Source of the DNA: Ruditapes philippinarum
Lineage: Eukaryota
Assembly: GCF_026571515.1 (NCBI RefSeq)
Contig: NW_026851538.1
Location: 22,164-86,163, forward strand
Length of the DNA: 64,000 nucleotides
Reading direction: 5' to 3'
Shown here piece after piece: positions 1 to 64,000 of this stretch. The position numbers were made by a program, and so were the translations under genes. The notes below the pieces were generated by a model. That model ran no database searches, had not been told where the DNA came from, and was given only the letters and a program-made list of their open reading frames with translations. Positions within the stretch are counted from its first letter, which is position 1. Every line of letters starts with the position of its first letter.

Positions 1-219
1 ATTAATTCTTTGCTTAATTTAATTATTTTATCTAATTTTATCCTTTTACAAAACATAATTTTTTGGGTTTTGGTTTTTTTTGTAGAACTTATTTGAGAAA
101 TTCAGAAATGTGCACCTGGTAAGATATTTTTGTAAACTTCAAAAGAAATACCTCATTTCCTTTTATTTGTTTGTAATATAAAATGTTGAGACAATATCCT
201 ATTCAAAAAATAATATCGG

Positions 220-362
220 TCTGAGCGGTGTTTATCGGATATTTAACACCAGTTTGGAGTTTTGATGCATAAGAATTGACCACGAAGGCTGTAGGCCTGT
301 GTGGTTAATTTTTTTTCATCAAAACGACAAAACCGATGTTAATTAGCCGATAAACACTGCTA
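220..362. repeat. short foldback: 15-bp inverted arms (agcggtgtttatcgg ... ccgataaacactgct) around a spacer of about 110 bp
   Basis: Inverted repeat read directly from the sequence. No coding content. Confidence 0.3.
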
Positions 363-1099
363 AGACAGATATTATTTCGATTCTAATAAGACAAAATAAG
401 GAAGTTCACCAATGTTATTTTTTCAAGTGGAGATTACTTCCGGTGCCGATTTTTGTATAACGCTGTTCGATTTCGCACTCTCCTGTTGCTAAGATATAGA
501 AATTACTAAACAAAAGTTATTACACAAAAAAAAGTTATTTTATCAAGTTTTCAACAATTAAAACTTACGTCTCAGACTGTATTGTATTGAGTTTACATCA
601 GTGTTTGATTAATCATTTGGCGTCATTCATGAGTTGTTTACAAACAATGACGTCATTATGCCGCAAACGGATTGGCACCGTTTTGTCAAAATATTTATTA
701 ACTGATATGGGTCAAATCTGTGACGTTAGTGTGTGTGAGATATTATTTCTGCATTATATGAAAAGAAATCATTATAAGAACAGAAAATATCAATAAAAAT
801 GTTTTTTTGTTGTTGCTTTAAAAGGCTTTGTAAACTATAAAATCGACGGAGAAAACATAACAGCCACATATACAAGTAGTCCCTAACCAGTGTTTATTGG
901 CAGTTTAACACTGTTTTTTTCTTCTTTGTCTATAGTGATAAAATCAAGAAGAGAATTTATTATCTATTTTTTTATGTAATTTGTTCTATTGCTTTATATT
1001 TGTCAATAAAATTTGAACCCTGGATGTTGAGTTGTTCTCTTCACACAAGAACTGGTTGAACCGGGTGATGCTCCTAGTGAAAACAGAAAAGTATACCTC

Positions 1100-1750
1100 T
1101 TGAAGTGTCAGAGTTATATCCCTGACAAAGTTAAAAGTGTAAAAATGAACAAAGGGCAATAACTACAAAATTAAGCAAGGCAGACTTAAGGTTCTTTTGT
1201 GCTGCACTTCTATTTAATGATCTATCTACCTACAAACCTCTTATGGTTTCAGAGCTATGTCTCGGACAAAATTCAAAGTGAAAAAAATTACTAAAGGGCA
1301 ATAACTCCAAAATTAGGCAAGACAGAGTTATGGCTCTTTTGCACTGCAGAGATCTATCTACCTACAAAGTTTCTTGTTCATATCTCTTATTGTGTCAGAG
1401 TTATGTCCCAGACAAAGTTCAAAATGTAAATTTAAACAAAGGGCAATAACTCCAAAATTAGGCAAGGCAGAGTAACCATTCTTGTTCACTGCACTTCTAT
1501 CTAATGAGCTCTATCTACCTACAAAATTTCATTTTGATATCTCTTACAGTTTAAGAGTAATGTCCCAACAAAGTTCAAAGTGTAAAAATTAACAAAGGGC
1601 AATAACTCCAAAATTAAGCAAGGCAGAGTTACGGTTATTATGCACTGCACATCTACTCAATAAGATCTATCTACCTACAAAGTTTCATGTTGATACCTCT
1701 TGTTGGTTTAAAATTATGTCCCGGACAAGAATAGTGGACGGACGGACGTC
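1100..1750. repeat. tandem array of about 4 units of about 150 bp (core aacaaagggcaataactccaaaattaggcaaggcagagtta)
   Basis: Unit starts near 1106, 1248, 1393, 1549 and 1708. The array abuts (GGAC)n at 1733-1750. Confidence 0.75.
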
Positions 1751-2290
1751 TGACCCAATAGGGATAAAGGGCCATTTCTATTGTTATTTTCTTTTGTTAT
1801 TTAGAAGGCCATGGTTCTTTATTCTATTGTTACTGAATGAATTCTATTGTTCTCTTTTGTTCTATTTACAGTTAGATAGCCCCCTTTCCCTATTTGGTAG
1901 TGCGGACAGACAAAAGGCTGGACGGTCAAAGTGGCGACTATATGCTCATCCTTTGGGGATCTTAAAAATCAATTACCACCCCAGGGCGGGGCCAATTATG
2001 ACCCAAGGGCTTTAAACTTGGTAGACACTCACTAGAAGATGTTTCATGCTAAATATCTAAGCTCTAGCTCTTTGGGTTTTTTTTAAAAATAGCAACCAGA
2101 GTTCTGCATGGAATTTAATTCTGTGAACAAATTTTAAAGGTGTCCACCAAATGAACATTCTTGTGAAGTTAGGATGAAAATTGCTTAGTGGTTGATGAGG
2201 AGATATTGTTTAAAGTAAATGCTATCGCACGGGGACAGCTGGCTGGCGAGACGAAAAGCAATCACAAAAGCTCACCAACAAGTGAGCTTA
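1750..2290 (-). mobile_element. inverted partial copy of the hairpin-(CCGT)n element family seen at 26458 and 44026
   Basis: 2255-2290 is the reverse complement of the head aagctcac...gtgagcttttgtgat(c/t)gcttttcgtc. 2020-2075 is the reverse complement of the catgaaacatcttctagtgagtgtctaccaag unit. Confidence 0.6.
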
Positions 2291-3669
2291 AAAGGGCAAT
2301 ATTTATGTTGAAATCCATAATAGAGTTATGGGCCCCCAATAGTGACCTATCATGCTCTTAAATACAGTCAAACTTTGTTCGCTCGAACTCGTAGGGCCTG
2401 TGCAAATTTGTTCGAGAGATTGGTAATTCGAGCCAACCAAGTTTTAACTATTATCACATAGGACACAGACCTAAAGGTTTTTCAGTTTACATCGGTCTAT
2501 GATAAATAAGTCAATTATATAATTGTTTGTTAGTATATCAATTCATCGAATACGTCAATTCTTTTAAATATTAAGTGTCCCAGTGGTGTCAAATGAGTAT
2601 TAACTGTATGCTGTGTCAATCTATATCCATGCATATTGTTACTGGTTGAGTTCGATTGGGCAACCATTTTCACAACTTGTTGAACATTGTTCAAAATATA
2701 TTTATATCTTTATTATGGGATAAATGACCAATTTTATTTTAAACAATGAATTAATAAAATATTTACAAAAAAACAGAAGCATTTGTAGTCATTTACGTAA
2801 ATAAACACACATACAAGTATCATTCTATATAAAAAGATAACACTGTTACAATTCACGTTACATGCAACACCATGTGTTAAATAAAGGACATTTGACTTGA
2901 CTTGACCACGGCTGTATTTAAAGATCATTTATTTATTTACTTTTGCACATTTAACCATTTCACAAGTTATTTTCTTTTTATCTAAAGACGGCAAACTCAT
3001 AACAAACAAATTGGTAACAACAACTTTAATTTTGTATCAATTAACTTTAATTGCCTTTAAAAACATGTGTCCCTGGCTGTCACATATTTAGAACATATCT
3101 AACTGCAACTTTCGAGGGATGTTGCACGTATTCATTATCCCTCATGTACAGACTCAATTAAAAACAAGTCTGCAATTCTCGTGTAATTTTGTTGTTATTA
3201 ATGCTTCCGAGGGATCACTTTGTTTCCAGTTTTTTGTTGTTGTTTTTTTGTTTAACCAAAAAGGTGTGATTTTCACAATATTTCTGCCGAAGGTACCAGA
3301 GATTAAGTTTGTGAGTTTGAGGGATCGGTGTTCGAGCGATTCCGAGGTAGAACAATATATATTATGAAGGAATTTTGGCGGGACAAGCGAGTGGGGTAGG
3401 GGTATTCAAGCTATCCGAGTTTGAGGAAACAAAGTTTAACTGTAAGTGTAGGAAGTTTCAACTCATTCCCCTCTGTAGTTTGGAGTTACAAACTTGCATA
3501 CATAACTTAACCAAAGTGTCATGTAAATGCCATGGTAAGTACAATAGCTCTCCTTATTCTTTGAATACTTGAGCAAAAAATTAAATTATAATTGAAAAAT
3601 ATATTCATTTTTGTTGTAAAGAGTGCATTATTAGAAAAGGGGAGCTAATTTTGTTCATATTATACTCAC

Positions 3670-3783
3670 ATGGTTACATTTTTTCTCCATGAGTTGTTTC
3701 TCTTTGTTAGAAGCCTCCAATGTGACGTGTAAATGACTACATTGTTCTGCTAGATACAAGTTCTCTTCCTCCAGCAAGTGTAC
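3670..3783 (-). CDS. BRAP: BRAP coiled-coil exon (VHLLEEENLYLAEQCSHLHVTLEASNKEKQLMEKKCNH)
   Basis: Acceptor ttcatcatag, donor gtgagt, phase 0, 38 codons. Aligns with human BRAP INNMKTKFKETIEKCDNLEHKLNDLLKEKQSVERKCTQ. The residue count is the same and the Cys spacing is shared. Confidence 0.6.
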
Positions 3784-3999
3784 CTATGATGAAAGTATAC
3801 ATTCTGAACATGAAAAAGTAAGAAATCTTCTTAACTCATGAAAATTTATATATTTTTTAGTTAAAAATGTCTGTTACTTTGTCTTTTTCCTGTGATTTTG
3901 ATTTGAAAATACATTTTTATTTGATTACGAAGATGTGCTAAACCTGGGATTGATCACTTGCAAAAAACTGACCTTGTGCTGACGTATTCAGTGGGAAAG

Positions 4000-4135
4000 C
4001 AGTTTAGCCTGTAAAAAGGTTGCATAACTAAGTGGTTAACAAATCAGACTAGTAATCAGAGGATTGCTAGCTGCGAGGGTTCAAACCCCATACGGGACAA
4101 GTTGTTGTTTCCTTGAGCAAGATACTTTACACATT
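4000..4135 (+). mobile_element. tRNA-derived SINE fragment (B-box gagggttcaaacccc, tail gtttccttgagcaag)
   Basis: Shares its 3' body with the SINE copies at 37255-37455 and 53545-53710. Confidence 0.5.
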
Positions 4136-4484
4136 GTTCAGTATTGCATGATTCCAGGAACAGCTATAAGCTTACGGCTTCCTACATAATCAAACTGAAA
4201 TGTGAATTCTGTATAAACTAAGTAACTCAGTCAGTAACTATGTCCTGTACACTATAAATATACGAAGTAAAGGTCTTCATTTTTTTCCTTCAAATCAGAT
4301 TCATTTTAGCCCCTGTTACAGTATAAAGTATATGTGAGACATACTGGTGAGCAGTAAATCAAGTTTTTTTTGTTGTTGTTGTTCTTTTTTCAATTTAGAG
4401 TTAATACAATCTTTCTCAAATCATTCTTTTGTGACAGAGCAAATTTGCAAGGAGAATATTATCATCTATGTTGTTATTTAATAC

Positions 4485-4574
4485 CTTTCCTAAAACAGTT
4501 TTTTCAACTTCTTCCATCTTGTCCTCGAAATACAATCTCTGTGACTCCAGCTGATTTGTTAGCAAATATGTGTA
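4485..4574 (-). CDS. BRAP: BRAP exon (YTYLLTNQLESQRLYFEDKMEEVEKTVLGK)
   Basis: Acceptor ttttttttcag, donor gtatta, 30 codons. Matches human YSYLLTSQLESQRIYWENKIVRIEKDTAEE. Confidence 0.75.
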
Positions 4575-5412
4575 CTGAAAAAAAACAAAGTATTATCTAA
4601 TTCCTAGAAAAAACTACAAAACACATGTTTCTAAAAAAAAATGAAAAATTTATATTTAACCTTTTAAAGCATTCACCATCTTATCAGATGTTAATTCTAA
4701 TGGTGTTTAGAATTGAAGTAATATATGCTCAAAATATTGGGGAAATTATAGAAACAATAATATGGAATTATGAATTTTAAACAATTTTGTCATTTGGGAA
4801 CAGGCCTAAATTTGACCTATATGCAAAAATGTGACAGCCATAACTATTACAATATAAGACTGTGAGCTGCTATCAGTATCTTGTCATAATACAAACATAA
4901 GGATATAAAAATCTATGGCCTGAGTAACATACCAGAAATGAGTGTAAAGTTTACAATGTATTGAATTTCATTGTTTCAAAGTATAGTTCCAAAAAGTTCC
5001 AAGAAAACAGGAGTGGTGCCAAAAAATAAAACAAATTGTGATGCCTACAATGAAAATCATAGACACAAATACTCGGCCAACTACAATAGCTCATTATCTC
5101 CATAAATCAAACTAAGAAGTGCTATAAAATTAACTCATAATTTTTATACATAGTAAATTTCACTACCACTTTAAGCCTCTCAAAAATAATTTTATGTTTA
5201 ATTTGTTAAGTTGGGTTTTAAAGACACAATGGCACTGCAACAGACATGAGGCCCCTTTCAAGCTTAAGTGGTGGAGGACGGCCACAGACACACCTTCAAA
5301 TATTTCAAGCACAACCAAACACCCGAGAAAATGATCAACCTTCAGTGAGCTAACCAGATAATACTTGAAAGAAACTTAAATCTCGCACAAAAAAATTTTA
5401 AATCACAAGTAC

Positions 5413-5593
5413 CTCTAGATTAAGAGCATCCATTTTGTCATTTTCTACCGGATTTCCTCCCTCGTCAACTTGTACCAATTTACCGTCTGATTTATTTTGA
5501 ACCAGTCGGTGGACGTAGTTATCACCTATATAATCCCACACTTTATTGTTACCTAGCTCCATAGCATACGTATGATGTGTCTCTTGAAAATGT
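5413..5593 (-). CDS. BRAP: BRAP ZnF-UBP exon ([60 protein letters not shown])
   Basis: Acceptor ttattttag, donor gtactt, 1+180 nt. Near-identical to human [41 protein letters not shown]...KIDALQLE. Confidence 0.9.
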
Positions 5594-6329
5594 CTAAAAT
5601 AACATAATATGCAAATTATACTTTAAAGGGACTCCACTGAGATTTTTTTGACACTGGAAATATTATTAAAAGATTTGTGTACCATTTGATGAAGGTTTGG
5701 CCCAAATACTTGTGTGCAAACTTTCAGATTATTCACTCAATGAATAATCATTTTTGTAATGCAAAATGGCCAAAAAGTTGAAAAGTTTTTAACTCAAATC
5801 TGGCTTGCACAAAAATTAATTTAAACTTTATATACAAAGATATTTCTTTATAATCTTTTGTATATTTTACTATTTTAAGTGCCCCATTTAATCTACGTTA
5901 ATTTAATGATTTAAGGCTTTTGACCTCAGTGGAGCTCCTTTAAGAATTTACAAAATAGAGTGTACCTTAAGGAGATAGAATTTAGAGGAGTAAACACTGG
6001 CCAACTTTTAACAGTGACAGACATTATCTTGTGTGATCAAAATATCCATTACTCCACCCTACATTTCATTGAGAAATGTACAACTTAATTTTTTAAAAAA
6101 TGGATGAAAACAAAACATTTTTGTGTGGCTCATAAATTATTTGGATTATAAATCACATGGACGATATTTATTCCTGGATCTTGCTGCTGTTGACCCAAAT
6201 CCTGCCATGAATACAGCATAAACTGCTACCTAAGGTCTTTAACTAGTGAACCTTGAAGGTTGCCATATGGCTTTTACAGTTCCCCTGTGACTAAAATCCC
6301 AAGCAAACAAAGATCTTTTTAAAAATTAC

Positions 6330-7560
6330 ACAATTTTTATGCCCCCACCATGTAATGGCCGGGGCATATAGTGTTACCCTGTTCCGTCATTCCGTCCTTC
6401 CGTCATTCTGTCATTCCGTCATCATCAGTTTCCGTTCATTATCTTAAGAACGGTTGCACACATTCAACTCAAATTTGACATATGAATATGTCATGACAAA
6501 ATACAGGTCAAGTTCGAATTTGGTCATGGTTCGATGATTTTTGACAGAGTTATGCCCCTTTTACTTTGAAAATAATATGAAATTTTCAGTTTCTGTTCAT
6601 TATCTCCCCAACGGTACAACACATTCAACTCAAACTTGACATATGGATATGTCATTAGAAAATACAGGCCAAGTTCGAATTTGGTCATGGTTCGATGATT
6701 TTTGGCAGAGTTATGCCCCTTTTACTTTGAAAATAATGTGAATTTTCAGTTTCCGTTCATTATCTCCCCAACGGTACAACACATTCAACTCAAACTTGAC
6801 ATATGGATATGTCATGACAAAATACAGGTCAAGTTCGAATTTGGTCATGGTTCGATGATTTTTGGCAGAGTTATGCCCCTTTTACTTTGAAAATAATGTG
6901 AAATTTTCAGTTTCCGTTCATTATCTCCCCAACGGTACAACACATTCAACTCAAACTTGACATATGGATATGTCATTAGAAAATACAGGCCAAGTTTGAA
7001 TTTGGTCATGGTTCGATGATTTTTGGCAGAGTTATGCCCCTTTTACTTTGAAAATAATGTGAAATTTTCAGTTTCTGTTCATTATCTCCCCAACGGTACA
7101 ACACATTCAACTCAAACTTGACATATGGATGCGTCAAAAGAATGTGCAGGTCATGTTCAAATTTGGTCATGGTTCAATGATTTTTGGCAGAGTTATGATC
7201 CTTTCACTTTGAAAGTAATATGAAATTTTCAGTTTCCGTTTATTATCTCCCCAAAAGTACAACACATTCAACTCAAATTTGACATATGGATATGTTTTTG
7301 GAATGCCCAGGCCAAGTTGGAATTTGGTCATGGTTCAATGATTTTTTGGCAGAGTTATGCCCTTTCACTTTGAAAATAATACGAAATTTACAGTTTCTGT
7401 TCATTATCTACCCAACAGTGTTACATATTCAACTTAAATTTGACATATGGATATGTCAAAGGAATGGGCAGGTCAAGTTGAAATTTGGTCATGGTTTGAT
7501 GATTTTTTTTGCAGAGTTATGTCCCTTTCACTTTGAAAATAATATAGATACATCTTAGGA
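6330..7560 (+). mobile_element. satellite-carrying element: hairpin head (tatgcccccaccatgtaatggccggggcata), degenerate (CCGT)n, then about 7 tandem units of about 160 bp
   Basis: Units start near 6428, 6591, 6750, 6911, 7072, 7233 and 7393. The head and microsatellite architecture is shared with 32440-33840. Confidence 0.7.
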
Positions 7561-8512
7561 ATAAAGCAGTTTAAGTATGAATTTGGTTGTGGTTCAATGA
7601 TTTTAGACAAACTTATCTTTCCTGAATGTTGGAAAAATTTTGTACTTTCAGTTTCAGCACTCATACTTTTAGCCATTATTTTGGCTACAAATATGAAATA
7701 TGTTATTTTTAAAAGGTTAAGACTGAATAATTTCAGTGTCTTGAACATTGTATGAAAATGGTTTGTGTTAACATTTTAAAGTTTTAAGGGCTTTGAACTT
7801 AAAATGAAAAAAATAATTAATGCACCATCTGAAATTTTGGCTGCATGCGGGGGCATCCGTGGCATGATGACACATTTCTAGTTTCCCTCTAAAACCAAAC
7901 TTACTAGCTGCAAGAGTCAGACAACAAAATTTATTCTTTGACAAGTCAACAAACTTCAGGAATACAGTGAACAGCAAAAATTTGTTTATTAAGGAAATTA
8001 TGTTTATGGATTTCCAAAAAAATGCACACTCTATGAAGCAACTAGAAACCATTCTTGCGTTATATTAAAAATTAATTGTTAAAGCGGCTTCAGCTTTTAT
8101 TTTCTGTTGGAAAAACAATTCTGTGTAATTTCAAACTAAGTATTTCAGTAATTATATCTTGGAAAAGTACATCCTATCACTGTAAAGCCCTTTTCAAAAC
8201 AGTGTCCAGAGAGTTATTTATAACACACCAGTGATGTTCGTTGCTTAAAATAGAAGATTGGGAAAGGAATCATCCACTTAACTAATTTAAATATAGAAAG
8301 CAGATCCATAGATTAGAGTTATCAAGGGCTTTTCTTATTGTTTATGTATTTTATCCTTGACAAATATCATTTTCCACCTTAATTCTTTTGATTTGAAAAT
8401 TATATGAAATGATTTATCTAAAAATAACATATTTAATCTTTAGAAAAACTGAACGCCTCTTTATAAAGTATTGAAAATATCTCTTGTATTAAGCTAGTGT
8501 AATTTAACAAAC

Positions 8513-8580
8513 CTGAAGGCATGTAAACCAACATAACGTCCACAACCAATGTTTCCGCAGATTAGACAGATCCATAAACT
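8513..8580 (-). CDS. BRAP: BRAP ZnF-UBP exon ([22 protein letters not shown] + R)
   Basis: Acceptor tatattacag, donor gtttgt, 68 nt ending in phase 2. Human [23 protein letters not shown]. Confidence 0.85.
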
Positions 8581-8689
8581 CTGTAATATATATAATATAA
8601 TTATATGTATTACTATAAAAGTATGATGTGGTTAGTTTCACTCCGGATCATGGCAGTACCAAACACTGAATTTACCAGAGCACAGTTCA

Positions 8690-8890
8690 GTCTGCGCAGT
8701 ACTAGTTGGCTTCACTTTTACTAGGAACTGATTACTTCTGTACATGCCAGAGCAGAGGTACAGTGCAAATGACCGTTGTAAGGATTTCAAGTGACCCGCA
8801 CCATCTGGGAATCGAAACCCGGGTTGCCCTATTCACATTCTAACTCTTTACATGTAGCTATTGAGCTAACTGTAGGGCTACAGGTAGGTA
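8690..8890 (-). mobile_element. tRNA-derived SINE (minus orientation; A-box ttagctcaatag, B-box gggtttcgattccc)
   Basis: tRNA-like box motifs read on the reverse complement. Confidence 0.5.
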
Positions 8891-9192
8891 TTCTGATAAG
8901 TGGCCACAATACATATGACAATTTTAAAACAATGTTGTTGTTTTTTTTGTAGTTTTTTTCATATACTTCAAAATATATCATCTCAAATTGGTTCAATTTA
9001 AAATAGCAACAGAATATTTTGCTTAATTTTGTAACATTGGAACGTTTATAATTCAGATTCTTTTATTTGATGATTCTAGCATTTTTGACCTTATAAATAC
9101 TGTGTGTTCAAACTCAAATGGTACAAAATATTAATAATATTATGCAAATATTATGTAATCAAAGATTAAATTTGTTTTCAAATCATACTAAC

Positions 9193-9268
9193 CTCTTGTG
9201 AACCACATTTCATACATCTATTATCAGCGGCCTCTTCTGGTGTTTGACAGTATCTACACACCGGACAA
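9193..9268 (-). CDS. BRAP: BRAP RING C-terminus / ZnF-UBP start ((S)CPVCRYCQTPEEAADNRCMKCGSQE)
   Basis: Acceptor gtgtattttttag, donor gttagt, 1+75 nt. Human TCPVCRYCQTPEPVEENKCFECGVQE. Confidence 0.9.
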
Positions 9269-9489
9269 CTAAAAAATACACTTATATTTTGTTTTGTTTG
9301 TTTTTCTGTTGTTAATGCTAATTTTTAATCATGTTTTTGGTTATTATCTAGGGGCTCGGTTTACCTAACCAGCTTTGCGGGTTACCTTAACAGTAATTAC
9401 CAGTTTCTCCACAATTAATCAACTACAAGTCCAACATGATTTCTGAATCAGCGGCCAAAGATAAAGGACAATTAGACTCAATGTCTAAA

Positions 9490-9600
9490 ATAAGACGTCA
9501 CTGAAAAATAACGCCTCGATCAAGGTTCGAACCAGAGACCCCTGTATTATTTATCTTATTCTTTCCTTATTGAGCTAAGCAGGCTAACGGTAGCCTTATA
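9490..9600 (-). mobile_element. tRNA-like SINE or tRNA pseudogene fragment (B-box ggttcgaacc read on the minus strand)
   Basis: Reverse complement reads ggctaccgttagcctgcttagctcaataagg...ggtctctggttcgaacc. Confidence 0.4.
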
Positions 9601-10050
9601 ATATTAGTTCTATAAAACACACTGTATAACAAGAAATACATGAAGCAAATCCTATGTTATTTAACAGTAACCCTATAATAGCTAAATACAACACTATGTT
9701 GGCCTATTTTATGTTATATACAATAGACTCCACTTATGAGGATATGGTGGTTTAAAACGATATACTACTTATAACAGTGCTGCTAGTTGCTTCATGGATA
9801 TAACAATATATTGATATTATAATAATGATATTCAGGTTGTGCCCTGAATATAAATATAAGGGAAGATTACTGTATGTGACTTTTAAGTGCTGTATGCTAA
9901 CAAATATATATTTGTATATTGGTACATTAAAGGACTTAATATAATAAAATTGTGAATGCTGCTTAAAAAGCAAGGAAACAAGTATGATCTAAGTTATACA
10001 ATATGTGCAGTGGTGTTATAAAGTAATGAGAAAATTTTAAAATTATCAAC

Positions 10051-10133
10051 CTTGTATCTCCCCACTGGTCCAAACACTGCATATGGAATGCATGATTGCA
10101 CAATATAGTTAAAATACCATCAACTGACTCATC
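10051..10133 (-). CDS. BRAP: BRAP RING exon (DESVDGILTILCNHAFHMQCLDQWGDT)
   Basis: Acceptor cgtttcag, donor gttgat, 83 nt ending in phase 2. Human DESVNGILTTLCNHSFHSQCLQRWDDTT. Confidence 0.85.
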
Positions 10134-10195
10134 CTGAAACGATCATGAAACAATCAACTCTTAACTTACTGGAAATTATTAAGCCATTGCCACCA

Positions 10196-10256
10196 GTATA
10201 GAGCCAGGCCAGCCTGCACATCCGTGCAGTCTGACCAGGCTCTATACTGTTGGCAG
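10196..10256. repeat. 60-bp hairpin related to the MITE core (cagtatagagcc...agcctgcacatccgtgcagtct...ggctctatactg)
   Basis: Inverted arms read directly. The core resembles cagcctgcgcatccgcgcagtctga of the MITE family. Confidence 0.5.
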
Positions 10257-11387
10257 CTAAAGTATTTCTATTTTTGATGTTGAAATCAGTTTAATTTTCA
10301 CTTTAACTTCTAATAAAATGTTCCAAAAAGTATGAAAAATCAATTAAATTAATACAGCAGGTGAAGTGTTATGTAAAGAAATTTCTTGACATCATATAAA
10401 TGAGTAAGTGTTTGAAAAACAGTATCCATTATTCCACATAGACACAATCTAGACATGAGATGTAGACATGTTTTTGTTAATTAAATTGCTATTATTACAT
10501 AGAGAAGACTTCATCTAAAGTTCAACACAATACAGTCAGGACTCAATACATCGGCATCCATTATACTGACAAATTCGAATAACGACAGTGAATTGGTGGG
10601 AACAAAATTTTTTCAACGTTATTATAATCCTTTATAACGGAAAATTCGTATTCCGACTCCGACACAATAAAATTGGAAACCAAACATGTTATTTTCTATA
10701 CAATCAGTACCCGTTAAACTGACACTTGGTTAGTCAAGCGCGCGTATAAAACAAAAGAAACAGGTATTGTAGCTTGGTCAGTTGATTGTTACACCTTATT
10801 AAAATACCAAGTTGAACGTGTTGTTGTCAGTTGAATTTTGTTACACTTGCCAACTTATGACAACAAACAGTGTGCAATCAATTTTTAAAGGTTTAACTTT
10901 TAAAAGTCCTATCATTGTATGTGCTTTTTATTTTATAAGGTTTAATCATTTTCATAAAAATCTTTAACTATTTAAGTTGTTATTATTTTAATGAAGTAGT
11001 TGTATTATGTGTATGATATGTAATGTGTGTAATGAAATGAACACATAAACACAAAAATCTTTTTCATTAGATGTTTATTTTAGTGAATAAGCATATCATT
11101 ACATGATGAATGATGAAATTCACTATACTGACAAATTCGATATACTGACATATCCTTTGGGAACCAACAGTGTCGTTGTAATGAGTCCTGACTGTATTCA
11201 AATATTGCTTGAAGACTTTTCACATATAATTTCTGTTAAAATCTTTTTAATATTTTTATCTATCATAATTATAATACCTTTAAGGGTTTTTTTCTTCTAA
11301 AAAGTTGATCATGACTTTGTAAATTTAATGTATATATAAAAATTGTAAGATTATTCAATTCTTTATGTATTATTACTAGGTTGTTAC

Positions 11388-11453
11388 CATTCTTTCCAGA
11401 CACACTGGACAATTCGGTAGCTCAGTCATCCCAGGAACTGGTAAACAAGCATT
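11388..11453 (-). CDS. BRAP: BRAP RING start exon (NACLPVPGMTELPNCPVCLERM)
   Basis: Acceptor ttatgttacag, donor gtaaca, 22 codons. Human GASLPVMDLTELPKCTVCLERM. Confidence 0.85.
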
Positions 11454-12516
11454 CTGTAACATAAGATAATCACTGCATCAATATATAACAGCTAAATAAC
11501 AGGACATATTATGTAAGAGACACATCTAGTTTAGTGGACAACGGAAAATAAAACAATAATAGCACACTTACTTATTGGCAGCATAGGCCCCCTCACTCAT
11601 GCATTTTTTTTGTATTTACAGTAATTTACTTATAAAACTAAAACAATATTCAGAATAAAAATCTAATTAAGCATTAATCACAAAAAAAATTACGAGAAAA
11701 TAACTGACTCGGTTAGAGTATGTACATGAGGGATAATGAAAAGGGCAACATCCTAGTAACAGATTAAACGTATAGATACAGAATCACATGTACACTTGAT
11801 TTTTTTCTGCCTTCAGCTACACTAAATTCTATCTTCCCTTCAGCTACACTAAATTCTATCTTCATAAATATGCTTTTCTGATAAGCTGTATCACTCAAGT
11901 AGATAATGTGGCTCCTAGCAACTGCACAAATGTGTTAAAAACATCATTATAGCATAAAATCGGCTATTTTCGTCCCTTTTGCCCATGTTTAAACGGGACT
12001 AAATCTGTGTTAACTGAGTCAAGCGCTTTTGTTTCAGCCCGGTTTTACATATGCGTTATACATTAAACAGGGCCTGGTAAAGCTTGCCGAGCCCTTCCTG
12101 CCCATATCAAGCGAGTCTGATAAAATTGATATGAAAAGACAGTAGCACCTTTTTCTATTTATCATGTAATACATAAAAACAATTCTTTTACTACTCTTTA
12201 AAAAAAACTTGTTTGCTTTTCATACCACATGATTTCAAAAATCATATTCCTCCTTCAAAATAAACAAATCATCACCTTAGAGCTGTAACGGGTTAACTAC
12301 TTATATAATTTTAAAGGAGTTAACCCAATATTGCACTAAAAAGGTGAAATGTATATTCACTGAGTTATATTCACTGAGTTCCTTTAGAAGTCAGGTAATA
12401 TATAAAATAAAGGCATGACAGATATGGTATTAATTCCTATACTAGTGTTTTCTGACAGAGTTACGGACATGTATAAAAAAAAAAAAGAGTTGTGACGACA
12501 TATGAGAAAAACTGAC

Positions 12517-12630
12517 CTCAGATTCTTTGAGCATTTCAACTCTACCAACATACACCAGATGACATATATCTGTCTCTATGCTGTTGAATGTTGTGTTGTT
12601 ATATGCTGTGTAGTACTCATCTGCCAGTTT
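12517..12630 (-). CDS. BRAP: BRAP exon (KLADEYYTAYNNTTFNSIETDICHLVYVGRVEMLKESE)
   Basis: Acceptor tcgtgttgcag, donor gtcagt, 38 codons. Human ADADSFYMTCNGRQFNSIEDDVCQLVYVERAEVLKSED. Confidence 0.85.
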
Positions 12631-13039
12631 CTGCAACACGACAGTTAACATACAGAATATATATACATGTACTAGATACAAGATAAATGGAGCAAATTAT
12701 GCCTCAACATATAATATATTATAGATATAATGCACATCACACATATAATCACCTGACAAAATTGCTCAGCTTTATTGTAAAGTAAGAAGCAACAAGTCCG
12801 TTCGATAAAAAGGTTAAATAAGTACCTATTGAAAACAACCTGCAGTTAAAAGGGGTATTTAACTTTTTTTATTGGCAGTTTTTCCAATGATGATAATAAT
12901 CAAGGTGAAGGGTTTGATACTGAATGACTTTTTCATATATAGGATTGAACAAAGTATTGAATTACTTCATTGCTTAATTGTTAGAAAGGTATTTATATAC
13001 CATCTAATGTAACACCTTTATAGTCTTTATACAAGCAAA

Positions 13040-14290
13040 TTCGTTGAATTTATATCCCCCGCCGAGTACTGGTTATTATTAACACAACAACTGAAGACAT
13101 AAGGCTTTATTCATATATTAATCATGGCATAAACAGTAATATTCTTTGAACTTGATAAATATTCAGGGCAATAACAGAGCCATACCTTTGTGTTAAATAG
13201 TAAAATCTGGAAATGCCAAAGAGATGTATGCATACTACATAACTACTCAAGGGCCATAAATCTGAGTTATAAGTATCTGACTGGAACAAGGCGACTATAT
13301 GCACATCTCCTCTTAGTATCCCATAAAGTTTCATTGAATTCCAGCCAGTAGTAGCAGAGAAGTAGCGAGGAAACAAAAATTTTTCTATATGGATACTGCA
13401 TAACTAATCAAGGGCCATAACTCTTAGTTAAAGTGTCTGACTGGAACAAGCCGACGATATGCGCATCTCCTCTTGGTATTGAAGGTTCCCATAAAGTTAC
13501 GTTGAATTCAAGCCAGTAGTTGCAGAGAAGTAGTGCAGAAACAATTTTTACTCTATATGCATACTACATAACTAATCAAGGGCCATAAATCGGAGTTAAA
13601 GGGTCTGACCGGAACAAGCCGACGATATGCGCATCTCCTCTTGATATTGATGATTCCCATAAAGTTTCCTTGAATTCCAGCCAGTAGTTGCAGAGAACTA
13701 CTCCGGAAACGATTTTTACTCCATATGCATATTGCATAACTAATCAAGGGCCATAACTCTGAGTTAAAGTGTCTGACCCTAACAAGCTGATGATATGTGC
13801 ATCTCCTCTTGGTATTGAAGGTTCCCATAAAGTTTCGTTGAATTCCAGCCAGTAGTTGCAAAGAAGTAGCGCGGAAACGATTTTTACTCCATATGCATGC
13901 TGCATAACTAATCAAGGGCCATAACTCTGAGTTAAAGTGTCTGACCGGAACAAGCCGACGATATGCGCATCTTCTCTTGGTATTGATGATTCCCATAAAG
14001 TTTCGTTGAATTCCAGCCAGTAGTTGCAGAGAACTACTCCGGAAACGATTTTTACTCTATATGCATACTACATAACTAATCAAGGGCCATAACTCTGAGT
14101 TAAAGGGTCGGACCGGAACAAGCTGACGATATGCGCATCTCCTCTTGATATTAATGATTCCCATAAAGTTTCGTTGAATTCCAGCCAGTAGTTGCAGAGA
14201 ACTACTCCGGAAACGAAATTTGGACAGACGGATGGACGGACGGACAACGCCAAAACTATATCCCCCTCCCGATTCCATCGGCGGGGGATA
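13040..14290 (-). mobile_element. satellite-carrying element: about 6 tandem units of about 170 bp, then (GGAC)n, then a GC hairpin (tatccccctcccgattccatcggcgggggata), then aaaactag
   Basis: ccagccagtag recurs at 13341, 13511, 13681, 13851, 14021 and 14191. The hairpin followed by CTAG resembles a Helitron/Helentron 3' end. The long minus-strand ORFs here (13553-13996, 14080-14325) are artefacts of the repeat periodicity. Confidence 0.65.
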
Positions 14291-14329
14291 AAAACTAGCA
14301 ACCCAGTTACAGTATGTATTTTCACAAAC

Positions 14330-14408
14330 CTGATTTCTGAATTTGACTAGCACCATATATTGGTTAGGTGAACCATCTCTTATAATTCTCATATACTCTA
14401 TGCCAGAC
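14330..14408 (-). CDS. BRAP: BRAP exon ((L)SGIEYMRIIRDGSPNQYMVLVKFRNQ)
   Basis: Acceptor ttcattgcag, donor gtttgt, 1+78 nt. Human NEVIEQMKIIRDSTPNQYMVLIKFRAQ. Confidence 0.8.
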
Positions 14409-14836
14409 CTGCAATGAACCAAACATGCATTTTTAGCTCAGTGTTTTTTTTTAACCTTAACTACCACAGACCTATCAAACGCCTCTTCTCAATGGAAATT
14501 TTCTTCAAAATCCTGCAGTTTTCCCTAAAATCTGAACTTACATTAGCCTTTTTACTTTCCAAATAAATCAATTTTAGCAATAATTTTTCCCAAACTGAAG
14601 AGGCTAGGGCATCTAAATTAAGTGAGAAAAACCACTATAAATAAACTGATGGAAACCTATCCAAGCATGTAAATGATAATACAGTGGTGAGTGTCAATCT
14701 GGTATCAGAGGCCTAAAACACTCAGCAATGGAGACTATCCATATCATGTACAGTACTTGAATCTTTTAAAGATTAATAATAAATAACTGATAAAAAAATA
14801 TTAATAGACCTATTTGTTACCATCTTACAAACTTAC

Positions 14837-14947
14837 AGGCATGGTCCATTAAACTTTAGTAGATCATGTATGGTGTATTTGGCAGGAACCGCTAGCATAC
14901 AGATCAACTCACTCCTCTGGGTCTCCTCTGATAGGCTGGTTAAATGG
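14837..14947 (-). CDS. BRAP: BRAP exon ((N)HLTSLSEETQRSELICMLAVPAKYTIHDLLKFNGPC)
   Basis: Acceptor ttatttttag, donor gtaagt, 1+108+2 nt. Human KMTSLKEDVRRSAMLCILTVPAAMTSHDLMKFVAPF. Confidence 0.8.
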
Positions 14948-15127
14948 CTAAAAATAAAATATTTTAATTAAATTGCTAAATATATCAATGGTTAAAAATA
15001 GAAAACATGCATAAAAAAAAATTTGGACAAAAAGCTAAATGATATTTTCTTGTTTCGACAGCTATAACAAAATTCATTAAAGTAAATGTTTGGGTTTTTT
15101 GGTGTGCTCACAAATCGATAAATGACA

Positions 15128-15290
15128 TGAGCCGTGTCATGACAAAACCAACATAATGCGTTTGCGACCAGCATGGATGCAGACCAGCCTGCGCAGTCTG
15201 ATCAGGATCCATGCTGTTCGCTATCAGCTTCTCTACTTGTAATAGGGTTTGTAAGTGAACAGCATGGATCCTGATCAGACTGCGCTTTGT
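15128..15290. mobile_element. palindromic MITE family copy a (right arm truncated)
   Basis: tgagccgtgtcatgacaaaaccaacataatgcgtttgcgaccagcatgga... matches the copies at 25546, 26158, 29773, 52623 and 63931. Confidence 0.8.
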
Positions 15291-15895
15291 ACATGTAAAT
15301 GACCAAAATGATGTGTATTCTGATCTTTTTTTTTTCAATCTAAGGCAACTTAAGTAAGGTTACAAAAATTAATTTAATGTAAGTTATACAGTACTCCTCT
15401 AATGTGTTGACACAGTAGCAGAATCTTTGTTTCTCTTATGAATTCAAATTCATAATCAATAAGTGAATTGAGATCTTACATATATAACTGATCTGGAAGC
15501 AAACTGCATATACATGTATGTCTCAGCCTCTTATATAATACAAGTATTAACATCACTGTTCTTTTTATGTAACATTAGAACCAACTTAACCCATCCAATA
15601 TCTATCATTATTTACAATGCTGCATGTTTGTAATGTCACTTTTCATTGGATAATCATGATGTTTATATAGTTTTTATATATATGTCTGCTAACAATTTAT
15701 GAAGAAATCTCACATTTTCTCTCACAAAAGACTTTCTCTCAAAAAAGATGCTTGCTGTATTATAAATCTGTTATAAAGATTTCTGACAGGTTATATGGCT
15801 GTACATGTATATGAAACGGCGGTTTGCAATACATACAAAAAGACCATATAATGTGTCAAGAATCTTTATAACTAATAATATTAGCCTTTACTTAC

Positions 15896-16229
15896 TTATC
15901 CTTGTAGATATGCAGTATCCCTTTCACCTTTTCCACAGCAGGATTACCAGAGTAGAAATGGATTGCAGATAAACCTGCCTTGGGTGTTGGACTTTGTGAT
16001 TTGGGTCTCACTCCACTATCTTGTATTACCTTTTCTGAAACATGCTCAGAGTCTGTTACTACCTTCTCTAGAAGTTCTTTCTGCTCCTTTTCATCTTTAT
16101 CAATAGATTTAGCCTTTCTTACTGATAAATCCTTTTTCAATACACCAGCATCTGTTTCTGAAGCGAGGTAAGAGGTCATTGAACTATGACTCGCTTCTAA
16201 ATACGCTTCAATTCCCAGAAGGTCAAAGT
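15896..16229 (-). CDS. BRAP: BRAP N-terminal exon (...DFDLLGIEAYLEASHSS...KAGLSAIHFYSGNPAVEKVKGILHIYKD)
   Basis: Acceptor tttcttgcag, donor gtaagt directly at ...gataa|gtaagt, 2+330+2 nt. The C-terminal part matches human DQISFFSGNPSVEIVHGIMHLYKTNK. The upstream part is a divergent Glu/Lys/Ser-rich region. Confidence 0.75.
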
Positions 16230-16756
16230 CTGCAAGAAATGAAAATAAAAAGGAAATTAAATAATAATTGAACAAAGCTTCACCTCTTACTTTAATAAAT
16301 GCACTATTTCATATTATAATAACATAAGTGTTACCAAAATATTTCCTATGTGAGACATGATGTTATGCATCCCATCCTTGTTAACTTAGTAAATATTTTC
16401 TAATAATGTACTCCCTGAAGGTATGGCGTCCTTGTCAATATGTTATTGGTAATTAGAGCATGTGTTAATTTGCATTTGTAGCACCACCTTTGAACATTGT
16501 AGATGGATCATCTTCTTTCTATTATTGGCTTATACATTTAAGCCAGGGGCATGTATACTTAACTAAAATTAATACCAGTAAAATGCCAGATAAAGACAAT
16601 TAGTTCGTTTATATAATAAAAGTACGGAAATAAAAAGTATCCCAGAGTCGTTAGTTTTGATGCCCTGCTGAGTGTAAAAACACATGACTGAGCAATACTG
16701 CTGTACCAAAGGACACCATCCTATTCAATATACCGGTATATGATGTAAAAATATAC

Positions 16757-16930
16757 CTTCACAGTTGTAAGTCTCTATCTGTATTTCATGTGGTTTCCGA
16801 CAACCACGATAATCACTTAGGCCAATGGATCTCTCTTCGTCAGGGGTTGGTGGGGGTGTTTCTTCTTGGACAATAGATGCGTAACTTGGTTTATTCACTG
16901 AACTGTCAACAGATACAACAAACCCCTTTG
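16757..16930 (-). CDS. BRAP: BRAP N-terminal exon ((x)AKGFVVSVDSSVNKPSYASIVQEETPPPTPDEERSIGLSDYRGCRKPHEIQIETYNCE)
   Basis: Acceptor ctcatttcag, weak donor gtatat, 2+171+1 nt. The phase links correctly to the next exon. AKGFVVSV resembles the human N-terminus MSVSLVVIRL. The initiator ATG exon, upstream at higher coordinates, was not found. Confidence 0.55.
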
Positions 16931-17039
16931 CTGAAATGAGGAACAATTAAAGACTATAAAAAATTAGTTAATCCCAATGAGTGTGATAATTTATATCATA
17001 ATGTCACAGTTCAGAACTGTTCATTTTTTAGGGGAGAAG

Positions 17040-17400
17040 ATTGTAAGCGGCCAGATAGCTTAGTCTGCAGAGCCACAGTACTGTATTCTGAGGGTCCCGG
17101 GTTCAAGTCCCGGTCAGGCTGCACATTTTTCTCACCCTGTGACATTTGGCCCCCGACGTTGGGCCTTGACTGAATATAGCTCAGAGTTTAATTCACATTG
17201 CTCTGTAAATTCAAGGACAAATTTCAATATAGCAGGGGAGTATGTCATGGTTAAGAACTGTTCACTATTTCAGAGAGACCATGTGTAAGCGGCCACAAAG
17301 CTCAGTTTGTAGAACTGTAGTACGGTATTCCGAGGGTCCTGGGTTTGAGTCCCAGTCAGTGACTCAGTCTGCACATTTTTCTCACCCTGTCACAGTAATT
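17040..17400 (+). mobile_element. two adjacent tRNA-derived SINE copies (17040-17170 and 17285-17400; B-box gggttcaagtccc / gggtttgagtccc, shared tail ctgcacatttttctcaccctgt)
   Basis: The direct repeat of about 120 bp is about 78% identical. Neither copy folds into a cloverleaf with a paired acceptor stem, so these are not tRNA genes. Confidence 0.65.
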
Positions 17401-20400
17401 TTAACATAATTTCCTCATGTTTATCAGTTTATTAATTTGGCGATGTTATAAAGTGTATGAGAAGAATTAACATTTGAATAACATAGTTATAATTGTAAGG
17501 AAAAAATGAAAAATATTCAGTTTTTTTTATCAGAATAGATTAAATAGATCATGATTTTTGATAGATATTAAATAAAATTGACACTTCTGTCAGATAAGGA
17601 AACAATTTACCACTAAATTTTATGTCTGGAACTGAGTCAAATTGATTACAGATTTCAAAACGAATATTTAAGAGTGCGACAGTCATTTGTAAACCGCACA
17701 GATCATAAGAATTTTTGTCATAAACCAGTAGAGTTTAATAAACAACCACTTTCTTTTTTTATTTTCTCTCAGGCAACTAAAAAAGCCGTACAGTATCCGT
17801 ACCTAAACCGTATACAATAACATAACGATTCGCCCAAATGACAATTCGCTCCTTTGAAGATTCGTCCCTATTTAGTGACGATTCGGCCCTTTTCAAACAC
17901 ATTTTCATTAATTTGTAAAATATTTTCCTTTTCGGTAAATTTTCCATAAATGTTTTTTTTTGATAAACAATATTTTATTGTGATTTGGAGATAAAGTTAG
18001 AAAATCATCAATTTAATAGAACCACAGATACATAAAACAATATATAGCTTATATTTAGCTCCATGATAGAACTGATAAATTGAAATTTTGCTAATTGCCA
18101 TTTGTGTGATTTTTATTTAATTGCTACAGTAGTGTTATTAAAATAAAAAAAATGCTTGATATAAAGTCATACCTATTTATTTAATTTATTTAATAATTTT
18201 GTAAAGCATGGCCACATCAGCGTTGTTTGTGTCGTGTGGAGGCTGTAAAAAGTCGCCCCGTACATTCAATCAGGGATGTATATTTCCGATCCTTAAAGAT
18301 AGTTCAGCACAACATAATTGTTGTGCTTGTGGTATTTAAGTTCTTTCTATGTTGGGTGGTTCCAGTATTCCTTACTTGAATACTGTTGAATCACCCTTAG
18401 GATATGTGGCCTGCTTTTTAAATTTGTCTTTTGACGTCATATCTGTGATATGCAGGCTTCATAACCTCAGATCCCCTTTCAAAATTCCATTTTATTTAGT
18501 TCCGCCCATTGTTTTCTCGTTTAGGGCGCAGGCATTTTTTTTACTTGGGGACCATATGCCGCTTTTCATGGAATGGTACTAACGTGTCACATTGTAGGTT
18601 CCATGATAACCTCCATATGAACACATCTGCGGATGTTTCAAAATTCTAAATTTTACCAGTTCATGTTAAATGTTGAATTCTGCTTAAGCCGGTGCTAGGG
18701 GCGTGGACGGTAGTTTGCACTTGACAGTACCGTCCATGAACAGGCTCAATCAAACCAAGCCTGCAACATTTTCAATTTTGCGGCGTTGGGATTTTTATTT
18801 CACTCTATTTTAATATTCTATATATATTATTTGTTGATAATTCTGGTAATTCCAGCATATATTTTGCAGTTAATTGAAGTATTTCTATAAGCGCAACAAC
18901 CAATGTCCTTAACCATTACATTACATTCTTTTTGGGACATAATATAACGTTGCGCTTATTTTCAGGATTCTCCAAGATTCTTCTCATAGATAATTATAAG
19001 ATGACAACAAAAATAAGACAACAACAAAACAACAAACAAAAAACAGTAGTCAGAGACCTGGTAAAGAATAAGGCCTTTTGTTTAACATATTTATTGCGTT
19101 TGTTCGTGTAGAGTGCAACAACTGAAGTCATCAACCAACAGCCAGATAAAATCATTCCAAGGTAATTAACACTTTCAACTAGACAGATAAATGTAAAAGT
19201 AAAACGAGAGAAAGTTTGTATTTTTCCAACACATTCAAAACAATATTTATGTATGTAATGCACCTGGGTTACTGAAAATATCAGAAATGCAGAATAAACT
19301 TATGTAAAAATACCGTTTTATATGTATTTATGTGAAAAATTAAAGTGTATGTGGGAAATACATTGTTAATAATGTTTGTCCAAATCTTTTTTTATTTTGG
19401 TCGATCTTATTTTGCACATTAGAATATTACCTAAATTATATCACTCGGTATATATAAACATTTATCTCCCTTTAAATCAACCTCTAATAATCCCCCAGAA
19501 GTAAACATATATGTATAATTTCTTATTTTGCATTTTCAAATCTTTATTGACAATTTCTATTCCTCTTGTCATTGTAACGGAGTAACAGAGAAAATGTTAA
19601 GTAAGAAGTTCCTGCTAGGGGTAGGGTTAATTGGTTAGTGAAAATCTATTTGTTTAAAAGCAAAGAATCGCTAAATTCCTCATCAAGGGATTGTTCGGCA
19701 ATATCATTTTATTGATTAACCTGTCCATGCCCCTCCTGTTTTTGTTGGGTCCGCCTGGGCTCCTTGCCATTGGTTCTTGTTGCTGGGTCGTGTGGGGTTG
19801 CGTTCATTGAACGCCTTTCCTTGTTGATCTTGTTTATCATATTTGCTATACTTGATATACGTCTTGATGTACTTGATAAAAACGTTGCCAGACATTTTGC
19901 AAATCATAAAACTCTACATGAATGTTAATCGGATTCTGAATTATGTGATATTCAAGCACTGCATGAGGGTCTCATATATAGGTATTCAGTGACCAATCAG
20001 TCAGCCCGCAAGTTGGAGGATGAAGAAGGTTCAATGTTTTGGGCTGACTAGGAGGCCACAATAATATGACAATGGGTCTAAAGTACAATATGCTATATAT
20101 ATCATACCACCCTTTTCAAAAATAATTTGGTGAGGAAAAAATCATATCGTTTAAATATATAACAACATATCTAATAAAATGCACTGAATACTTTTGGAAC
20201 TAGGCGCCTCTTTCTTTAGGTTACTCGCCGCAAATTAATTTTAATAGCGGTCAGACAAAAGGTAATAGTGCCCGTTTTCATTTTCATAGTCAAAATATGT
20301 ATATATCAAATGCTATCTTACTCCATATCTATTCAGGATCAAAGAATTCATATCAATTCATTAATTATTGTACCTGAAGTAACAAAGGTCTGTCAAAATG

Positions 20401-20759
20401 TCGAAGAAATGTGAAATATAGAGGTCATTGTACATAGTTGAGAACAATAAGTACTGATTCTGTTCGACTCGTATACAGATACAAATCAAAACCTATGCGC
20501 TTTGTCTAATTAAGGTTTATATTCTCGTCCATTGTACTTTAACGATGTATAATAACCTTCATTGCAGAGACGTTAAAATACATGACTGTATCTGGTCATT
20601 GGTGGGAACCTGTTATAATGTACGTCATACTTTTGCGGTTACTGTAATATATATTACAAATCAAGGTAATTTACGCAAATTCACGCGGTTATTGTTGACC
20701 CATTTCGTCAGAACAGCTATGTTCGCAAATTAAACAAATCATTTCTAAAAATAAATTAC

Positions 20760-20905
20760 TGGTCCCTCGCTTTTGGCGGGAAAAATTCTCCAATGCCGGT
20801 GTCTAGTAAGAGTGTCACTTCTATTTATAATCTGTGACGTCAAAGTCGTGTCTTTTCAGGAAGTGAATGTTTTAGTTTTGTGCAGGAGCCAGGAGCAACC
20901 GGTGA
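20760..20905 (+). promoter_or_regulatory. candidate promoter and non-coding first exon: E2F-type site ttttggcgggaaaa (20771-20784), TATA-like tatttataa (20822-20830), CRE tgacgtca (20835-20842), donor caaccg|gtgaga (20901/20902)
   Basis: Motifs read directly. The MVP ATG exon is preceded by an acceptor (tctattttcag at about 26003), so an upstream non-coding exon must exist. Assigning it to this site is an inference. Confidence 0.3.
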
Positions 20906-23900
20906 GAATTATCTTATTTTTGAAGTAAATATATAGAGTTTTATGTTCGGTGTGTGTTTTCTTGTATCAGTTTATTGAAGAGAAAGTATCTCTATGGTAA
21001 AACTCGACTGTCATTTCACTTTATTCTCGCCGTAGGTGTTTTAATGAGCTCGCTGATTCGCAAAGAGGCCCTGGAAGGGGATTTGTAATTTCTGGTGTAC
21101 ATGTCTTAATTAATTTAATTAGCTAATAGATAGAGCTGATAAGATCTATATGCTTTTTCTGTTTTATCAGGAGATAATTTAAACTTAAAATTTAATGCAA
21201 GTAGTATTTAATTTGAATTTTCTTGTCTTAAAATAAATAAAGTGAATAAAAAAGATATTTTATTTTTCTTAATTTATAACTTGGAAAGTTCTAAACAGTG
21301 ATCTCTAAATCCAATGGGATGAATTAATCAATCAAATTTGTCCAAATGTACTGATTTTTTAACTTTCAAGTTTGTTTTTCATGCATGTTTGTATGAATAT
21401 ATTAACAGGTGATAAACAGCAGGTTTTAAGAAAAAACATTTTGTTAAAAAATCATTGCATTCAGTTATGTACAGGTTCTACTGATTACATGTATCATTAT
21501 AGTCAAAAAGGTGTTCATTCATAAATAAATTATTAAATAGAATCTAATCCTATCATTTCAATGTATAAACTTAGTTTGAACTAATATCTGAAACATTACT
21601 TTTACCTGCTTTTATAGTGTACAAGGGTAGATCAAAGTGGATTTCACAATAATTTGCAAATTGTGAAATAAGATAAATCTTTCTTACTGTATGATATACA
21701 TGTACCAACAAATAGTTCTGTCTATGCATGTCTATAAATAGATCCTTTATACTAACAAACGAAATACAAGCTTGAGGTTTCTATTTGGTTGTGAAATATT
21801 TGTTGTAATAGTAGAGGATTGATTTTCTCCTTGCTGACAGGGCAAAATCTATCGGGAATATATATTGATCAAATTTTTGCAATAATCTATTCCTATACTG
21901 TAATTTACAACCGGTCAAAATGTGGCAGTGAATATAGACTGAACTTCACTTCAATCTTTTTACATTTTTGTAACAGGTAAATTAAAAATATTTTATGTTT
22001 GATTGTATACATGTACCTGTACATGTAAACATAATATGCATTTGTGTATTAATAATTAATGAGTTAGTGATTAAATAATTTAGACTAAAGGCAAAATTAT
22101 AATCAACAAAAACTGTTAATACTCGAGAAAATCATTTCAAATATTGTACATGTATACAGAATAACTTAGTTCTCTCAAGACGTGTAAAGGTTTTAGATAA
22201 TTTTGACATATAAGGGTACATATGTAGCTTACAGTAAAGGGACTGTTTTATATATGTGAGGAAAATATATGTGCTTGTTACTTAAATGTATTATTATGAT
22301 TATCATGAAAATTATAATTATCACAAATATGTTATTCAAAGTAAGGTAGTCATTCAAAACTGTTTTGAAAGTGTTGTCTCTTTTGAAATTATGTAGCTTT
22401 TATATATATTTGTAATATAATCTTGATTTATGTTTACAATGTATATGGGTGATTAAGTGGTGTGGTTTACTGGCATGTAAATTATTTGTGATAGATGTTG
22501 TATATGTTTATATACTAGATCATGTAAAAGTAGCGCAGAGTTTATGATAATTAACTTAATTCTAATTAATAACGATAAGTTACTCCATGTACTTAATTAA
22601 TTAAGTACTTCTAAAATGTTGATTACTGCAAGTAAATAACAAACCAAAAACTGTAGCATACTGATCGTGACCTGACAGGAAATTGGTATCAAACCACAAT
22701 GAACATGCGCTAAAGTAACATTGAATTTCTCTGGTATTAAAGGTGCATGGGCCTGCATGTATCTATCAGTTAAGTATAGATTAAAGTTTATTTGTGCCAA
22801 TTTACAAATTTAAATTAAAGTGGTCAGGCATGGCACAGCTGCGAGACCAATTTAATTTTGTAAATACAAACTTATAAATGTTAACCAGCTAAGTGTTTAA
22901 AATTAATTTAAATTTATAAAGTTAAAACAGTTGATTTACTTAAGACTGATTATCAGTTTGCCGATTAACCAAAGTGTATGTGTTACGATTCATTTGAAAT
23001 AGTGCAATCCTATTGGACAAAAAATAATTTCAACCAACTGTTGGTGTGACTTAAAACCTTACCAAAAAATTGATATTTAGTATTATTAATTGAGAGAGTA
23101 CAGTATTTCAAAACCAAAACCATTCAGTTTTCAAAGACGTAATGACCTTGATATGTATTTGTACAGTCGTATTGCTGTATACAGTACATTGTAGTCTTAT
23201 TGTAAAATCAATATGAATGCGGTCAATATTTACAGTATAGATTATAAATTATTTAGTTCAGTTGAGACTTGTCAAGGTAAAGTGCATGGTAAGTGGGGTA
23301 GAAATATCTTACTTACTTAATAATAATATATTCTGAAGGGAGATAATAGGGTTGGTGTATTTATTTAGAGCAATATTTAAACGCACAAGGTTGGATATAG
23401 ACATTAGACGGCTTTTGATAGATATAACTGTAGATAACTTATTATTATTTGAATGGTTATTATTTATATATATGTGAACACTCGTAAGTAACATAATGTT
23501 CTGTTGTATGGGAATAAAATTTTGAAAGAATTAGATATTATATATCTATTATTTTTATATTTATTTGAAACAGATGTTTTATTATACTAGTAGAATTTTC
23601 AATTTTAAGAACCGTTTAGGATTGTCAAGAAAAGCTACATTATCATAATGTTAATTAGGGAGAAAAAAGATCAGCAAAAGAAGTTTTAACCATAACCCCT
23701 AGGGAAAAAAATAGATTCAAAACTTTTAACAGTTGATCAATACCAAATCAATATGTACATGCAGTATTACTATTATACACTTGGCTAATGAAGGGGAAAC
23801 ACATTGACTGATATATATATATAGTACAAGGATACAGTTATTGATTGTAAATTTTGAATAGGTTTATAACGTCATAACTTATATACATGTATACTTATTA

Positions 23901-25545
23901 CTATAGAATTCTTTTTTACATTATCAGTATATAAACATTAGGATATAACGTATAATTAGATTCATTCATAAAGTTTTATAAACAGGTTGGTGAATTTCCA
24001 TTTTGTACTGGTAGTGATAATTATAGGCTTTGCTACAACAACAAATGTATATAATTATATAGATAGGCCCTACTGGCATGTTGATATATAGTTTGACCTG
24101 AAGCTGTGACCTGATTTCTGCTTAATTTTATGAATTTAACTCTGACATCCCTCTTGTTTACAATGAACTAGTCCAAATAAAAAGCAGGACAAGTTCATTA
24201 ACACAAATTTAGCAGGGTTGTAAGTTATAATATATAAGTGCTGGAATATTATTAATATATATAATATATTGATCACATAATGAAGAACATATGAAAAATT
24301 AGTGTAGAACACAACAGTGTTTTTCCCTGTATACATTCTTTGGCTACCAATGTACATCTGACATCACTGTTAAATCTACTGGAAACAAGTAAATAAAACT
24401 TAGCTGGCAGAAGCTTCATTTTTACATGATTTTTAGCTAGAAATCCAATATTTCTGTAACATTGGTCATTATTAAATATTAACTCCTTTCTGTAGTGTAG
24501 GTCAACAGAGATATTATACTTGATTTTTCTCCCAAGGATGAATAAGTTCTGACCAATGATGTTTTCATAATTGTGTGCTGATTCTTTTGTAGGCTAGAGA
24601 TTATATTTAAAATATTTTGCAATAATGCCAATTGTTATAAAAACCTAACTAATACCTGCTTATTTAAGTCTAACCTGCCTCTATATACTGCCTGCTGCTG
24701 CTTTATTGTAATGTCTGAAATTCCTGAAACAACTAATGCACTGTTCCAAATTCAAATCGGGACAAGTCCACTTCATAAATTCAGGTGAGGTCAGTTAAAA
24801 AACCTTAAGTTGCTGAATTTCTGTACTGGATTTGTCCAGTTTTGAATTTGGAACAGTACATTTGAAATTTGAGGGATTTCAATATTTTTCAAAAATTAAT
24901 AATTGAGCTACCAACAATATAGTGTCAGCCTGGTCAGGCTGCATGTATGTGTAGACTGGCCTGGTTTTGTACTGGGGGTTAAGGCTCTAAGGTAAGGTAA
25001 GGGGGTAAAAATTATCAGTTAAAATAAATAATAAGGTTGTCTTGCATTTTAAGTCAATGTAGTTTAAACAATTAATTTTTTTAAGAAAACCACCTCATAT
25101 AAAGAAGAATTTTCCAAATTGTTTTTATATAATCAGAATAATAGATCAAGGTCGTGTATAGGTAAAAAAACAGCCACATAGTTTTGATAAAGTTTTCTTG
25201 TATAGTAATTATCCTAAATAGACGATTTATACCTGGACCAAGTACACACATTTTTAAGTAATAACCAGTTAACCTGTGTTTATAGTGGTGTATTGAAGTG
25301 TAGCTTTAGTGTAGAGTAGATTAAGTGGGATAGTTGGAAATAATTATGTTGATCTAGCTTTACCTACATTTATATACCTATATAAAACAGAACAGTTGAT
25401 TAACCCAATAAAGCATTTTTCGGTCGGGTGTAACTGGTTGAAAAACTGGTCAGTACTGGTACAGAATCCAGGACCCTTGTTTCTTCAACTGTTAAAAAAA
25501 AAATGTTTGCTAGTTGTACTTTATTGACAAAGTGCCAAGCACAAA

Positions 25546-25782
25546 TGAGCCGCGTCACGACAAAACCAACATAGAGTGTTTGCGACCAGCATGGATCCAG
25601 ACCAGCCTGCGCATCCGCGCAGTCTGATCAGGATCCATGCTGTTTGCTTACCAACCCTATTACAAGTAGAGAAACTGATAGCAAACAGCATGGATCCTGA
25701 TCAGACTGCGTGGATGAGCAGTCTGGTCTGGATCTATGCTGGTCGCAAACACATTATGTTGGTTTTGTTGTGACGCAGCTCA
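25546..25782. mobile_element. palindromic MITE copy b (237 bp)
   Basis: Termini tgagccgcgtcacgacaaaaccaacat ... atgttggttttgttgtgacgcagctca. Internal inverted core cagcctgcgcatccgcgcagtctgatcaggatccatgctg. Confidence 0.85.
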
Positions 25783-26014
25783 AATAATTTTGTAATTGAT
25801 AATTAACACACAATATGGGTTAGTGAAACTACACATTCAGTTATTTATATTGTGAGTTTGCATGATTGTATTGTTTGAAAAAATATGAAAATTAAGAAAT
25901 TGGAATGAAGTAGGTAAGACTTGAGAAAACAATGAAATTTTTTTTTTAAATTAGTAACATGTTGAAAGAAAACTAGAAAATGTTTTAATTGTCTATTTTC
26001 AGAACTGAGTAAAC

Positions 26015-26148
26015 ATGGCAACTAGGAAAGACAACGAGTCTTTGTTCAGAATTCCACCATATTATTATATTCATGTACTTGACCAGAACAAAAATGTTAC
26101 GAGGTTGGAAGTTGGTCCACAGACGTACATCAGGCAGGACAATGAAAG
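26015..26148 (+). CDS. MVP: MVP coding exon 1 ([44 protein letters not shown] + R partial)
   Basis: ATG at 26015, donor gtgaat. Near-identical to human [45 protein letters not shown]. An acceptor-like tctattttcag lies 11 nt upstream of the ATG. Confidence 0.93.
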
Positions 26149-26157
26149 GTGAATATA

Positions 26158-26393
26158 TGAGCCGTGTCATGACAAAACCAACATAATGCGTTTGCGACCA
26201 GCATGGATCCAGACCAGCCTGCGCATCCGCGCAGTCTGATCAGGATCCATGCTGTTCGCTATCAGATTCTCTACTTGTAATAAGAGTTGGTAAGCGAACA
26301 GCATGGATCCTGATCAGACTGCGCAGATACGCAGGCTGGTCTGGTCACGCCAGTCGCAAACGCACTATGTTGGTTTTGTCATGATGCGGCTCA
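26158..26393. mobile_element. palindromic MITE copy c (236 bp), starting 9 bp after the MVP exon-1 donor
   Basis: Same termini and core as copy b. Flanked by tata / tata. Confidence 0.85.
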
Positions 26394-26457
26394 TATATAT
26401 ATAGATCTATATACTGATTTGTTTGTTGTGTTTTTAAACGTTTTTGGTTTTGAATTT

Positions 26458-28737
26458 TTAGCTCACCTGTCACAAAGTGACAGGGTGAGCTTTTGTGATC
26501 GCTTTTCGTCCGGCGTCCGTCCGGCGTCCGTCCGTCCGTAAACTTTTACTTTAAATGACATCTCCTCATAAACCACTAAGCCAATTTCATCCAAACTTCA
26601 CAGGAATGTTCCTTTGGTGGTCACCTTTAAAAATTGTTCAAAGATTTTAATTCTATGAAGAACTCTGGTTGCCATGGCAACCGAAAGAAAAAACTTTAAA
26701 TATCTTCTTTTAAAAAACCATAAGAGCTAGAGCTTAGATATTTGGCATGAAACATCTTCTAGTGAGTGTCTACCAAGTTTAACAAATAAAAGCCCTGGGG
26801 TCAAAATTGGCCCCGCCCCGGGGGATCATTGATTTTCCCTATATACATATAGTAAAAAATTAAAAAATCTTCTTTTAAAGAACCATAAGAGCTAGAGCTA
26901 AGATATTTAGCATGAAACATGTTCTAATAGGTGTCTACCAAGTTTGTTCAAATAAAAGCCCTGGGGTCAAAATTGGCCCCGCCCCGGGGGGTCATTGATT
27001 TTCCCTATATACATATACTAAAAACTTAAAAAATCTTCTTTTAAAGAACCATAAAAGCTGGAGCTAAGATATTTAGCATGAAACATTTTCTAATGGGTGT
27101 CTACCAAGTTTGTTCAAATAAAAGCCCTGGGGTCAAAATTGGCCCCGCCCCGGGGGGTCATTGATTTTCCCTATATACATATAGTAAAAACTTAAAAAAT
27201 CTTCTTTTAAAGAACCATAAGAGCTAGAGCTAAGATATTTAGCATGAAACATGTTCTAATGGGTGTCTACCAAGTTTGTTCAAATAAAAGCCCTGGGGTC
27301 AAAATTGGCCCCGCCCCGGGGGGTCATTGATTTTCCCTATATACATATAGTAAAAACTTAAAAAATCTTCTTTTAAAGAACCATAAAAGCTAGAGCTAAG
27401 ATATTTAGCATGAAACATTTTCTAATGGGTGTCTACCAAGTTTGTTCAAATAAAAGCCCTGGGGTCAAAATTGGCCCCGCCCCGGGGGGTCATTGATTTT
27501 CCCTATATGCATATAGTAAAAACTTAAAAGATCTTCTTTTAAAGAACTCAAAGAGCTATGGCTAAGATATTTAGCATCAAACATGTTCTAATAGGTGTCT
27601 ACCAAGTTTGTTCAAATAAAAGCCCTGGGGTCAAAATTGGCCCCGCCCCAGGGGGTCATTGATTTTCCCTATATGCATATAGTAAAAACTAAAAAAATCT
27701 TCTTTTAAAGAACCAAAAGAGTTAAAGCTAAGATATTTAGCATGAAACATGTTCTAATAAGTGTGTACCAAGTTTGTTTAAATAAAAGCCCTAGGGTCAA
27801 AATTGGCCCGACCCCCGGGGGGTCATTGATTTTCCCTATATGCATATAGTAAAAACTTAAAAAATCTTCTTTTAAAGAACCAAAAGAGCTAGAGCTAAGA
27901 TTTTGAGCATGAAACATGTTCTAATAGGTGTCTACCAAGTTTGTTCAAATAAAAGCCCTGGGGTCAAAATTGGCCCCGCCCCTTGGGGTCATTGATTTTC
28001 CCTATATGCATATAGTAAAAACTTAAAAAATCTTCTTTTAAAGAACCAAAAGAGTTAAAGCTAAGATATTTAGCATGACACATGTTCTAATAAGTATCTA
28101 CCAAGTTTGTTCAAATAAAAGCCCTTGGGTCAAAAATGGCCCCGCCCTGGAGGATCATTGATTTTCCCTATATGCATATAGTAAAAACTAAAAAAAATCT
28201 TCTTTTAAAGAACTCAAAGAGCTATGGCTAAGATATTTAGCATGAAACATGTTCTAATAAGTGTCTACTAAGTTTGTTCAAATAAAAGCCCTGGGGTCAA
28301 AATTGGCACCGCCCCGGGGGTCATTGATTTTCCTTATATGTGTATAGCAAAAACTTAAAAAATCTTCTTTGAAAAAACCCAAATAGCTAGAGTTAAGATA
28401 TTAAGCATGAAACATCTTCTAGTAAGTGTCTACAAAGTTTGTTCAAATAAAAGCCCTGGGGTCAAAACTGGCCCGGCCCCAGGGGTGTCATTGTTTTTAA
28501 CTATATGTGTAAAGTAAAAACGTTAAAAAATCTTCTTTCAAAAAGCCCAATGAGCTAGAGCTTAGATGTTTAGCATGAAACATCTTCTTATGGGTGTCTA
28601 CCGAGTTTGTGCAAATAAAAGCCCTTGATTTAAATTGGCCCTGAAACGTTGGGGGGGAGGGGGGGTGAGGGGGGGCCTATATACAGGTGAGCGACCTCAG
28701 GGCCATCATGGCCCTCTTGTTTTATTTTTTTGGGTTT
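26458..28737 (+). mobile_element. 2.3-kb satellite-carrying element (pearl/CvA/Helentron-like): 5' hairpin agctcacctgtcacaaagtgacagggtgagct, then (CGTC/CCGT)n, a unique segment of about 200 bp, about 12 units of about 165 bp, a G-rich tail, and a 3' palindrome gggccatcatggccc ending ...ctcttgttttatt
   Basis: aaagccctggggtcaaaattggccccgcccc recurs every 164-166 bp from 26800 to 28620. Near-identical to 44026-46389 in the same orientation. Lies in MVP intron 1. Confidence 0.85.
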
Positions 28738-28892
28738 TTTTTTTGTGTTTGTGTGTTTTTTTAAGTGGCAAAATTTTATAAGGTGTACAGTCCCCAGAGC
28801 AACATCTTTTGGATTTTTGTTGATGCTAAGAGTGGTTGCTGTAGAATGCACAAGAGCTTGACATATAATTTCTTTTGATAATTGAAAAAAAA

Positions 28893-28980
28893 TAGAAAAA
28901 AATTAAGAAATGCCGGCAAATATACCCCTCTATACAATATATTTATTGTATAGAGGGGTATATTTGCCGTTATTTCTTAA
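28893..28980. repeat. near-perfect palindrome of about 85 bp (arms aattaagaaatgccggcaaatatacccctctatacaatat)
   Basis: The reverse complement of the right arm equals the left arm, with 2 mismatches over about 40 bp. Confidence 0.8.
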
Positions 28981-29548
28981 TTATTTGCTTATATTTTTCA
29001 TTTATTGATAGAATGTCAAGCTCCTGAGGTAGGAAGGTAAGATTTATTGTCCAGCCTTACCTGTTGAAGAGTACTGTTGTTGTAGAGAGGTGGTTGTTCT
29101 ACAGAGGTTTGGTTGTCCAGTACAGGTTGCACTATATTTTATTATTGTCCATTTTTTTGATGACATAAAAGAAAGGATACTAAGTTGACTGTGGCTTGAT
29201 GATTTAATTGTCTGTCTGTTAACACAGAAATATTTGGCTCAGATTCTGCTGGGGTCATGCAAATGTTTTGTCATATGACATCAGTTGGGTTTGTTCTGGG
29301 AAAAAAAAAATGTTTTTTTTAGAGTGGTACAAATTAGCACAGAGCTTAATAATTATAAGTCTCTAAAATAACCCACCCGGTTATATTCTTCGCAATTAAG
29401 CATTAAAACCAACAAAAGGAAATATTCTGTAGTATAATTAATTATATTTATACAGGTTTTTTTCTAGTTGATGATGATAAAAAAAAATGAACAGTTTCCC
29501 ATTTAATTGAATATTTCTGTAAAATAACGAAGATTTGATCGATTTTAG

Positions 29549-29744
29549 GGTGGTTATTGGCCCAGAAAAGATGATCACAGTGCCACCCAGGCATTACTGT
29601 GTCATCGAGAATCCAGCCTTGAGAGATAAAGATAACAGTGTTCTCCTTGATAAGAGCGGTCAAGTCCGGCTTTTACACGCTGACCAAGAGATCAGACTTG
29701 CCCAGGATCCCTTCCCACTTTATCCTGGAGAGGTTCTTAAACAG
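29549..29744 (+). CDS. MVP: MVP exon 2 ((R)[65 protein letters not shown])
   Basis: Acceptor gattttag, donor gttggt, 1+195 nt. Human [65 protein letters not shown]. Confidence 0.93.
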
Positions 29745-29772
29745 GTTGGTCTGTTTATTCTTTCTTAAAAAT

Positions 29773-29970
29773 TGAGCTGTGTCAGGACAAAACCAACACA
29801 GTGCGTTTCGACCAGCATGGATCCATACCAGCCTGCGCATCTGCGCAGTCTGATCAGGATCCATGCTGTTCACTATCAGTTTCTCTACTTGTAATATAGT
29901 TGGTAAGCAAACGGCATGGATCCATGCTGGTCGCAAACGCACTATGTTAGTTTTGTCGTGACGTGGCTCA
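29773..29970. mobile_element. palindromic MITE copy d (198 bp), 29 bp after the MVP exon-2 donor
   Basis: tgagctgtgtcaggacaaaaccaacac ... tgttagttttgtcgtgacgtggctca. Confidence 0.8.
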
Positions 29971-30792
29971 AATAATATTAAGCTTTATTTGTTGTATTAT
30001 AAGTGATGTATTAAGAAAATATTGATGAAATAAAATGCTTATTTTCATTTTCCTATTTTCACTTTAAAAATTTATTTTTCACTGCAGTGAAATATATTTT
30101 CCATATTTTCACTGGTGTCTTGAAAATTATCATATATATTTTCATACCACTTGATGAAATAAATCCTTTATTTATAGAAAAAAGTTGAATCTTGATTAAA
30201 AAAAAATTTTATCAAAATTTAAAATGTATCTAAATGGAAGGAATGATGTTTGTAAACTTATAATAAAACTAAAATTAGGTATCATTTAACCAGGGCTCAA
30301 CTTGCAAAGCTGGTCATATTTAAGGAAGTTACCTTAAAATTTTTATTGTCAACAAGGATCATTTCAAGTGATATATTTTGTAATTGTATATTTTTATACT
30401 GTTTACTTCTTTAAGATTTTTATATACCTCAATCATGTATCTACTGATCATATTTAATTAAGGAAGTAACGTCAGAAATCCTATCTTCAACAAGTCTCAT
30501 TGCAAGTTGCTGTGTCACATACACTCTTCCCTATAGGGTGCATGATACACAGTCTGTGAAACGTAATAAGGCTAAAAAGGAAGCAATGTTAAGATTAAAC
30601 TACCTGCACAAAGATATAATTTATCTTGAATAACTTCCTTATTCTTTATAAAATTGATATTAGGTCAGTGGTCTTGTTAAAAACGATAAAAACATTCTAA
30701 ACATGTTCAGTGTACATGTAATTGTAAATTAACTTTTTTGTAACAATGTGTCATTTACATAATTATATAAAAAGTTTTCAATAATTTTTCAG

Positions 30793-30916
30793 GCTGTAAC
30801 TCCGCTGAAAGTTGTGGCCCCTAACTCGGCCTTAAGATTACGTGCAATATTAGACTTTGAAGATGATACAGGGGAAAAGAGGACCGCTGGTGACGAGTGG
30901 CTGTTTGAGGGACCAG
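30793..30916 (+). CDS. MVP: MVP exon 3 ([41 protein letters not shown] + G partial)
   Basis: Acceptor ttttcag, donor gtaaga, 124 nt. Human [41 protein letters not shown]. Confidence 0.93.
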
Positions 30917-31335
30917 GTAAGAATCCCAATCATCTTTGTTGGGTAGGACAGAAAGGTTAAATGAGTGCATCCCTTGGCTGGTTACTTTGGACAAGTTTGA
31001 CTGTATTCACTAAATACCTACACAGGTGACAATATCTTAACAATGATGTGTATCTCACGTTAATGTGCAAGTAATTATATGAAGGTGTATACCATTCACC
31101 AAATTGGTCATTTTTACTTTGAAACAAAAAGCCAGCAACAGTCAGAAATAAAGAAAGCCGAAATTATAAACCCCTTGTCATTGCAAAAATCGTACATTAG
31201 CATTATGTACTTATATGTACTTATTGTACAAGTCCAGAGAATGGGATTGATTGGGATATTTGTAATGAATTTTTGGTGGGGACTTATTTTTCGGAAACTA
31301 AACAAATTGTTTCTTAAATTACTGCTTTCATTTAG

Positions 31336-31688
31336 GTACCTATATACCAAGGAAAGAGGTCGTGGTAGAGGAAACGGTTCGAGCCACTATCATCAAGCCT
31401 AACCAGGCCATCCGGTTACGTGCACGTAAAGAATGCATTGATAGAGAGGGTAACGCACGTGTAACAGGTGAGGAATGGGAAGTGAAGAAGACAGGAGCTT
31501 ACCTGCCAGGAGCGTATGAAGAAGTTGTAGATATTGTTAATGCATATGTGCTAACGGAGAAGAAGGCGCTCCATATGAGGTCGTTGAGGACATTCAAGGA
31601 TGATTTCGGTGTTACACGTAAAAACGGTGAAGAATGGCTTATCACCATGGACATGACAGAAACACATATCCCGAATGTGTACGAAGAG
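31336..31688 (+). CDS. MVP: MVP exon 4 ([47 protein letters not shown]...HIPNVYEE)
   Basis: Acceptor tcatttag, donor gtcagt, 2+351 nt. It is part of listed ORF 31362-31751. Human [49 protein letters not shown]...HVPDVHEE. Confidence 0.93.
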
Positions 31689-32053
31689 GTCAGTTTCTTT
31701 TTGAAATACATACATTCTCAGGATGCATATTCTCATGATCTATTAATGTAGTATATAATAAAGTAATCTGACGAAAATTATAAACAATATCAATGAAGAA
31801 TAATGGTATCGGTAATGGTTGTGGTATAATGTATTCTTTTCTGTTTTGTTGATTGAATTTTTACTACTTTTCTTTGGAAGTTTGTTCCTAACTAAGTTAC
31901 TTAGTGCAACATATTATTTTTGAACATTGATTAAAAAAGAAAGACAGAAATACAAAAAGATGATTTTAAAAAAAAACAACAACACCAAAAACTCAAACCT
32001 TATTTAAATTTAGATTCTTTAATTTATTTTGTCATACAAATTTATACCTGTAG

Positions 32054-32164
32054 GTTGTTGGAGTTGTCAACATCACATCTCTCAGTAACAGACACTACTG
32101 TGTCATCTTAGACCCTGTAGATGAGAAGGGCAGACCACAGATGGGAAGGAAAAAGCTGGTCAAG
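32054..32164 (+). CDS. MVP: MVP exon 5 ([37 protein letters not shown])
   Basis: Acceptor tacctgtag, donor gtatgt, 37 codons. Human [37 protein letters not shown]. Confidence 0.92.
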
Positions 32165-32439
32165 GTATGTATAGTCTGAAAAGATATTTAATTAAATACA
32201 GTGTATCCTTAAGAAACAGAATGAAGTCTAACTGATTGCTAAGCTCAATATGGAGAGTATTTGAAAAGTAATCTAGGAGACGCTGGTTGGTTCCTCGGGC
32301 AAGGCGTAATTTCTCCATGACCAATTGGTCTTGGACATTGATTCTAATGTTCATTTATTTCTCACTGCTGATTTAGTAATGATATTAGTAGTTGGTCACT
32401 TGTGGGGAAATTAATTTATTGGTTAGTTTTCAAGGAAAG

Positions 32440-33840
32440 CTTGTTATGCCCCCACAATGTGGGAGCATATAGCGTTGCACTTGTCCATCCTTCCGTCTGT
32501 CAGTCCGTACGTCCCGAAATCTTGTGAACGCAACTCCTCTTAAACCGGATGGCAGATTTTGCTTAAACTTACAGGGATGAACAACCTTAATGTGTAGATG
32601 GTAGTAAAGGAAGGAATTTTCGCTGCGACCAAATTTAACAGAATTATGGCCCTTTGTTGATTTTTTCACTTTATACTATGTAGAAATTTTGTGAACGCAA
32701 CTCCTCTTAAACCGGATGGCAGATTTTGCTTAAACTTCCAGGTATGAACAAACTTAATGTATAGATGGTAGTAAAGGAAGGAATTTTTGCTGCGACCAAA
32801 TTTAACAGAATTATGGCCCTTTGTTGATTTTTTCACTATATACTATGTAGAAATTTTGTGAACGCAACTCCTCTTAAACCGGCTGGCATATTTTGCTTAA
32901 ACTTACAGGGATGAACAACCTTAATGTGTAGATGGTAGCAAAGGAAGGAATTTTTGCTGCGACCAAATTTAACAGAATTATGGCCCTTTGTTGATTTTTT
33001 CACTATATACTATGTAGAAATTTTGTGAACGCAACTCCTCTTAAACCGGATGGCAGATTTTGCTTAAACTTCCAGGGATGAACAACCTTAATATGTAGAT
33101 GGCAGTAAAGGAAGGAATTTTCGCTGCGACCAAATTTAACAGAATTATGGCCCTTTGTTGATTTTTTCACTATATACTATGTAGAAATTTTGTGAATGCA
33201 ACTCCTCTTAAACCGGATGGCAGATTTTGCTTAAACTTCCAGGGATGAACAACCTTAATGTGTAGATGGTACCAAAGGAAGGAATTTTTGCTGCGACTAA
33301 ATTTAACAGAATTATGGCCCTTTGTTGATTTTTTCACTATATACTATGTAGAAATTTTGTGAACGCAACTCCTCTTAAACCGGAGGGCAGATTTTGCGTA
33401 AACTTCCAGGGATGAACAACCTTAATATGTAGATGGCAGTTAAGGAAGGAATTTTCGCTGCGACCAAATTTAACAGAATTATGGCCCTTTGTTGATTTTT
33501 TCACTATATACTATGTAGAAATTTTGTGAATGCAACTCTTCTTAAACCGGATGGCAGATTTTGCTTAAACTTCCAGGGATGAACAACCTTAATGTGTAGA
33601 TGGCAGTAAAGGAAGGAATTTTTGCTGCAACCAAATTTAACAGAATTATGGCCCTTTGTTGATTTTTTCACTATATACTATGTAGAAATTTTGTGAACGC
33701 AACTCCTCTTAAACCGGATGGCAGATTTTGCTTAAACTTCCAGGGATTAACAACCTTAATGTGTAGATGGTAGTAAAGGAAGGAATTTTTGCTGGGACCA
33801 AATTTAACAGAATTATGGTCCTTTGTTGATTTTTAGTTTT
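32440..33840 (+). mobile_element. satellite-carrying element in MVP intron 5: head ttatgcccccacaatgtgggagcatatag, (GTCC/CCGT)n-like stretch, then about 8 tandem units of about 160 bp (gaaattttgtgaacgcaactcctcttaaaccggatggcagattttgcttaaactt...)
   Basis: Units start near 32515, 32682, 32841, 33001, 33161, 33321, 33491 and 33651. The head is homologous to the one at 6340. Confidence 0.7.
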
Positions 33841-34504
33841 CAACTTGTGGCACATGTAGTCCAAAAATATTTGACCTAGAGTCATAAGATTGACAGAACA
33901 GTGGCGTGTGGGGGCATCAGTGTCCTATGGACACATTTCTAGTTTAAGTGGGTCTTCTAAAGAGTTATTAAAGAAAACATGTGTTGCAAAAATGATTTAT
34001 AAACAAAATCAAAATAAGTCATATGCCAGAAATTTAGACATTCATGATGCATGGTTTGAAAATTTTGATGAAATTATTATTTGTTTTACTTCATTGCATT
34101 TCTCACCACAATTTAATCCTTAAATGGAATCAGAATAGCTTTTTTTTCACCACTTCAGAGCTTGGTAAGACTTGGCCCTATACTGTAGGCTGAGCAACTT
34201 GAGAACTGTCATTAAGATATCCAAAATTGATAATAACTTTCCTATGAATCAAAACAGGATAGTTTATTTAAAAAAAATATGGTATGTGTTGATTCAAATA
34301 CTTAAAATGTTGAGGACTAAATACTGCTAAAACATGTGCTAGGGAGGTGAAAGATGTAGCATCTTCCCTTATATGTCATGGCTAAATACAACCAAGTGAG
34401 CAATTTTTGACAATCCTTTTTTTGTTTTCATTGATATGCCCTTTATTAGAATGTTCAGGAATAAATTTTAAAATGTGACCATGAATATATTTTTTGATTT
34501 ACAG

Positions 34505-34624
34505 GGAGAAAAGACATTTTTCTTGATGCCCGGTGAGCGACTTGAGAGAGGAATTCAAAATGTATATATCCTAGGTGAAGACGAGGGTCTCATCCTGAGA
34601 GCTAACGAGAGTTTCAAAGATGGC
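34505..34624 (+). CDS. MVP: MVP exon 6 ([40 protein letters not shown])
   Basis: Acceptor gatttacag, donor gtaagt, 40 codons. Human [40 protein letters not shown]. Confidence 0.92.
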
Positions 34625-35178
34625 GTAAGTAATTTGAATTATTTCAGAAATATTCTATATATATAAATTACGTGCTTAATGCCAATAAGTAATGCAGTAA
34701 TGAAAGCAGCGAAAAGCAGCTCCTGAAAAATGGAGGATTTTGAGTTTAATTTTTAAACATTTAAACTTTCTAAGCTGAATGGGCTTCTAATTGTATGTTT
34801 TCACTAGATAGACAACTTTCAAAGTTAGTAGAAATATAAAAACTATATTTTTGAATATTGAATGTGAGGAACGTATCCAGCTACCTTATTGAACTGGGTG
34901 GTTCTACTTGGGTGCCAGCTTGTGTCTGAAATAATGCAGAGAGGGAGAGCCAAAGTTTTCCTCCAATAGTCAAGCTGGAAAGTCTTAGGCATGACTTTCA
35001 CACTGTTGATGTGACTTAAAATCCAACAAAAATAAATGCATGAACAAGTACATCCAACAATTTTACTATGAGATAATGATACGTGTTCATTTAGATTTCC
35101 ATGATTTTTATTACACAGACTATATTGTGATCATTTTACATGTAGAATGTTAAAATAACTTTCCTAAACATTATAAAG

Positions 35179-35328
35179 GAGGTGGATCGTAAGCCAGGAG
35201 ATAGATGGATGATCAGAGGCCCTAAAGAATATGTTCCCCCCGTAGAGGTAGAGGTGGTGATGAAACGACAGGCCATTCCCCTTGATGAGAACGAGGGTAT
35301 ATATGTCAGAGATGTTAAAACTGGCAAG
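35179..35328 (+). CDS. MVP: MVP exon 7 ([50 protein letters not shown])
   Basis: Acceptor ttataaag, donor gtatac, 50 codons. Human [45 protein letters not shown]. Confidence 0.92.
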
Positions 35329-36050
35329 GTATACTTGATTATTTTACATTAATGCTGCATGCCTCCAGATGAGTCGAAATATTTCACGAAAATCAGAGTT
35401 GAGAAAAAATGTACTGAAATTTTATGAAAAGTAAAATGATTGAAAATTTTGGTAATAGTTTCCATGTTATGGGCTGTAATGACTGAATTTGTAGTAGTTT
35501 TCACCATAATTCTACTGTGTGACAAATACAGTTAGGGCTATATTAGCATATTTTGACCTCATTTTAGTAATAAACACAGATTGTAAGTTCTGTTTGTAAT
35601 GTGGAAATAACTTTCTTTGTTCACTTCACAATATAGTGCTTTTCAAAACATTTTTCAAAATTTTCATGAAAATTAACATGAATCTGGAGGCATGCTGCTT
35701 TAAGTTTGAGAATTTTCAGTAATTTTCTACAGAAACATATATATATAGTTGATCTATGCTTAAAGTTAACCGTCAAGATTTCAATACTTCTGACACACAT
35801 TTACACCCATTAATCAGCAATACTTGATGCTTTATCTAGGTGTAGCCAATAAATTTTATTGCTCTTGTTACATCAAATCATATCTTTTATAGTACATATA
35901 TGAGGGATTTCTTTTTAATGATAAACTGGAAATCTTTTTCGGCTGTACTACTGGAACTGTTTTCAATCCTGTAGATGAAAAAAGATTATTTTTAGAAAAG
36001 TTTATGATATACACATAAGGATGTTAGTAAATGTTTATTATTACATTTAG

Positions 36051-36286
36051 GTAAGAGCAGTTACAGGGGAGACCTACATGCTAAATCATGATGAGGAACT
36101 CTGGTCAAAGGAACTTCCTCCCGCAGTCGAGAACCTGCTAATGGCAGCTAAAGACCCGCTAGCTGACCGCAATACGAAAGGTGCACCAGAAGCCGGAAAG
36201 GCTCGTGACAAGACACGGGTTATCACATTTAGAGTGCCACACAATGCCGCTGTACAGATTTATGATTATAAGGAGAAAAAAGCTAG
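36051..36286 (+). CDS. MVP: MVP exon 8 ([40 protein letters not shown]...[18 protein letters not shown] + R partial)
   Basis: Acceptor ttacatttag, donor gtaaga, 236 nt ending in phase 2. Human [40 protein letters not shown]...[19 protein letters not shown]. Confidence 0.92.
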
Positions 36287-36429
36287 GTAAGAATGGTAAA
36301 TATGGCGGGAAAATTGGTTGAAAGAAAGTCGTCTGCTGCAATATTGTTATATTCTTTTTAATTTTCTGTTTACATGACATATAATATTGTGGTATCATAT
36401 AATATAGTGGTATGATAGTGTTTGTTGCG

Positions 36430-36670
36430 AAACCTCCGGTGTCCATAGCCAAGTGATTATGGTTGTTGACTTCTGACCACTTTCCCATCACTTCTGTGGG
36501 CTCGAGACTTCCTTGAGATTTTTTTTCTTTCATGTGAGGAAGCCAGTCAGCTAGCTAACATTACATTTGTGGTTCTATTTGGGTGCCCCTTCATGTTTGT
36601 GCGAAGGGACACCTGAGGTCTTCGATCTTCCTCGTCATATGACCTCTACTAGGATGGTGCAATGTAAAAA
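36430..36670 (+). mobile_element. tRNA-derived SINE (family with core gtgcc(c)ctgaaat...cacctgaggt) in MVP intron 8
   Basis: Homologous to 46415-46660 and 57890-58130. Partial copies at 34860-34990 and 39310-39460. Confidence 0.6.
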
Positions 36671-36860
36671 AACAACCAAAACAACAAAAGAAACCTGTTA
36701 TGTAATAATGTAGACACTAAAATTTATGTACTTGTATGTATGAAAACTTGTATTTTTGCACAATTGATATGTGCATTTGTACAATAAAGAATATTATGTC
36801 ATGTATTTATCATGTCAAGTTCATTTTTCTGTAAAACAAAAAATTTTGCCACTTTTTCAG

Positions 36861-37058
36861 AGTTATTTTTGGACCAGAATTAGTTATGCTTGGCCCAGAT
36901 GAACAATTCACACAGCTCAGTATTTCTGGTGGTAAACCAAAGAAACCAAACATGATCAAATCACTTTGTCTTCTTCTCGGACCAGATTTCTGCACAGATA
37001 TCATTGTAGTCGAGACATCTGACCACGCAAGGCTCTCACTTCAACTGTCATACAATTG
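36861..37058 (+). CDS. MVP: MVP exon 9 ([65 protein letters not shown] + W partial)
   Basis: Acceptor actttttcag, donor gtaagt, 198 nt. Human [66 protein letters not shown]. Confidence 0.93.
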
Positions 37059-37254
37059 GTAAGTAGACTGAACAGCACATTTAGAATGTGATGCTAAGAA
37101 AAAATTATAAATATATATATGTCATGAATTTTTTTTTTTGGAATTTGAAATTCAATTAAAATTAAATTTTATTCCCAAGTTTAATGATAAAGATTCCATA
37201 AGTTTCAGAACGGTTAGAGTTTAAGGAATGATAAATTTAGTTTATACGAATTTA

Positions 37255-37455
37255 TTTTAGTTTGATTGTGTTGGAAGCTATAAACTTATTGAAACACTCT
37301 CGAATCTGTTCCTGGAATTAACCAGTACTTGGCAACGAGTGTAAAATTTCTTGCTCAAGGAAACAACGGCTTTCCGCTAACTGGGTTTGAATATTTGCGG
37401 CCAGCAGTCCTTAGATTACTAGTCTGACGTGTTGACCACTCGGCCACGCCGCCAC
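37255..37455 (-). mobile_element. tRNA-derived SINE (minus orientation; head ggccgagtggtcaacacgtcagactagtaatctaagg) in MVP intron 9
   Basis: Homologous to 53545-53710 (minus orientation). Shares its tail with the fragment at 4000-4135. Confidence 0.65.
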
Positions 37456-37685
37456 ACATATTGTAATAGATACAACGTACATGTTTTGTTTGTTTTAATA
37501 ACATCATAGTTTGCTTTACGTTTTATGTGACTTGATAAAGGTTTTCAGGACGACAGCTAGATAGATAGATTCTCTTGTACATCTGTTTTCCTAAAATATT
37601 TATAATGAACATATCTACTATAATCCCTTTTAACACTGTTGATAATCTTGCTTGGTAGTGCTTCTAACATTCTAGCATTTTGCAG

Positions 37686-37830
37686 GCATTTTGAAGTTAA
37701 AAGCAAAGACGACACCGTTGAGTCTGCCAAACTATTCAGTGTTCCTGATTTTGTAGGCGATTCTTGTAAAGCTATCGCATCTCGTGTGAGAGGTGCTGTT
37801 GCCCAAGTCGCCTTTGATGATTTTCATAAG
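37686..37830 (+). CDS. MVP: MVP exon 10a ((W)[48 protein letters not shown])
   Basis: Acceptor ttttgcag, donor gtatgt, 1+144 nt. Human [48 protein letters not shown]. Confidence 0.9.
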
Positions 37831-37880
37831 GTATGTTCAAAATGATTGTTGTAAGTATTTAAAACATTTTGACTTTTCAG

Positions 37881-38025
37881 GCACTTTGGCATAGAGAATA
37901 AGAAAGATGGCGTGGATGCTGCTAAATTGTTCAGCGTGCCAGATTTCGTTGGTGATGCTTGCAAAGCTATCGCCTCTCGTGTCAGAGGGGCCGTAGCTCA
38001 AGTGGCTTTCGATGATTTCCACAAG
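37881..38025 (+). CDS. MVP: MVP exon 10b, a tandem duplicate of 10a ((W)[48 protein letters not shown]). Predicted mutually exclusive with 10a.
   Basis: Acceptor gacttttcag, donor gtatcg, 145 nt, same phase as 10a, 50 nt downstream of it. Using both would add 145 nt and shift the frame. The two copies differ mainly at synonymous sites. Confidence 0.8.
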
Positions 38026-38963
38026 GTATCGCTTTTAGAAAAAAGAATGTGTGTGGTTTTGCAAATTCCCTTAAACCATTGATTTGATACAAAAAAATTA
38101 ATATAAAGAGAAAATTTCTTAATACATGTACACCTGCCTGCTGTGCTATGTTATGAAATTTCGATCCAATTCCTCTAAGTTGTCAAAAATCTACTCACCA
38201 GTGCTGAACCCAAGAGTAAATTAATAATTCTATTCAAATCCTTCAGAATCCATTTAATTTTATAGTAAACACGAAAAATGTATCTTATAAACCTTAAACT
38301 TTTAACACTTTTTAACTTTATTACCAAAACTTGTTTAACATCAAACGTATTTCCAATGGTTTTTGGAATGAAAAAAAATGTTTGTTTTAATACCCCCCCC
38401 CCCCACCCAGCCTTCGGAAAATGTTAGTTAGGGGCATTTTATAGAAATAATACGTTGCTATATGTTGCTCATTTGAGTAGGGATTATACCTTTTAGCAAT
38501 GATGATGTGCATGGGCCATTTGTTCCTAGGGAAACATAATATTTTTTTTCTTACACATTAAGGAAGTTTTTTTTTTCAAAATTCAAAAAGTAATTTTCAT
38601 AGCTATGGGTAGCTGATATATAGCTTTACACACTTAAAAAGATACAGAACAAATGTAGTTAAAAAACATTATTATAAAAAATTATGTACATACTCTGTAC
38701 AAGTTCAAAGTTTCAACATCTCATTTGTAAATTTTAAATGGTTGGTATTATAGTTAAAGTGTCTGCCTCTGAAATCAGAGGTTGTTGGTTAAATCCCTAC
38801 TTTGATGACCACCATGTTTCCTAATATTGTTTATTGGAGCCGGGATAAAGATTGGTTAAAATGAGCTCTTTTCCAATTTAATCGTATTCGAGCTGAAATA
38901 TGTATATTTAACTAGCACCATGGGTAGACTTTTTACTGATGACATGTTTTTTGCTTGTTACAG

Positions 38964-39175
38964 AATTCAGCTAGAGTTATCCGATCGTCTGTGTTTGGTT
39001 TTGATGAGAAGGACAAAGTTCGAGATGTGTTTGTTTTCAAGCAGAATAATCTATACATCACAAGTATTGATATCCAGTCCGTGGAACCTGTCGATCAGCG
39101 TACACGTGACTCGCTACAGAAATCTGTCCAACTGGCCATTGAAATCACCACCAACTCCCAGGAAGCTGCAGCCAG
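38964..39175 (+). CDS. MVP: MVP exon 11 ([70 protein letters not shown] + R partial)
   Basis: Acceptor cttgttacag, donor gtaatg, 212 nt. Human NSARIIRTAVFGF...[37 protein letters not shown]. Confidence 0.93.
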
Positions 39176-39580
39176 GTAATGTCATGTCTTGTTATTTTAC
39201 AGGCTCGAAATCTTTAACTCTAATGTGCTGAAGTATTATTTAGAAGTAACATTTCTACAGTTTTGTTATAAAAAATTATCATATTTTTGTCATTTTAGAT
39301 GTATTTTAAAGCTATCCTTGTAGTTTTGGTGGTTTTACTCCGGTGCCCATTTGTTCCTGAAATATCGACAGAGGGGCTCTTGAGGTCTGCCTCGGTTAGC
39401 TGGAAAATCAACATATGACCTATACTGTATTGGTGCAACGTAAAACCTAACAAAACCAAAAACATCAAATAAAAGTTCACTTTTAAGTGTATACATTTTG
39501 TACATGTACATTGAAGTTTTCTGTTGAAAAAACAGTTTAGCAGATATTTGAAGAATGACAATTTCTTTTTATTTTCACAG

Positions 39581-39800
39581 ACATGAAGCTGAACGATTAG
39601 AACAAGAGGCCAAGGGTCGTCTTGAACGTCAGAAAATCAGCGATGAGGCAGAAGCAGAAAAGGCCCGCAAGGACCTGCTGGAGCTACAGGCTAACAGCGC
39701 AGCTGTAGAGTCCACTGGTCAAGCTAAGGCCGAGGCACAGTCCAGGGCCGAGGCTTCAAGAATTGAGGGCGAGGCTGCTGTTGAACAAGCCAAATTGAAG
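39581..39800 (+). CDS. MVP: MVP exon 12 ((R)[73 protein letters not shown])
   Basis: Acceptor attttcacag, donor gtatgt, 1+219 nt. Human [73 protein letters not shown]. Confidence 0.93.
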
Positions 39801-41855
39801 GTATGTTACTAAATGTGTTACTTACATAAGGTAACGGATATTTATCACAAAAACCTAGGTGAAGGAGTGTAATAAGGTCATAAAATAAAAACGATATTTC
39901 AGTGTAATAATACTTCAATGTGATGTCATTTGCAATATATTTAAATAAGACGTTAAAGCGCATCGAATAAAAAAGTACTCTATTTATAAGTAAACCATTT
40001 TTAGTTTGGATATTTGATAAATAGTATATTATATTTGTGTAGATTCAATGCTAGATTTGTTGAACTCATTATATAAAACAATGTTATGCTTGTCTGAGGC
40101 TTGCATAATATGATTTTATTCAACATGTACAAAGATTTAGTGTCAGTTACTCTGATAGTCCTTACTTTACCTTAACGTCCTTACTTAACCTTAACCCACT
40201 GAATTTATGTATTTTGGTTTGTCAAGCATTTATTTGGAACACCCCATTAAAATTAAAGGGATGTCATTTAAAGCACAAAAAAATGAGCAACCAATACTTT
40301 AGAGCCTGACAAATGGTGCATAAATTTATTGACTGGCCTGGCCTTATTCTTGTGGCAAAGGTTGATTACCTTTGGTTCCAGGCTAAGGGAACCGTAAACA
40401 TTATTTTCACTTACAGCTTTAAAATATGATATTTTTCATGCAATTAAAGGGAGACCACTGAGTTTTTTTCACATGAGCTGAACTAGAAAACGTTTTTAGC
40501 TCGACTATTCGAAGAAAATGAGAGCTATTGTAGTCGCCCCGGCGTCGGCGTCAGCGTCCGCGTCGGCGTCTGCGTTGGTTAAAGTTTTTTGTAAAGTCAA
40601 ATATCTTAAATATTGCTTGAGATATTCAATTGAAACTTACAATACTTATTTATAGTAACAAGGTACATCAGATTGACAAGTTGGATAACTCTATCTACAA
40701 TATTGCCAGAATTATGCCCCTTTTTAACTTAGAAATTTTGGTTAAAGTTTTTTATAAAGACAAATATCTCAATTATTGTTTGAGATATTCAATTGAAACT
40801 TACAATACTTATTTATAGTAACAAGGTACATCAGATTGACAAGTTGGATAACTCTGCGTACAATATTGACAGAAATATGCCCCTTTGAAACTTAGAAATT
40901 TTGGTTAAAGTTTTTTTGTAAAGTCAAATATCTCAACTATTGCTTGAGATATTCATTTGAAATTTACAATACTTTTTTATAGTAACAATGTACATCATTT
41001 TGCTAAATTGCATATCTCTGTCTGCAATATTTGCAGAATTATTTGCCCCTTTGAAACTTAGAGATTTTGGTTAAAGGTTAAAGATCTTCAAAGATATTTA
41101 CTTGAAACTTTACACATGTACTTTGGGTTATAATATGAGGGTCATAATTGTATGTCACTGACCAAGTTCCATAACTCTATCTTGCATTAAGGCTGATTCA
41201 TATCCCCTTTTCTACTTAGTCTCTTGGATAATGTTTACATGCAAGCTTTACATATCTCAATAACTATTAAAGATATTTATTTAAAACTTCACATATGCAT
41301 TTAGGGTCAGAATTGTAGGTCACTGACAAAGATCCATAATTCTATCTTGCATTTAGGCTGATTTTTCTTCCTTTTTTCAACTTTAAAAATTCATGGTAAA
41401 GTTTTGCTTGTAAGCTGTTATCTCCATAACTACTGAAGGGTTTGTGCCTTTTTTGGGACAATTTTATGCATTCGTAATAATAAAGCAGTGATTTACTTGA
41501 TAAAACAGCTTAATAACAAGCCTTTGTACCTTTTCTGTCAATTTTATGTATTCATAGGTAATTAGTATTATTATACTCAATAAAGCACCCTTGTGACATT
41601 ACCTTCCAAATAGTCAAGCCAATACTGTATAATTAGACTCTCTCTAAGACCTATAACATGAATTTATAAAAAAAAATTAGCCCTTTTGTGAACTTAAAAA
41701 ATTTAACATTATCAAGGCTCTTTTACTATCAAGCAATTAGAATAGTCGAGCGTGCTGTCCTACCGACAGCTCTTGTTTCTTAAGCAAATCTGGACTGCTA
41801 TAAATTATATGGTTAATGTTTTACATAATTAATGCTCATGGTTTTCATTATATAG

Positions 41856-42236
41856 GCACAAGCCATGAAGATTGAGGCGGAGTCTGAACTTGAGAGGTTG
41901 ACCAGTGCCAGAGAGGCGGAGCTTAAGTTTGTAAAGGAACAGAATGAAATGGAATTGGCCAAATCCAGAGAGACTGCCGAGATCGAGACAGTTAAGTTCA
42001 AGCAAATGGTGGACGCTATTGGTTCGAGCACCCTTCAGGCCATTGCCACGGCTGGTCCGGATCTTCAGGTCCGCATGCTCCAGGCTCTTGGTATGAAATC
42101 AACTGTGATCACCGACGGCACCACACCGGTCAATTTGTTTAACACGGCCCAAGGACTAATTGGGGGAATTGGAGGTGGACATATGGTCCCTTCAAAACGT
42201 GCACGAAGAAATGACGATGATGAGGATGATGATTAG
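41856..42236 (+). CDS. MVP: MVP terminal exon ([15 protein letters not shown]...[80 protein letters not shown])
   Basis: Acceptor ttatatag, TAG stop at 42234-42236. Part of listed ORF 41865-42236. Human AQALAIETEAELQRV...[57 protein letters not shown]. Total CDS is 2580 nt, 859 aa. Confidence 0.93.
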
Positions 42237-43261
42237 ACACAAAAAAACGCCATGTTACGCCACCGAATATCAAACGGTCTAAAACAAAAACAAGATTCTT
42301 GATAAAATTTTGTGAAGATTGCACTGTAAACCTTGATTTTGTGTTTTACATATTGTGGTAGGGGGTTGGGTATGTAGTTACTGCAGATATAATGTACATG
42401 TATACATCATAAATGAACAATTACTCAACAAGTATAAAACCATTATATAAATGTATTGTTTGTACAAAATACATACATAGGCCCAAATATTTGTTTAAAT
42501 ATGTATTCTGTTTTTGTTTACTCGAACTTTAATATATATTTATGTTGATAAAGACATTTTATTGCCTGGCTTAGGTCCATGTATCACTTGAAAGATAAAA
42601 TATTTTGTTGCATAAAATCAAATCCATACCTGAAATGCCTCATTGTGTGTTGTAACATATGAACTTTGACCTATTTTTCTGTGATAGTTATGTATTGTTT
42701 ATTTTCAACTATAAAGCATTGATTTGTTTTGAACATGTTAGTATGTTGATTTATCACAAGATGTTTTTGTTTTTTTATTTTTTTTTTCTTCTTATTGTTA
42801 ACAAGTCATATGACAAATTTTCACATTTGAATGCATTCGTTACGGATTTTTCATTCATATTTTATAATTGTAGATAGAATATATATGAAATGAATATATT
42901 TCATTTTTTTCTATATTACCTTTTTTTTAAGGTTACTGCTAAATTCTATTTTATTTCATTACGCCTAATAATGATACTGCTGCTTTCCTTATCAGTGTTA
43001 GAAAAATTTTCAAATCTGTTAAGACATAAGTGTAATATATATGTAAATCATGGACAAAATATATTGACATAAATATAATGCTATGTTGCAAGGGACACAA
43101 CCTGTGTATATTTGTGTAGTATTGTTGGATATTTTTTATAAAAAAAATATTTGATTTTTATGTTCATATATAACACATATATTTATGTATAAAGTGAAAA
43201 TCTGGTGTTAACATGTATTTTGAAATAGATGTTACAATTTCGTATTGTCTGTATCAGGTAC

Positions 43262-43372
43262 GTATATTAACGATCGGCAGTCTGGATGGATTATCTGCCA
43301 CGACAGCATAATTTACCGTTATTGATTTACTGTATAGAGTTGCGGATACCGTTAATATACGTACCTGTCTGT
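43262..43372. repeat. inverted repeat with arms of about 25 bp (caggtacgtatattaacgatcggc ... ccgttaatatacgtacctg) around a spacer of about 65 bp, about 1 kb beyond the MVP stop
   Basis: Arms read directly. MITE-like or a structural element. Confidence 0.55.
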
Positions 43373-44025
43373 ATGAAGAAAAACAAACAAAAAAAAACAA
43401 CAGCAAAATTCTTCATAAAGTGTGCAATGGTTTACAGTAGGGTGAGAAAATGGCACAAATCCAGTTAAGAATTAACACAAAAAATACGTTTTTCAATTTA
43501 TTTAGGAGTATATTTCTACATTATCATTTGCATATCATAGTGTTATAGGGATTTAAACCGCAGTGGAGTTCCTTTAAGACAAGGTCAGTGGTGACCCTTG
43601 ATTGGACTAATTATGTGCGGGCTGTGAGGTGGCAATCTTAAGGTTTAATGGCTTGAGGGTACAGTGCAGACAAGCTTTCTACTAACAAAATGTTTGGGAT
43701 ACAGATTAATATGTTTTGTAATGTTTTCAAATTATTGTTAACATTTTTTTTTCTTGTTCTTTTGTCATGAGGTTTCATTTTGTAAACGGAATGATGTTGT
43801 GCTTAAATATATTTTTTCTACACTTTGTTTTCTAAATTGTTTTTTTTTATATTTCTTACACTATGTGATAAGTCAATCACCTCTAAAACAAAATCGCCTT
43901 TTGTTGTTTATTTCTTTAATATATTATTTATAGATGCGTACAAATAAATATTTGACATAAAAAATGATGTTTGTTGTTTATGTGAATTTAAGTGTGTAAA
44001 TGATTATTTATACCATGACTTTTTA

Positions 44026-46389
44026 GCTCACCTGTCACAAAGTGACAGGGTGAGCTTTTGTGATCGCTTTTCGTCCGGCGTCCGTCCGTCCGTCGTCCGT
44101 CCGTAAACTTTTGCTTTAAATGACATCTCCTCATAAACCACTGAGCCAATTTCATCCAAACTTCACAGGAATGTTCCTTTGGTGGTCACCTTTAAAAATT
44201 GTTCAAAGAATTTAATTCCATGCAGAACTCTGGTTGCCATGGCAACCAAAAGAAAAATCTTTAAATATCTTCTTTTAAACAACCCTAAGAGCTAGAGCTT
44301 AGATATTTGGCATGAAACATCTTCTAGTGAGTGTCTACCAAGTTTGTTCAAATAAAAGCCCTGGGGTCAAAAATGGCCCCGCCCCAGGGGGTCATTGATT
44401 TTCCCTATATGCATATAGTAAAAACTTAAAAAATCTTCTTTTAAAGAACCCAAAGAGCTAGAGCTAAGATATTTGGCATGAAACATCTTCTAGTGAGTGT
44501 CTACCAAGTTTGTTCAAATAAAAGCCCTGGGGTCAAAATTGGCCCCGTCCGGGGGGTCATTGATTTTCCCTATATGCATATAGTAAAAACTTAAAAATCT
44601 TCTTTTAAAGAACCGTAAGAGCTAGAGCTTAGATATTAAGCATGAAACATCTTCTAGTGAATGTCTACCAAGTTTGTTCAAATAAAAGCCCTGGGGTCAA
44701 AATTGGCCCCGCCCCAGGGGGTCATTGATTTTCCCTATATGCATATAGTAAAAACTTAAAAAATCTTCTTTTAAAGAACCCAAAGAGCTAGAGCTAAGAT
44801 ATTAAGCATGAAACATCTTCTAGTGAGTGTCTACCAAGTTTGTTCAAATTAAAGCCCTGTGGTCAAAATTGGCCCCACCCCGGGGGGTCATTGATTTTCC
44901 CTATATGCATATACTAAAATCTTAAAAAATCTTCTTTTAAAGAACCATAAGAGCTAGAGCTTAGATATTTGGCATGAAACATCTTCTAGTGAATGTCTAC
45001 CAAGTTTGTTCAAATAAAAGCCCTGGGGTCAAAATTGACCCCGCCCCAGGGGGTCATAGATTTTCCCTATATGCATATAGTAAAAACTTAAAAAATCTTC
45101 TTTTAAAGAACCCAAAGAGCTAGAGCTAAGATATTTAGCATGAAACATCTTCTAATGAGTGTCTACCAAGTTTGTTCAAATAAAAGCCCTGGGGTCAAAA
45201 TTGGCCCCGCCCAAGGGGGTCATTGATTTTCCCTATATGCATATAGTAAAAACTTAAAAAATCTTCTTTTAACGAACTCAAAGAGCTAGAGCTAAGATAT
45301 TTAGCATGAAACATGTTCTAATGGGTGTCTACCAAGTATGTTCAAATAAAAGCCCTGGGGTCAAAATTGACCCCGCCCCGGGGGTCATTGATTTTCCTTA
45401 TATGTGTATAGCAAAAAACTTAAACTCTTCTTTGAAAAAGCCCAAATAGCTAGAGTTTAGATATTAAGCATGAAACATCTTCTAGTAAGTGTCTACAAAG
45501 TTTGTTCAAATAAAAGCCATGGGGTCAAAACTGGCCCCGCCCCAGGGGTGTCATTGTTTTTAACTATATGTGTATAGCAAAAACTTAAAAAAATCTTCTT
45601 TTAAAAAGCCCAATGAGCTAGAGCTTAGATGTTTAGCATGAAACATCTTCTTATGGGTGTCTACCAAGTTTGTTCAAATAAAAGCCCTGGGGTCAAAATT
45701 AGCCCCACACCAGGGGGTCATTGATTGTCCCTATATGCATATAGTAAAAACTTAAAAAATCTTCTTTTAAAGAACTCAAAGAGCTAGAGCTAAGATATCT
45801 AGCATCAATCATGTTCTAATAGGTGTCTACCAACTTTGTTCAAATAAAAGCCCTGGGGTCAAAATTGGCCCTGCCCAGGGGGTCATTGATTTTCGTTATA
45901 TGTGTATAGCAAAAACTTAAAATCTTCTTTGAAAAAACCCAAATAGCTAGAGTTTAGATATTAAGCATGAAACATCTTCTAGTGAGTGTCTACAAAGTTT
46001 GTTCAAATACAAGCCCTGGGGTCAAAATTGGCCCCGTCCCGTCGTTCATTGATTTTCCTTATATGTGTATAGCAAAAACTTAAAATTTTCTTTGAAAAAA
46101 CTCAAATAGCTAGTGTTTAGATCTTTAAGCATGAAACATCTTCTAGTAAGTGTCTACAAAGTTTGTTCAAATAAAAGCCCTGGGGTCAAAACTGGCCCCG
46201 CCCCAGGGGTGTCATTGTTTTTAACTTTATGTGTATAGTAAAAACTTAAAAAAAATTTCTTTTAAAAAGCCCAATGAGCTAGAGCTAAGATGTTTAGCAT
46301 GAAACATCTTCTTATGGTGGTGGGGGGGGGGGGGTGCTATATACAGGTGAGCGACCTCAGGGCCATCATGGCCCTCTTGTTTTATTATA
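44026..46389 (+). mobile_element. second copy of the 2.3-kb hairpin-(CCGT)n-satellite element (about 13 units of about 165 bp), downstream of MVP
   Basis: Head tttagctcacctgtcacaaagtgacagggtgagcttttgtgatcgcttttcgtccggcgtccgtcc. Tail ggtggggggggggggtgctatatacaggtgagcgacctcagggccatcatggccctcttgttttatt. Both match 26458-28737. Confidence 0.85.
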
Positions 46390-46414
46390 CAGTAGGAAAA
46401 AATCGGGGCCTCCT

Positions 46415-46660
46415 TGGCTGAGTGGTTACAGTTGTTGACTTCAAACTACAGTTCCTCACGCTTGTGGGTTTGAATCCCGCCAGTTCAAGGGAGGAGACTT
46501 TCCAACTAGCTTACGAAGTGTTGGTGATTCTAGTCAAGTACCTGTTCGTGCCTGAAATATTGCACGGAGTGGCACCTGAGGTTGTCCTCCAGCACTAAAG
46601 CTTGTAAGTCGCCATATGACATTTACCGTGTAAGTGCAACATGAAAAACCAAAAAAGTAA
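46415..46660 (+). mobile_element. tRNA-derived SINE (A-box tggctgagtggtta, B-box gggtttgaatcccgcc)
   Basis: Immediately follows the satellite element. Same family as 36430 and 57890. Confidence 0.6.
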
Positions 46661-47365
46661 GAAACAATTATTTCATAATGGCCCCTAAGCAGTCATTATT
46701 ATAGCACCAGTACAAGTTTTTCATATTGGCAATTATTTAATGGGCCCATAGAGGTAATTTATCAAGATACAGGTATTTAAAAGGTCTACATTGATAATCA
46801 TAGAAAAAGAAACTAGGTACATTGGCCATTATTTAATCGGTCTTCTGTGGAAATTATAAATTCTGATTTGCCAGTATTAACTTGGTCAACAGCCGTTATT
46901 ATAGAAAGAATAAGTACAATACATGTATATCATTTTGGCCTTTACATAGCTTAGCATAGGAAAAGAACAAGTTTTTCAGTCATTATTTAAAAAAAGAACA
47001 AGTTTTTTCTTGCAAGCCAATATAAAAGAGGACAAGGTTTTCATGCAAGCCATTATTAAGGGATTCATATAAGCACGGACCTTCATTGACAATTAAGGTC
47101 CGTGATATCGGCTATCATAGAAAAATGAGGAAAAAAAACATTCATGCAAAAGAAAACAAAATATACTGAAAATACTTAAAAAGGTTTTACTTGTTTAATT
47201 AAGGTCTTGTTTACCTAAATATGGAAACCATCGGACATGGCATTCAGGGCTCGCTGGTTGGATCTTCGGGCTAGGCGAAATTTCTCCGTGAAATTTAATC
47301 TCGGACAGTGAGTCTTATATATGGTCATTTTATGTCATTCAGAAATCATGTGGTAGTCGGTAGTA

Positions 47366-48255
47366 TCAGTCCTGAATGTTCCAGTTTAAATTTACATTTT
47401 CTATGTTTCTACTTAATGTAAATTCCGTTATCTGAGCACCTTCTTTCCTCAGTTCCTGCCTCTGCTTTTCTATACCACTTATGGCAGTGGCACATGCTGC
47501 AATATTTATATCATCAGACTCAGGTGATGTCTCTGTGTCATTTATGTTACATTCTGATTCAGACAACTTTCGCTTAACTCGTTTTGCTTTCTTGACAATT
47601 TCTTTCTCTTGCTTGATTTTCTCTTTTTCCTGTTTTATTTTCAGCCTTATTTCTTGCTTCTTACGTACTGCATCTCATCATTTTCGCCTATAATGATACC
47701 TTCCCTTCTATCCTTTTAAGCTTGTTATTTCTGGACTTTTCTTCCTTTACCTGTTTATGCTATCTTTTTCAGTCAGTTCTTCTTCGATTTCATTGGTCGT
47801 TAGAACCCGCGCTTTCTTTTCCACTTTACTACCGGGGGCAGTTTTGCACTTAGCATCAAATGTTGGCGTGACCAAGACATTTGGAAGATCTTCTGAAATT
47901 AGCAAAGCTGTCACAAGTGGGTTCAATTTAATCGTCTCTTGGGGGCGATTTCTGCTGTATATATGACTTGTCCTTTCAGAGAAAACTCTTTCTTGTTTCC
48001 TAGCGAAAAGTAGGCCTATTTCATTTTCTTGATCAATTGGTTCAAGGGCAACAACCTTTTCCTTCAAGACGTTCCACGTTTGATACGTTCTGTCATCTGG
48101 CAAGTCAATATTAAAGTTCGAACATTCATGGTAACACCTCTTTTTCTTTGCGCAAGTGTCATCTCCATTATAGCTGCCAAAGCCAGTTCGGGGGGGGGGG
48201 GGTTCTGTACTATTAAATCAGCTATCTCACCATCATTGATGACTGGTTGAGGCAT
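47366..48255 (-). pseudogene. unassigned minus-strand ORF cluster: three consecutive ORFs in two frames, Lys/Glu-rich, interrupted around a G13 homopolymer (48190-48202). Possible frameshifted gene, retrogene or TE-derived ORF.
   Basis: ORFs 48064-48255, 47747-48103 and 47366-47566 overlap or abut in different frames. The second ends at caacag|gtaaag, a donor-like site. No family was recognised. Confidence 0.25.
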
Positions 48256-50769
48256 CAGTCTACACTAGCAAGTATCGTTTACCCGTCTTCACCTACTACA
48301 AAGGGGATGTCATCAAACATAAAACCGTGGATGTCTGTAGGACTAGAGCATGTAGAGAGCACACTGTTGAAATCAAATGCTACATCTTTGCTACCACTGG
48401 GAAACCTTGTAGGTGTTGCTGTCATAGGATGTGTGTTACCAATGCACCAATAAATAGATTCAGACTTAACGTTGGAATTGTCAAATTTAATGTTGGTTTG
48501 TTAAAGCCTATGATAATATAGACATATAACAACAAAGAAATGTAGCTTTATAGTGCCTTTTCATTTATATCATAGTTACTGTTAATTAGGTTACTGTGAA
48601 GAATAAATTAAAAAAAAGTATAGAAATTGTGGTAACGGTAACTCGTCAATAGGGTCCCGGAGTCGTCAATGACTCTCTATGTCAAAAGCTACGCATAAGA
48701 GCATTTTTTTAATCAAAAGGAGCTCACTGCTAAAAGGTTAAGGTTTAGGTTTATTTGAATAAGTCAGGGCCCATATGGGCGGGTGACAACATAAAACAGT
48801 ACATACATACAAAATAACACAAAATGGCAAATAATATGTAAAAACATATACTACAAAATGGCAAATTAAAATATAATATTTCAGAACATCAACACTTGTT
48901 TACTTTGATAATCAATCGTCTGCATGGTACAGAATACCACTTCGCCACAGACCCCTGAATTTGAGTGTTGTCGTCGACAAAGTAGGAGAAAAACTTGTTT
49001 TTTGGGATGAATTTTTATTGTCATATGCGAGGATGTTGTGTACTTAATGGATATAACATACAAACCATATAAATATAAATAAACTGTTAACCTTTCAAAA
49101 AATGCCCGCTCGAAAACTTTTGGCTCACGTGATCGAAAGGGAGACAACAAAATGACAAATTACGGACTCTGACGAGTTACGGTTCTTTTACGTTAGTCGG
49201 TCATTTGCGGGAAAAAAACTAGTAATTAATATACATGTAATTAGTTATCAACGAAAACCAGTTAGGTGTCCAGACAGTCCACTGTGATATAACAAAACAT
49301 GCATTATATATTATCGCAAACAAACAACGCTCAAGGTTGGACTGATCAGTCTATCAGTGTATATGGAATTTGATGCAGGTTGGCACTTTGACAACAAGCA
49401 AAGGTCCAGAAGTAGTCCATGAACTTGACGTCTTTTTCCTAAAAGAGAAGAGCGCTTATTAAGGATTTCAGACTCTAATTGGCATGTTTGAGAATATATA
49501 AAATTTCACATAGTCGTTATTAAATCCAAATTAGTGCCATCGATAGGTTTTTGCATTCGTAAATAAATAAATAAATTTAATTAATCAATTTACCTACCTA
49601 CATATCCTATCTGACCTCTAACCTAACATAACCTTATTTATTTTTTTATCTATTTTTTATTTATTTATTTATTTAATTATTTTTATTTATTTATTTATTT
49701 TTCTATTTTGCTAAAACTTTTATCAGCATATTCATTTTTAATAACAGACCATTCAAATTCTAAACAAGCCTCAAAAACACACGACGAACGTCAAGCTATA
49801 TATTTTTTACAAATCATTCATCAAACGCATGAAATTAAATAAACCTAACACATGTACGTATATCTTGTAACTGGCATACGGTAACGCATAAAATATTCTT
49901 TGTGCTTAGCAAACTGACCGAGTTTATCTTATTGATGGTATGCTTCTATATATAAATGTATAATGTAAGTACATACATTATAAAGGACATATGCACTTGA
50001 ATGAAAGGTGCTCCACTAACTTATGAAACACAATTTGAAAATTAACTGGGAGGGGGGAGACTTAAAGCCTTATGCCTCCAGATGAGCCAATAAATTTCAA
50101 GAAAACTTGCGAAAAGTAACCGAGATTTTAAGGAAAGTAAACAGGGTCAATACAGAAGTAATATATTCCATGTTGTGTGCCATTTATGTAGTGTATGACA
50201 GAGTTTGTAGTATTTTTCACTACATCACTACTCCGTGACTAACGCGGAAAGGGCTATTTTGCATATTTCGACGTTTTTGTACTTTACATGGGTTGTAAGT
50301 GCCGTTGTATGATAATTAGCATGAATCTGGAGGGGTGGTGCTTTAAAACGGAAAAATATAAAAAAAAAAGAAAAAGAAATATACTTTGTATTAGATTAGA
50401 AAATAAAAATCTATATTAAGTGCGATTTTTAAACCAAGTTGAGTAAAAAAAAAAACAACTGTTCAAGTCACCTATTTACTAATATATTAAAGGGAAGATT
50501 TTTTTTATATATGAGAGAACTCGAAATATTTTTTCCGAGTCTTTTGCACCATCTGATGTAAGAGTGGACAATTGTATGCGAAAAAGATCGCTCCATTTAT
50601 CCAGAATTTTATTTTATATTGTTCAAAATTACCTAAAACTGAAAATCGTTGGACGCTTTTATGAAAAAAAAAAAACAACTCCTCTAAAGAATTTTTTTCT
50701 TTAATATTTTGTTCTTCATTTTAAAACATTATGCCTTCTTATTCTGAAATGCATTTTTGTCAAGTCGTC

Positions 50770-50890
50770 GATGGTATTTTGATCATGTTTCAATTTTCAT
50801 TGAGACAGAGCATCTACTTTTGGTCATTTAAAAAAAAAAGTACAAGGTTTCTGTCTGCTCGACAACAGCGGACAAATGCCCCTTGGTAAT
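50770..50890 (+). repeat. dispersed repeat of about 120 bp, copy 1 (catgtttcaattttcattgag...ggtttctgtc...cgacaacagcggacaaatgcccc)
   Basis: About 80% identical to 52805-52925. The two copies bracket the first exon of the glucanase gene. Confidence 0.6.
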
Positions 50891-52437
50891 AACACATTTT
50901 ATACTTTGACATGTAACCTCTATTTCAAACATGTCGATACATTGTCAAACATTCTACAGTACTTTAGAAACACAACTGTGTAATCACGTGATACTTTTTA
51001 GACATGATATACTTATCTTTTGTAAGTGTCAAAAGGACATCCGTGATAGTTGTCAAGGCCATCATAAGTTTGGCGATTTTTTGTATATTTCTCGGCCCTT
51101 TCCGTCAAACTTCAGATAGTGACACGAACATAACGGAAACGGTAGTTTAGTTTATACCCTACAAAATATTAACTTACGTAAAGCAAGTAAATACTTCGGC
51201 TTGCAGAAAATGATAAAGTAAACATCATTATTATTTTTTTTTTTTGCAAATTATTACTTTTTGTACAAATAGCATGCCAGTTAACGATGGAATGTATGTC
51301 TAGGGGTATACTAAAATTGAATACATTTTTCAATAATATTTTACCAAAAGACCATGTACACTTCAGATGACAATTGATGTATTCTTACTTATAATGCAAA
51401 AATTAAACCCATACCAAAAATCACGTGGTAAAAACTTCTTCCCGTTTGTATTATTTCCCAAAACGGCGAAGTGCTCTTTATAATTATTCGTTATTGGCGA
51501 AGTGTCCAAATAATTATTAGAAATTGCCACAGAGGTTCCCCTGATCGGGGTAGACGAATCAATAAGTTCGGACAATTCCGGTATATTTCGCCACTTTCCG
51601 TAACAGTAATTTTCGATACGACCATAAGCATCAAACAGCAAAGATGAACATAATCTCAGAAGTATTTGAATTGACAAATATAATTAGAATATCAGCATTT
51701 CAGAGCCGAATGGTTGTACAGATCACGAAAACATGTAGACCCAGTCACAAATCGTCTAAAATTTGACACACATTCCCTCTGTCCACTCACTTAAGACATG
51801 TTCATAATATAAGCACACGGTAATACTAAAATTGAACATGTATTAGGAAATCACGCTTAAGTAAAATGAAAGAATACAGCAAAAACTTTATTTGATTATT
51901 TGTTTTGTTTGTACATAATTGCGTTGTATATTGATAATCATTTAGTATTTATTTAAGCGTTTGCAAATTTTCAGGTTGCTAGGTATATATAGTTTCATAA
52001 GTATAAAAGTTTGATCAGTTTAGGGCAAGCAGTCTAAACTGTGACGATTTGTTGTTGGAATTGATCGCGGATTGGTGGTAATACATCAGCCGGCAAGGTA
52101 ATTAGATATTTGCTGTAATAATCATGGAAGAGTCCGTTTTTTTAAAAAAATGTTTTACAAGGATATTTGGGATGATATATGTTATTTAATAAATTTTATA
52201 GTCTGTTATACACTAAGATATGAAGGAAGGAGACTTTTTAAAAAAATATATATAAAAAAAAAAAATTAAAAAAAATGATATAGTAAATAAAAAAATCAAA
52301 TTAAAAAAATCAAATACCGGTAATAATAATAAAAAATGATAAAAATGAAAATTAAAAATAGATAAATAAATCGAATACTCGCCTGAACAAGAGATATTTA
52401 TGTTCTTGACCCTCGCTCATTTTACAGTATAACTAAA

Positions 52438-52582
52438 ATGGCGGTTTCGTACCGATGTCTTTTACTGGCGTTGCTATGCTGCCAAGTGAACCTAATGGAA
52501 TGTTTTATGCTAGCAAGTAGGTCACTTCCAGCGGTTAAATTGAGCATGTTAAAACCACAAGGGATCAGATTTTCATTTCCAG
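52438..52582 (+). CDS. beta-1,3-glucanase / LGBP-like gene exon 1: signal peptide and start of betaGRP N-domain (MAVSYRCLLLALLCCQVNLMECFMLASRSLPAVKLSMLKPQGIRFSFP)
   Basis: ATG at 52438, hydrophobic signal, donor gtaatg. LPAVKLSMLKPQGIRFSFP matches the insect betaGRP N-domain VPSAKLEAIYPKGLRVSVP. Preceded by an A-rich low-complexity stretch. Confidence 0.75.
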
Positions 52583-52622
52583 GTAATGTATATTAATAGT
52601 TAATATCAATAGATAAGTAAAA

Positions 52623-52768
52623 TGAGCCGCGTCACGACAAAACCAACATAATGGGTCTGCGACCAGCACGGATCCAGACCAGCCTGCGCATCCCCTCTGA
52701 TGCGCAGGCTGGTCTGGACCCATGCTGGTCGCAAACGCACTATGTTGGTTTTGTCGTGACGCGGCTCA
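52623..52768. mobile_element. palindromic MITE copy e (146-bp near-perfect palindrome), 41 bp after the glucanase exon-1 donor
   Basis: tgagccgcgtcacgacaaaaccaacataatgggtctgcgaccagcacggatccagaccagcctgcgcatcccctctgatgcgcaggctggtctgga...gcggctca. Confidence 0.85.
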
Positions 52769-52804
52769 AATTTATAGTATCATAGAAACGAGTTAGTTAC
52801 GAGC

Positions 52805-52925
52805 GTATTTAAGTCATGTTTCGATTTTCATTGAGGGACTTTTGGTCATTTTTTAAAACAACGTCGAGGGTTTCTGTCCTACATATTCTGTTCGACAACA
52901 GTGGACAAATGCCCCTCTGTTATAA
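52805..52925 (+). repeat. dispersed repeat of about 120 bp, copy 2
   Basis: Homologous to 50770-50890. Confidence 0.6.
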
Positions 52926-53544
52926 AAAATATCGAGGCCAAAAGGTCAAGACGATCTTTTTTTTTATCAGAAACAACCCAAGATGTCGCCCGAGCAAGTA
53001 TTATATCCCCGTTACTAACGAGTGTCATATATTATAACTGTTTTATCGCAATTTCATTATTCAGGAATCAGGAAAAGAATTGCTGTCTTCGGTGCTTTCT
53101 TCTCTCTAGTACCCTGCCTTAATTGTTACAAAATGAAAACCCTAGAAAAAAAATGAAATTCCAACTTATGCTGTCGTTAGCAACCATACAGCTATATATA
53201 ATATGTCAGTCAAGTGCATGCGCATTGTTCAGTTGTGTTTGATGTCGCATTTTTTTAAATCTCCTATTTTAGGACGTAGGTAATGTATTACCCTTTTTCA
53301 GTGGTAATATTTTTATCAGTTGATGCACCCTTTTCAGTTTTCGGACTTGTATATTGGTATTACTTTTTTCAGTGGTAATAACTCTTTTAGTTGACGTACC
53401 CTTCAACTGTATATAGCAGTTGAGATGATATTCCTATATGAATCAAGGAGAAAGAAAAATAACAGCACTGTTAAATATCAATACATTTTTCAAATCCTCA
53501 TTTTAAGTGTACTGAATATAAAAGGTTAGAAAGAACAATGAAAA

Positions 53545-53710
53545 AATCCAAACCAGGCGATAAGCTTATTGAAACACGCTCGAATTCTGTTCATGGAACT
53601 GACCACTACTAAGCAATAAATGTAAAATTTCTTGTTCACGGACACAAATGCTTGTCCCTGACGAGGTCTTTCATTACTAGTCCAAAGTGTTAACCACTCA
53701 GCCAAAGCCA
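53545..53710 (-). mobile_element. tRNA-derived SINE (minus orientation; ggctgagtggttaacactttggactagtaatgaaag)
   Basis: Same family as 37255-37455. Confidence 0.6.
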
Positions 53711-54202
53711 TCATTCTTAAGCCAGGAACTTGACTTTGTGACAAGCAAAGATTTGTTAACAACTTTGCTTTTTGTTGTGATCAGTAAAATCCCCGCCGCC
53801 TGGAATCCGAAACACCTTCCTATGCAATTCCTCGCATGTCTCCGGGAATGAAGGCCAGCGGCCAGAGTTACAAATGACGGGAACTTAACGGGTTCTTCAA
53901 TATGTACATGCACCAAGCATTTGTAATTTAGTACATTGGTATTACAATTTACATTTTGTCATATAGAATGCCTTAGCAAGATTTTTTATTAACCGTACAT
54001 TAGTTATTTTGTGTGCATATGTTTCATTTAGTATGCCGCAAGACTGGAATAAGATTATTATTACAAATTTGTCATGATAATGCGATAATTTCAGTTAACT
54101 GAATAAAACGAAAAGAAACAAAACAAAAAAAACCCCGAAAAGCAGAGACTTTTTATAACGAGTAATACTATCTTTTTGTATGTATGTATGTATATATTTC
54201 AG

Positions 54203-54304
54203 ATGTAAATGGCGTTTCCCTGGTGTCATACCACTATAGCATCAATTCACCACTGCCGGACTTATCTGCTGGGCAGGTAGGAGTTGACGTCAACACAAAA
54301 ACTG
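54203..54304 (+). CDS. glucanase gene exon 2 ((D)VNGVSLVSYHYSINSPLPDLSAGQVGVDVNTKT + G partial)
   Basis: Acceptor atatttcag, donor gtaatt, phase links to exon 1. Aligns to betaGRP [25 protein letters not shown]. Confidence 0.75.
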
Positions 54305-54429
54305 GTAATTTTACGAATGCGGCCATTGGTCATTTACATAACTTAATATGTGCAATAAAGTATCAAAAAGTAAACAATATCACGGATAAAGCAATATCAC
54401 GTTTTAATCATTGAAAGTGTAAAAAAGCA

Positions 54430-54990
54430 CTTAGATAATAGGACATTGACTTACAATTTTAGTGCGTCAATAGGACATTGTCTTACAATTTAAGTTCGGT
54501 ACTAAGATATTGCCTTACAATTAAGGTTCATTAATAGGATATTGTCTTACAATAAGAGTTCATTAATAGGATATTGCCTTACAATTACAGTTCATTAATA
54601 GGATATTGTCTTACAATTAAGGTTCATTAATAGGATATTGTCTTACAATTAAGGTTCATTAATAGGATATTGTCTTACAATTACAGTTCATTAATAGCTC
54701 ATTGTATTACAATTATGGTGAGAAAATAGGACATGGTCTTACAATGAGAGTTCATTAATAGGATATTGCCTTACAATTACAGGGCGTTAATAGGACATCG
54801 TCTTTCAATTATAGTTTGTTAATAGGACAAGATCTTACAATTTGAGGTCATTAATATGATATTGGGCGTTTATTGGACATTGTCTTACAATTAGAGTTCA
54901 TTAATAGGACATTTCATTGTCTTACAATCATAGTGTGTTAATAGGACTTGGTCTTACAATTAGTGGTCGTTAATAGGACATTGTCTTATG
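54430..54990. repeat. minisatellite: about 17 units of 33 bp (aataggatattgtcttacaattaaggttcatt) in glucanase intron 2
   Basis: Periodicity read directly. Confidence 0.85.
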
Positions 54991-55301
54991 CCAGAGGCCC
55001 GTATACTATAATTTTATTCAATTCGTTCAATAAATTTAGTATTAAATCTATACACTCATTCAATATCCTCTATATTTGTGCTATCAATGCTAAACATTTT
55101 GTATTAGACGAAACAAAGACGGTCCATCGCCTGCAACATTAATATGCAGCGGGTTTGTGTGTATTGAACAGCTATCCAATGAAAATGGACGTTACAAACA
55201 TGCAGTGTTATCACATTGCTCACATGAGTTTTTTTCAAAATGAAAATGAGTAACTAAAGTATTTAAATTCCAATTGCACCAAGTGGTTTTATGTATTGCA
55301 G

Positions 55302-55427
55302 GTAACGAATGGGTACATGAAAATTCGAATGTGGTTGTGAACCCTGGGGATACAGTTAACTATTGGTACAACGTCATACAAAATGGTGAAGGTCACGTGG
55401 TCAAAGGCCAGTCATGGACGGCGTCAA
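55302..55427 (+). CDS. glucanase gene exon 3 ((G)NEWVHENSNVVVNPGDTVNYWYNVIQNGEGHVVKGQSWTAS)
   Basis: Acceptor atgtattgcag, donor gtgagt. Aligns to betaGRP ...KLKVGDTIYYWTYVIYNGLGY... Confidence 0.8.
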
Positions 55428-55734
55428 GTGAGTTCCCACCAGCGTTTAAAAAGAAAATTCCTTTAGAATTATTAGTGAAAAAACATGTTCATGTACTTTT
55501 CTTTTATTTTGTTTAGTAATTGAACTGAATATGCGAACTGAAAAATAATACACGCATATTTATAGTTTGTAAATCAATCTTTTTTGTACTGACCTGTCAC
55601 GATATTATAAAGAAATTTATCTCCGTCGATATTCTAGAAATTTGAAAATCAAAAGTTTTTTTCGTGTAACAACAATCAAATACACTTTTAAGACTAACAG
55701 CATTTCATAATTATTAATTTCCTTTTTTTTAAAG

Positions 55735-56138
55735 ATCCAACAAACCCGACTACAACAACCACAACGACAAGAAGACCAACAACGCATGCCCAAACACAGA
55801 CGCCTGCTAAAACTACAAAATCTATCTTTAGCAACATGCAGGCGTATTACAACAGTTTGAATGGTTCTGGAACTACAAACACAGGTTCAGGAACAGTAAC
55901 TTCCGGTACCCAGTCAGGGACTTCCGGTACACAAAATACCCAGAATACCCAGAATGTTGTATCCGGAACCTCGAGTCAATCTACTTCAGGTGGATCATGC
56001 GGTTGCCAAGGCAAATCAATACGCCCACCAGGATCAGAATTATCCTGCACGACTTTTCCATGTATGATATTCGAAGATAATTTTGATTTCCTAAACTTGG
56101 ATGTTTGGGAGCACGAAATTACAGCGGGAGGAGGCGGA
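55735..56138 (+). CDS. glucanase gene exon 4: Thr/Ser/Gly/Gln-rich linker, then the start of the GH16 domain (...PPGSELSCTTFPCMIFEDNFDFLNLDVWEHEITAGGGG)
   Basis: Acceptor ttttttttaaag, donor gtaata, 2+402 nt. FEDNFD...LD.WEHE.T.GGG is a GH16 laminarinase N-terminal motif. Confidence 0.8.
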
Positions 56139-56490
56139 GTAATATTTCTTTTTAGTAACTGCAATGTTAAAATAATTTGTAGAGAACTGTTTTCTTTGGT
56201 GATTTGCATGGTTTGATCAGTTTGTTTTAAGTTCCTAATGAGTTGCCAGTTCAGCAATTCCAGAATACAAGCTGATATGTATAAGTGACCCACACAAAGT
56301 TTCACAAACACACAATTTTAGATAATGAAGCATGCAACAGTTAATCAACAAAAATGATGATTTTATTTCTTACATTTTATCAAACACTATATTTTCCCCC
56401 GTCCAAAATGGTCAGCAATTGTAAGGCAATCATCTTATATCTGTACTTGCATGTTTTCTAATTTATAAAACACGTTCTTATATATTTCAG

Positions 56491-56565
56491 AACTGGGAAT
56501 TTCAGTATTATACAAACAATCGTACCAACAGCTATGTAAAGGATGGGAAATTGTTCATTAAACCG
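56491..56565 (+). CDS. glucanase gene exon 5 (NWEFQYYTNNRTNSYVKDGKLFIKP)
   Basis: Acceptor tatatttcag, donor gtaaga, 25 codons. Mollusc/arthropod GH16: GGGNWEFQYYTNNRSNSYVRDGKLFIKP. Confidence 0.88.
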
Positions 56566-57744
56566 GTAAGAATGAACTTAAACAAGATATTCGGACCACA
56601 GGTGTATTTTGATATTTGATACATGTTTTTAATTCAAATTCCGTTATTTTTCACAACAACAAAAAAAAAACAATAAAAAACAATACATGTATACTTAATA
56701 AAGGTATACAACTCGCCGCTCATTTTTCAGCACTCATCTTAATATGAGCTCCTTAACTCCAACATTTTTTCACCAATTTACAAATGGTAGGAAAGTGAAA
56801 ATAAAGCTGTCATTACAGTCATTTCAAGTTATAAGAAGATAGGTCATCACGATGTCACCGCAAGTCTATGTCGACAGGGTTTTGAAAATTGAAAATTACC
56901 CGGCTAAATGGCGGTTTATTCGAAACGAATGGATTGTTTATATTGCTTATATAAATATAATAAAATTATATTATTATTTGCAATAACTGTTTAACCAAAA
57001 CATCATATAAAACAATAACGAACCTACTTTGTTCTGATTTGTCACTTCTCAATCCAAAATGAAAGTTCGGAATCAGCAGAGTAAAAAATCTTCCCTTAAT
57101 TTTTGTATGAAGTATTTTCATTGGTTATGTGAAAACCTCAGACCAAAAAAAATACACTTCAAGAAATAATGGGGGAGAGCACTTAGCTTCACCCGTTGCT
57201 TGTATTACGATTTGGAATTTGACATATCGGAAAAACGGTATATATACGGTTGTGAATGATTACAAAATATATAGTCAAACAGATTTTTAACAAGTAAAAA
57301 GGACACCTTAAATAGAAGAAAAATCATCACTATCGATATGCTATAATTTAATTTCAATGTTTACAAAATAGATATTTTCTTAAAAGCTACAAGAAATAAT
57401 TATCAGATTGCTACCATATTTACTTTTTGTATTGAACACTTTAAAATAACATACGTTTGCATGTTAAACAGGTACACTTCGACCGAGTATCTTTTTAAAA
57501 GATGCTTCCCGTTTGTGCGTTAATTAAGTTGACAAAGTCGCTGACTTCGGATTACCTTTACTGCTGTGAAGGGGGGGGGGGGGGGGGGTGGTTAATCCTA
57601 CAATCTGGATTTTCAAAATAAGGAAGCTATTCATTATCCTCAAAGAGGGTCGTTGTTTTTAATAAAGAACCTATCGACCTGAGGTCTTCCTCTATTAACC
57701 AGCCAAATAAAATTGTATATGCGCTGTTCTTTTTCTGTTTTCAG

Positions 57745-57811
57745 ACATTCACCATCGAGTCAATAAATGACGGTCCAGACAGTTTGACGAAAGGATCTTT
57801 AGATATATGGG
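57745..57811 (+). CDS. glucanase gene exon 6 (TFTIESINDGPDSLTKGSLDIW + G partial)
   Basis: Acceptor ctgttttcag, donor gtatgt. Aligns to TLTADKFGEAFLSSGTLDLWG. Confidence 0.75.
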
Positions 57812-57889
57812 GTATGTAAAATATAAACATTTTGGGTTGCAAGACAAAAAAAAAGTTATTTCGAGGGAAGAAAGAATGACAGAAGCGGT

Positions 57890-58130
57890 AGCTGATAGTG
57901 ATATGTCTTCAGTATCGTCTGTAACGTAGCCGAGTTGTTAAGATTGTTGCCTTCAAACTTCTGGCCATTCACGACTGTGTGTTCGAATCCCGCCAGGGAC
58001 TATGGCTTCTTTCATGTGAGGAAGCTATCCCGCTAGCAAACGGAAATATCGGTGATTCTACACAGTGCCCGTTCGTGCCTGAAATAATGACACGGAGGGG
58101 CACCTGAGGTTCCACACCCAACATCATCCC
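57890..58130 (+). mobile_element. tRNA-derived SINE in glucanase intron 6, flanked by G19 (57571-57588) upstream and C9 (58128-58136) at its 3' end
   Basis: B-box gtgttcgaatcccgcc and core gtgcctgaaataatgacacggaggggcacctgaggt. Confidence 0.6.
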
Positions 58131-58159
58131 CCCCCCATAAAAAATGCAGTAACTACCTT

Positions 58160-61100
58160 TATGAGCAATAAGTTGAAACCATGGTTTATGGAACAGAATT
58201 AATGCATTTATTCTATCTTGCTTGATGACATTGGAACTTGCATTATGCTTAATTCCATCTTGCTTGATGACATTGGAACTTGCATTATGCTTGATTCCAT
58301 CTTGCCTGATGACATTGGAACTTGCATTATGCTTAATTCCATCTTGCTACATGACATTAGAACTTGCATTATGATTGATTCCATCTTGCTTTATGATATT
58401 TAAAAGTTGCATTATTCTGGATTCCATTTTTCATTATTTCATTCAAACATTTCGTAGTGACCTTTTCTTTCATTGAGTGATAACTATTAAAGTGGAACAA
58501 GCCATTTGGAATACTAAAATGTTAACGTCTTATACCTTTATGTATAAGCTACCTTTCTTCATGCTCTATACAAACCATTTACGGTTTAGTTTTTTTTTGT
58601 ATTACTTTTATGTAGAAGTCATTCAAAATTGACTATTTTTTGTTCCCTGGTGGATTTTGTTAAAATGGGACTTATTTGATTTACAGCTCGCATGGCGTGA
58701 TTACCATTAGCTTTCGCTTATATCCATTATTCAGTGTTTATGATTAATAAAGCTCGGTGTCTGAGGCTTTGTGGATTATGGTTGAACTTCTTACATTATG
58801 ATAAACAATTTAAACAATGTCTAGCGATTTGTGAACTGTTAAGGGGCGAGAACTCTGTTATCGATATCAACGGATTTTTTCCATGATCCGCCTATCATCG
58901 GAATTTTCCGTAGATGTATATATTACGGAATACCGTTAGGGCCATCGTGGTTATACGTTAAAATACAGAGGGCGACAATGCTATAAATACGTACCAAGCG
59001 CTTAATACATTAATTGCAGTGGAAAGAATATAAATACAAGTAGTAAGGATTATGCAATATAATTTTATACATGTATATGTATACAGTCCAATAGAAAAAA
59101 TATGCTCGTAAACAGTTACTGAATGGGGCAGTTATACGTACAGTGGCGGATTCAGGCCTTGGCTTAAGGGCTGCACCTACCCCCAAAGATACGTTGATGA
59201 ACTGGGATGGAATATATACGTGTAAGTTTCATGCAATAGTGGTCATAGTGTACTCCCTTATCAAAACATAAAATTATAATGCTGTCATCCAGTTGTTAAG
59301 CACCTGCCTACGATTGCGAAGGTCTTTATCTAATGACTTGGACATTGAAAAGCAAAACTTATTAATTGGCCTTTTAACTTAATAAATGTCTCAGTCACTA
59401 ATAGTGGCGAATAGGTATGTAACACATTAAAATATACATGTATAATAAGGAAAGAAGGAAGTTGTTTATTTTTGTGACATGTGCATAGTCAATTACAAAT
59501 GTTGGGCATATGTGTATCTGATTATAGATCAGACATCCCGCACACACCACCACATTCACATACATTTGTGCTTAAAGATATACTATGCACATCTTTCAGT
59601 AATATATTTTTATCACAGAAATTTATTGAAATCTATAAAATTCTTACTAAATATGTTTTATTTAAATAAAAACACATACACATAATGTATAGGAATCTGC
59701 TTTCCTTATTACGGGCAAGTAAAGTTGTGCCTGTCTTTAAAAGAAACTTCCATATATATTTTTGTAATAACACTATACATGAATATTCATACTGCCCAAT
59801 TACAGTGTAAAGTATTTAAAGCACAATGTTTGTGTGAAGCCAAATTATATTTATTTTATTTTACAAAAACAAAATCAAGTTTGTACTTTACTAAGTCGTG
59901 GCCACGAGTTACTAAGTGACATGTGTGTGTTTTTATTTATCTCTTTAGTTATAGCCCTTTGTTGGGACAATTCTATGATAGAATTTGTCATTTTGTACGT
60001 ACAAAGGCCTGTTAAGTAATAGAAAGAGCACCGAAACACGAGGTTATCTGATTTGTACGAGGGGGCGTAGCCCCCGAGTATTAATCAGATTACCGAGTGT
60101 TTTGGTGTTCTTTCTCTTTTGTATCATAGTCAAACATAAAAACACGTTCCCTGTTGTTACAATATGAAACCCCGGCAAAAATGAACCAATGAACGAGCAT
60201 CTAAAATTGACATTTCTGTCGATTTCACTTTCACTGCCGTCACAATATGTAAACCCCAGCAAAAATGAGCCAATCAATGGGCATGCTCTAGAGTGCGGGT
60301 AACTAATACCCGCACTCCAGTTAACGCACTGTGCATGTATATGTATACGATTTAACCCTGACACATTTTCAAAAGAAAGGTCTCCAAACTATGATACAAC
60401 ATTGTTTATACCATAACTTGAGAGGGACTTAGTCCTGGTTTATTTTATTGGGAAGGGACATTGCTCATGGACAGTAGATATCCTATAAGGATGTTTGAGG
60501 TCAGAGGTCAGATAAACATGACACTTCATGCAAAATCCTTGTCTGATGAATGATTTAGAAAGAATAAGCCGTAGTTTATATAACCTAAAAAGATCAGTAG
60601 ATGACACCAAATAATTTTTAGGCAATTTGGTCAGAAATCAGGGTCACAATGACGCTAAATCTTTGACCAATCAATAACTTGTATAAATGGCACTTTTACG
60701 GACAAATGAAGTAGGTGCATCCTTGTTAGGAAAATTCATATAAATAGTGTAATTTGATGGGTTATTTATCTCGTTCGCACGACTTAACTTTTTCTTGGCC
60801 ACGACTAAACTTTCTCGTGGCCACGACATAGTAACTTGTTCCAACGACATATTTATCTCGTGGCCACGACTTAGTAACTCGTGGCCACGACTAAGTTATC
60901 TCGTTCCCACGACTTAATTACCTCGTGGCCACGATTTTAGTAACTCGTGGCCCACAACATAGTATCTCGTTCCCACGACATAACTATCTCGTGGCACGAC
61001 TTAGTAACCCGTAGCCACGACACAGTATCTCGTGCGCACGAGATAAATAAAAACACACACGTCCACCTTCGTGCCACCTTAAGTTTGATAAAAATTCAAT

Positions 61101-62030
61101 TTCACTTATCACACCACGCTCAAAAAGAAGTGTAAACAATTGTATAAGAGGTGAGTTGCCACTTGTAGGATGAGTTATTAGAGACATATATAACTTTTTT
61201 TCCACATGCTGGGGGAATCTTCAAAAACACGCACTTTTCGTCTGTCGCATCGTGTTCTCCTTTTTTTTTAGTAAATTAACATGTCAGTCCCCAACTAACA
61301 CTGTTCTGTATACGCCCCTAATAAGTGGACGTAACTTTGTTTACTCCACGTGCCAAAATACGGGATCATCCGGAAAAATAACGGGATGTATCGACAAAGC
61401 GACACCTGCTGTTCATAATATGAAACACAAATTATTGCAACTCGCATTTATGCTTACTGCCAACTGCTGAGTGCGTAACTGTCACATGCGACTATAATAT
61501 CGCTATCGTTGTCATCTTCGTTGTCGATGCGCACTGATCATGCATTGCATTATATTTGTAATCAGTGAATATATTTGAAGCATATGAATGCTAAGAAACA
61601 TCAAATCAGCCAATTATTGATCTAAAATGAATAGTTTAAATTTGACATTAATGTCGACAATATAAGTGGCGGCAGATTTATAGCAAAAATTAAAGAATAC
61701 AACTACCATGTTACATTTTTATAGTTAATAAAGAATGTTATGCTGAACACCAAACATAATACGTTGTCCCTTAAAAAAGATGCAATTAAACATATAGCAT
61801 ATTAAAATATGTGAGTTTGATGGTTTAGTAGGGAACACACAAGGTTGCAATTACATGAAAGTGCATTCAGTAATAATAAAGGCATGATTGAATTCAGCAA
61901 AACGCAGGTTTTCATTGTCATAAAGAAGTATAGAAGCAAGCATAATGTAAGTTCCGATATCATAAAGCAAGATGGAATAAATGCATTAATTCTGTTCCAT
62001 AATGGTTCAAGGTTAAAATACTAGCGTAGT
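58160..62030. mobile_element. TIR-bounded insertion of about 3.9 kb in glucanase intron 6, apparently non-autonomous. A 42-bp tandem repeat (58218-58403, about 4.4 units) is expanded at the left end only. It also holds 21-23-bp tandem repeats (60775-61040), an 80-bp direct repeat (60165-60295) and two GC hairpins.
   Basis: Left end ccatggtttatggaacagaattaatgcatttattctatcttgcttgatgacattggaacttgcattatgctt. The reverse complement of 61940-62015 matches it: ccattatggaacagaattaatgcatttattccatcttgctttatgatatcggaacttacattatgctt. No transposase-like ORF was seen. Confidence 0.6.
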
Positions 62031-62181
62031 ACAAAGTAAACATCAAAATGAGGTTATGAAAACGTGTGTACAGTTTATTTCTAATCAACGTTATCGAAAA
62101 GCTGTTGTAAGAATGACACATAACAAAACAAAAATCCCAAACAAAAACAAATTAATCTTCAATATGAATATTTTCTGTCAG

Positions 62182-62364
62182 GTTCTCAGCCCGGTGATGT
62201 ATGCACTGCAAACAATTTCTGGGGATGCAAACGAGACGGTACGCCAGATCACATCATCAACCCCATCCAATCAGCACGACTCCGTAGCTCACGTGGGTTT
62301 AATTTTAAATATGGCAAAGTCGAAGTTCGCGCCAAAATGCCTACAGGAGATTGGATCTGGCCGG
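62182..62364 (+). CDS. glucanase gene exon 7 ((G)SQPGDVCTANNFWGCKRDGTPDHIINPIQSARLRSSRGFNFKYGKVEVRAKMPTGDWIWP)
   Basis: Acceptor ttttctgtcag, donor gtaaaa. GH16: GSPADLCTGNAWYGCERTG...IINPIKSARIRT...FRYGRLEVEAKLPTGDWLWP. The listed ORF 62056-62418 is the wrong frame over this exon. Confidence 0.85.
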
Positions 62365-62872
62365 GTAAAACAAATTATAAATAATTTCTCTTTCTTGACG
62401 TTTCATGTACTTTCTTAATAGATAATGCTTAAAATCCAAAATTGTCACGAATCCGTCACACATAAATAAACTTATTATGCGTTTCGGCGCAAAGTTATGA
62501 TATACATGTTTGTATATATGCTTTGGATATATAAGTGATGTAAGAATAGAAGTCACATGAGACATCTTTGAGGTTCAAAGATCCCATCAGATTTTTCAAC
62601 GTAAACATTGCATTTTCAATGAGACAGGAAATGACCTCTTGACACGAAAAAATATAATAAATAAATAAATGCAATGTATACAATTTATAATTATGTACAG
62701 TACATGTAGTAAAGTATGATACAATAAGCTTTAGTCAGCATAAATCAATATATATCCAAATACAGAACGGTATTTCAAAGTATTTACAAAGTGGAATTCG
62801 TTTTCTTCATTTAATTTACAAGTCAACTGTATTTTTCATTCAATTCATATTAAATTTGAACATTTTTTCCAG

Positions 62873-62950
62873 CTATTTGGATGTTACCGTTGAGAAATGC
62901 ATATGGAAGATGGCCAGCTTCTGGAGAGATCGACATTGTTGAGGCCAGAG
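62873..62950 (+). CDS. glucanase gene exon 8 with the catalytic motif ((A)IWMLPLRNAYGRWPASGEIDIVEAR + G partial)
   Basis: Acceptor cattttttccag, weak donor gttatt. The E-I-D-I-V-E GH16 signature is intact. Confidence 0.8.
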
Positions 62951-63534
62951 GTTATTTGGCTTTATAATTATTGCAATGTGCTTCAATTTTCATAACTGTT
63001 ATTAATTTATGGATTTGATTTATTCTTGGACAAAAGAACATTAATGACAAAACTGATGTGGTGAATAATTCAAATGTGATCTTGACCTTTGAATGACCTC
63101 GACTGTCAAGGTCAAATATGAAATTTATTTGTTTAAAAAAATATGTTTTGTAGTAGTACCCTTTACTGTATCCTTCCTGTTGTGACTTTAGAACTATGAA
63201 AAGTTCGAGCGTGACCCCCGCTATGAGATGGCTTTTGTTGGAAATTTCCATGATAAATTTTGGAGTTATCAAACTTAATTTTTAAGTTACTAGTTACAAA
63301 GTTAGCCAAAAGTACAGGGTCAAGTCGGATGGCACGGCTTTGAAACATCTCTATATACTCGTGGCAATGACTTGTTTAAACTACTAGTACCCTGTAAAAG
63401 TTTGGTGGCTCTCAAATACGTGGGCCCATTAAAAGCCTTGACAATTTCCCATCAAAAAAGTTGTAATAAAACAAAAGTCTACTTACCTAACTCATTACAG
63501 TTATTAGGAAAATTTGTTATTTCTTTGTTGCTAG

Positions 63535-63652
63535 GAAACCGTGTTTACCATGATGACAAAGGTCATTCGCAGGGAATTGATAACGCTGGAAGTACACTTC
63601 ATTTTGGATCCGATTTCTGGCACAACAAATGGCCAAAAGCCCATGGAGAGAA
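63535..63652 (+). CDS. glucanase gene exon 9 ((G)NRVYHDDKGHSQGIDNAGSTLHFGSDFWHNKWPKAHGE...). The gene continues past the window end.
   Basis: Acceptor tttgttgctag. Aligns to GH16 ESRGNDNL...VDQMGSTMHWGPFWPLNGYPKTHATK. Either an in-frame TAA at 63654 or a donor gagaa|gtaatg. The GH16 domain is incomplete, so splicing onward is the likelier reading. Confidence 0.7.
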
Positions 63653-63930
63653 GTAATGATTTATTGTATTAAATAATATATCTTTAGTGAAAATACATGC
63701 ATACCCTTATGACAATCATGAATAATGTAGTGACAAGGCCGCATATATTTGTAAAACAATTTTGTGCATTTTTATTGACATTGGGTGTAAATTAATGCTT
63801 GCAAACATCTATCCTTGTTTTCTCCTTTAAAAAGCAACTCTTCTCCTGGCGTCGTATCTTTCTTATTCAGGCCATGCCCCCCCCCCCCCCCCCGCCTATC
63901 CCGTCAGCAACTTGAATAACTAATAATATA

Positions 63931-64000
63931 TGAGCTGCGTCACGACAAACCCAACATAATGGGTTTGCGAGCAGCATGGATCCAGACAAAAACATAATAT
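63931..64000. mobile_element. palindromic MITE copy f (left arm only; cut off by the window end)
   Basis: tgagctgcgtcacgacaaacccaacataatgggtttgcgagcagcatggatccagac. Confidence 0.7.

Follow-up and report, generated by a model that had tools for sequence, protein, structure and literature searches.

The 64-kb window of clam DNA analysed here, by which we mean the whole stretch, harbours a family of palindromic MITEs, several copies of which lie a few dozen nucleotides or less from exon ends. We propose, with a probability of roughly 0.6, that these are decaying copies of a Sola2-type MITE which reached the exon edges by choosing AT-rich AWWT targets, and that they have no role in splicing. The family is an ordinary non-autonomous class II element with terminal inverted repeats (TIRs), Sola2-like and previously undescribed.

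Six copies, starting at positions 15128, 25546, 26158, 29773, 52623 and 63931, had been listed in the first-pass annotation, and all of them were confirmed: nine termini match the TIR motif with at most two mismatches, and the core motif has six matches, in both cases with none expected by chance in the 64-kb window. The consensus is 237 bp long, has a GC content of 54% and is a near-perfect palindrome with the termini TGAGCC...GGCTCA, in which 106 of 118 positions are self-pairing and a 66-bp core hairpin is nested. The TIRs comprise at least 27 nt, the 27-nt termini being inverted at both ends in four complete copies, and the arms of 70-103 nt show 92-93% complementarity. The copies diverge from the consensus by 3.8-9.3% and are approximately 80-90% identical to each other.

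To locate the exons around these copies, human MVP and BRAP sequences were used as tblastn probes, which served for exon location only, and P0241 was used to verify the MVP exon map. The host is a heterodont clam, and the MVP of the window is nearest, among the named species returned, to that of Mactra antiquata (72% identity to an incomplete model of 695 aa; 83-98% when compared exon by exon). Its coding exon 1 (26016..26148, plus strand, beginning with the ATG) has 88% amino acid identity to the M. antiquata protein and is followed by a donor GT at 26149; coding exon 2 (29549..29744, plus strand) is followed by a donor GT at 29745. A full-length MITE of 237 bp (25546..25782) with AAAT/AAAT flanks, 103-nt arms of 92% complementarity and 4.6% divergence from the consensus is located 5' of the start codon, in the promoter or in a 5'-UTR intron. 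The second full-length copy of 236 bp (26158..26393), with the target site duplication ATAT/ATAT, follows coding exon 1; the junction consists of GAAAG at the exon end, the 9-nt spacer GTGAATATA and TGAGCC at the MITE start. The third MVP copy (29773..29970, 198 bp) follows coding exon 2, carries a 38-bp deletion in one arm, is flanked by AATT/AAAT with one mismatch, and diverges from the consensus by 7.1%.

Another copy, a short form of 146 bp (52623..52768, duplication AAAT/AAAT), is a single palindrome without the central 90 bp, and both of its TIRs match the motif exactly. It follows exon 1 (52438..52582, plus strand, donor GT at 52583) of a glucan-binding/glucanase-like gene, whose CBM39 is encoded in downstream exons; exon 1 contains the start codon and a hydrophobic N-terminal stretch, which is likely a signal peptide. 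The two remaining copies are incomplete as seen in the window. One of them (15128..15285, 158 bp, one TIR lost) is in intron 1 of a BRAP-like gene, which is encoded on the minus strand and whose coding sequence is first recognisable in the exon 15894..16230 (donor at about 15893; upstream end approximate). Of the other (63931..63987), a left end of 57 bp can be recognised, the window ending at 64000.

In agreement with the earlier proposal that three copies begin 9, 29 and 41 bp after donors, we measured distances of 9 nt (26148 to 26158), 28 nt (29744 to 29773) and 40 nt (52582 to 52623). The statement that all six copies are in introns, no more than 300 bp from an exon boundary, holds in part. 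The copy at 15128 is intronic and about 185 nt from the acceptor, and the copy at 63931 is located 278 nt past the donor of the exon 63530-63652; however, the former is 608 nt away from its donor, and the copy at 25546 precedes the first coding exon. The introns hosting MITE copies are 1.0-3.4 kb long.

The family is dispersed, with six copies in 64 kb and further copies in the loci L030 and L035, and in the JGI sample 3300049158 a total of 385 gene-caller ORFs or ORF clusters read through copies of it. It has no coding capacity: among 120 read-through ORFs, no Pfam family is common to several members, and the Pfam matches which were traced (EF-hand, Dpy19, CDC20 WD40) fall in the exons flanking the MITE. 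A mini-palindrome of 68 bp (10187..10254), located approximately 54 nt 5' of the acceptor for the BRAP-like exon whose end is at 10133, has only the MITE core in common with these copies and belongs to a separate short family, of which a 93% identical copy was found in the locus L028 (6676-6746). The window also contains seven other elements, built on arrays of approximately 160-bp repeats.

The target duplication comprises 4 bp with the pattern AWWT. Identical flanks were found in 8 of 15 copies (four AAAT, two ATAT, two ATTT), while a match of 4-bp flanks by chance has a roughly estimated probability of 0.03 per copy; the flanks of the other seven copies are one or two bases short of a perfect duplication. 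The MITE begins with T and ends with A, and a 2-bp WW duplication combined with a preference for flanking A..T would yield the same AWWT string. AT-rich 4-bp AWWT duplications (ATAT, AAAT, ATTT) are known for Sola2 elements (PMC3627910), and autonomous Sola2 elements are present in bivalve genomes (PMC10294476). Judging from the duplications, the mobility of the MITE most likely depends on a Sola2-type transposase. This assignment is based on the duplication pattern, since the search for an autonomous element carrying these TIRs was negative: the 64-kb window contains no candidate for a Sola2 partner, a Pfam scan of the larger unassigned ORFs was empty, and in DNA collections that do not hold this genome the TIR pattern TGAGCNNNNNCANGNCAAAACCAACA had a single chance match among viral contigs and 23 chance matches in JGI metagenome contigs, none of the latter with the rest of the MITE.

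Other superfamilies were considered and rejected. A Tc1/mariner (Stowaway-like) origin does not fit the central dinucleotides AA, TA and TT, TA being readable in just two of the eight perfect duplications. The 3-bp TWA flanks of PIF/Harbinger (Tourist-like) MITEs match in no register, and an 8-bp duplication does not fit either. Like Stowaway, Tourist and similar foldback or long-hairpin MITEs known from plants and animals, the clam MITE is small, non-coding, high-copy, often intronic, directed to AT-rich targets and capable of forming a long hairpin, but its duplication is neither TA nor TWA. With Sola2 non-autonomous elements it shares TIRs and a 4-bp AT-rich duplication of the same spectrum; the described examples, however, have TIRs of 12-21 bp, whereas the clam MITE is palindromic over its full 237 bp. 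The tandem-repeat MITE DTC84 of Donax trunculus is likewise a high-copy non-autonomous bivalve element, but the clam MITE differs by the lack of internal tandem repeats and is unrelated in sequence (PMC3879986).

How surprising is the proximity to exons? If insertion were uniform, at least three of six copies within 41 nt after a donor would be expected with a probability of about 3e-4 (37 modelled exons) or 1e-4 (29 exons), and for any exon edge the values are about 7e-4 to 3e-3; all of these are post hoc values based on three copies. The composition of the introns explains a large part of this. The insertion sites have on average 81.5% AT (15 nt to each side), compared with 67.1% in introns, and introns are richer in AT at 8-41 nt from exons (73.7%) than deep inside (65.8%). 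The density of AWWT is also higher near exons (8.7% versus 5.3% deep in introns), and in the 41 nt next to exon edges AT-rich AWWT sites show a 2.3-2.6-fold enrichment. The preference for AT-rich AWWT accounts for a two- to threefold enrichment at exon edges, and much of the excess exists because the MITE targets such sites, which are denser beside exons. When insertion was restricted to AWWT in at least 77% AT, the probability increased to about 1.6e-3 for donors and 8e-3 for any edge, values that are likewise post hoc and based on three copies, in a target model that is partly circular, with its threshold derived from the same sites and only 29 exons. The exon-edge bias of the family is possibly real. 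A residual excess remains after this model, and sequence preference by itself may be insufficient.

A rather improbable explanation is that near-random insertion into AT-rich non-coding DNA, in a window rich in repeats and dense in exons, produced a pattern which was noticed post hoc. It would be in line with the small number of three copies, with a 41-nt threshold and a donor feature which were picked after looking, and with the copies at 15128 (608 and 185 nt) and 63931 (278 nt), which are far from exons. Second copies in L030 and L035 are separated from the donor by approximately 900 and 1050 nt, and an exon was detected in about 5-7.5% of the 120 JGI MITE-ORFs, while 8.5% are predicted for uniform insertion at the exon density of the window. 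However, even with the most favourable target model the nominal P does not exceed 0.008, and the JGI copies next to exons add to the difficulty.

This second sample was obtained by translating the MITE and searching a protein collection; it is biased, being restricted to ORFs of 126-225 aa. Six copies adjacent to exons were checked at the DNA level, and all of them are 14-21 nt from the edge: L029 at -14, L031 at -20 and L032 at -21 on the acceptor side, L030 at +20, L033 at +19 and L035 at +18 on the donor side. Only 16-47% would be expected within 21 nt, and the probability for six of six is approximately 0.011 after the AT-rich AWWT model, with the ascertainment of ORFs running from exon into MITE modelled approximately, by simulation. 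Pfam was used as exon detector on the ORF flanks and yielded four cases only, and a classifier based on composition was of modest power. The neighbouring exons encode domains such as the middle domain of a PIK3R4-like protein, the CDC20 WD40 domain, Dpy19 and an nAChR-like ligand-binding domain; the last was missed by Pfam and has weak support from a PDB sequence search. One further acceptor-side case (P0220/L036) was dropped, the supposed exon having no convincing acceptor, and the flank of P0134 resembles a Rep HUH motif instead of a host exon.

Since the JGI copies are split into three on the donor side and three on the acceptor side, the bias is not specific for donors. Of the insertion-site preference suggested by the first-pass annotation, the proximity to exon edges stands, being more frequent than uniform insertion predicts, and the donor-specificity does not. 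The three donor-proximal copies in the window would then reflect a general exon-edge tendency plus sampling luck.

Alternatively, the transposase may be guided by chromatin and enter nucleosome-free linker DNA at the edges of nucleosome-bearing exons of about 150-200 bp and at the 5' ends of active genes. DNA transposons commonly favour nucleosome-free or linker DNA, with Hermes and the MITE-like introners as documented cases (PMC9860276; PMC3579700). Such targeting would be visible as peaks at 10-40 nt inside the introns, at either exon edge and independently of motifs. It would be consistent with the excess left by the sequence model, with the narrow range of distances (9-40 nt for the window copies, 14-21 nt for the six JGI copies) and with the length of the exons concerned (about 130-200 nt). 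All window copies but one, that is five of six, are upstream of or within introns 1 and 2 (P roughly estimated at about 0.003), a distribution which AT preference does not explain. However, the JGI copies adjoin exons of internal domains and not recognisable first exons, and a link of the preference to open or transcribed 5' regions, as proposed earlier, is not demonstrable. Chromatin guidance is hard to separate from sequence preference because AT-richness and nucleosome depletion are confounded; as the main cause we consider it unlikely, while open or linker chromatin beside exon-positioned nucleosomes could possibly be an extra guide.

The hairpins could also have been selected to modulate splicing or transcription, for example by polymerase pausing, by shortening the effective intron or by providing dsRNA for editing or small RNAs. 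In line with this, copies sit immediately past the splice-signal footprint on either side, an unusual trend given that in grasses class 2 non-autonomous DNA transposons, including MITE-type elements, thin out toward splice sites (PMC3579700), whereas several clam copies abut them. Furthermore, some of the predicted hairpins are very stable: the copy at 25546 forms 105 pairs (-193 kcal/mol), the copy at 26158 forms 104 pairs (-184 kcal/mol, z = -23.5) and the copy at 52623 forms 65 pairs (-129 kcal/mol, z = -23.4). The earlier claim of a 70-115 bp hairpin in each copy applies to these three but not to the copy at 29773, which is branched (78 pairs), nor to the copy at 15128, of which just a 32-bp inner hairpin is left. 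However, no sequestration of 5' splice sites by the hairpins was seen in the predicted folds, and the MITE has no Rfam match. The stems contain 94 one-sided changes versus 6 compensatory ones, so there is no compensatory excess, and CpG sites account for 58 of 136 substitutions (43%). Of the donor-proximal copies, one has lost part of an arm and another is a short form, and the comparison of orthologous introns revealed no MITE at the same MVP positions in four related loci (L001, L002, L003 and the 37-kb M. antiquata locus L034). An independent family member is present in intron 1 of the L001 species; with 73% identity to the window copy (compared to about 80-90% within the family) and a distance of 273 nt from the donor instead of 9 nt, it is not orthologous to the copy at 26158. 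The MITE copies are eroding neutrally and have no demonstrated function, and the suggestion of a selected structured intronic element, to which we assign a very low probability, was not upheld.

It was also considered that copies near exons are shielded from deletion and are therefore older survivors. This was rejected: the TIRs of the copy at 52623 are CpG-rich and intact, and copies near edges are not more diverged.

The introners of algae also have TIRs and short duplications and are likewise located close to splice sites (PMC9860276), and in Micromonas, Aureococcus and other aquatic eukaryotes introners resemble the clam MITE in their DNA-transposon features; for them, a preference for nucleosome-linker DNA was proposed as well (PMC9860276). 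It is nevertheless hardly conceivable that the MITE created the introns described here through insertion into exons, with splice sites either brought along or co-opted. The introns far exceed the length of the MITE, relatives have introns at the same positions without it (L001, L002, L003, L034), and L029 and L031 have no exon in reach on the other side of the MITE. At the loci examined, such an origin is refuted; unlike introners, the clam copies are inside pre-existing longer introns and supply no splice sites.

We therefore favour target choice for AT-rich AWWT. The MITE integrates into a 4-bp AWWT in very AT-rich surroundings and duplicates it. In this genome, introns are richest in AT, and AWWT sites are densest, within a few dozen bases of either intron end, and copies therefore come to lie beside exons, on the donor and acceptor side alike. 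Insertions into exons or splice signals would be purged by selection, while those just beyond the splice signals would survive; the transcribed palindrome may snap shut as a hairpin and, once closed, would add little effective distance between the splicing signals.

As found, these data amount to routine repeat annotation with a new Sola2-like MITE family in one clam. They also call for caution, because hundreds of 'hypothetical proteins' in metagenomes are ORFs read through this MITE. As a rule, non-autonomous DNA transposons are depleted close to splice sites, as in grasses (PMC3579700). If the bias is genome-wide, it would bear on how transposases read exon-associated chromatin or composition, and on how much structured insertion can be tolerated by the splicing machinery between branch point and acceptor. 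It is tempting to speculate, although we rate this as doubtful, that the MITE, beyond its AT preference, targets exon-flanking DNA in a zone of about 10-40 nt inside the intron on the donor and acceptor side alike, for example linker DNA beside exon nucleosomes, and that its perfect palindrome permits persistence even at -14 to -21, in the stretch separating the branch-point zone from the 3' splice site. If true, exon-marked chromatin would have a natural reporter in this MITE, which would also be a rare example of a transposon that is enriched, not depleted, at splice sites.

The window is eukaryotic sequence with 34% GC, in which three genes rich in introns could be recognised: a BRAP-like RING/ZnF-UBP gene on the minus strand (exons from approximately 16230 down to 4476), the major vault protein (MVP) gene on the plus strand (26016 to 42236, 13 coding exons) and, also on the plus strand, a CBM39-bearing glucan-binding/glucanase-like gene, which extends from 52438 past the window end. 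The source is a heterodont clam. Among the named species returned, Mactra has the nearest MVP, but the source is not Mactra antiquata itself: per exon, protein identity is 83-98% and DNA identity 73-83%, and the MVP introns of the window and M. antiquata do not align. The exon for approximately residues 538-592 is a tandem pair in the window (37672-37842, 37882-38031) and single in M. antiquata (23747-23907 of the 37-kb locus L034), which may reflect a lineage-specific exon duplication or a mutually exclusive exon pair. Another MVP exon is split in two in the related locus L002 (11801-12043, 13454-13585) and single in the window (31335-31691) and in L034 (14220-14591), which points to intron gain or loss within MVP among clams. 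Between MVP and the glucanase-like gene, three long minus-strand ORFs of 102, 156 and 73 aa (47369-48500) have a coding-like composition and no Pfam match; they may be the remains of a transposon, or a gene that has escaped annotation.

The first-pass annotation had described six copies of a foldback MITE, and six were recovered. Its terminal motif, allowing up to two mismatches, matched nine element ends and its core motif matched six times, while zero matches were expected for either, and self-comparison of the window revealed six copies (15128, 25546, 26158, 29773, 52623 and 63931) plus one 68-bp relative containing the core only. Three copies start 9, 28 and 40 nt past the ends of MVP coding exon 1, MVP coding exon 2 and exon 1 of the glucanase-like gene, within one base of the distances originally given. 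All copies had been described as intronic and at most 300 bp from an exon boundary. The copy at 63931 begins 278 nt past a donor. That at 15128 is located in intron 1 of the BRAP-like gene, but 608 nt from the donor, and that at 25546 lies upstream of the first MVP coding exon and is not demonstrably intronic. The copy at 63931 is closely preceded, in the intron of the glucanase-like gene, by a run of approximately 19 C residues (63876-63894). Hairpins of about 70-115 bp had been proposed for every copy. Full copies are predicted to form hairpins of approximately 105 bp (-184 to -193 kcal/mol, z about -23) and the short form one of 65 bp, while truncated or deleted copies fold less completely.

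The consensus derived from ten copies, from the window and a second source, is 237 bp long and has a GC content of 54%. Of 118 positions, 106 are paired with their counterparts across an asymmetric 25-nt loop, and a 66-bp core hairpin is nested within each arm. The copies diverge from the consensus by 3.8-9.3%, and the element ends are TGAGCCGCGTCACGACAAAACC. Identical 4-bp flanking repeats (AAAT, ATAT, ATTT) were found at 8 of 15 copies, the others being one or two bases off. These flanks do not fit TA or TWA target duplications. They correspond to the AWWT spectrum published for Sola2 transposons (PMC3627910), and bivalve genomes are known to contain Sola2 transposases (PMC10294476); for these reasons the element is classed as a MITE, probably one mobilised by Sola2. 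No autonomous partner was found. We regard the family as a new Sola2-like MITE.

The 68-bp relative (10187-10254; 27 pairs, -44 kcal/mol) is located approximately 54 nt upstream of a BRAP-like exon and has a 93%-identical copy in JGI sample 3300049158 (contig L028, 6676-6746). It forms a very short family of its own that has one module in common with the 237-bp element. Two unrelated foldbacks (28870-29013 and 24716-24881) have arms of 69-70 nt with 81-84% complementarity; MVP intron 1 contains one of the two. Further, seven tandem-repeat arrays with units of 156-168 bp are present in introns and intergenic DNA (1349-1701, 6425-7545, 13227-14216, 26689-28625, 32516-33834, 40575-41076 and 44254-46312). 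The arrays at 26689-28625 and 44254-46312 have a common monomer, and the array element at approximately 26.4-28.7 kb starts with a short hairpin (ctcacctgtcacaaagtgacagggtgagc, approximately 26461-26489). Tandem-repeat-carrying mobile elements were reported in clams, and the seven arrays resemble them (PMC3879986). The sole Rfam match in the window (39.5 bits) is a tRNA-like sequence on the plus strand (17049-17121) adjoining near-duplicate ORFs at 17064-17406; it probably corresponds to a pair of tRNA-derived SINE copies and not to a tRNA gene.

With uniform placement of six copies in the non-exonic part of the window, at least three would fall within 41 nt after a donor with a probability of approximately 3e-4 (37 modelled exons) or 1e-4 (29 exons); for any exon edge it is approximately 7e-4 to 3e-3. 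Since these probabilities were computed post hoc, independent data were sought. DNA pattern scans for the MITE in public collections gave chance matches only. The translated MITE as query, however, returned 385 "hypothetical proteins". Every one of the 120 listed was a JGI record, and for nine matched ORFs the fetched contigs were all from sample 3300049158. These proteins are gene-caller ORFs read through non-coding MITE copies. The sample has the MITE family (approximately 80-90% identity) and further repeats in common with the window; its source is thus the same species or a close relative.

A handful of the 120 listed ORFs run in frame into real exons. DNA was fetched for eight of them, and six had interpretable exon junctions. 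In three, the MITE lies on the acceptor side and precedes an EF-hand (calumenin-like) exon by 14 nt (L029), a PIK3R4-like exon by 20 nt (L031) and an nAChR-like exon by 21 nt (L032). In the other three it lies on the donor side, at a distance of 20 nt from a Dpy19 exon (L030), 19 nt from a CDC20 WD40 exon (L033) and 18 nt from an unnamed exon that is flanked by clean splice sites (L035). Thus, the family is not donor-specific. The adjoining exons encode internal protein domains, and no recognisable first exons were among them. The three acceptor-side copies fall in the interval from the usual branch-point zone to the AG, where an insert would be tolerated only if the palindrome is looped out or if splicing relies on a branch point within or behind it. 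In L033 (approximately 673-708), the donor GT of the CDC20 exon is directly followed by an 8-nt match to the right end of the MITE (ACGGCTCA), then by ATAT and the start of an internally deleted copy; the match may have been left as a scar by an earlier copy or by an excision at this site. The MITE flank in ORF P0134 shows weak likeness to replication-associated (Rep) proteins around their HUH motif (PDB search, E about 0.6), which suggests a Rep-encoding element or viral fragment near this copy.

To account for ascertainment through ORFs, the window was stripped of its resident copies, real MITE copies were inserted in silico at each non-exonic position, and the same ORF-length filter was applied. 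Under uniform insertion and the exon density of the window, 8.5% of the qualifying ORFs should bear an exon, as compared to approximately 5-7.5% observed; therefore, the family overall is not strongly concentrated at exons. The element was at most 21 nt from the edge in 16-28% of the simulated exon-bearing ORFs and in all six observed cases. Thirteen reconstructed insertion sites average 81.5% AT over +/-15 nt versus 67.1% in introns. Intron AT content peaks 8-41 nt from exons (73.7% versus 65.8% deep in introns), where the AWWT density is 1.6 times that deep in introns. When only AWWT sites in DNA of at least 77% AT were admitted as candidates, the near-edge share rose 2.3-2.6 fold. Under this target model, which is partly circular and based on few exons, P in the window is 1.6e-3 (donor) or 8e-3 (any edge), and the expected share at 21 nt or less among exon-bearing ORFs is 47% (P approximately 0.011 for six of six). 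Much of the exon-edge excess is explained by sequence preference. A residual bias may be real; given the circularity and the few exons, it is not established.

Alternatively, the copies had been proposed to be selected as structured intronic elements affecting splicing or transcription. In the predicted folds of the exon-intron junctions, the 5' splice sites are not seen sequestered by the hairpin, and the MITE has no match in Rfam. At the matching MVP positions copies are absent from relatives: none was found in the 37-kb M. antiquata locus, and none in MVP introns 1 and 2 of two further related species. In a further related species, an independent family member with 73% identity lies in MVP intron 1, 273 nt from its start. 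Stem substitutions are overwhelmingly one-sided (94, as against 6 that are compensatory). CpG sites, 15% of positions, account for 43% of the substitutions, a decay pattern expected for methylated junk. Moreover, one arm-deleted copy and one short form are among the donor-proximal copies. This evidence points away from a selected role.

MITEs near and in genes are commonplace. The family is not an introner: the clam introns greatly exceed the element in length and are older than it. DNA transposons are documented to prefer nucleosome-free or linker DNA (PMC9860276, PMC3579700). Among grasses, non-autonomous class 2 elements thin out nearing splice sites (PMC3579700), whereas copies of the clam family stand hard against both splice sites, which makes it mildly unusual. 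In metagenome catalogues, MITE-derived ORFs such as P0121-P0240, some fused in frame to EF-hand, Dpy19, CDC20 and PIK3R4 exons, give rise to spurious protein families. Of the two original proposals, insertion preference is the better one, not as a donor-side phenomenon, but as a preference for AT-rich AWWT sites, which are dense beside exons on both sides, together with tolerance of a self-folding insert.

Follow-up and report, generated by a model that had tools for sequence, protein, structure and literature searches.

The MVP locus and its paired elements

The window, that is, the whole 64-kb stretch of DNA analysed here, contains the gene for MVP, whose exons were mapped by tblastn with a human MVP sequence. 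They are colinear: the first, at 26015-26167, covers residues 1-48, and the last, at 41856-42236, has the stop codon at its end. Pfam recognizes Vault repeats in the exon at 31362-31751. Four repetitive elements are associated with this gene, all in the MVP sense orientation and three of them intronic: e1 (26455..28726, plus strand, 2272 bp), a complete copy in intron 1; C and D in later introns; and e2 (44020..46386, plus strand, 2367 bp), a second copy of the e1 family located 1.8 kb beyond the stop codon. The first-pass annotation had the pair bracketing the 3' half of MVP; since e1 lies in intron 1, what the pair brackets is exons 2 to last, or about 95% of the coding sequence.

Both copies, on the plus strand, are built of the same modules in the same order. 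Each opens with a T-run followed by AGCTCACCTGTCAC-AAA-GTGACAGGGTGAGCT, a head hairpin (26460..26491 in e1; 44025-44056 in e2) in which a 5' subTIR pairs with a complementary inverted repeat (IR); the subTIR of e1, GCTCACCTGT at 26461-26470, comprises the first 10 nt after the T-run. The stem, earlier described as perfect, carries a 1-nt bulge, and in e1 it folds with -13.2 kcal/mol (z = -6.5 against shuffles). There follow a (CGTC/CGGCGTC)n microsatellite (26507..26538 in e1 by Tandem Repeats Finder; 44072-44104 in e2), a spacer of ~150 bp, and an array of 166-bp units, 12 in e1 (26689..28692) and 13 in e2 (44254-46352). The G-rich "tail" proves to be the degenerate last monomer, whose ...CCTATATACA leads into the 3' subTIR. 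The latter, ACAGGTGAGC (28683..28692 in e1, 44 nt from the 3' end; 46343-46352 in e2), had been overlooked: it is the reverse complement of the 5' GCTCACCTGT and stands directly before the palindrome AGGGCCATCATGGCCCT (28699..28715 in e1, 11 nt from the 3' end; 46359-46375 in e2).

The hairpin head, microsatellite, unique spacer, array, G-rich tail, palindrome and common end that had been read from the sequence are thus all found in both copies. The existence of two elements likewise stands, but their similarity extends only to 28726 and 46386, a few bases short of the ends first placed at 28737 and 46389, and "near-identical" overstates an overall identity of 90.2% in global alignment; the head of e1 including the spacer is 95.5% identical to that of e2 over 243 bp (BLAST of the e1 head against the window). 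The similarity of e1 to e2, and to a copy from another contig considered below, extends from the T-run before AGCTC to ...CTCTTGTTTTATT. Immediately before the T-run and immediately beyond ...TTTTATT, e1 and e2 have unrelated flanks, and the two copies therefore represent two insertions rather than one duplicated segment.

Further elements of the same plan

At least seven insertions of this kind are present within the 64 kb. They share the layout of the published HINEs, the name under which they are described here. Element A (6334..7884, plus strand, terminus group II) has the head ATGCCCCC...GGGGCAT followed by a (TTCCGTCA)n microsatellite, an array of 161 bp x 7, a spacer of ~300 bp, and a tail with GGGGGCAT at 7849, an imperfect palindrome and the end ...ATTTCTAGTTT. 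Element C (32444..33945, plus strand, terminus group II), in an MVP intron, shows ATGCCCCCACA at 32446, an array of 167 bp x 7.9, TGTGGGGGCAT at 33907, the palindrome GTGTCCtatGGACAC at 33920 and again ...ATTTCTAGTTT. Because their tails lie beyond the arrays, both are longer than first listed, with true ends at ~7884 and ~33945 in place of 7560 and 33840.

Element B (13028..14295, terminus group III) lies on the minus strand, with the 5' subTIR TATCCCCCGCCGA at 14290-14278 and its IR, a (GTCC)n microsatellite, an array of 168 bp x 5.9, the 3' subTIR TCGGCGGGGGATA at 13053-13065 and then the palindrome AAATTCaacGAATTT at 13037-13051. The "terminal hairpin + CTAG" formerly ascribed to it is this 5' head read backwards. 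A plus-strand Helitron ending in hairpin and CTAG was considered for B and rejected: its head matches the heads of A and C only in the minus orientation, and the conserved boxes of its array also point minus. Element D (40493..41781, plus strand, related to terminus group I), absent from the initial list, occupies the last MVP intron, with the head GCTCGACTATTC at 40499, a (CGGCGT)n microsatellite, an array of 163 bp x 3.1 plus decayed units, GAATAGTCGAGC at 41740, the palindrome GCTGTCctaccGACAGC at 41754-41770 and the end CTCTTGTTT.

Near the left edge of the window, a truncated copy of the e1 family (1976..2290, minus strand) retains the head and one monomer; its head is 82% identical to that of e1 (BLAST match 2089-2276), and the head of another HINE interrupts the copy at a T-run. 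This intruder, a group II-like head at 1975-1900 on the minus strand, was inserted at the T-run inside the monomer of the truncated copy and belongs to a pile-up of further HINE pieces (1090..1975, minus strand). The decayed element E (about 1090-1790, minus strand) is another part of it: its head lies near 1790, followed by (CGTC)3 at 1748-1737 and by an array of 156-bp units that starts at 1701 and reaches ~1090; no 3' end of E was found. Of the inverted fragment once delimited as 1750-2290, only 1976-2290 is e1-like, though that part is indeed an inverted e1-like piece.

Paired termini

The 5' and 3' subTIRs pair over 10 nt in e1 and e2, 13 in B, 11 in C, 12 in D and 8 in A, the last being shorter than the published HINE length. 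In all six elements (e1, e2 and A-D), as well as in the copy from another contig, a palindrome, imperfect in A, lies within a few nucleotides of the 3' subTIR. The arrangement is asymmetric in every element: the 5' repeat begins 1-6 nt from its end, whereas the 3' repeat of e1 is 44 nt internal. With the terminal signature taken to be a subTIR of 10 nt or more and a palindrome behind it, 5/6 elements show it as against 0.125% of 20,000 random pseudo-elements, which excludes chance. As published for HINEs, an IR adjoins the 5' subTIR and a microsatellite comes next. Compared with shuffles, folding is much more stable for the head hairpins of e1, A, B and C; the hairpins at the head of D and at the tails of A and B are thermodynamically weak. 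A T-run precedes all seven 5' junctions.

The termini fall into groups. Those of e1, e2, the truncated fragment and D have TTTTTAGCTC... and ...GAGCG-palindrome-CTCTTGTT in common, and those of A and C share TTATGCCCCC... and ...GGGGGCAT-palindrome-ATTTCTAGTTT. The complete copies found of the e1 terminus type number three only. The head of B aligns with those of A and C but has ATCCCCC in place of ATGCCCC, and its IR and 3' subTIR read GGGGGAT, as against GGGGCAT in the IR of A and GGGGGCAT at the 3' subTIR of A and C. The presence of this change at all three sites suggests that the pairing itself is maintained; compensatory changes appear to keep both the head and the tail pairings.

Central arrays: turnover and relationships

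By Tandem Repeats Finder, the 166-bp arrays hold 11.7 (e1) and 12.4 (e2) copies, which bears out the earlier count of 12 versus 13 units when the degenerate last unit is included. The first units of the two arrays (a1 and b1) are 95% identical, and the first unit together with the last three variant units (a10-a11-a12) is positionally conserved between e1 and e2. Between these fixed points, e1 contains units that match at 99% (a2 with a4, a3 with a5), a pattern which, judged from unit identity, is a recent duplication of a two-unit block. In e2, a terminal X-Y-Z three-unit block occurs twice (b7-b9 and b10-b13). The view that arrays change length after insertion is therefore upheld in part: they changed after the lineages of e1 and e2 split, be it in place or in the source copies.

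Across all arrays, the central-repeat periods span 156-168 bp. The e1 unit was compared with one oyster monomer, CL1/Cg170 of C. gigas, taken from the supplement of the oyster paper; the two are 63% identical over 165-166 bp and in register (z = 8 globally; z ~11 for the local score against shuffles). Published Cg170 subfamilies are ~66-70% identical to Cg170, so that the 63% identity to this single monomer is significant and yet falls under that range. The 166-bp unit would accordingly seem to belong to, or lie near, the Cg170/HindIII (BIV160-related) family as a distant relative.

That A, B and C follow the e1 plan, as the first-pass annotation held, is clear; their repeat units, which it called unrelated, have two boxes in common. 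Box 1 (CAGARTTATGSCCCTTT) occurs 23 times against 0.05 expected and has one orientation relative to head and tail in the arrays of A, B, C and D; in E, a box-like copy is found on both strands. Box 2 (ATTCAAYnnAAACTT) follows box 1 at 78-86 bp in A, B and D, and the segment next to box 1 is common to C and the e1 unit. Within box 1, the core TTATGCCCC is also that of the group II 5' terminus. Comparable conserved segments have been reported between otherwise dissimilar repeat clusters in the oyster (PMC7492417). These observations raise a speculative and rather unlikely reading, in which the central repeats of different HINE families would not be independent cargo and the boxes would act as internal Rep recognition or nicking sites. 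If so, rolling-circle re-initiation or termination might act beside unequal crossing-over in lengthening, shortening or exchanging arrays. Searches in prokaryotic and viral contigs returned only single matches to box 1, none of them in an array, and these are accordingly taken as chance.

Copies in other contigs and evidence for mobility

A scan of metagenome contigs with the e1 hairpin matched two contigs. One of them harbours a complete HINE of ~1.1 kb with an e1-type head (L006; JACCEC010025138.1, 484-1601, minus strand). Its tail, CAGGTGAGCGACC-CAGGGTCCcatGGACCTT-CTTGTT, is homologous to that of e1, and the palindrome differs in sequence and is still palindromic. Its array, in contrast, consists of 145-bp units unrelated to those of e1. 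The linkage of this head and tail around another array indicates that the cargo differs while the termini stay together; in this one independent complete copy, heads and tails, whose separation had been raised as evidence against a common element, are joined. The element lies within an E-like tandem repeat, immediately behind TTTTT, and the neighbouring monomer, CCATTTTT-GAATT..., represents a paralogous empty site for the 5' junction only. The e1 head had no match in prokaryotic genome contigs or viral contigs; the terminal and box sequences had no relevant match in published full texts, and their motifs none in the Limnoperna satellitome supplements.

A second line of evidence comes from the last MVP intron. 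A JGI metagenome protein matches the last MVP exon at 100% identity; its contig (L001) agrees with the window at 96% and includes the 3' end of D. Of the other relatives the closest is L002 (86% exon identity), whose last intron has ~660 bp; that of the window measures 1991 bp, a difference roughly equal to the 1289-bp length of D. In more distant relatives the intron has ~140-700 bp. D thus appears, judged by intron length, to be absent from the orthologous intron of these relatives. L002 gave no base-exact empty site for D and the more distant relatives gave intron lengths only, because their introns are too diverged to align; that no target site was duplicated, and where exactly in the T-runs the elements end, is therefore not proven.

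Classification and proposed mechanism

Published HINEs combine a 5' subTIR and an adjacent complementary IR, a microsatellite, central repeats, a 3' subTIR with a palindrome, and T-rich ends. Their subTIRs measure ~11-15 bp, the IR follows the 5' subTIR after 1-22 bp, the microsatellite is of the GTCY type and the repeats are 140-180 bp long; the 3' subTIR lies 38-60 bp and the palindrome 8-35 bp from the 3' end, and insertion occurs at T-rich or TT sites without target-site duplication (PMC4067079, PMC7492417). The elements of the window possess the subTIRs, the 3' palindrome, the IR with microsatellite and the central repeats in one orientation. We therefore consider it highly probable that e1 and e2 are independently inserted copies of one non-coding HINE family, a non-autonomous derivative of a Helentron (Helitron2-type). 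The first-pass annotation had pointed to a likeness to the pearl/CvA/DTC84 elements and a Helentron-type origin, and the match to published HINE features supports both.

Canonical Helitron1 elements insert between A and T and lack inverted repeats; they run from a 5' TC to a 3' CTRR, and a hairpin lies ~10-12 nt short of the end. In contrast, e1 and e2 start with (T)nAGCTC, end in ...CTTGTTTTATT, have T on both flanks and carry subTIRs; A and C display CTAG before the final TTT, but they too have subTIRs. No ORF of the 64-kb window encodes a Rep, helicase or endonuclease (of the 20 ORFs with 90 aa or more, 15 were scanned with Pfam), the longest ORF, of 147 aa, lying inside array B; the Helentron assignment is for this reason a structural one. 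A search with ARAGORN yielded no tRNA.

By analogy with Helitron and Helentron biology, the Rep/helicase (with endonuclease) of an autonomous Helentron elsewhere in the genome would recognize the terminal structures, nick in the T-rich junction and peel off one strand, which would be pasted into another T-rich site without target-site duplication. The arrays might then expand, contract and homogenize via unequal exchange or replication slippage. As a weaker and speculative reading, e1 and e2, which flank MVP exons 2 to last in direct orientation, could be mobilized as one composite by end bypass.

A different, possibly undescribed, enzyme acting on single-stranded DNA might instead move these hairpin-ended elements, which would then resemble HINEs only in looks. 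In favour of this, no published study ties bivalve HINEs to a specific autonomous Helentron, the C. gigas study included, which describes HINEs without a link to such a partner (PMC7492417). Yet every structural hallmark of HINEs is present here, and autonomous partners have been proven for those of mite, mosquito and Drosophila (PMC4067079), which leaves such an enzyme an unlikely agent.

Slightly less probable still is an origin as MITEs, deletion derivatives of a cut-and-paste DDE-transposase DNA transposon, whose inverted repeats would serve as transposase binding sites and whose T or TT would be the duplication. Inverted repeats are certainly present, the T at both ends leaves room for a 1-2 nt duplication, and pearl and DTC84 were first described in these terms, DTC84 with a putative AA (= TT) duplication. 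Against this stands the asymmetry described above, with IRs 1-6 nt from the 5' end versus 44 nt from the 3' end plus a palindrome in every element; beyond the T, no duplication is seen at the flanks of e2, C and D; and such elements have since been reclassified as HINEs (PMC4067079, PMC7492417).

That the window holds merely a segmental duplication, or ordinary dispersed satellite arrays in place of mobile units, is scarcely credible: e1 and e2 do lie in the same orientation, 15 kb apart at one locus, but duplication was rejected on their unrelated flanks, and the arrays bear fixed non-repetitive heads and tails, of which the e1 type recurs around a different array in an unrelated contig, while D is missing from the orthologous intron of relatives by the measure of intron length.

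Implications and comparison with known systems

The preferred reading, HINEs of the bivalve type with satellite-like arrays, makes these elements real but ordinary, their kind being already well described in oysters, clams and flies. The window is nevertheless a compact example of Helentron-derived elements seeding short satellite-like arrays in gene-rich DNA. It displays together different arrays framed by the same termini, distantly related monomers (two shared boxes) between different termini, and array turnover after divergence. For annotation, such elements are better masked as HINEs than called satellites or MITEs. They also offer material for the question of how central repeats arise and leave the current understanding unchanged.

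The closest known counterparts are Cg_HINE_1 and Cg_HINE_2 of another host, C. gigas (Repbase Helitron-N2_CGi group; PMC7492417), which have the same module order as e1 and e2, a variable spacer among the modules, ~166-bp repeats in fixed orientation and T-rich insertion sites. Matched Repbase entries reach 2.3-2.6 kb versus 2.3 kb here, and the oyster arrays typically have at most five units versus 12-13 in e1 and e2 (PMC7492417). The likeness is one of layout, size and monomer (63% identity). The pearl elements of Crassostrea virginica (CvA, CvE, CvG), DTC84 of Donax trunculus and MgE of Mytilus galloprovincialis have the order flank, ~160-bp core repeats, (ACGG)n, flank, as in e1 and e2. 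Read on the other strand, their (ACGG)n corresponds to the (CCGT)n tract here, and of the two copies of their inverted motif one is likewise subterminal and the other near-terminal; their published description, as MITE-like elements, uses the opposite orientation, and the resemblance is drawn from architecture and literature only.

At a greater distance, the DINE-1/HINE elements of Drosophila, mite and mosquito (PMC4067079) have 12-15 bp subTIRs, an IR after the 5' subTIR, and TT insertion without target-site duplication. They are like the elements of the window in their microsatellite, central repeats and 3' stem-loop, although there is no sequence similarity between them. Autonomous Helentron partners have been demonstrated for those elements (PMC4067079), whereas the ones described here are known from their structure.

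Shared boxes and termini of the HINE arrays

The tandem arrays of five nonautonomous Helentrons (HINEs, assigned on structure), A (6334-7884, +), B (13028-14295, -), C (32444-33945, +), D (40493-41781, +), and the decayed E (about 1090-1790, -), are built from monomers that carry two conserved boxes with fixed spacing and orientation, even though the termini of the elements differ. Box 1 reads CAGARTTATGSCCCTTT (a box-like copy in E) and box 2 reads ATTCAAYnnAAACTT, the latter lying 78-86 bp beyond box 1 in A, B, and D; example box positions in arrays A to E are 6545, 13929, 32639, 40707, and 1323, respectively. The core of box 1 (TTATGCCCC) is also the core of the group II 5' terminus, which is found at 6339-6368 in A and at 32446-32468 in C. 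The group III terminus of B (14290-14258) aligns with these, the two groups being separated by a G/C swap; the IR and the 3' subTIR both carry its counterpart, and it is, judging from the sequences, a compensatory change. The tails lie at 7849 (A), 33907 (C), and 13053 (B). Directly outside the head of B (14292-14299) there is a CTAG, the minus strand reading CTAGTTTTT-ATCCCCC. A and C end in a similar ...CTAGTTT, yet the sequence upstream of B's head has no homology to their tails, and the CTAG is probably a coincidence.

Nested elements and other repeats

At least three minus-strand HINE pieces are nested at 1090-2290, where one head sits at a T-run inside a monomer of another element; a comparable insertion into a repeat is seen on the external contig L006. 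The short-period arrays at 54436-54988 (32 bp x 13), 58202-58427 (42 bp x 5.3), and 60766-61046 (22/65 bp x 4-13) are without HINE-type heads. At 17049-17121 (+) Rfam recovers a tRNA-like sequence scoring 39.5 bits, while ARAGORN predicts no tRNA; a similar stretch (GGCTGAGTGGTTA...GGTTTGAATCCCG; 46405-46480, +) adjoins the 3' end of e2, and both sequences are probably heads of tRNA-derived SINEs. Another shared interspersed repeat is probably represented by the 85 bp at 2363-2446, 75% identical to positions 8928-9012 of L004/L005, where a distant relative has its last MVP intron.

HINEs in and around the MVP gene

The MVP gene (26015-42236, +) looks complete, with about 13 coding exons, and its introns hold three HINEs, each in sense orientation. 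Exons 2 to last are flanked by e1 (26455-28726) and e2 (44020-46386), 2.3-kb direct repeats that are 90% identical and could possibly serve as a substrate for unequal recombination. The first-pass annotation had overlooked D, a complete plus-strand HINE in the last MVP intron (40493-41781), whose 3' end and the last exon (starting at 41856) are separated by only about 75 bp. As judged from intron length, relatives are without D, and metagenome contig L001, 96% identical, has it.

Follow-up and report, generated by a model that had tools for sequence, protein, structure and literature searches.

Vaults still lack an agreed function, and their major vault protein (MVP) is usually taken as a single invariant building block. 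What, then, is to be made of a clam MVP gene in which one exon stands twice, in tandem and in closely similar form? Are the two copies alternatives to each other, are both of them used, and which part of the protein would they change? We examined these questions in a stretch of 64,000 nucleotides from Ruditapes philippinarum, called the window below and serving as reference for all coordinates in this gene. An earlier annotation of the window, made without database searches (the sequence-only reading), had predicted there a pair of mutually exclusive exons.

A tandem pair of 145-nt exons in the MVP gene

A gene model assembled from open stretches and splice signals gave an MVP coding region that extends over 26015..42236 on the plus strand, comprises 13 coding exons and specifies a protein of 859 aa with either version of the tenth, exon 10a or exon 10b. 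On sequence evidence this gene is indeed that of MVP, as had been proposed before any database was consulted. Its product contains the Pfam domains Vault, Vault_2, Vault_3, Vault_4 and MVP_shoulder (the latter at residues 515-633), all far over their cut-offs. The peptide of the duplicated exon matches rat and human MVP chains in the PDB over residues 546-593 (E = 3e-20). A search with the full-length protein returned bivalve MVPs as best matches, with 100% identity to RefSeq entries named 'major vault protein-like'.

Exon 10a occupies positions 37686-37830 and exon 10b positions 37881-38025, both on the plus strand and both 145 nt long, separated by an intron of 50 nt (37831-37880, plus strand). 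The acceptor of 10a reads ttttgcag and its 3' end AAG precedes the donor gtatgt; the corresponding signals of 10b are acttttcag, AAG and gtatcg. Re-reading the sequence confirmed the lengths and positions of the two exons, their AG and GT sites and the 50-nt gap, all as first described. Upstream, coding exon 9 (36861-37058, plus strand) ends with TG at a strong donor (TTG/gtaagt), and this TG forms a Trp codon together with the first G of either 10a or 10b. Downstream, coding exon 11 (38964-39175, plus strand) starts in phase 0 with AAT (Asn) after a long pyrimidine tract.

The two copies are equal in length, share the same phase and are 74% identical at the nucleotide level and 81% at the amino-acid level. 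Their peptides have 39 of 48 residues in common, and eight of the nine differences fall within residues 3-13. A repeat finder reports the pair as a direct repeat of 156 nt with 74% identity and a spacing of 195 nt. This similarity is far above chance, since one copy retrieves the other by tblastn with E = 9e-24. Either exon encodes MVP residues 543-590; placed on rat MVP, as the sequence-only reading had suggested doing, the segment falls at residues 546-593, within the shoulder domain.

Both versions of the protein are present in RefSeq. The 10a model is identical over 859/859 residues to XP_060583978.1, isoform X2 of R. philippinarum, and the 10b model, again over 859/859 residues, to XP_060583917.1, isoform X1 of the same species. 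The two entries differ from each other at only nine residues, all within 544-567, as expected from the prediction of two isoforms that differ in a short segment. The further remark that no such exon pair was known for MVP stands as far as publications are concerned: a full-text literature search returned no paper in which mutually exclusive exons or tandem exon duplication are connected with MVP, and the survey of such exons in human (PMC5740500) does not mention the gene in its main text. It does not stand for databases, RefSeq already listing both isoforms. The clam pair is thus already in automated annotation and undescribed in the literature.

The numbering of the exons calls for a similar distinction. 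An acceptor-like ttttcag (window 25995-26014) lies 12 nt upstream of the MVP ATG, so that 'exon 10' has to be understood as the tenth coding exon. The number given by the sequence-only reading is correct in this sense; in the transcript the same exon is probably exon 11, with a non-coding first exon located further upstream.

Consequences for the reading frame

The most direct argument for exclusivity comes from the length of the exons. When 10a and 10b are both included, the frame is shifted and a stop codon is reached 7 codons into 10b; when both are skipped, a stop follows directly after exon 9. At the level of the product the two exons are therefore exclusive, because 145 nt shift the frame whenever both are joined or both are left out, and the claim that a productive transcript can contain only one of them is borne out. 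Nonsense-mediated decay removes transcripts with such early stops, and clam transcripts carrying both exons or neither would be cleared in this way.

In this respect the clam pair is close to homologous clusters catalogued in human (PMC5740500) and Caenorhabditis elegans (PMC4165533), being likewise composed of similar exons of the same phase and of equal length, this length not being divisible by 3. Frame incompatibility plus nonsense-mediated decay is the safeguard in many of the human clusters (PMC5740500) and in 14 of 19 such non-3n clusters of C. elegans (PMC4165533). The clam pair resembles these clusters in that double inclusion or double skipping leads to a premature stop, the role of decay being a prediction in the clam. 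Altogether, we consider it very likely that 10a and 10b form a mutually exclusive pair that arose by tandem exon duplication in venerid MVP, and a steric block between their splice sites, discussed below, is probable in addition.

Conservation of both copies in Mercenaria

If both exons matter, they should be found together in related clams. This is the case in Mercenaria mercenaria, which belongs to the Veneridae as does Ruditapes. Its MVP gene contains 10a, an intron of 47 nt and 10b in the same order, with all splice sites intact, and the 10b ortholog encodes HFGVESKTDGEDA.... RefSeq again provides two isoforms, X1 and X2, of 859 aa each, that differ in this exon only. The sequence-only reading had pointed to the loss of splice sites from one copy in related genomes as a sign against alternative use; in Mercenaria the same pair is found and neither copy lacks them.

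One would also wonder whether the duplication could be an assembly artefact or a polymorphism of the sequenced individual. Beyond the general risk that tandem repeats carry, nothing points in this direction. On the other hand, 40 of the 144 coding positions distinguish the two copies, the open frames of both exons also occur on separate genomic contigs from JGI (P0346, P0383), and the independently assembled Mercenaria genome displays the same arrangement. This locus effectively refutes such an explanation, whose probability we regard as negligible.

Substitutions were counted by the method of Nei and Gojobori. Between 10a and 10b of Ruditapes, synonymous sites are saturated (pS 0.90, with 28.5 of 31.5 synonymous sites different), for a pN of 0.10. 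The comparison of orthologous copies between Ruditapes and Mercenaria gives pS 0.67 and pN 0.044 for 10a, and pS 0.68 and pN 0.058 for 10b, that is, a dN/dS of ~0.03 in each case. These counts indicate strong purifying selection on each copy since the clams diverged, and the earlier proposal to that effect is supported for 10a and 10b alike. At the protein level, orthologous copies share 44/48 (10a) and 43/48 (10b) residues, as compared with 39/48 for paralogous copies within a species. Orthologous copies being more alike than copies of the same genome, each variant keeps its own loop sequence, which reads HFEVK(S/N)KDD..ES in 10a and HFG(I/V)E(N/S)K.DG.DA in 10b.

Are both exons used?

Both products of single inclusion are present as computed RefSeq models in two species, Ruditapes and Mercenaria. 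We also looked for direct traces of splicing. Exact-pattern scans of a metagenome collection gave no match to the junctions of exon 9 with 10a or 10b, nor to those of 10a or 10b with exon 11. When the protein collection was queried with 10b joined to its neighbouring exons, the genomic frames P0346 and P0383, both unspliced, were the only matches, and a spliced form of 10b was absent. In relatives, every full-length transcript assembly contains a 10a-like exon.

These observations could suggest that one copy, most likely 10b, is silent or decaying and never productively spliced, in which case the second RefSeq isoform would be a modelling artefact. The donor of 10b, weaker than that of 10a, goes in the same direction. 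However, the frame, the AG acceptor and the GT donor of 10b are intact in both clams, and its dN/dS in this comparison is ~0.03, with synonymous sites close to saturation. A neutral stretch of 145 nt would not remain identical at 43 of 48 protein residues, and 10b has been modelled in two independent RefSeq annotations. We thus hold a silent second copy to be highly improbable. The use of both exons in transcripts is predicted from the RefSeq models of the two species and from the signature of selection.

Age of the duplication

No second copy was found in the MVP genes of Mactra antiquata (Mactridae, same order), Mya arenaria and Dreissena polymorpha, and the neighbouring introns of these three species contain no relic copy, even at E = 50 with a word size of 2. 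With a single copy in Mactra and the other two species and the pair in both venerids, the duplication took place after the split of Veneroidea and Mactroidea and before that of Ruditapes and Mercenaria, within or near the Veneridae. An old event of this kind agrees with the synonymous saturation between the copies, in line with the antiquity that the sequence-only reading had attributed to them.

Compared with the single exon of Mactra, pN amounts to 0.053 for 10a and 0.087 for 10b, and 10a is closest to the single exons of Mactra and Mya. Being nearer to the exon of the outgroups, 10a appears as the ancestral-like copy and 10b as the derived one.

The structure of the gene immediately downstream also varies among bivalves. 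Mya (locus L003, 14917/14918) and Dreissena (locus L004, 18049/18050) have no intron between exons 10 and 11, which are fused there; Ruditapes, Mercenaria and Mactra all have it, as do Lineus and Tubulanus, pointing to a loss (or a gain) within Imparidentia.

Splicing signals and a possible steric block

Premature stops explain why a productive mRNA contains one exon only. Could the spliceosome itself also be prevented from joining them? The intron between 10a and 10b is very short, the shortest other intron of the clam MVP gene measuring 365 nt. It is ~77% identical to its 47-nt counterpart in Mercenaria; the flanking introns diverge within ~20 nt. Upstream of 10a, a block shared with Mercenaria contains a candidate branch point, ctaAc (37664..37668, plus strand), whose A precedes the exon by 19 nt. 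By homology with this ctaac, we placed the putative branch point of 10b at TAAAAC, with the A at position 37864. It is included in the block TAAAACATTTTGAC (37860-37873, plus strand), which is invariant between the two clams. The A would be 17 nt before 10b and 33 nt from the 10a donor, the latter distance being 30 nt in Mercenaria.

Such a spacing of 33 nt is expected to be too tight for simultaneous binding of U1 and U2 to the two sites. Steric interference has been assumed for donor-to-branch-point distances below 50 nt in the human survey (PMC5740500), and a threshold of ~40 nt of total intron length applies to C. elegans (PMC4165533), although the former may not be the limit, nor the latter the minimum, in bivalves.

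A parallel can be drawn with exons 2 and 3 of alpha-tropomyosin, a classic mutually exclusive pair in which the branch point is too near the upstream donor. The clam pair is similar to that of mammals in its very short donor-to-branch-point distance, ~30-33 nt; it differs in that the gene and the protein are unrelated and that its branch point is deduced from sequence. Splicing-level steric exclusion is a probable property of the clam pair. An intron of 47-50 nt might, on the other hand, be excisable in bivalves, and the safeguard provided by the frame and by decay would then apply alone.

If the steric block holds, the choice of the exon would come down to a competition of the two acceptors for the donor of exon 9. 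In both species the 10b donor lacks the G at position +5 (gtatcg in Ruditapes, gtatag in Mercenaria), which is present in the 10a donor (gtatgt). This weaker donor, together with the 10a-like exon of the relatives' transcript assemblies, suggests that 10a could be the default exon.

Another hypothesis is that exclusion is governed by competing RNA structures, with docking and selector sequences of the kind described for insect Dscam and 14-3-3 zeta, and not by steric hindrance. Sequence similarity between the two clams does extend past the core splice signals, both in the short intron and immediately before 10a. Moreover, the nemertean Lineus longissimus, presented below, has a homologous pair with an intervening intron of 396 nt, for which another mechanism than a steric block would be needed. 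However, the inverted repeats that we found in introns 9 and 10 and in the short intron (37059-38963) are only AT-rich and imperfect, with 70-92% complementarity, and none of them connects a common site with both exons. We therefore judge control by RNA structures to be improbable for the clam pair and favor steric exclusion, with the reservation that, given the 396 nt of Lineus, it would not be a general requirement for this pair of exons.

The exons differ in a surface loop of the shoulder domain

The SPFH-like shoulder of MVP forms the hinge from barrel to cap. To see where the two isoforms would diverge, we used an AlphaFold model of the segment encoded by exons 9-11, which has a mean pLDDT of 79 and values >85 across exon 10. 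In this model, the eight clustered differences are located in a loop and a short helix (query residues 69-79) that follow a strand (57-68). They correspond to residues 548-558 of the rat protein, in the SPFH-like shoulder domain. The ninth difference, Ser/Ala, is predicted in the first turn of a long helix (88-104). Across 43 aligned MVPs, this loop is the one stretch of the exon with poor conservation. The rest is unchanged between 10a and 10b, including the His that matches His592 of human MVP, a residue that makes a lateral contact in the human vault (PMC13347060).

The clam isoforms are thus predicted to differ in a surface loop of the shoulder, and may also differ in function. A candidate role for this loop could come from the comparison with Dictyostelium, in which vaults touch membranes in situ via the shoulder region (PMC13100048); by analogy, the loop may contribute to shoulder-mediated contacts with membranes. 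In addition, vault shells have been reported to be assembled on a single polyribosome (PMC13100048, citing Mrazek 2014). In that case a single mRNA would supply all the subunits of a particle, which would then contain one isoform only.

The same exon is also duplicated in a nemertean

Among the other species with RefSeq MVP isoforms that we checked, L. longissimus is the only further one with an equal-length pair differing in this exon. Its isoforms X1 and X2, of 858 aa each, are distinguished by this exon alone, and within it mainly by the same loop. The corresponding locus (OU342993.1, L005) contains two homologous 145-nt exon copies at 5476-5620 and 6017-6161, in the same phase and 396 nt apart. 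The Lineus pair therefore resembles the clam pair in the exon concerned, its length and phase, its tandem arrangement and the loop that is altered. It differs in its independent origin and in its longer intron, to which steric exclusion is inapplicable.

The independent origin follows from two observations. The exon is present in one copy in another nemertean, Tubulanus (locus L007), as it is in Mactra, Mya and Dreissena, and neither Lineus copy resembles the clam 10b more than other MVPs do. On these sequence comparisons the same MVP exon has been duplicated at least twice independently.

What could be the benefit of such duplications? The clam pair by itself adds one modest entry to the known mutually exclusive exons, with a conventional mechanism in non-model organisms. 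It nevertheless marks, as a conserved isoform pair, a spot of the shoulder where variation is tolerated and apparently useful, and this hint gains strength from the fact that a second phylum has duplicated the exon on its own. We regard this recurrence as the most interesting by-product of our analysis. One could go further and propose that the loop is a specificity determinant of the vault, which venerids and a nemertean would each swap through an alternative pair obtained by duplicating the same exon. This proposal is tentative and in our opinion rather unlikely to hold in full. Were it true, these animals would make two distinct kinds of vaults, each particle being isoform-pure.

Other MVP variants

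The isoforms of Mytilus, Babylonia, Physella, Acanthaster, Dysidea, Oscarella, Orbicella, Branchiostoma and Nematostella show no difference in this exon. In these nine genera the variation lies elsewhere, mostly at the N-terminus or in the form of insertions around residues 350 and 450. The position near residue 350, which corresponds to the junction of exons 6 and 7 in the clam (window ~34624/35179), is a recurrent splice-variable spot across phyla, with insertions of 1-26 residues in isoforms of Mytilus, Babylonia, Branchiostoma and Oscarella (P0253-P0259, P0430, P0205, P0438).

In Littorina saxatilis, the isoforms X5 and X4 (P0158/P0431) are of equal length and show one difference, S551N, which falls inside the same variable loop. 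The locus (L006, 2174-2317) contains one copy of the exon, and X4 and X5 may represent tandem gene copies or alleles.

Dreissena (P0125/P0250) and Mytilus (clusters of P0131 and P0140) each possess two distinct MVP genes on the same chromosome. Like the clam exon pair, this is a route to more than one MVP variant per cell. It differs in scale: these are whole-gene duplicates with differences over the full length (28 blocks in Dreissena), whereas the clam isoforms are distinguished by nine residues in one exon.

Repeated sequences in and around the gene

A tblastn match at 38741-38815, in intron 10 (E = 0.009), was considered as a third, decayed copy of the exon and rejected as a chance match, its nucleotide score being only ~4 SD over shuffled sequences. 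This segment looks tRNA-derived and occurs once in the window.

Three introns of the MVP gene carry tandem arrays with units of 163-167 bp and 89-95% matches: intron 1 (26689-28625, 11.7 copies), intron 5 (32516-33834, 7.9 copies) and intron 12 (40575-41076, 3.1 copies). Open-frame fragments related to these arrays recur downstream of MVP, at ~44400-46400. Finally, a short interspersed element is present in many copies on both strands, for instance at 25403-25627(-), 25988-26239(-), 26187-26381(+), 29676-29984(-) and 52609-52779(-). It gives rise to the spurious translation '...HDKTNIVRLRPAW.QTSLRI...' and is probably a bivalve SINE.

Follow-up and report, generated by a model that had tools for sequence, protein, structure and literature searches.

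Molluscan members of the LGBP family have been cloned since 2004. They bind LPS and beta-glucan, infection induces them, and two of them, CfLGBP and Pinctada fucata LGBP, have been described as pattern-recognition receptors that carry a glucanase motif and respond to bacteria or LPS (PMC5877582). Laminarinase activity has been proven for short-form molluscan glucanases, which also carry out transglycosylation (PMC7551256), and the GH16_4 group includes 13 characterised metazoan endo-beta-1,3-glucanases, with only ~9% of its members having lost the catalytic residues (PMC6827312). Insect receptors without activity are also without catalytic residues (PMC6403176, PMC7915573). Termite GNBP-2 is reported to be both a receptor and a beta-1,3-glucanase effector (PMC4139394), and the dual sensor/enzyme concept is already established for it.

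Analysing a 64-kb stretch of Ruditapes philippinarum DNA (the whole of which we call the window), we found a gene at 52438-63652 that encodes an N-terminal CBM39, a spacer and a GH16 domain in that order. We infer, with a probability of roughly 85%, that this combination of a glucan-binding CBM39, a disordered spacer and a GH16 with its catalytic motif intact would make the protein both a sensor and an endo-beta-1,3-glucanase.

Gene model and bivalve orthologues

Six-frame translation and homologue-guided splicing of the window resolved nine exons on the + strand, coding for 432 amino acids. Position 52438 is the first base of an ATG and 63652 the last base of exon 9, so the limits that the sequence-only reading had set for the gene are exact. 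Exon 1 (52438-52582) carries the ATG, a signal-peptide-like N-terminus (MAVSYRCLLLALLCCQVNL...) and the start of CBM39, and ends in phase 1 at the donor GTAATG; the alignment of its product with the Tapes literatus protein P0001 starts at Met1. CBM39 continues in exon 2 (54203-54304, DVNGVSLVSYHYSINSPLPDLSAGQVGVDVNTKTG), which includes Asp77, and is completed in exon 3 (55302-55427, NEWVHENSNVVVNPGDTVNYWYNVIQNGEGHVVKGQSWTAS), 90% identical to P0001. Exon 4 (55735-56138) had been described as a low-complexity linker, which is right for its Thr/Ser/Gly/Gln/Asn-rich part with SGTx motifs but leaves out the first ~45 residues of GH16 that the same exon encodes (...FPCMIFEDNFDFLNLDVWEHEITAGGGG). 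The GH16 domain then runs through exons 5 (56491-56565, NWEFQYYTNNRTNSYVKDGKLFIKP) and 6 (57745-57811, TFTIESINDGPDSLTKGSLDIWG), its core in exon 7 (62182-62364, SQPGDVCTANNFWGCKRDG...SARLRSSRGFNFKYGKVEVRAKMPTGDWIWP, 92% identical to P0001), the catalytic strand AIWMLPLRNAYGRWPASGEIDIVEARG in exon 8 (62873-62950) and exon 9 (63535-63652, NRVYHDDKGHSQGIDNAGSTLHFGSDFWHNKWPKAHGE-).

Exon 9 ends in phase 2 and is followed by a donor, GTAATG, with the reading frame running on beyond the window end, as expected of a gene that had been called truncated by the window after this exon. About 140 C-terminal residues of GH16 lie outside the window: P0001 extends 142 aa past the end of clam exon 9, Dreissena has three more exons there, and the Tapes, Meretrix and Dreissena proteins all end in ...DAAMQVDYIRVWKLKP. 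No match to the next exon (LASSGTYGDSF...) was found in 63653-64000. When more of the contig becomes available, this exact exon map will help in finishing the gene model.

The best database match to the clam protein has E=3e-237, ruling out a chance match, and the top matches are all metazoan LGBP, betaGRP or glucanase. Compared with the beta-glucan recognition protein of Tapes literatus (UniProt F6LP53, 571 aa), identity is 77-83%, with 83.5% over the aligned length; it is 79% to Meretrix meretrix LGBP (BLASTP) and 62.6% to the Dreissena polymorpha orthologue. By exon, identity to Tapes reaches 92-97% in exons 5-9 and is 60-76% in exons 1, 2 and 4. All eight intron positions are common to the clam and Dreissena polymorpha genes, and both have the gene for major vault protein (MVP) as their upstream neighbour, on the same strand. 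By its matches, gene structure and neighbourhood, the gene belongs to the bivalve LGBP/betaGRP orthologue group.

A decaying or truncated copy, with the functional copy elsewhere, would fit a C-terminal third outside the window, introns loaded with repeats and the weak donor of exon 8 (GTTATT). Such a pseudogene is nonetheless very improbable: the frame is open across all 432 codons, with zero stops and zero frameshifts, all eight introns within the window are canonical GT-AG, the catalytic exons are 92-97% identical to expressed orthologues, and both intron positions and synteny agree with the Dreissena gene. A tblastn search of the entire window with the Tapes protein as query returned the nine exons only, with no paralogue or tandem duplicate.

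Repeats in the introns

Intron 6 measures 4370 nt, compared with ~280 nt for its Dreissena equivalent. The proposal that a TE insertion accounts for its 4.4 kb was borne out, the intron being long because of a 3.8-kb foldback-like transposon with a second element nested inside. The larger DNA element (58186-62002) makes up 87% of the intron and is bounded by inverted repeats. These match perfectly for 28 nt (TTATGGAACAGAATTAATGCATTTATTC) and at ~82% identity for ~122 nt, and they hold 42-bp subterminal tandem repeats. In a shuffling test of the element, none of 100 shuffles gave two matches. We call it non-autonomous because it contains no ORF of transposase size; the four ORFs of at least 70 aa in intron 6 look noise-like. 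TGGT occurs on both sides of the element, and this 4-bp sequence, taken as a target-site duplication, is superfamily-ambiguous and weak evidence on its own. The termini of the nested element (59923-61060) are perfect inverted repeats of 21 nt (GTGTGTGTTTTTATTTATCTC), and inside it lies a palindromic 22/43-bp tandem array (60766-61046).

An interspersed repeat fragment at 57929-58111, also in intron 6, is 72% identical to 46417-46583. A tRNA-derived SINE origin of this fragment is unsupported, since an ARAGORN scan of the window gave no tRNA and the sole Rfam match there, a tRNA at 17049-17121, lies elsewhere. Intron 1 holds a palindromic, MITE-like interspersed repeat (52599-52776) with further copies in the window, and intron 2 a 32-bp tandem array of at least 13 copies (54436-54988).

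Domains and catalytic residues of the encoded protein

Both domains anticipated by the sequence-only reading score above their Pfam cutoffs. CBM39 (PF15886) spans aa 30-134 with E=2.5e-24 and 85.5 bits (cutoff 25), which agrees with the betaGRP/CBM39 N-domain proposed for exons 1-3. Sequence matches in the PDB include the N-domains of Plodia, Bombyx and Drosophila betaGRP/GNBP3 (3AQY, 3IE4, 2KHA, 3AQX, 2RQE), with E of 5e-13 to 8e-12 (about 1e-11 to 1e-13). Asp77 aligns with the Asp of the RD(I) motif that contacts the ligand in insect betaGRP-N, and it is invariant or nearly so among homologues; with numbering taken from the alignment, its counterpart would be the laminarihexaose-contacting Asp49 of Bombyx. 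Fold evidence comes from the full-length Tapes orthologue as a stand-in for the clam protein, and in its structure model both CBM39 and GH16 are confident. There CBM39 forms a confident seven-strand beta-sandwich (residues 34-122), preceded by an N-terminal helix at residues 4-23. The clam N-terminus has Arg6 followed by the hydrophobic run CLLLALLCC, a signal-like beginning; the protein is probably secreted.

The linker (aa ~125-216, ~90 aa) contains 28% Thr and 15% Ser (43% Ser+Thr) and five SGT[TVQS] motifs, and it is probably O-glycosylated. Its equivalent in the orthologue model (130-222) has pLDDT <50 and is disordered. The RGD/KGD cell-adhesion motifs often cited for LGBPs are absent from the 432 aa of the clam protein in the window.

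The match to Glyco_hydro_16 (PF00722; aa 337-410, E=1.6e-5, 24.9 bits, cutoff 22) is to a partial domain, and its score is low because the window end cuts the domain, leaving the first ~two-thirds of it inside; the full-length orthologue scores 46.9 bits. The motif ASGEIDIVEARG is intact in exon 8, with the nucleophile Glu386 at 62926-62928, the helper residue Asp388 at 62932-62934 and the acid/base Glu391 at 62941-62943, all on the + strand. The claim that both catalytic glutamates are retained thus holds in the spliced exon, which reads E386-I-D388-I-V-E391. With both glutamates and the Asp present, the gene is not of the insect-type non-catalytic betaGRP/GNBP3 subtype. Active laminarinases are among the PDB sequence matches (E down to 4e-18), the exon 8 strand aligns with SGEIDIMEHVG and NGEIDIAEHVG of solved laminarinases, and the GH16 part of the Tapes model reaches a target-normalised TM-score of up to 0.77 against such structures. 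In an alignment of 37 sequences representing several phyla, Glu386, Asp388 and Glu391 never vary, and the WPASGEID..E.RGN block around them is likewise invariant across phyla. Judged by these residues, the clam protein is likely to be enzymatically active.

The names beta-glucan recognition protein and LGBP in the databases, and molluscan LGBP studies that report binding and agglutination, not hydrolysis (PMC5877582), would suit a purely non-catalytic receptor like insect betaGRP/GNBP3, in which the motif is vestigial or serves binding only. We consider such a receptor distinctly unlikely. The Glu/Asp/Glu residues and their block have stayed invariant in phyla that split hundreds of millions of years ago, which would be difficult to account for if catalysis were not under selection, and the truly inactive insect receptors have lost the catalytic residues too (PMC6403176, PMC7915573).

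Proposed function and relation to known systems

In the protein as we picture it, a ~90-residue disordered Thr/Ser-rich spacer would join CBM39 to a GH16 beta-jelly-roll with the full E-I-D-I-V-E. CBM39 would probably dock the protein on beta-1,3-glucan, such as that of fungal or algal walls or laminarin, and the tethered GH16 would then probably cut beta-1,3 linkages by GH16's retaining double-displacement mechanism, with Glu386 as nucleophile, Glu391 as acid/base and Asp388 assisting. A protein that docks and cleaves in this way would be a glucan sensor and an endo-beta-1,3-glucanase. Suggesting, as was done earlier, a possibly active enzyme besides a receptor is reasonable.

The protein could instead be mainly digestive, a CBM-tethered laminarinase acting on algal storage glucans (laminarin, chrysolaminarin) in a filter-feeding clam, without a real immune-receptor role. 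In its favour, the clam has an intact, invariant catalytic apparatus, with no part better conserved than the catalytic exons; digestive GH16 laminarinases are known from the molluscan hepatopancreas and crystalline style (PMC8949617, PMC7551256); and the classical task of a CBM attached to a glycosidase is to target the substrate. However, the characterised molluscan digestive enzymes that we found are short forms without CBM39 (Lcf, nucleophile Glu150; PMC7551256), and the long forms studied, CfLGBP and Pinctada LGBP, show induction on bacterial challenge, agglutination of microbes, and binding to LPS and glucan (PMC5877582). A mainly digestive role is unlikely in our view.

Beyond the sensor-and-glucanase reading of the clam protein, we offer tentatively, at somewhat less than even odds, the broader idea that long-form bivalve LGBPs are truly bifunctional, with CBM39 capturing glucan while an active GH16 damages the wall and frees signal-spreading fragments, and that they represent a state ancestral to the dead-enzyme receptors of insects. 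If so, the target of CBM39 would be structured beta-1,3-glucan on the microbe, the immune signal would be carried further by soluble glucan fragments, molluscs would have sensor and effector in a single polypeptide, and the insect receptors would be derived from such a state.

The sequence-only reading had set the intact motif against insect GNBP/betaGRPs. Insect betaGRP/GNBP3 proteins did lose these residues (PMC7915573), but the contrast overstates the interest of the gene, because CBM39 with an intact ExDxxE is, by sequence, the default outside arthropods, in mollusc, echinoderm, hemichordate, tunicate, annelid and brachiopod homologues. The catalytic motif is kept in 61 of the 66 CBM39-bearing homologues, and of the five that do not keep it, two are labelled as partial. 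The clam gene is real and was correctly interpreted, and it is an ordinary family member: one more venerid orthologue, of little importance beyond its correct annotation. A literature search on venerid betaGRP returned nothing relevant, and for molluscan LGBPs that carry CBM39 we came across no published direct assay of glucanase activity. The clam gene or its Tapes and Meretrix orthologues could be used to ask whether bivalve "recognition proteins" are enzymes too.

Compared with known systems, the clam protein is most like those of Tapes and Meretrix, with which it shares a leader, CBM39, a Thr-/SGT-rich linker, a CGC motif and a GH16 with PASGEIDIVE(T/A)RG; those proteins come from other venerid species and differ in linker length and sequence, and the window stops after 432 of the clam protein's ~570 residues. 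Scallop CfLGBP (Azumapecten/Chlamys farreri) and Pinctada fucata LGBP have the same family and architecture at 45-48% identity and are remoter orthologues, for which binding and agglutination are experimental, whereas the clam gene is known from sequence. The short-form molluscan endo-1,3-beta-glucanases (scallop Lcf, Mizuhopecten yessoensis, the Tapes literata enzyme and abalone HdLam33) share the GH16 subfamily and ExDxxE, the clam's placement in GH16_4 being by relatives and motif. Short-form homologues are 60-70% identical to the clam over the GH16 region, but these digestive enzymes lack CBM39 and the linker. The Strongylocentrotus purpuratus 'beta 1,3-glucanase' (P0034), 45% identical, combines CBM39 and GH16 like the clam protein; it is from a deuterostome, and its proposed role, as a putative egg enzyme, is developmental and not immune.

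Termite GNBP-2 combines CBM39 with a catalytically intact GH16. Described as a secreted beta-1,3-glucan/LPS-binding protein, it has the dual role that had been proposed for the clam gene (PMC4139394), but it belongs to an insect lineage and has no reported mucin-like linker, and the two are likened by description. In the insect betaGRP/GNBP3 proteins (Bombyx, Plodia, Drosophila; 3AQX, 3AQY/3AQZ, 2KHA, 3IE4), CBM39 is homologous to that of the clam (E ~1e-12), which conserves, at the aligned position, the Asp that makes contact with the glucan triple helix. Their GH16-like domain, however, is devoid of glucanase activity and no longer has the catalytic glutamates (PMC7915573), which that of the clam retains intact.

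Gene model and domain architecture

The gene at 52438-63652 on the plus strand is an LGBP/betaGRP orthologue, and its overall reading as a CBM39-spacer-GH16 protein that is probably secreted, probably binds glucan, and probably hydrolyses beta-1,3 linkages has, in our estimate, a probability of roughly 85%. Translating 52000-64000 in all plus-strand frames, locating conserved peptides, and inspecting every junction gave nine plus-strand exons, at 52438-52582, 54203-54304, 55302-55427, 55735-56138, 56491-56565, 57745-57811, 62182-62364, 62873-62950, and 63535-63652, within a window that is AT-rich (G+C 31-39%) and clearly eukaryotic. Each of the eight introns has GT-AG boundaries, and the 432 codons of the spliced frame are all open. 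After exon 9, which ends in phase 2, comes a donor (GTAATG); the gene therefore extends beyond the window, as the sequence-only reading had proposed along with exactly these start and end positions; about 142 residues are missing, measured against the beta-glucan recognition protein of Tapes literatus. Since tblastn with the closest homologue matched the nine exons only and revealed no further copy in the 64 kb, the gene is single copy there.

The domain order is CBM39, spacer, GH16, with intact catalytic residues, and both domains claimed from sequence were recovered by Pfam. CBM39 spans residues 30-134 (E=2.5e-24, 85.5 bits, cutoff 25) and, among solved structures, matches the N-domains with which Plodia, Bombyx, and Drosophila betaGRP/GNBP3 bind beta-1,3-glucan (E ~1e-11 to 5e-13). 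Asp77 is the aligned counterpart of the Asp in the insects' R-D-I segment; in Bombyx this residue (Asp49) touches bound glucan chains (PMC7915573). Glyco_hydro_16 covers residues 337-410 at 24.9 bits (cutoff 22); for the complete Tapes orthologue the score is 46.9 bits, and the modest value here arises solely because the window end cuts the domain. The C-terminal part matches solved structures of active laminarinases (E down to 4e-18), in which WPKSGEIDIMEHVG and WPDNGEIDIAEHVG line up with WPASGEIDIVEARG of our protein, and the catalytic motif E386-I-D388-I-V-E391 is encoded at 62926-62943 in exon 8. The linker (residues ~125-216) has 26 Thr, 14 Ser, 11 Gly, 9 Asn, and 9 Gln among its 92 residues and five SGT[TVQS] motifs. 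It does lie in exon 4, as first proposed, but that exon also encodes the first ~45 GH16 residues.

Intron 6 and other features of the window

Intron 6 measures 4370 nt versus ~280 nt in its Dreissena counterpart, and the transposable element suspected there is supported. An element of 3817 nt (58186-62002), making up 87% of the intron, is bounded by inverted repeats that are perfect over 28 nt and ~82% identical across ~122 nt, partly made of 42-bp tandem sub-repeats, with TGGT at both flanks. The window contains its 28-mer terminus at these two places only, and none of 100 shuffles had two matches. No transposase-like ORF was seen among the intron 6 ORFs inspected, and the element has the anatomy of a foldback-type nonautonomous DNA transposon. 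Nested within it is a second element (59923-61060), whose inverted ends are perfect over 21 nt and which contains a palindromic 22/43-bp array, and another interspersed repeat fragment lies at 57929-58111.

Elsewhere, intron 2 holds a 32-bp tandem array (54436-54988; 13+ copies, 79% matches) that continues in degenerate 32/37-bp form. A MITE-like family of short palindromic interspersed repeats, translating as ...SDCADAQAGLDPCWSQTHYVGFV..., is present at six or more sites in the window (15113-15195, 25543-25807, 26155-26401, 29768-29973, 52599-52776, and 63921-63987), with introns 1 and 9 of the gene among them. A minus-strand tandem array at 13556-14437 repeats an open unit of ~53 aa (SKNRFRSSSLQLLAGIQRNFMG...), hence a period of roughly 160 bp; it has no Pfam match and is probably a satellite or repeat-derived ORF. 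At 15895-16308 (minus strand), a 138-aa open stretch ending in ...SAIHFYSGNPAVEKVKGILHIYKDK may resemble the beginning of the BRCA1-associated protein's BRAP2 domain and has no significant Pfam match. The segment 17049-17121 (plus strand) scores 39.5 bits against Rfam tRNA RF00005 (gathering score 29) with no ARAGORN call and may represent either a diverged tRNA gene or the head of a tRNA-derived repeat. Between the major vault protein gene and the LGBP gene, two long Lys/Glu-rich open stretches of 102 and 156 aa (47369-48217, minus strand), the longer with no Pfam match, resemble exons of a gene on that strand.

Proposed function

A fold model of the full-length Tapes orthologue, built from a 36-sequence alignment, serves as a proxy for the window gene. 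It has a signal-peptide-like N-terminal helix (residues 4-23), a CBM39 beta-sandwich (34-122; block pLDDT 80-96), a linker without regular structure (130-222; pLDDT <50), and a GH16 domain (230-571; pLDDT mostly >85). Its best PDB matches in Foldseek are all GH16 laminarinases (E down to 3e-16, target-normalised TM-score at most 0.77). Composition and this model together predict a disordered Ser/Thr-rich spacer in our protein.

The protein would be secreted, its CBM39 binding structured beta-1,3-glucan, its glycosylated spacer giving reach, and its GH16 domain cleaving beta-1,3 linkages by the retaining mechanism of the family, with Glu386 serving as the putative nucleophile, Glu391 as the acid/base, and Asp388 as a helper. 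The GH16 domain is probably catalytically competent. From sequence alone, the main role could be either immune recognition combined with an effector function or the breakdown of algal glucan as food. Long-form LGBPs that have been studied act as immune receptors (PMC5877582), and those digestive enzymes that have been characterised are short forms lacking CBM39 (PMC7551256).

Relatives and gene structure across the family

A search of ~5.8 billion proteins returned at least 2110 matches at E≤0.001 among 8000 candidates scored, none of them at ≥90% identity. With a crude exon concatenation as query, the Tapes protein (571 aa, E=3e-237) was 77% identical, Meretrix meretrix LGBP 79% across 86% of the query, the Dreissena polymorpha homologue 62%, those of Mya and Mactra 56-59%, and those of scallop, pearl oyster, oyster, and mussel 45-48%. 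The refined model is 83.5% identical to the Tapes protein over 424 aligned residues: exons 5-9 reach 92-97%, exon 3 reaches 90%, and exons 1, 2, and 4 reach 60-76%, a pattern expected for a functional gene whose catalytic domain would be under the strongest constraint. These matches place the source among the venerid clams.

The fetched Dreissena orthologue has 13 exons within 6.9 kb, and our nine exon ends fall at its residues 36, 70, 112, 244, 269, 291, 352, 378, and 417, all Dreissena exon borders. All intron positions are common to both genes except one in the Dreissena linker exon (11839-12227 of locus L001), which is undivided here, and Dreissena has three additional exons beyond the point where the window stops. 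In the window, major vault protein (MVP) exons lie at 29523-42233 on the plus strand (Pfam Vault_2 E=1e-26, Vault E=9e-33, plus Vault_4 and Vault_3), and in both species the MVP gene shares the strand of the LGBP gene and ends ~10 kb upstream of it. Sequence, intron positions, and synteny thus all support orthology.

The sequence-only reading was right about a real gene, but the intact motif it singled out is ordinary. Among the best 120 homologues, CBM39 was detectable by BLASTP in 66, and 61 of these keep E-x-D-x-x-E; of the five others, two are named partial records, and most are shorter (327-522 aa) than the typical ~500-570 aa. All 37 aligned proteins with CBM39 and GH16, drawn from molluscs, echinoderms, hemichordates, tunicates, annelids, a brachiopod, a nemertean, and a copepod, share Glu386, Asp388, and Glu391 without exception, as well as the adjoining W-P-x-S-G-E and R-G-N residues. 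Both domains are carried by the Strongylocentrotus purpuratus “beta 1,3-glucanase”. Catalytic residues are lost in only about 9% of some 1,900 GH16_4 members, and endo-beta-1,3-glucanase activity has been demonstrated for 13 metazoan ones (PMC6827312). Insect receptors represent a derived, catalytically dead state (PMC7915573, PMC6403176); even among insects, termite GNBP-2 is reported as both receptor and active beta-1,3-glucanase effector (PMC4139394). A “glucanase motif” has been on record for molluscan LGBPs since 2004 (PMC5877582). An intact catalytic site alongside CBM39 is the family default outside arthropods, and the gene is an ordinary orthologue of a well-described family.
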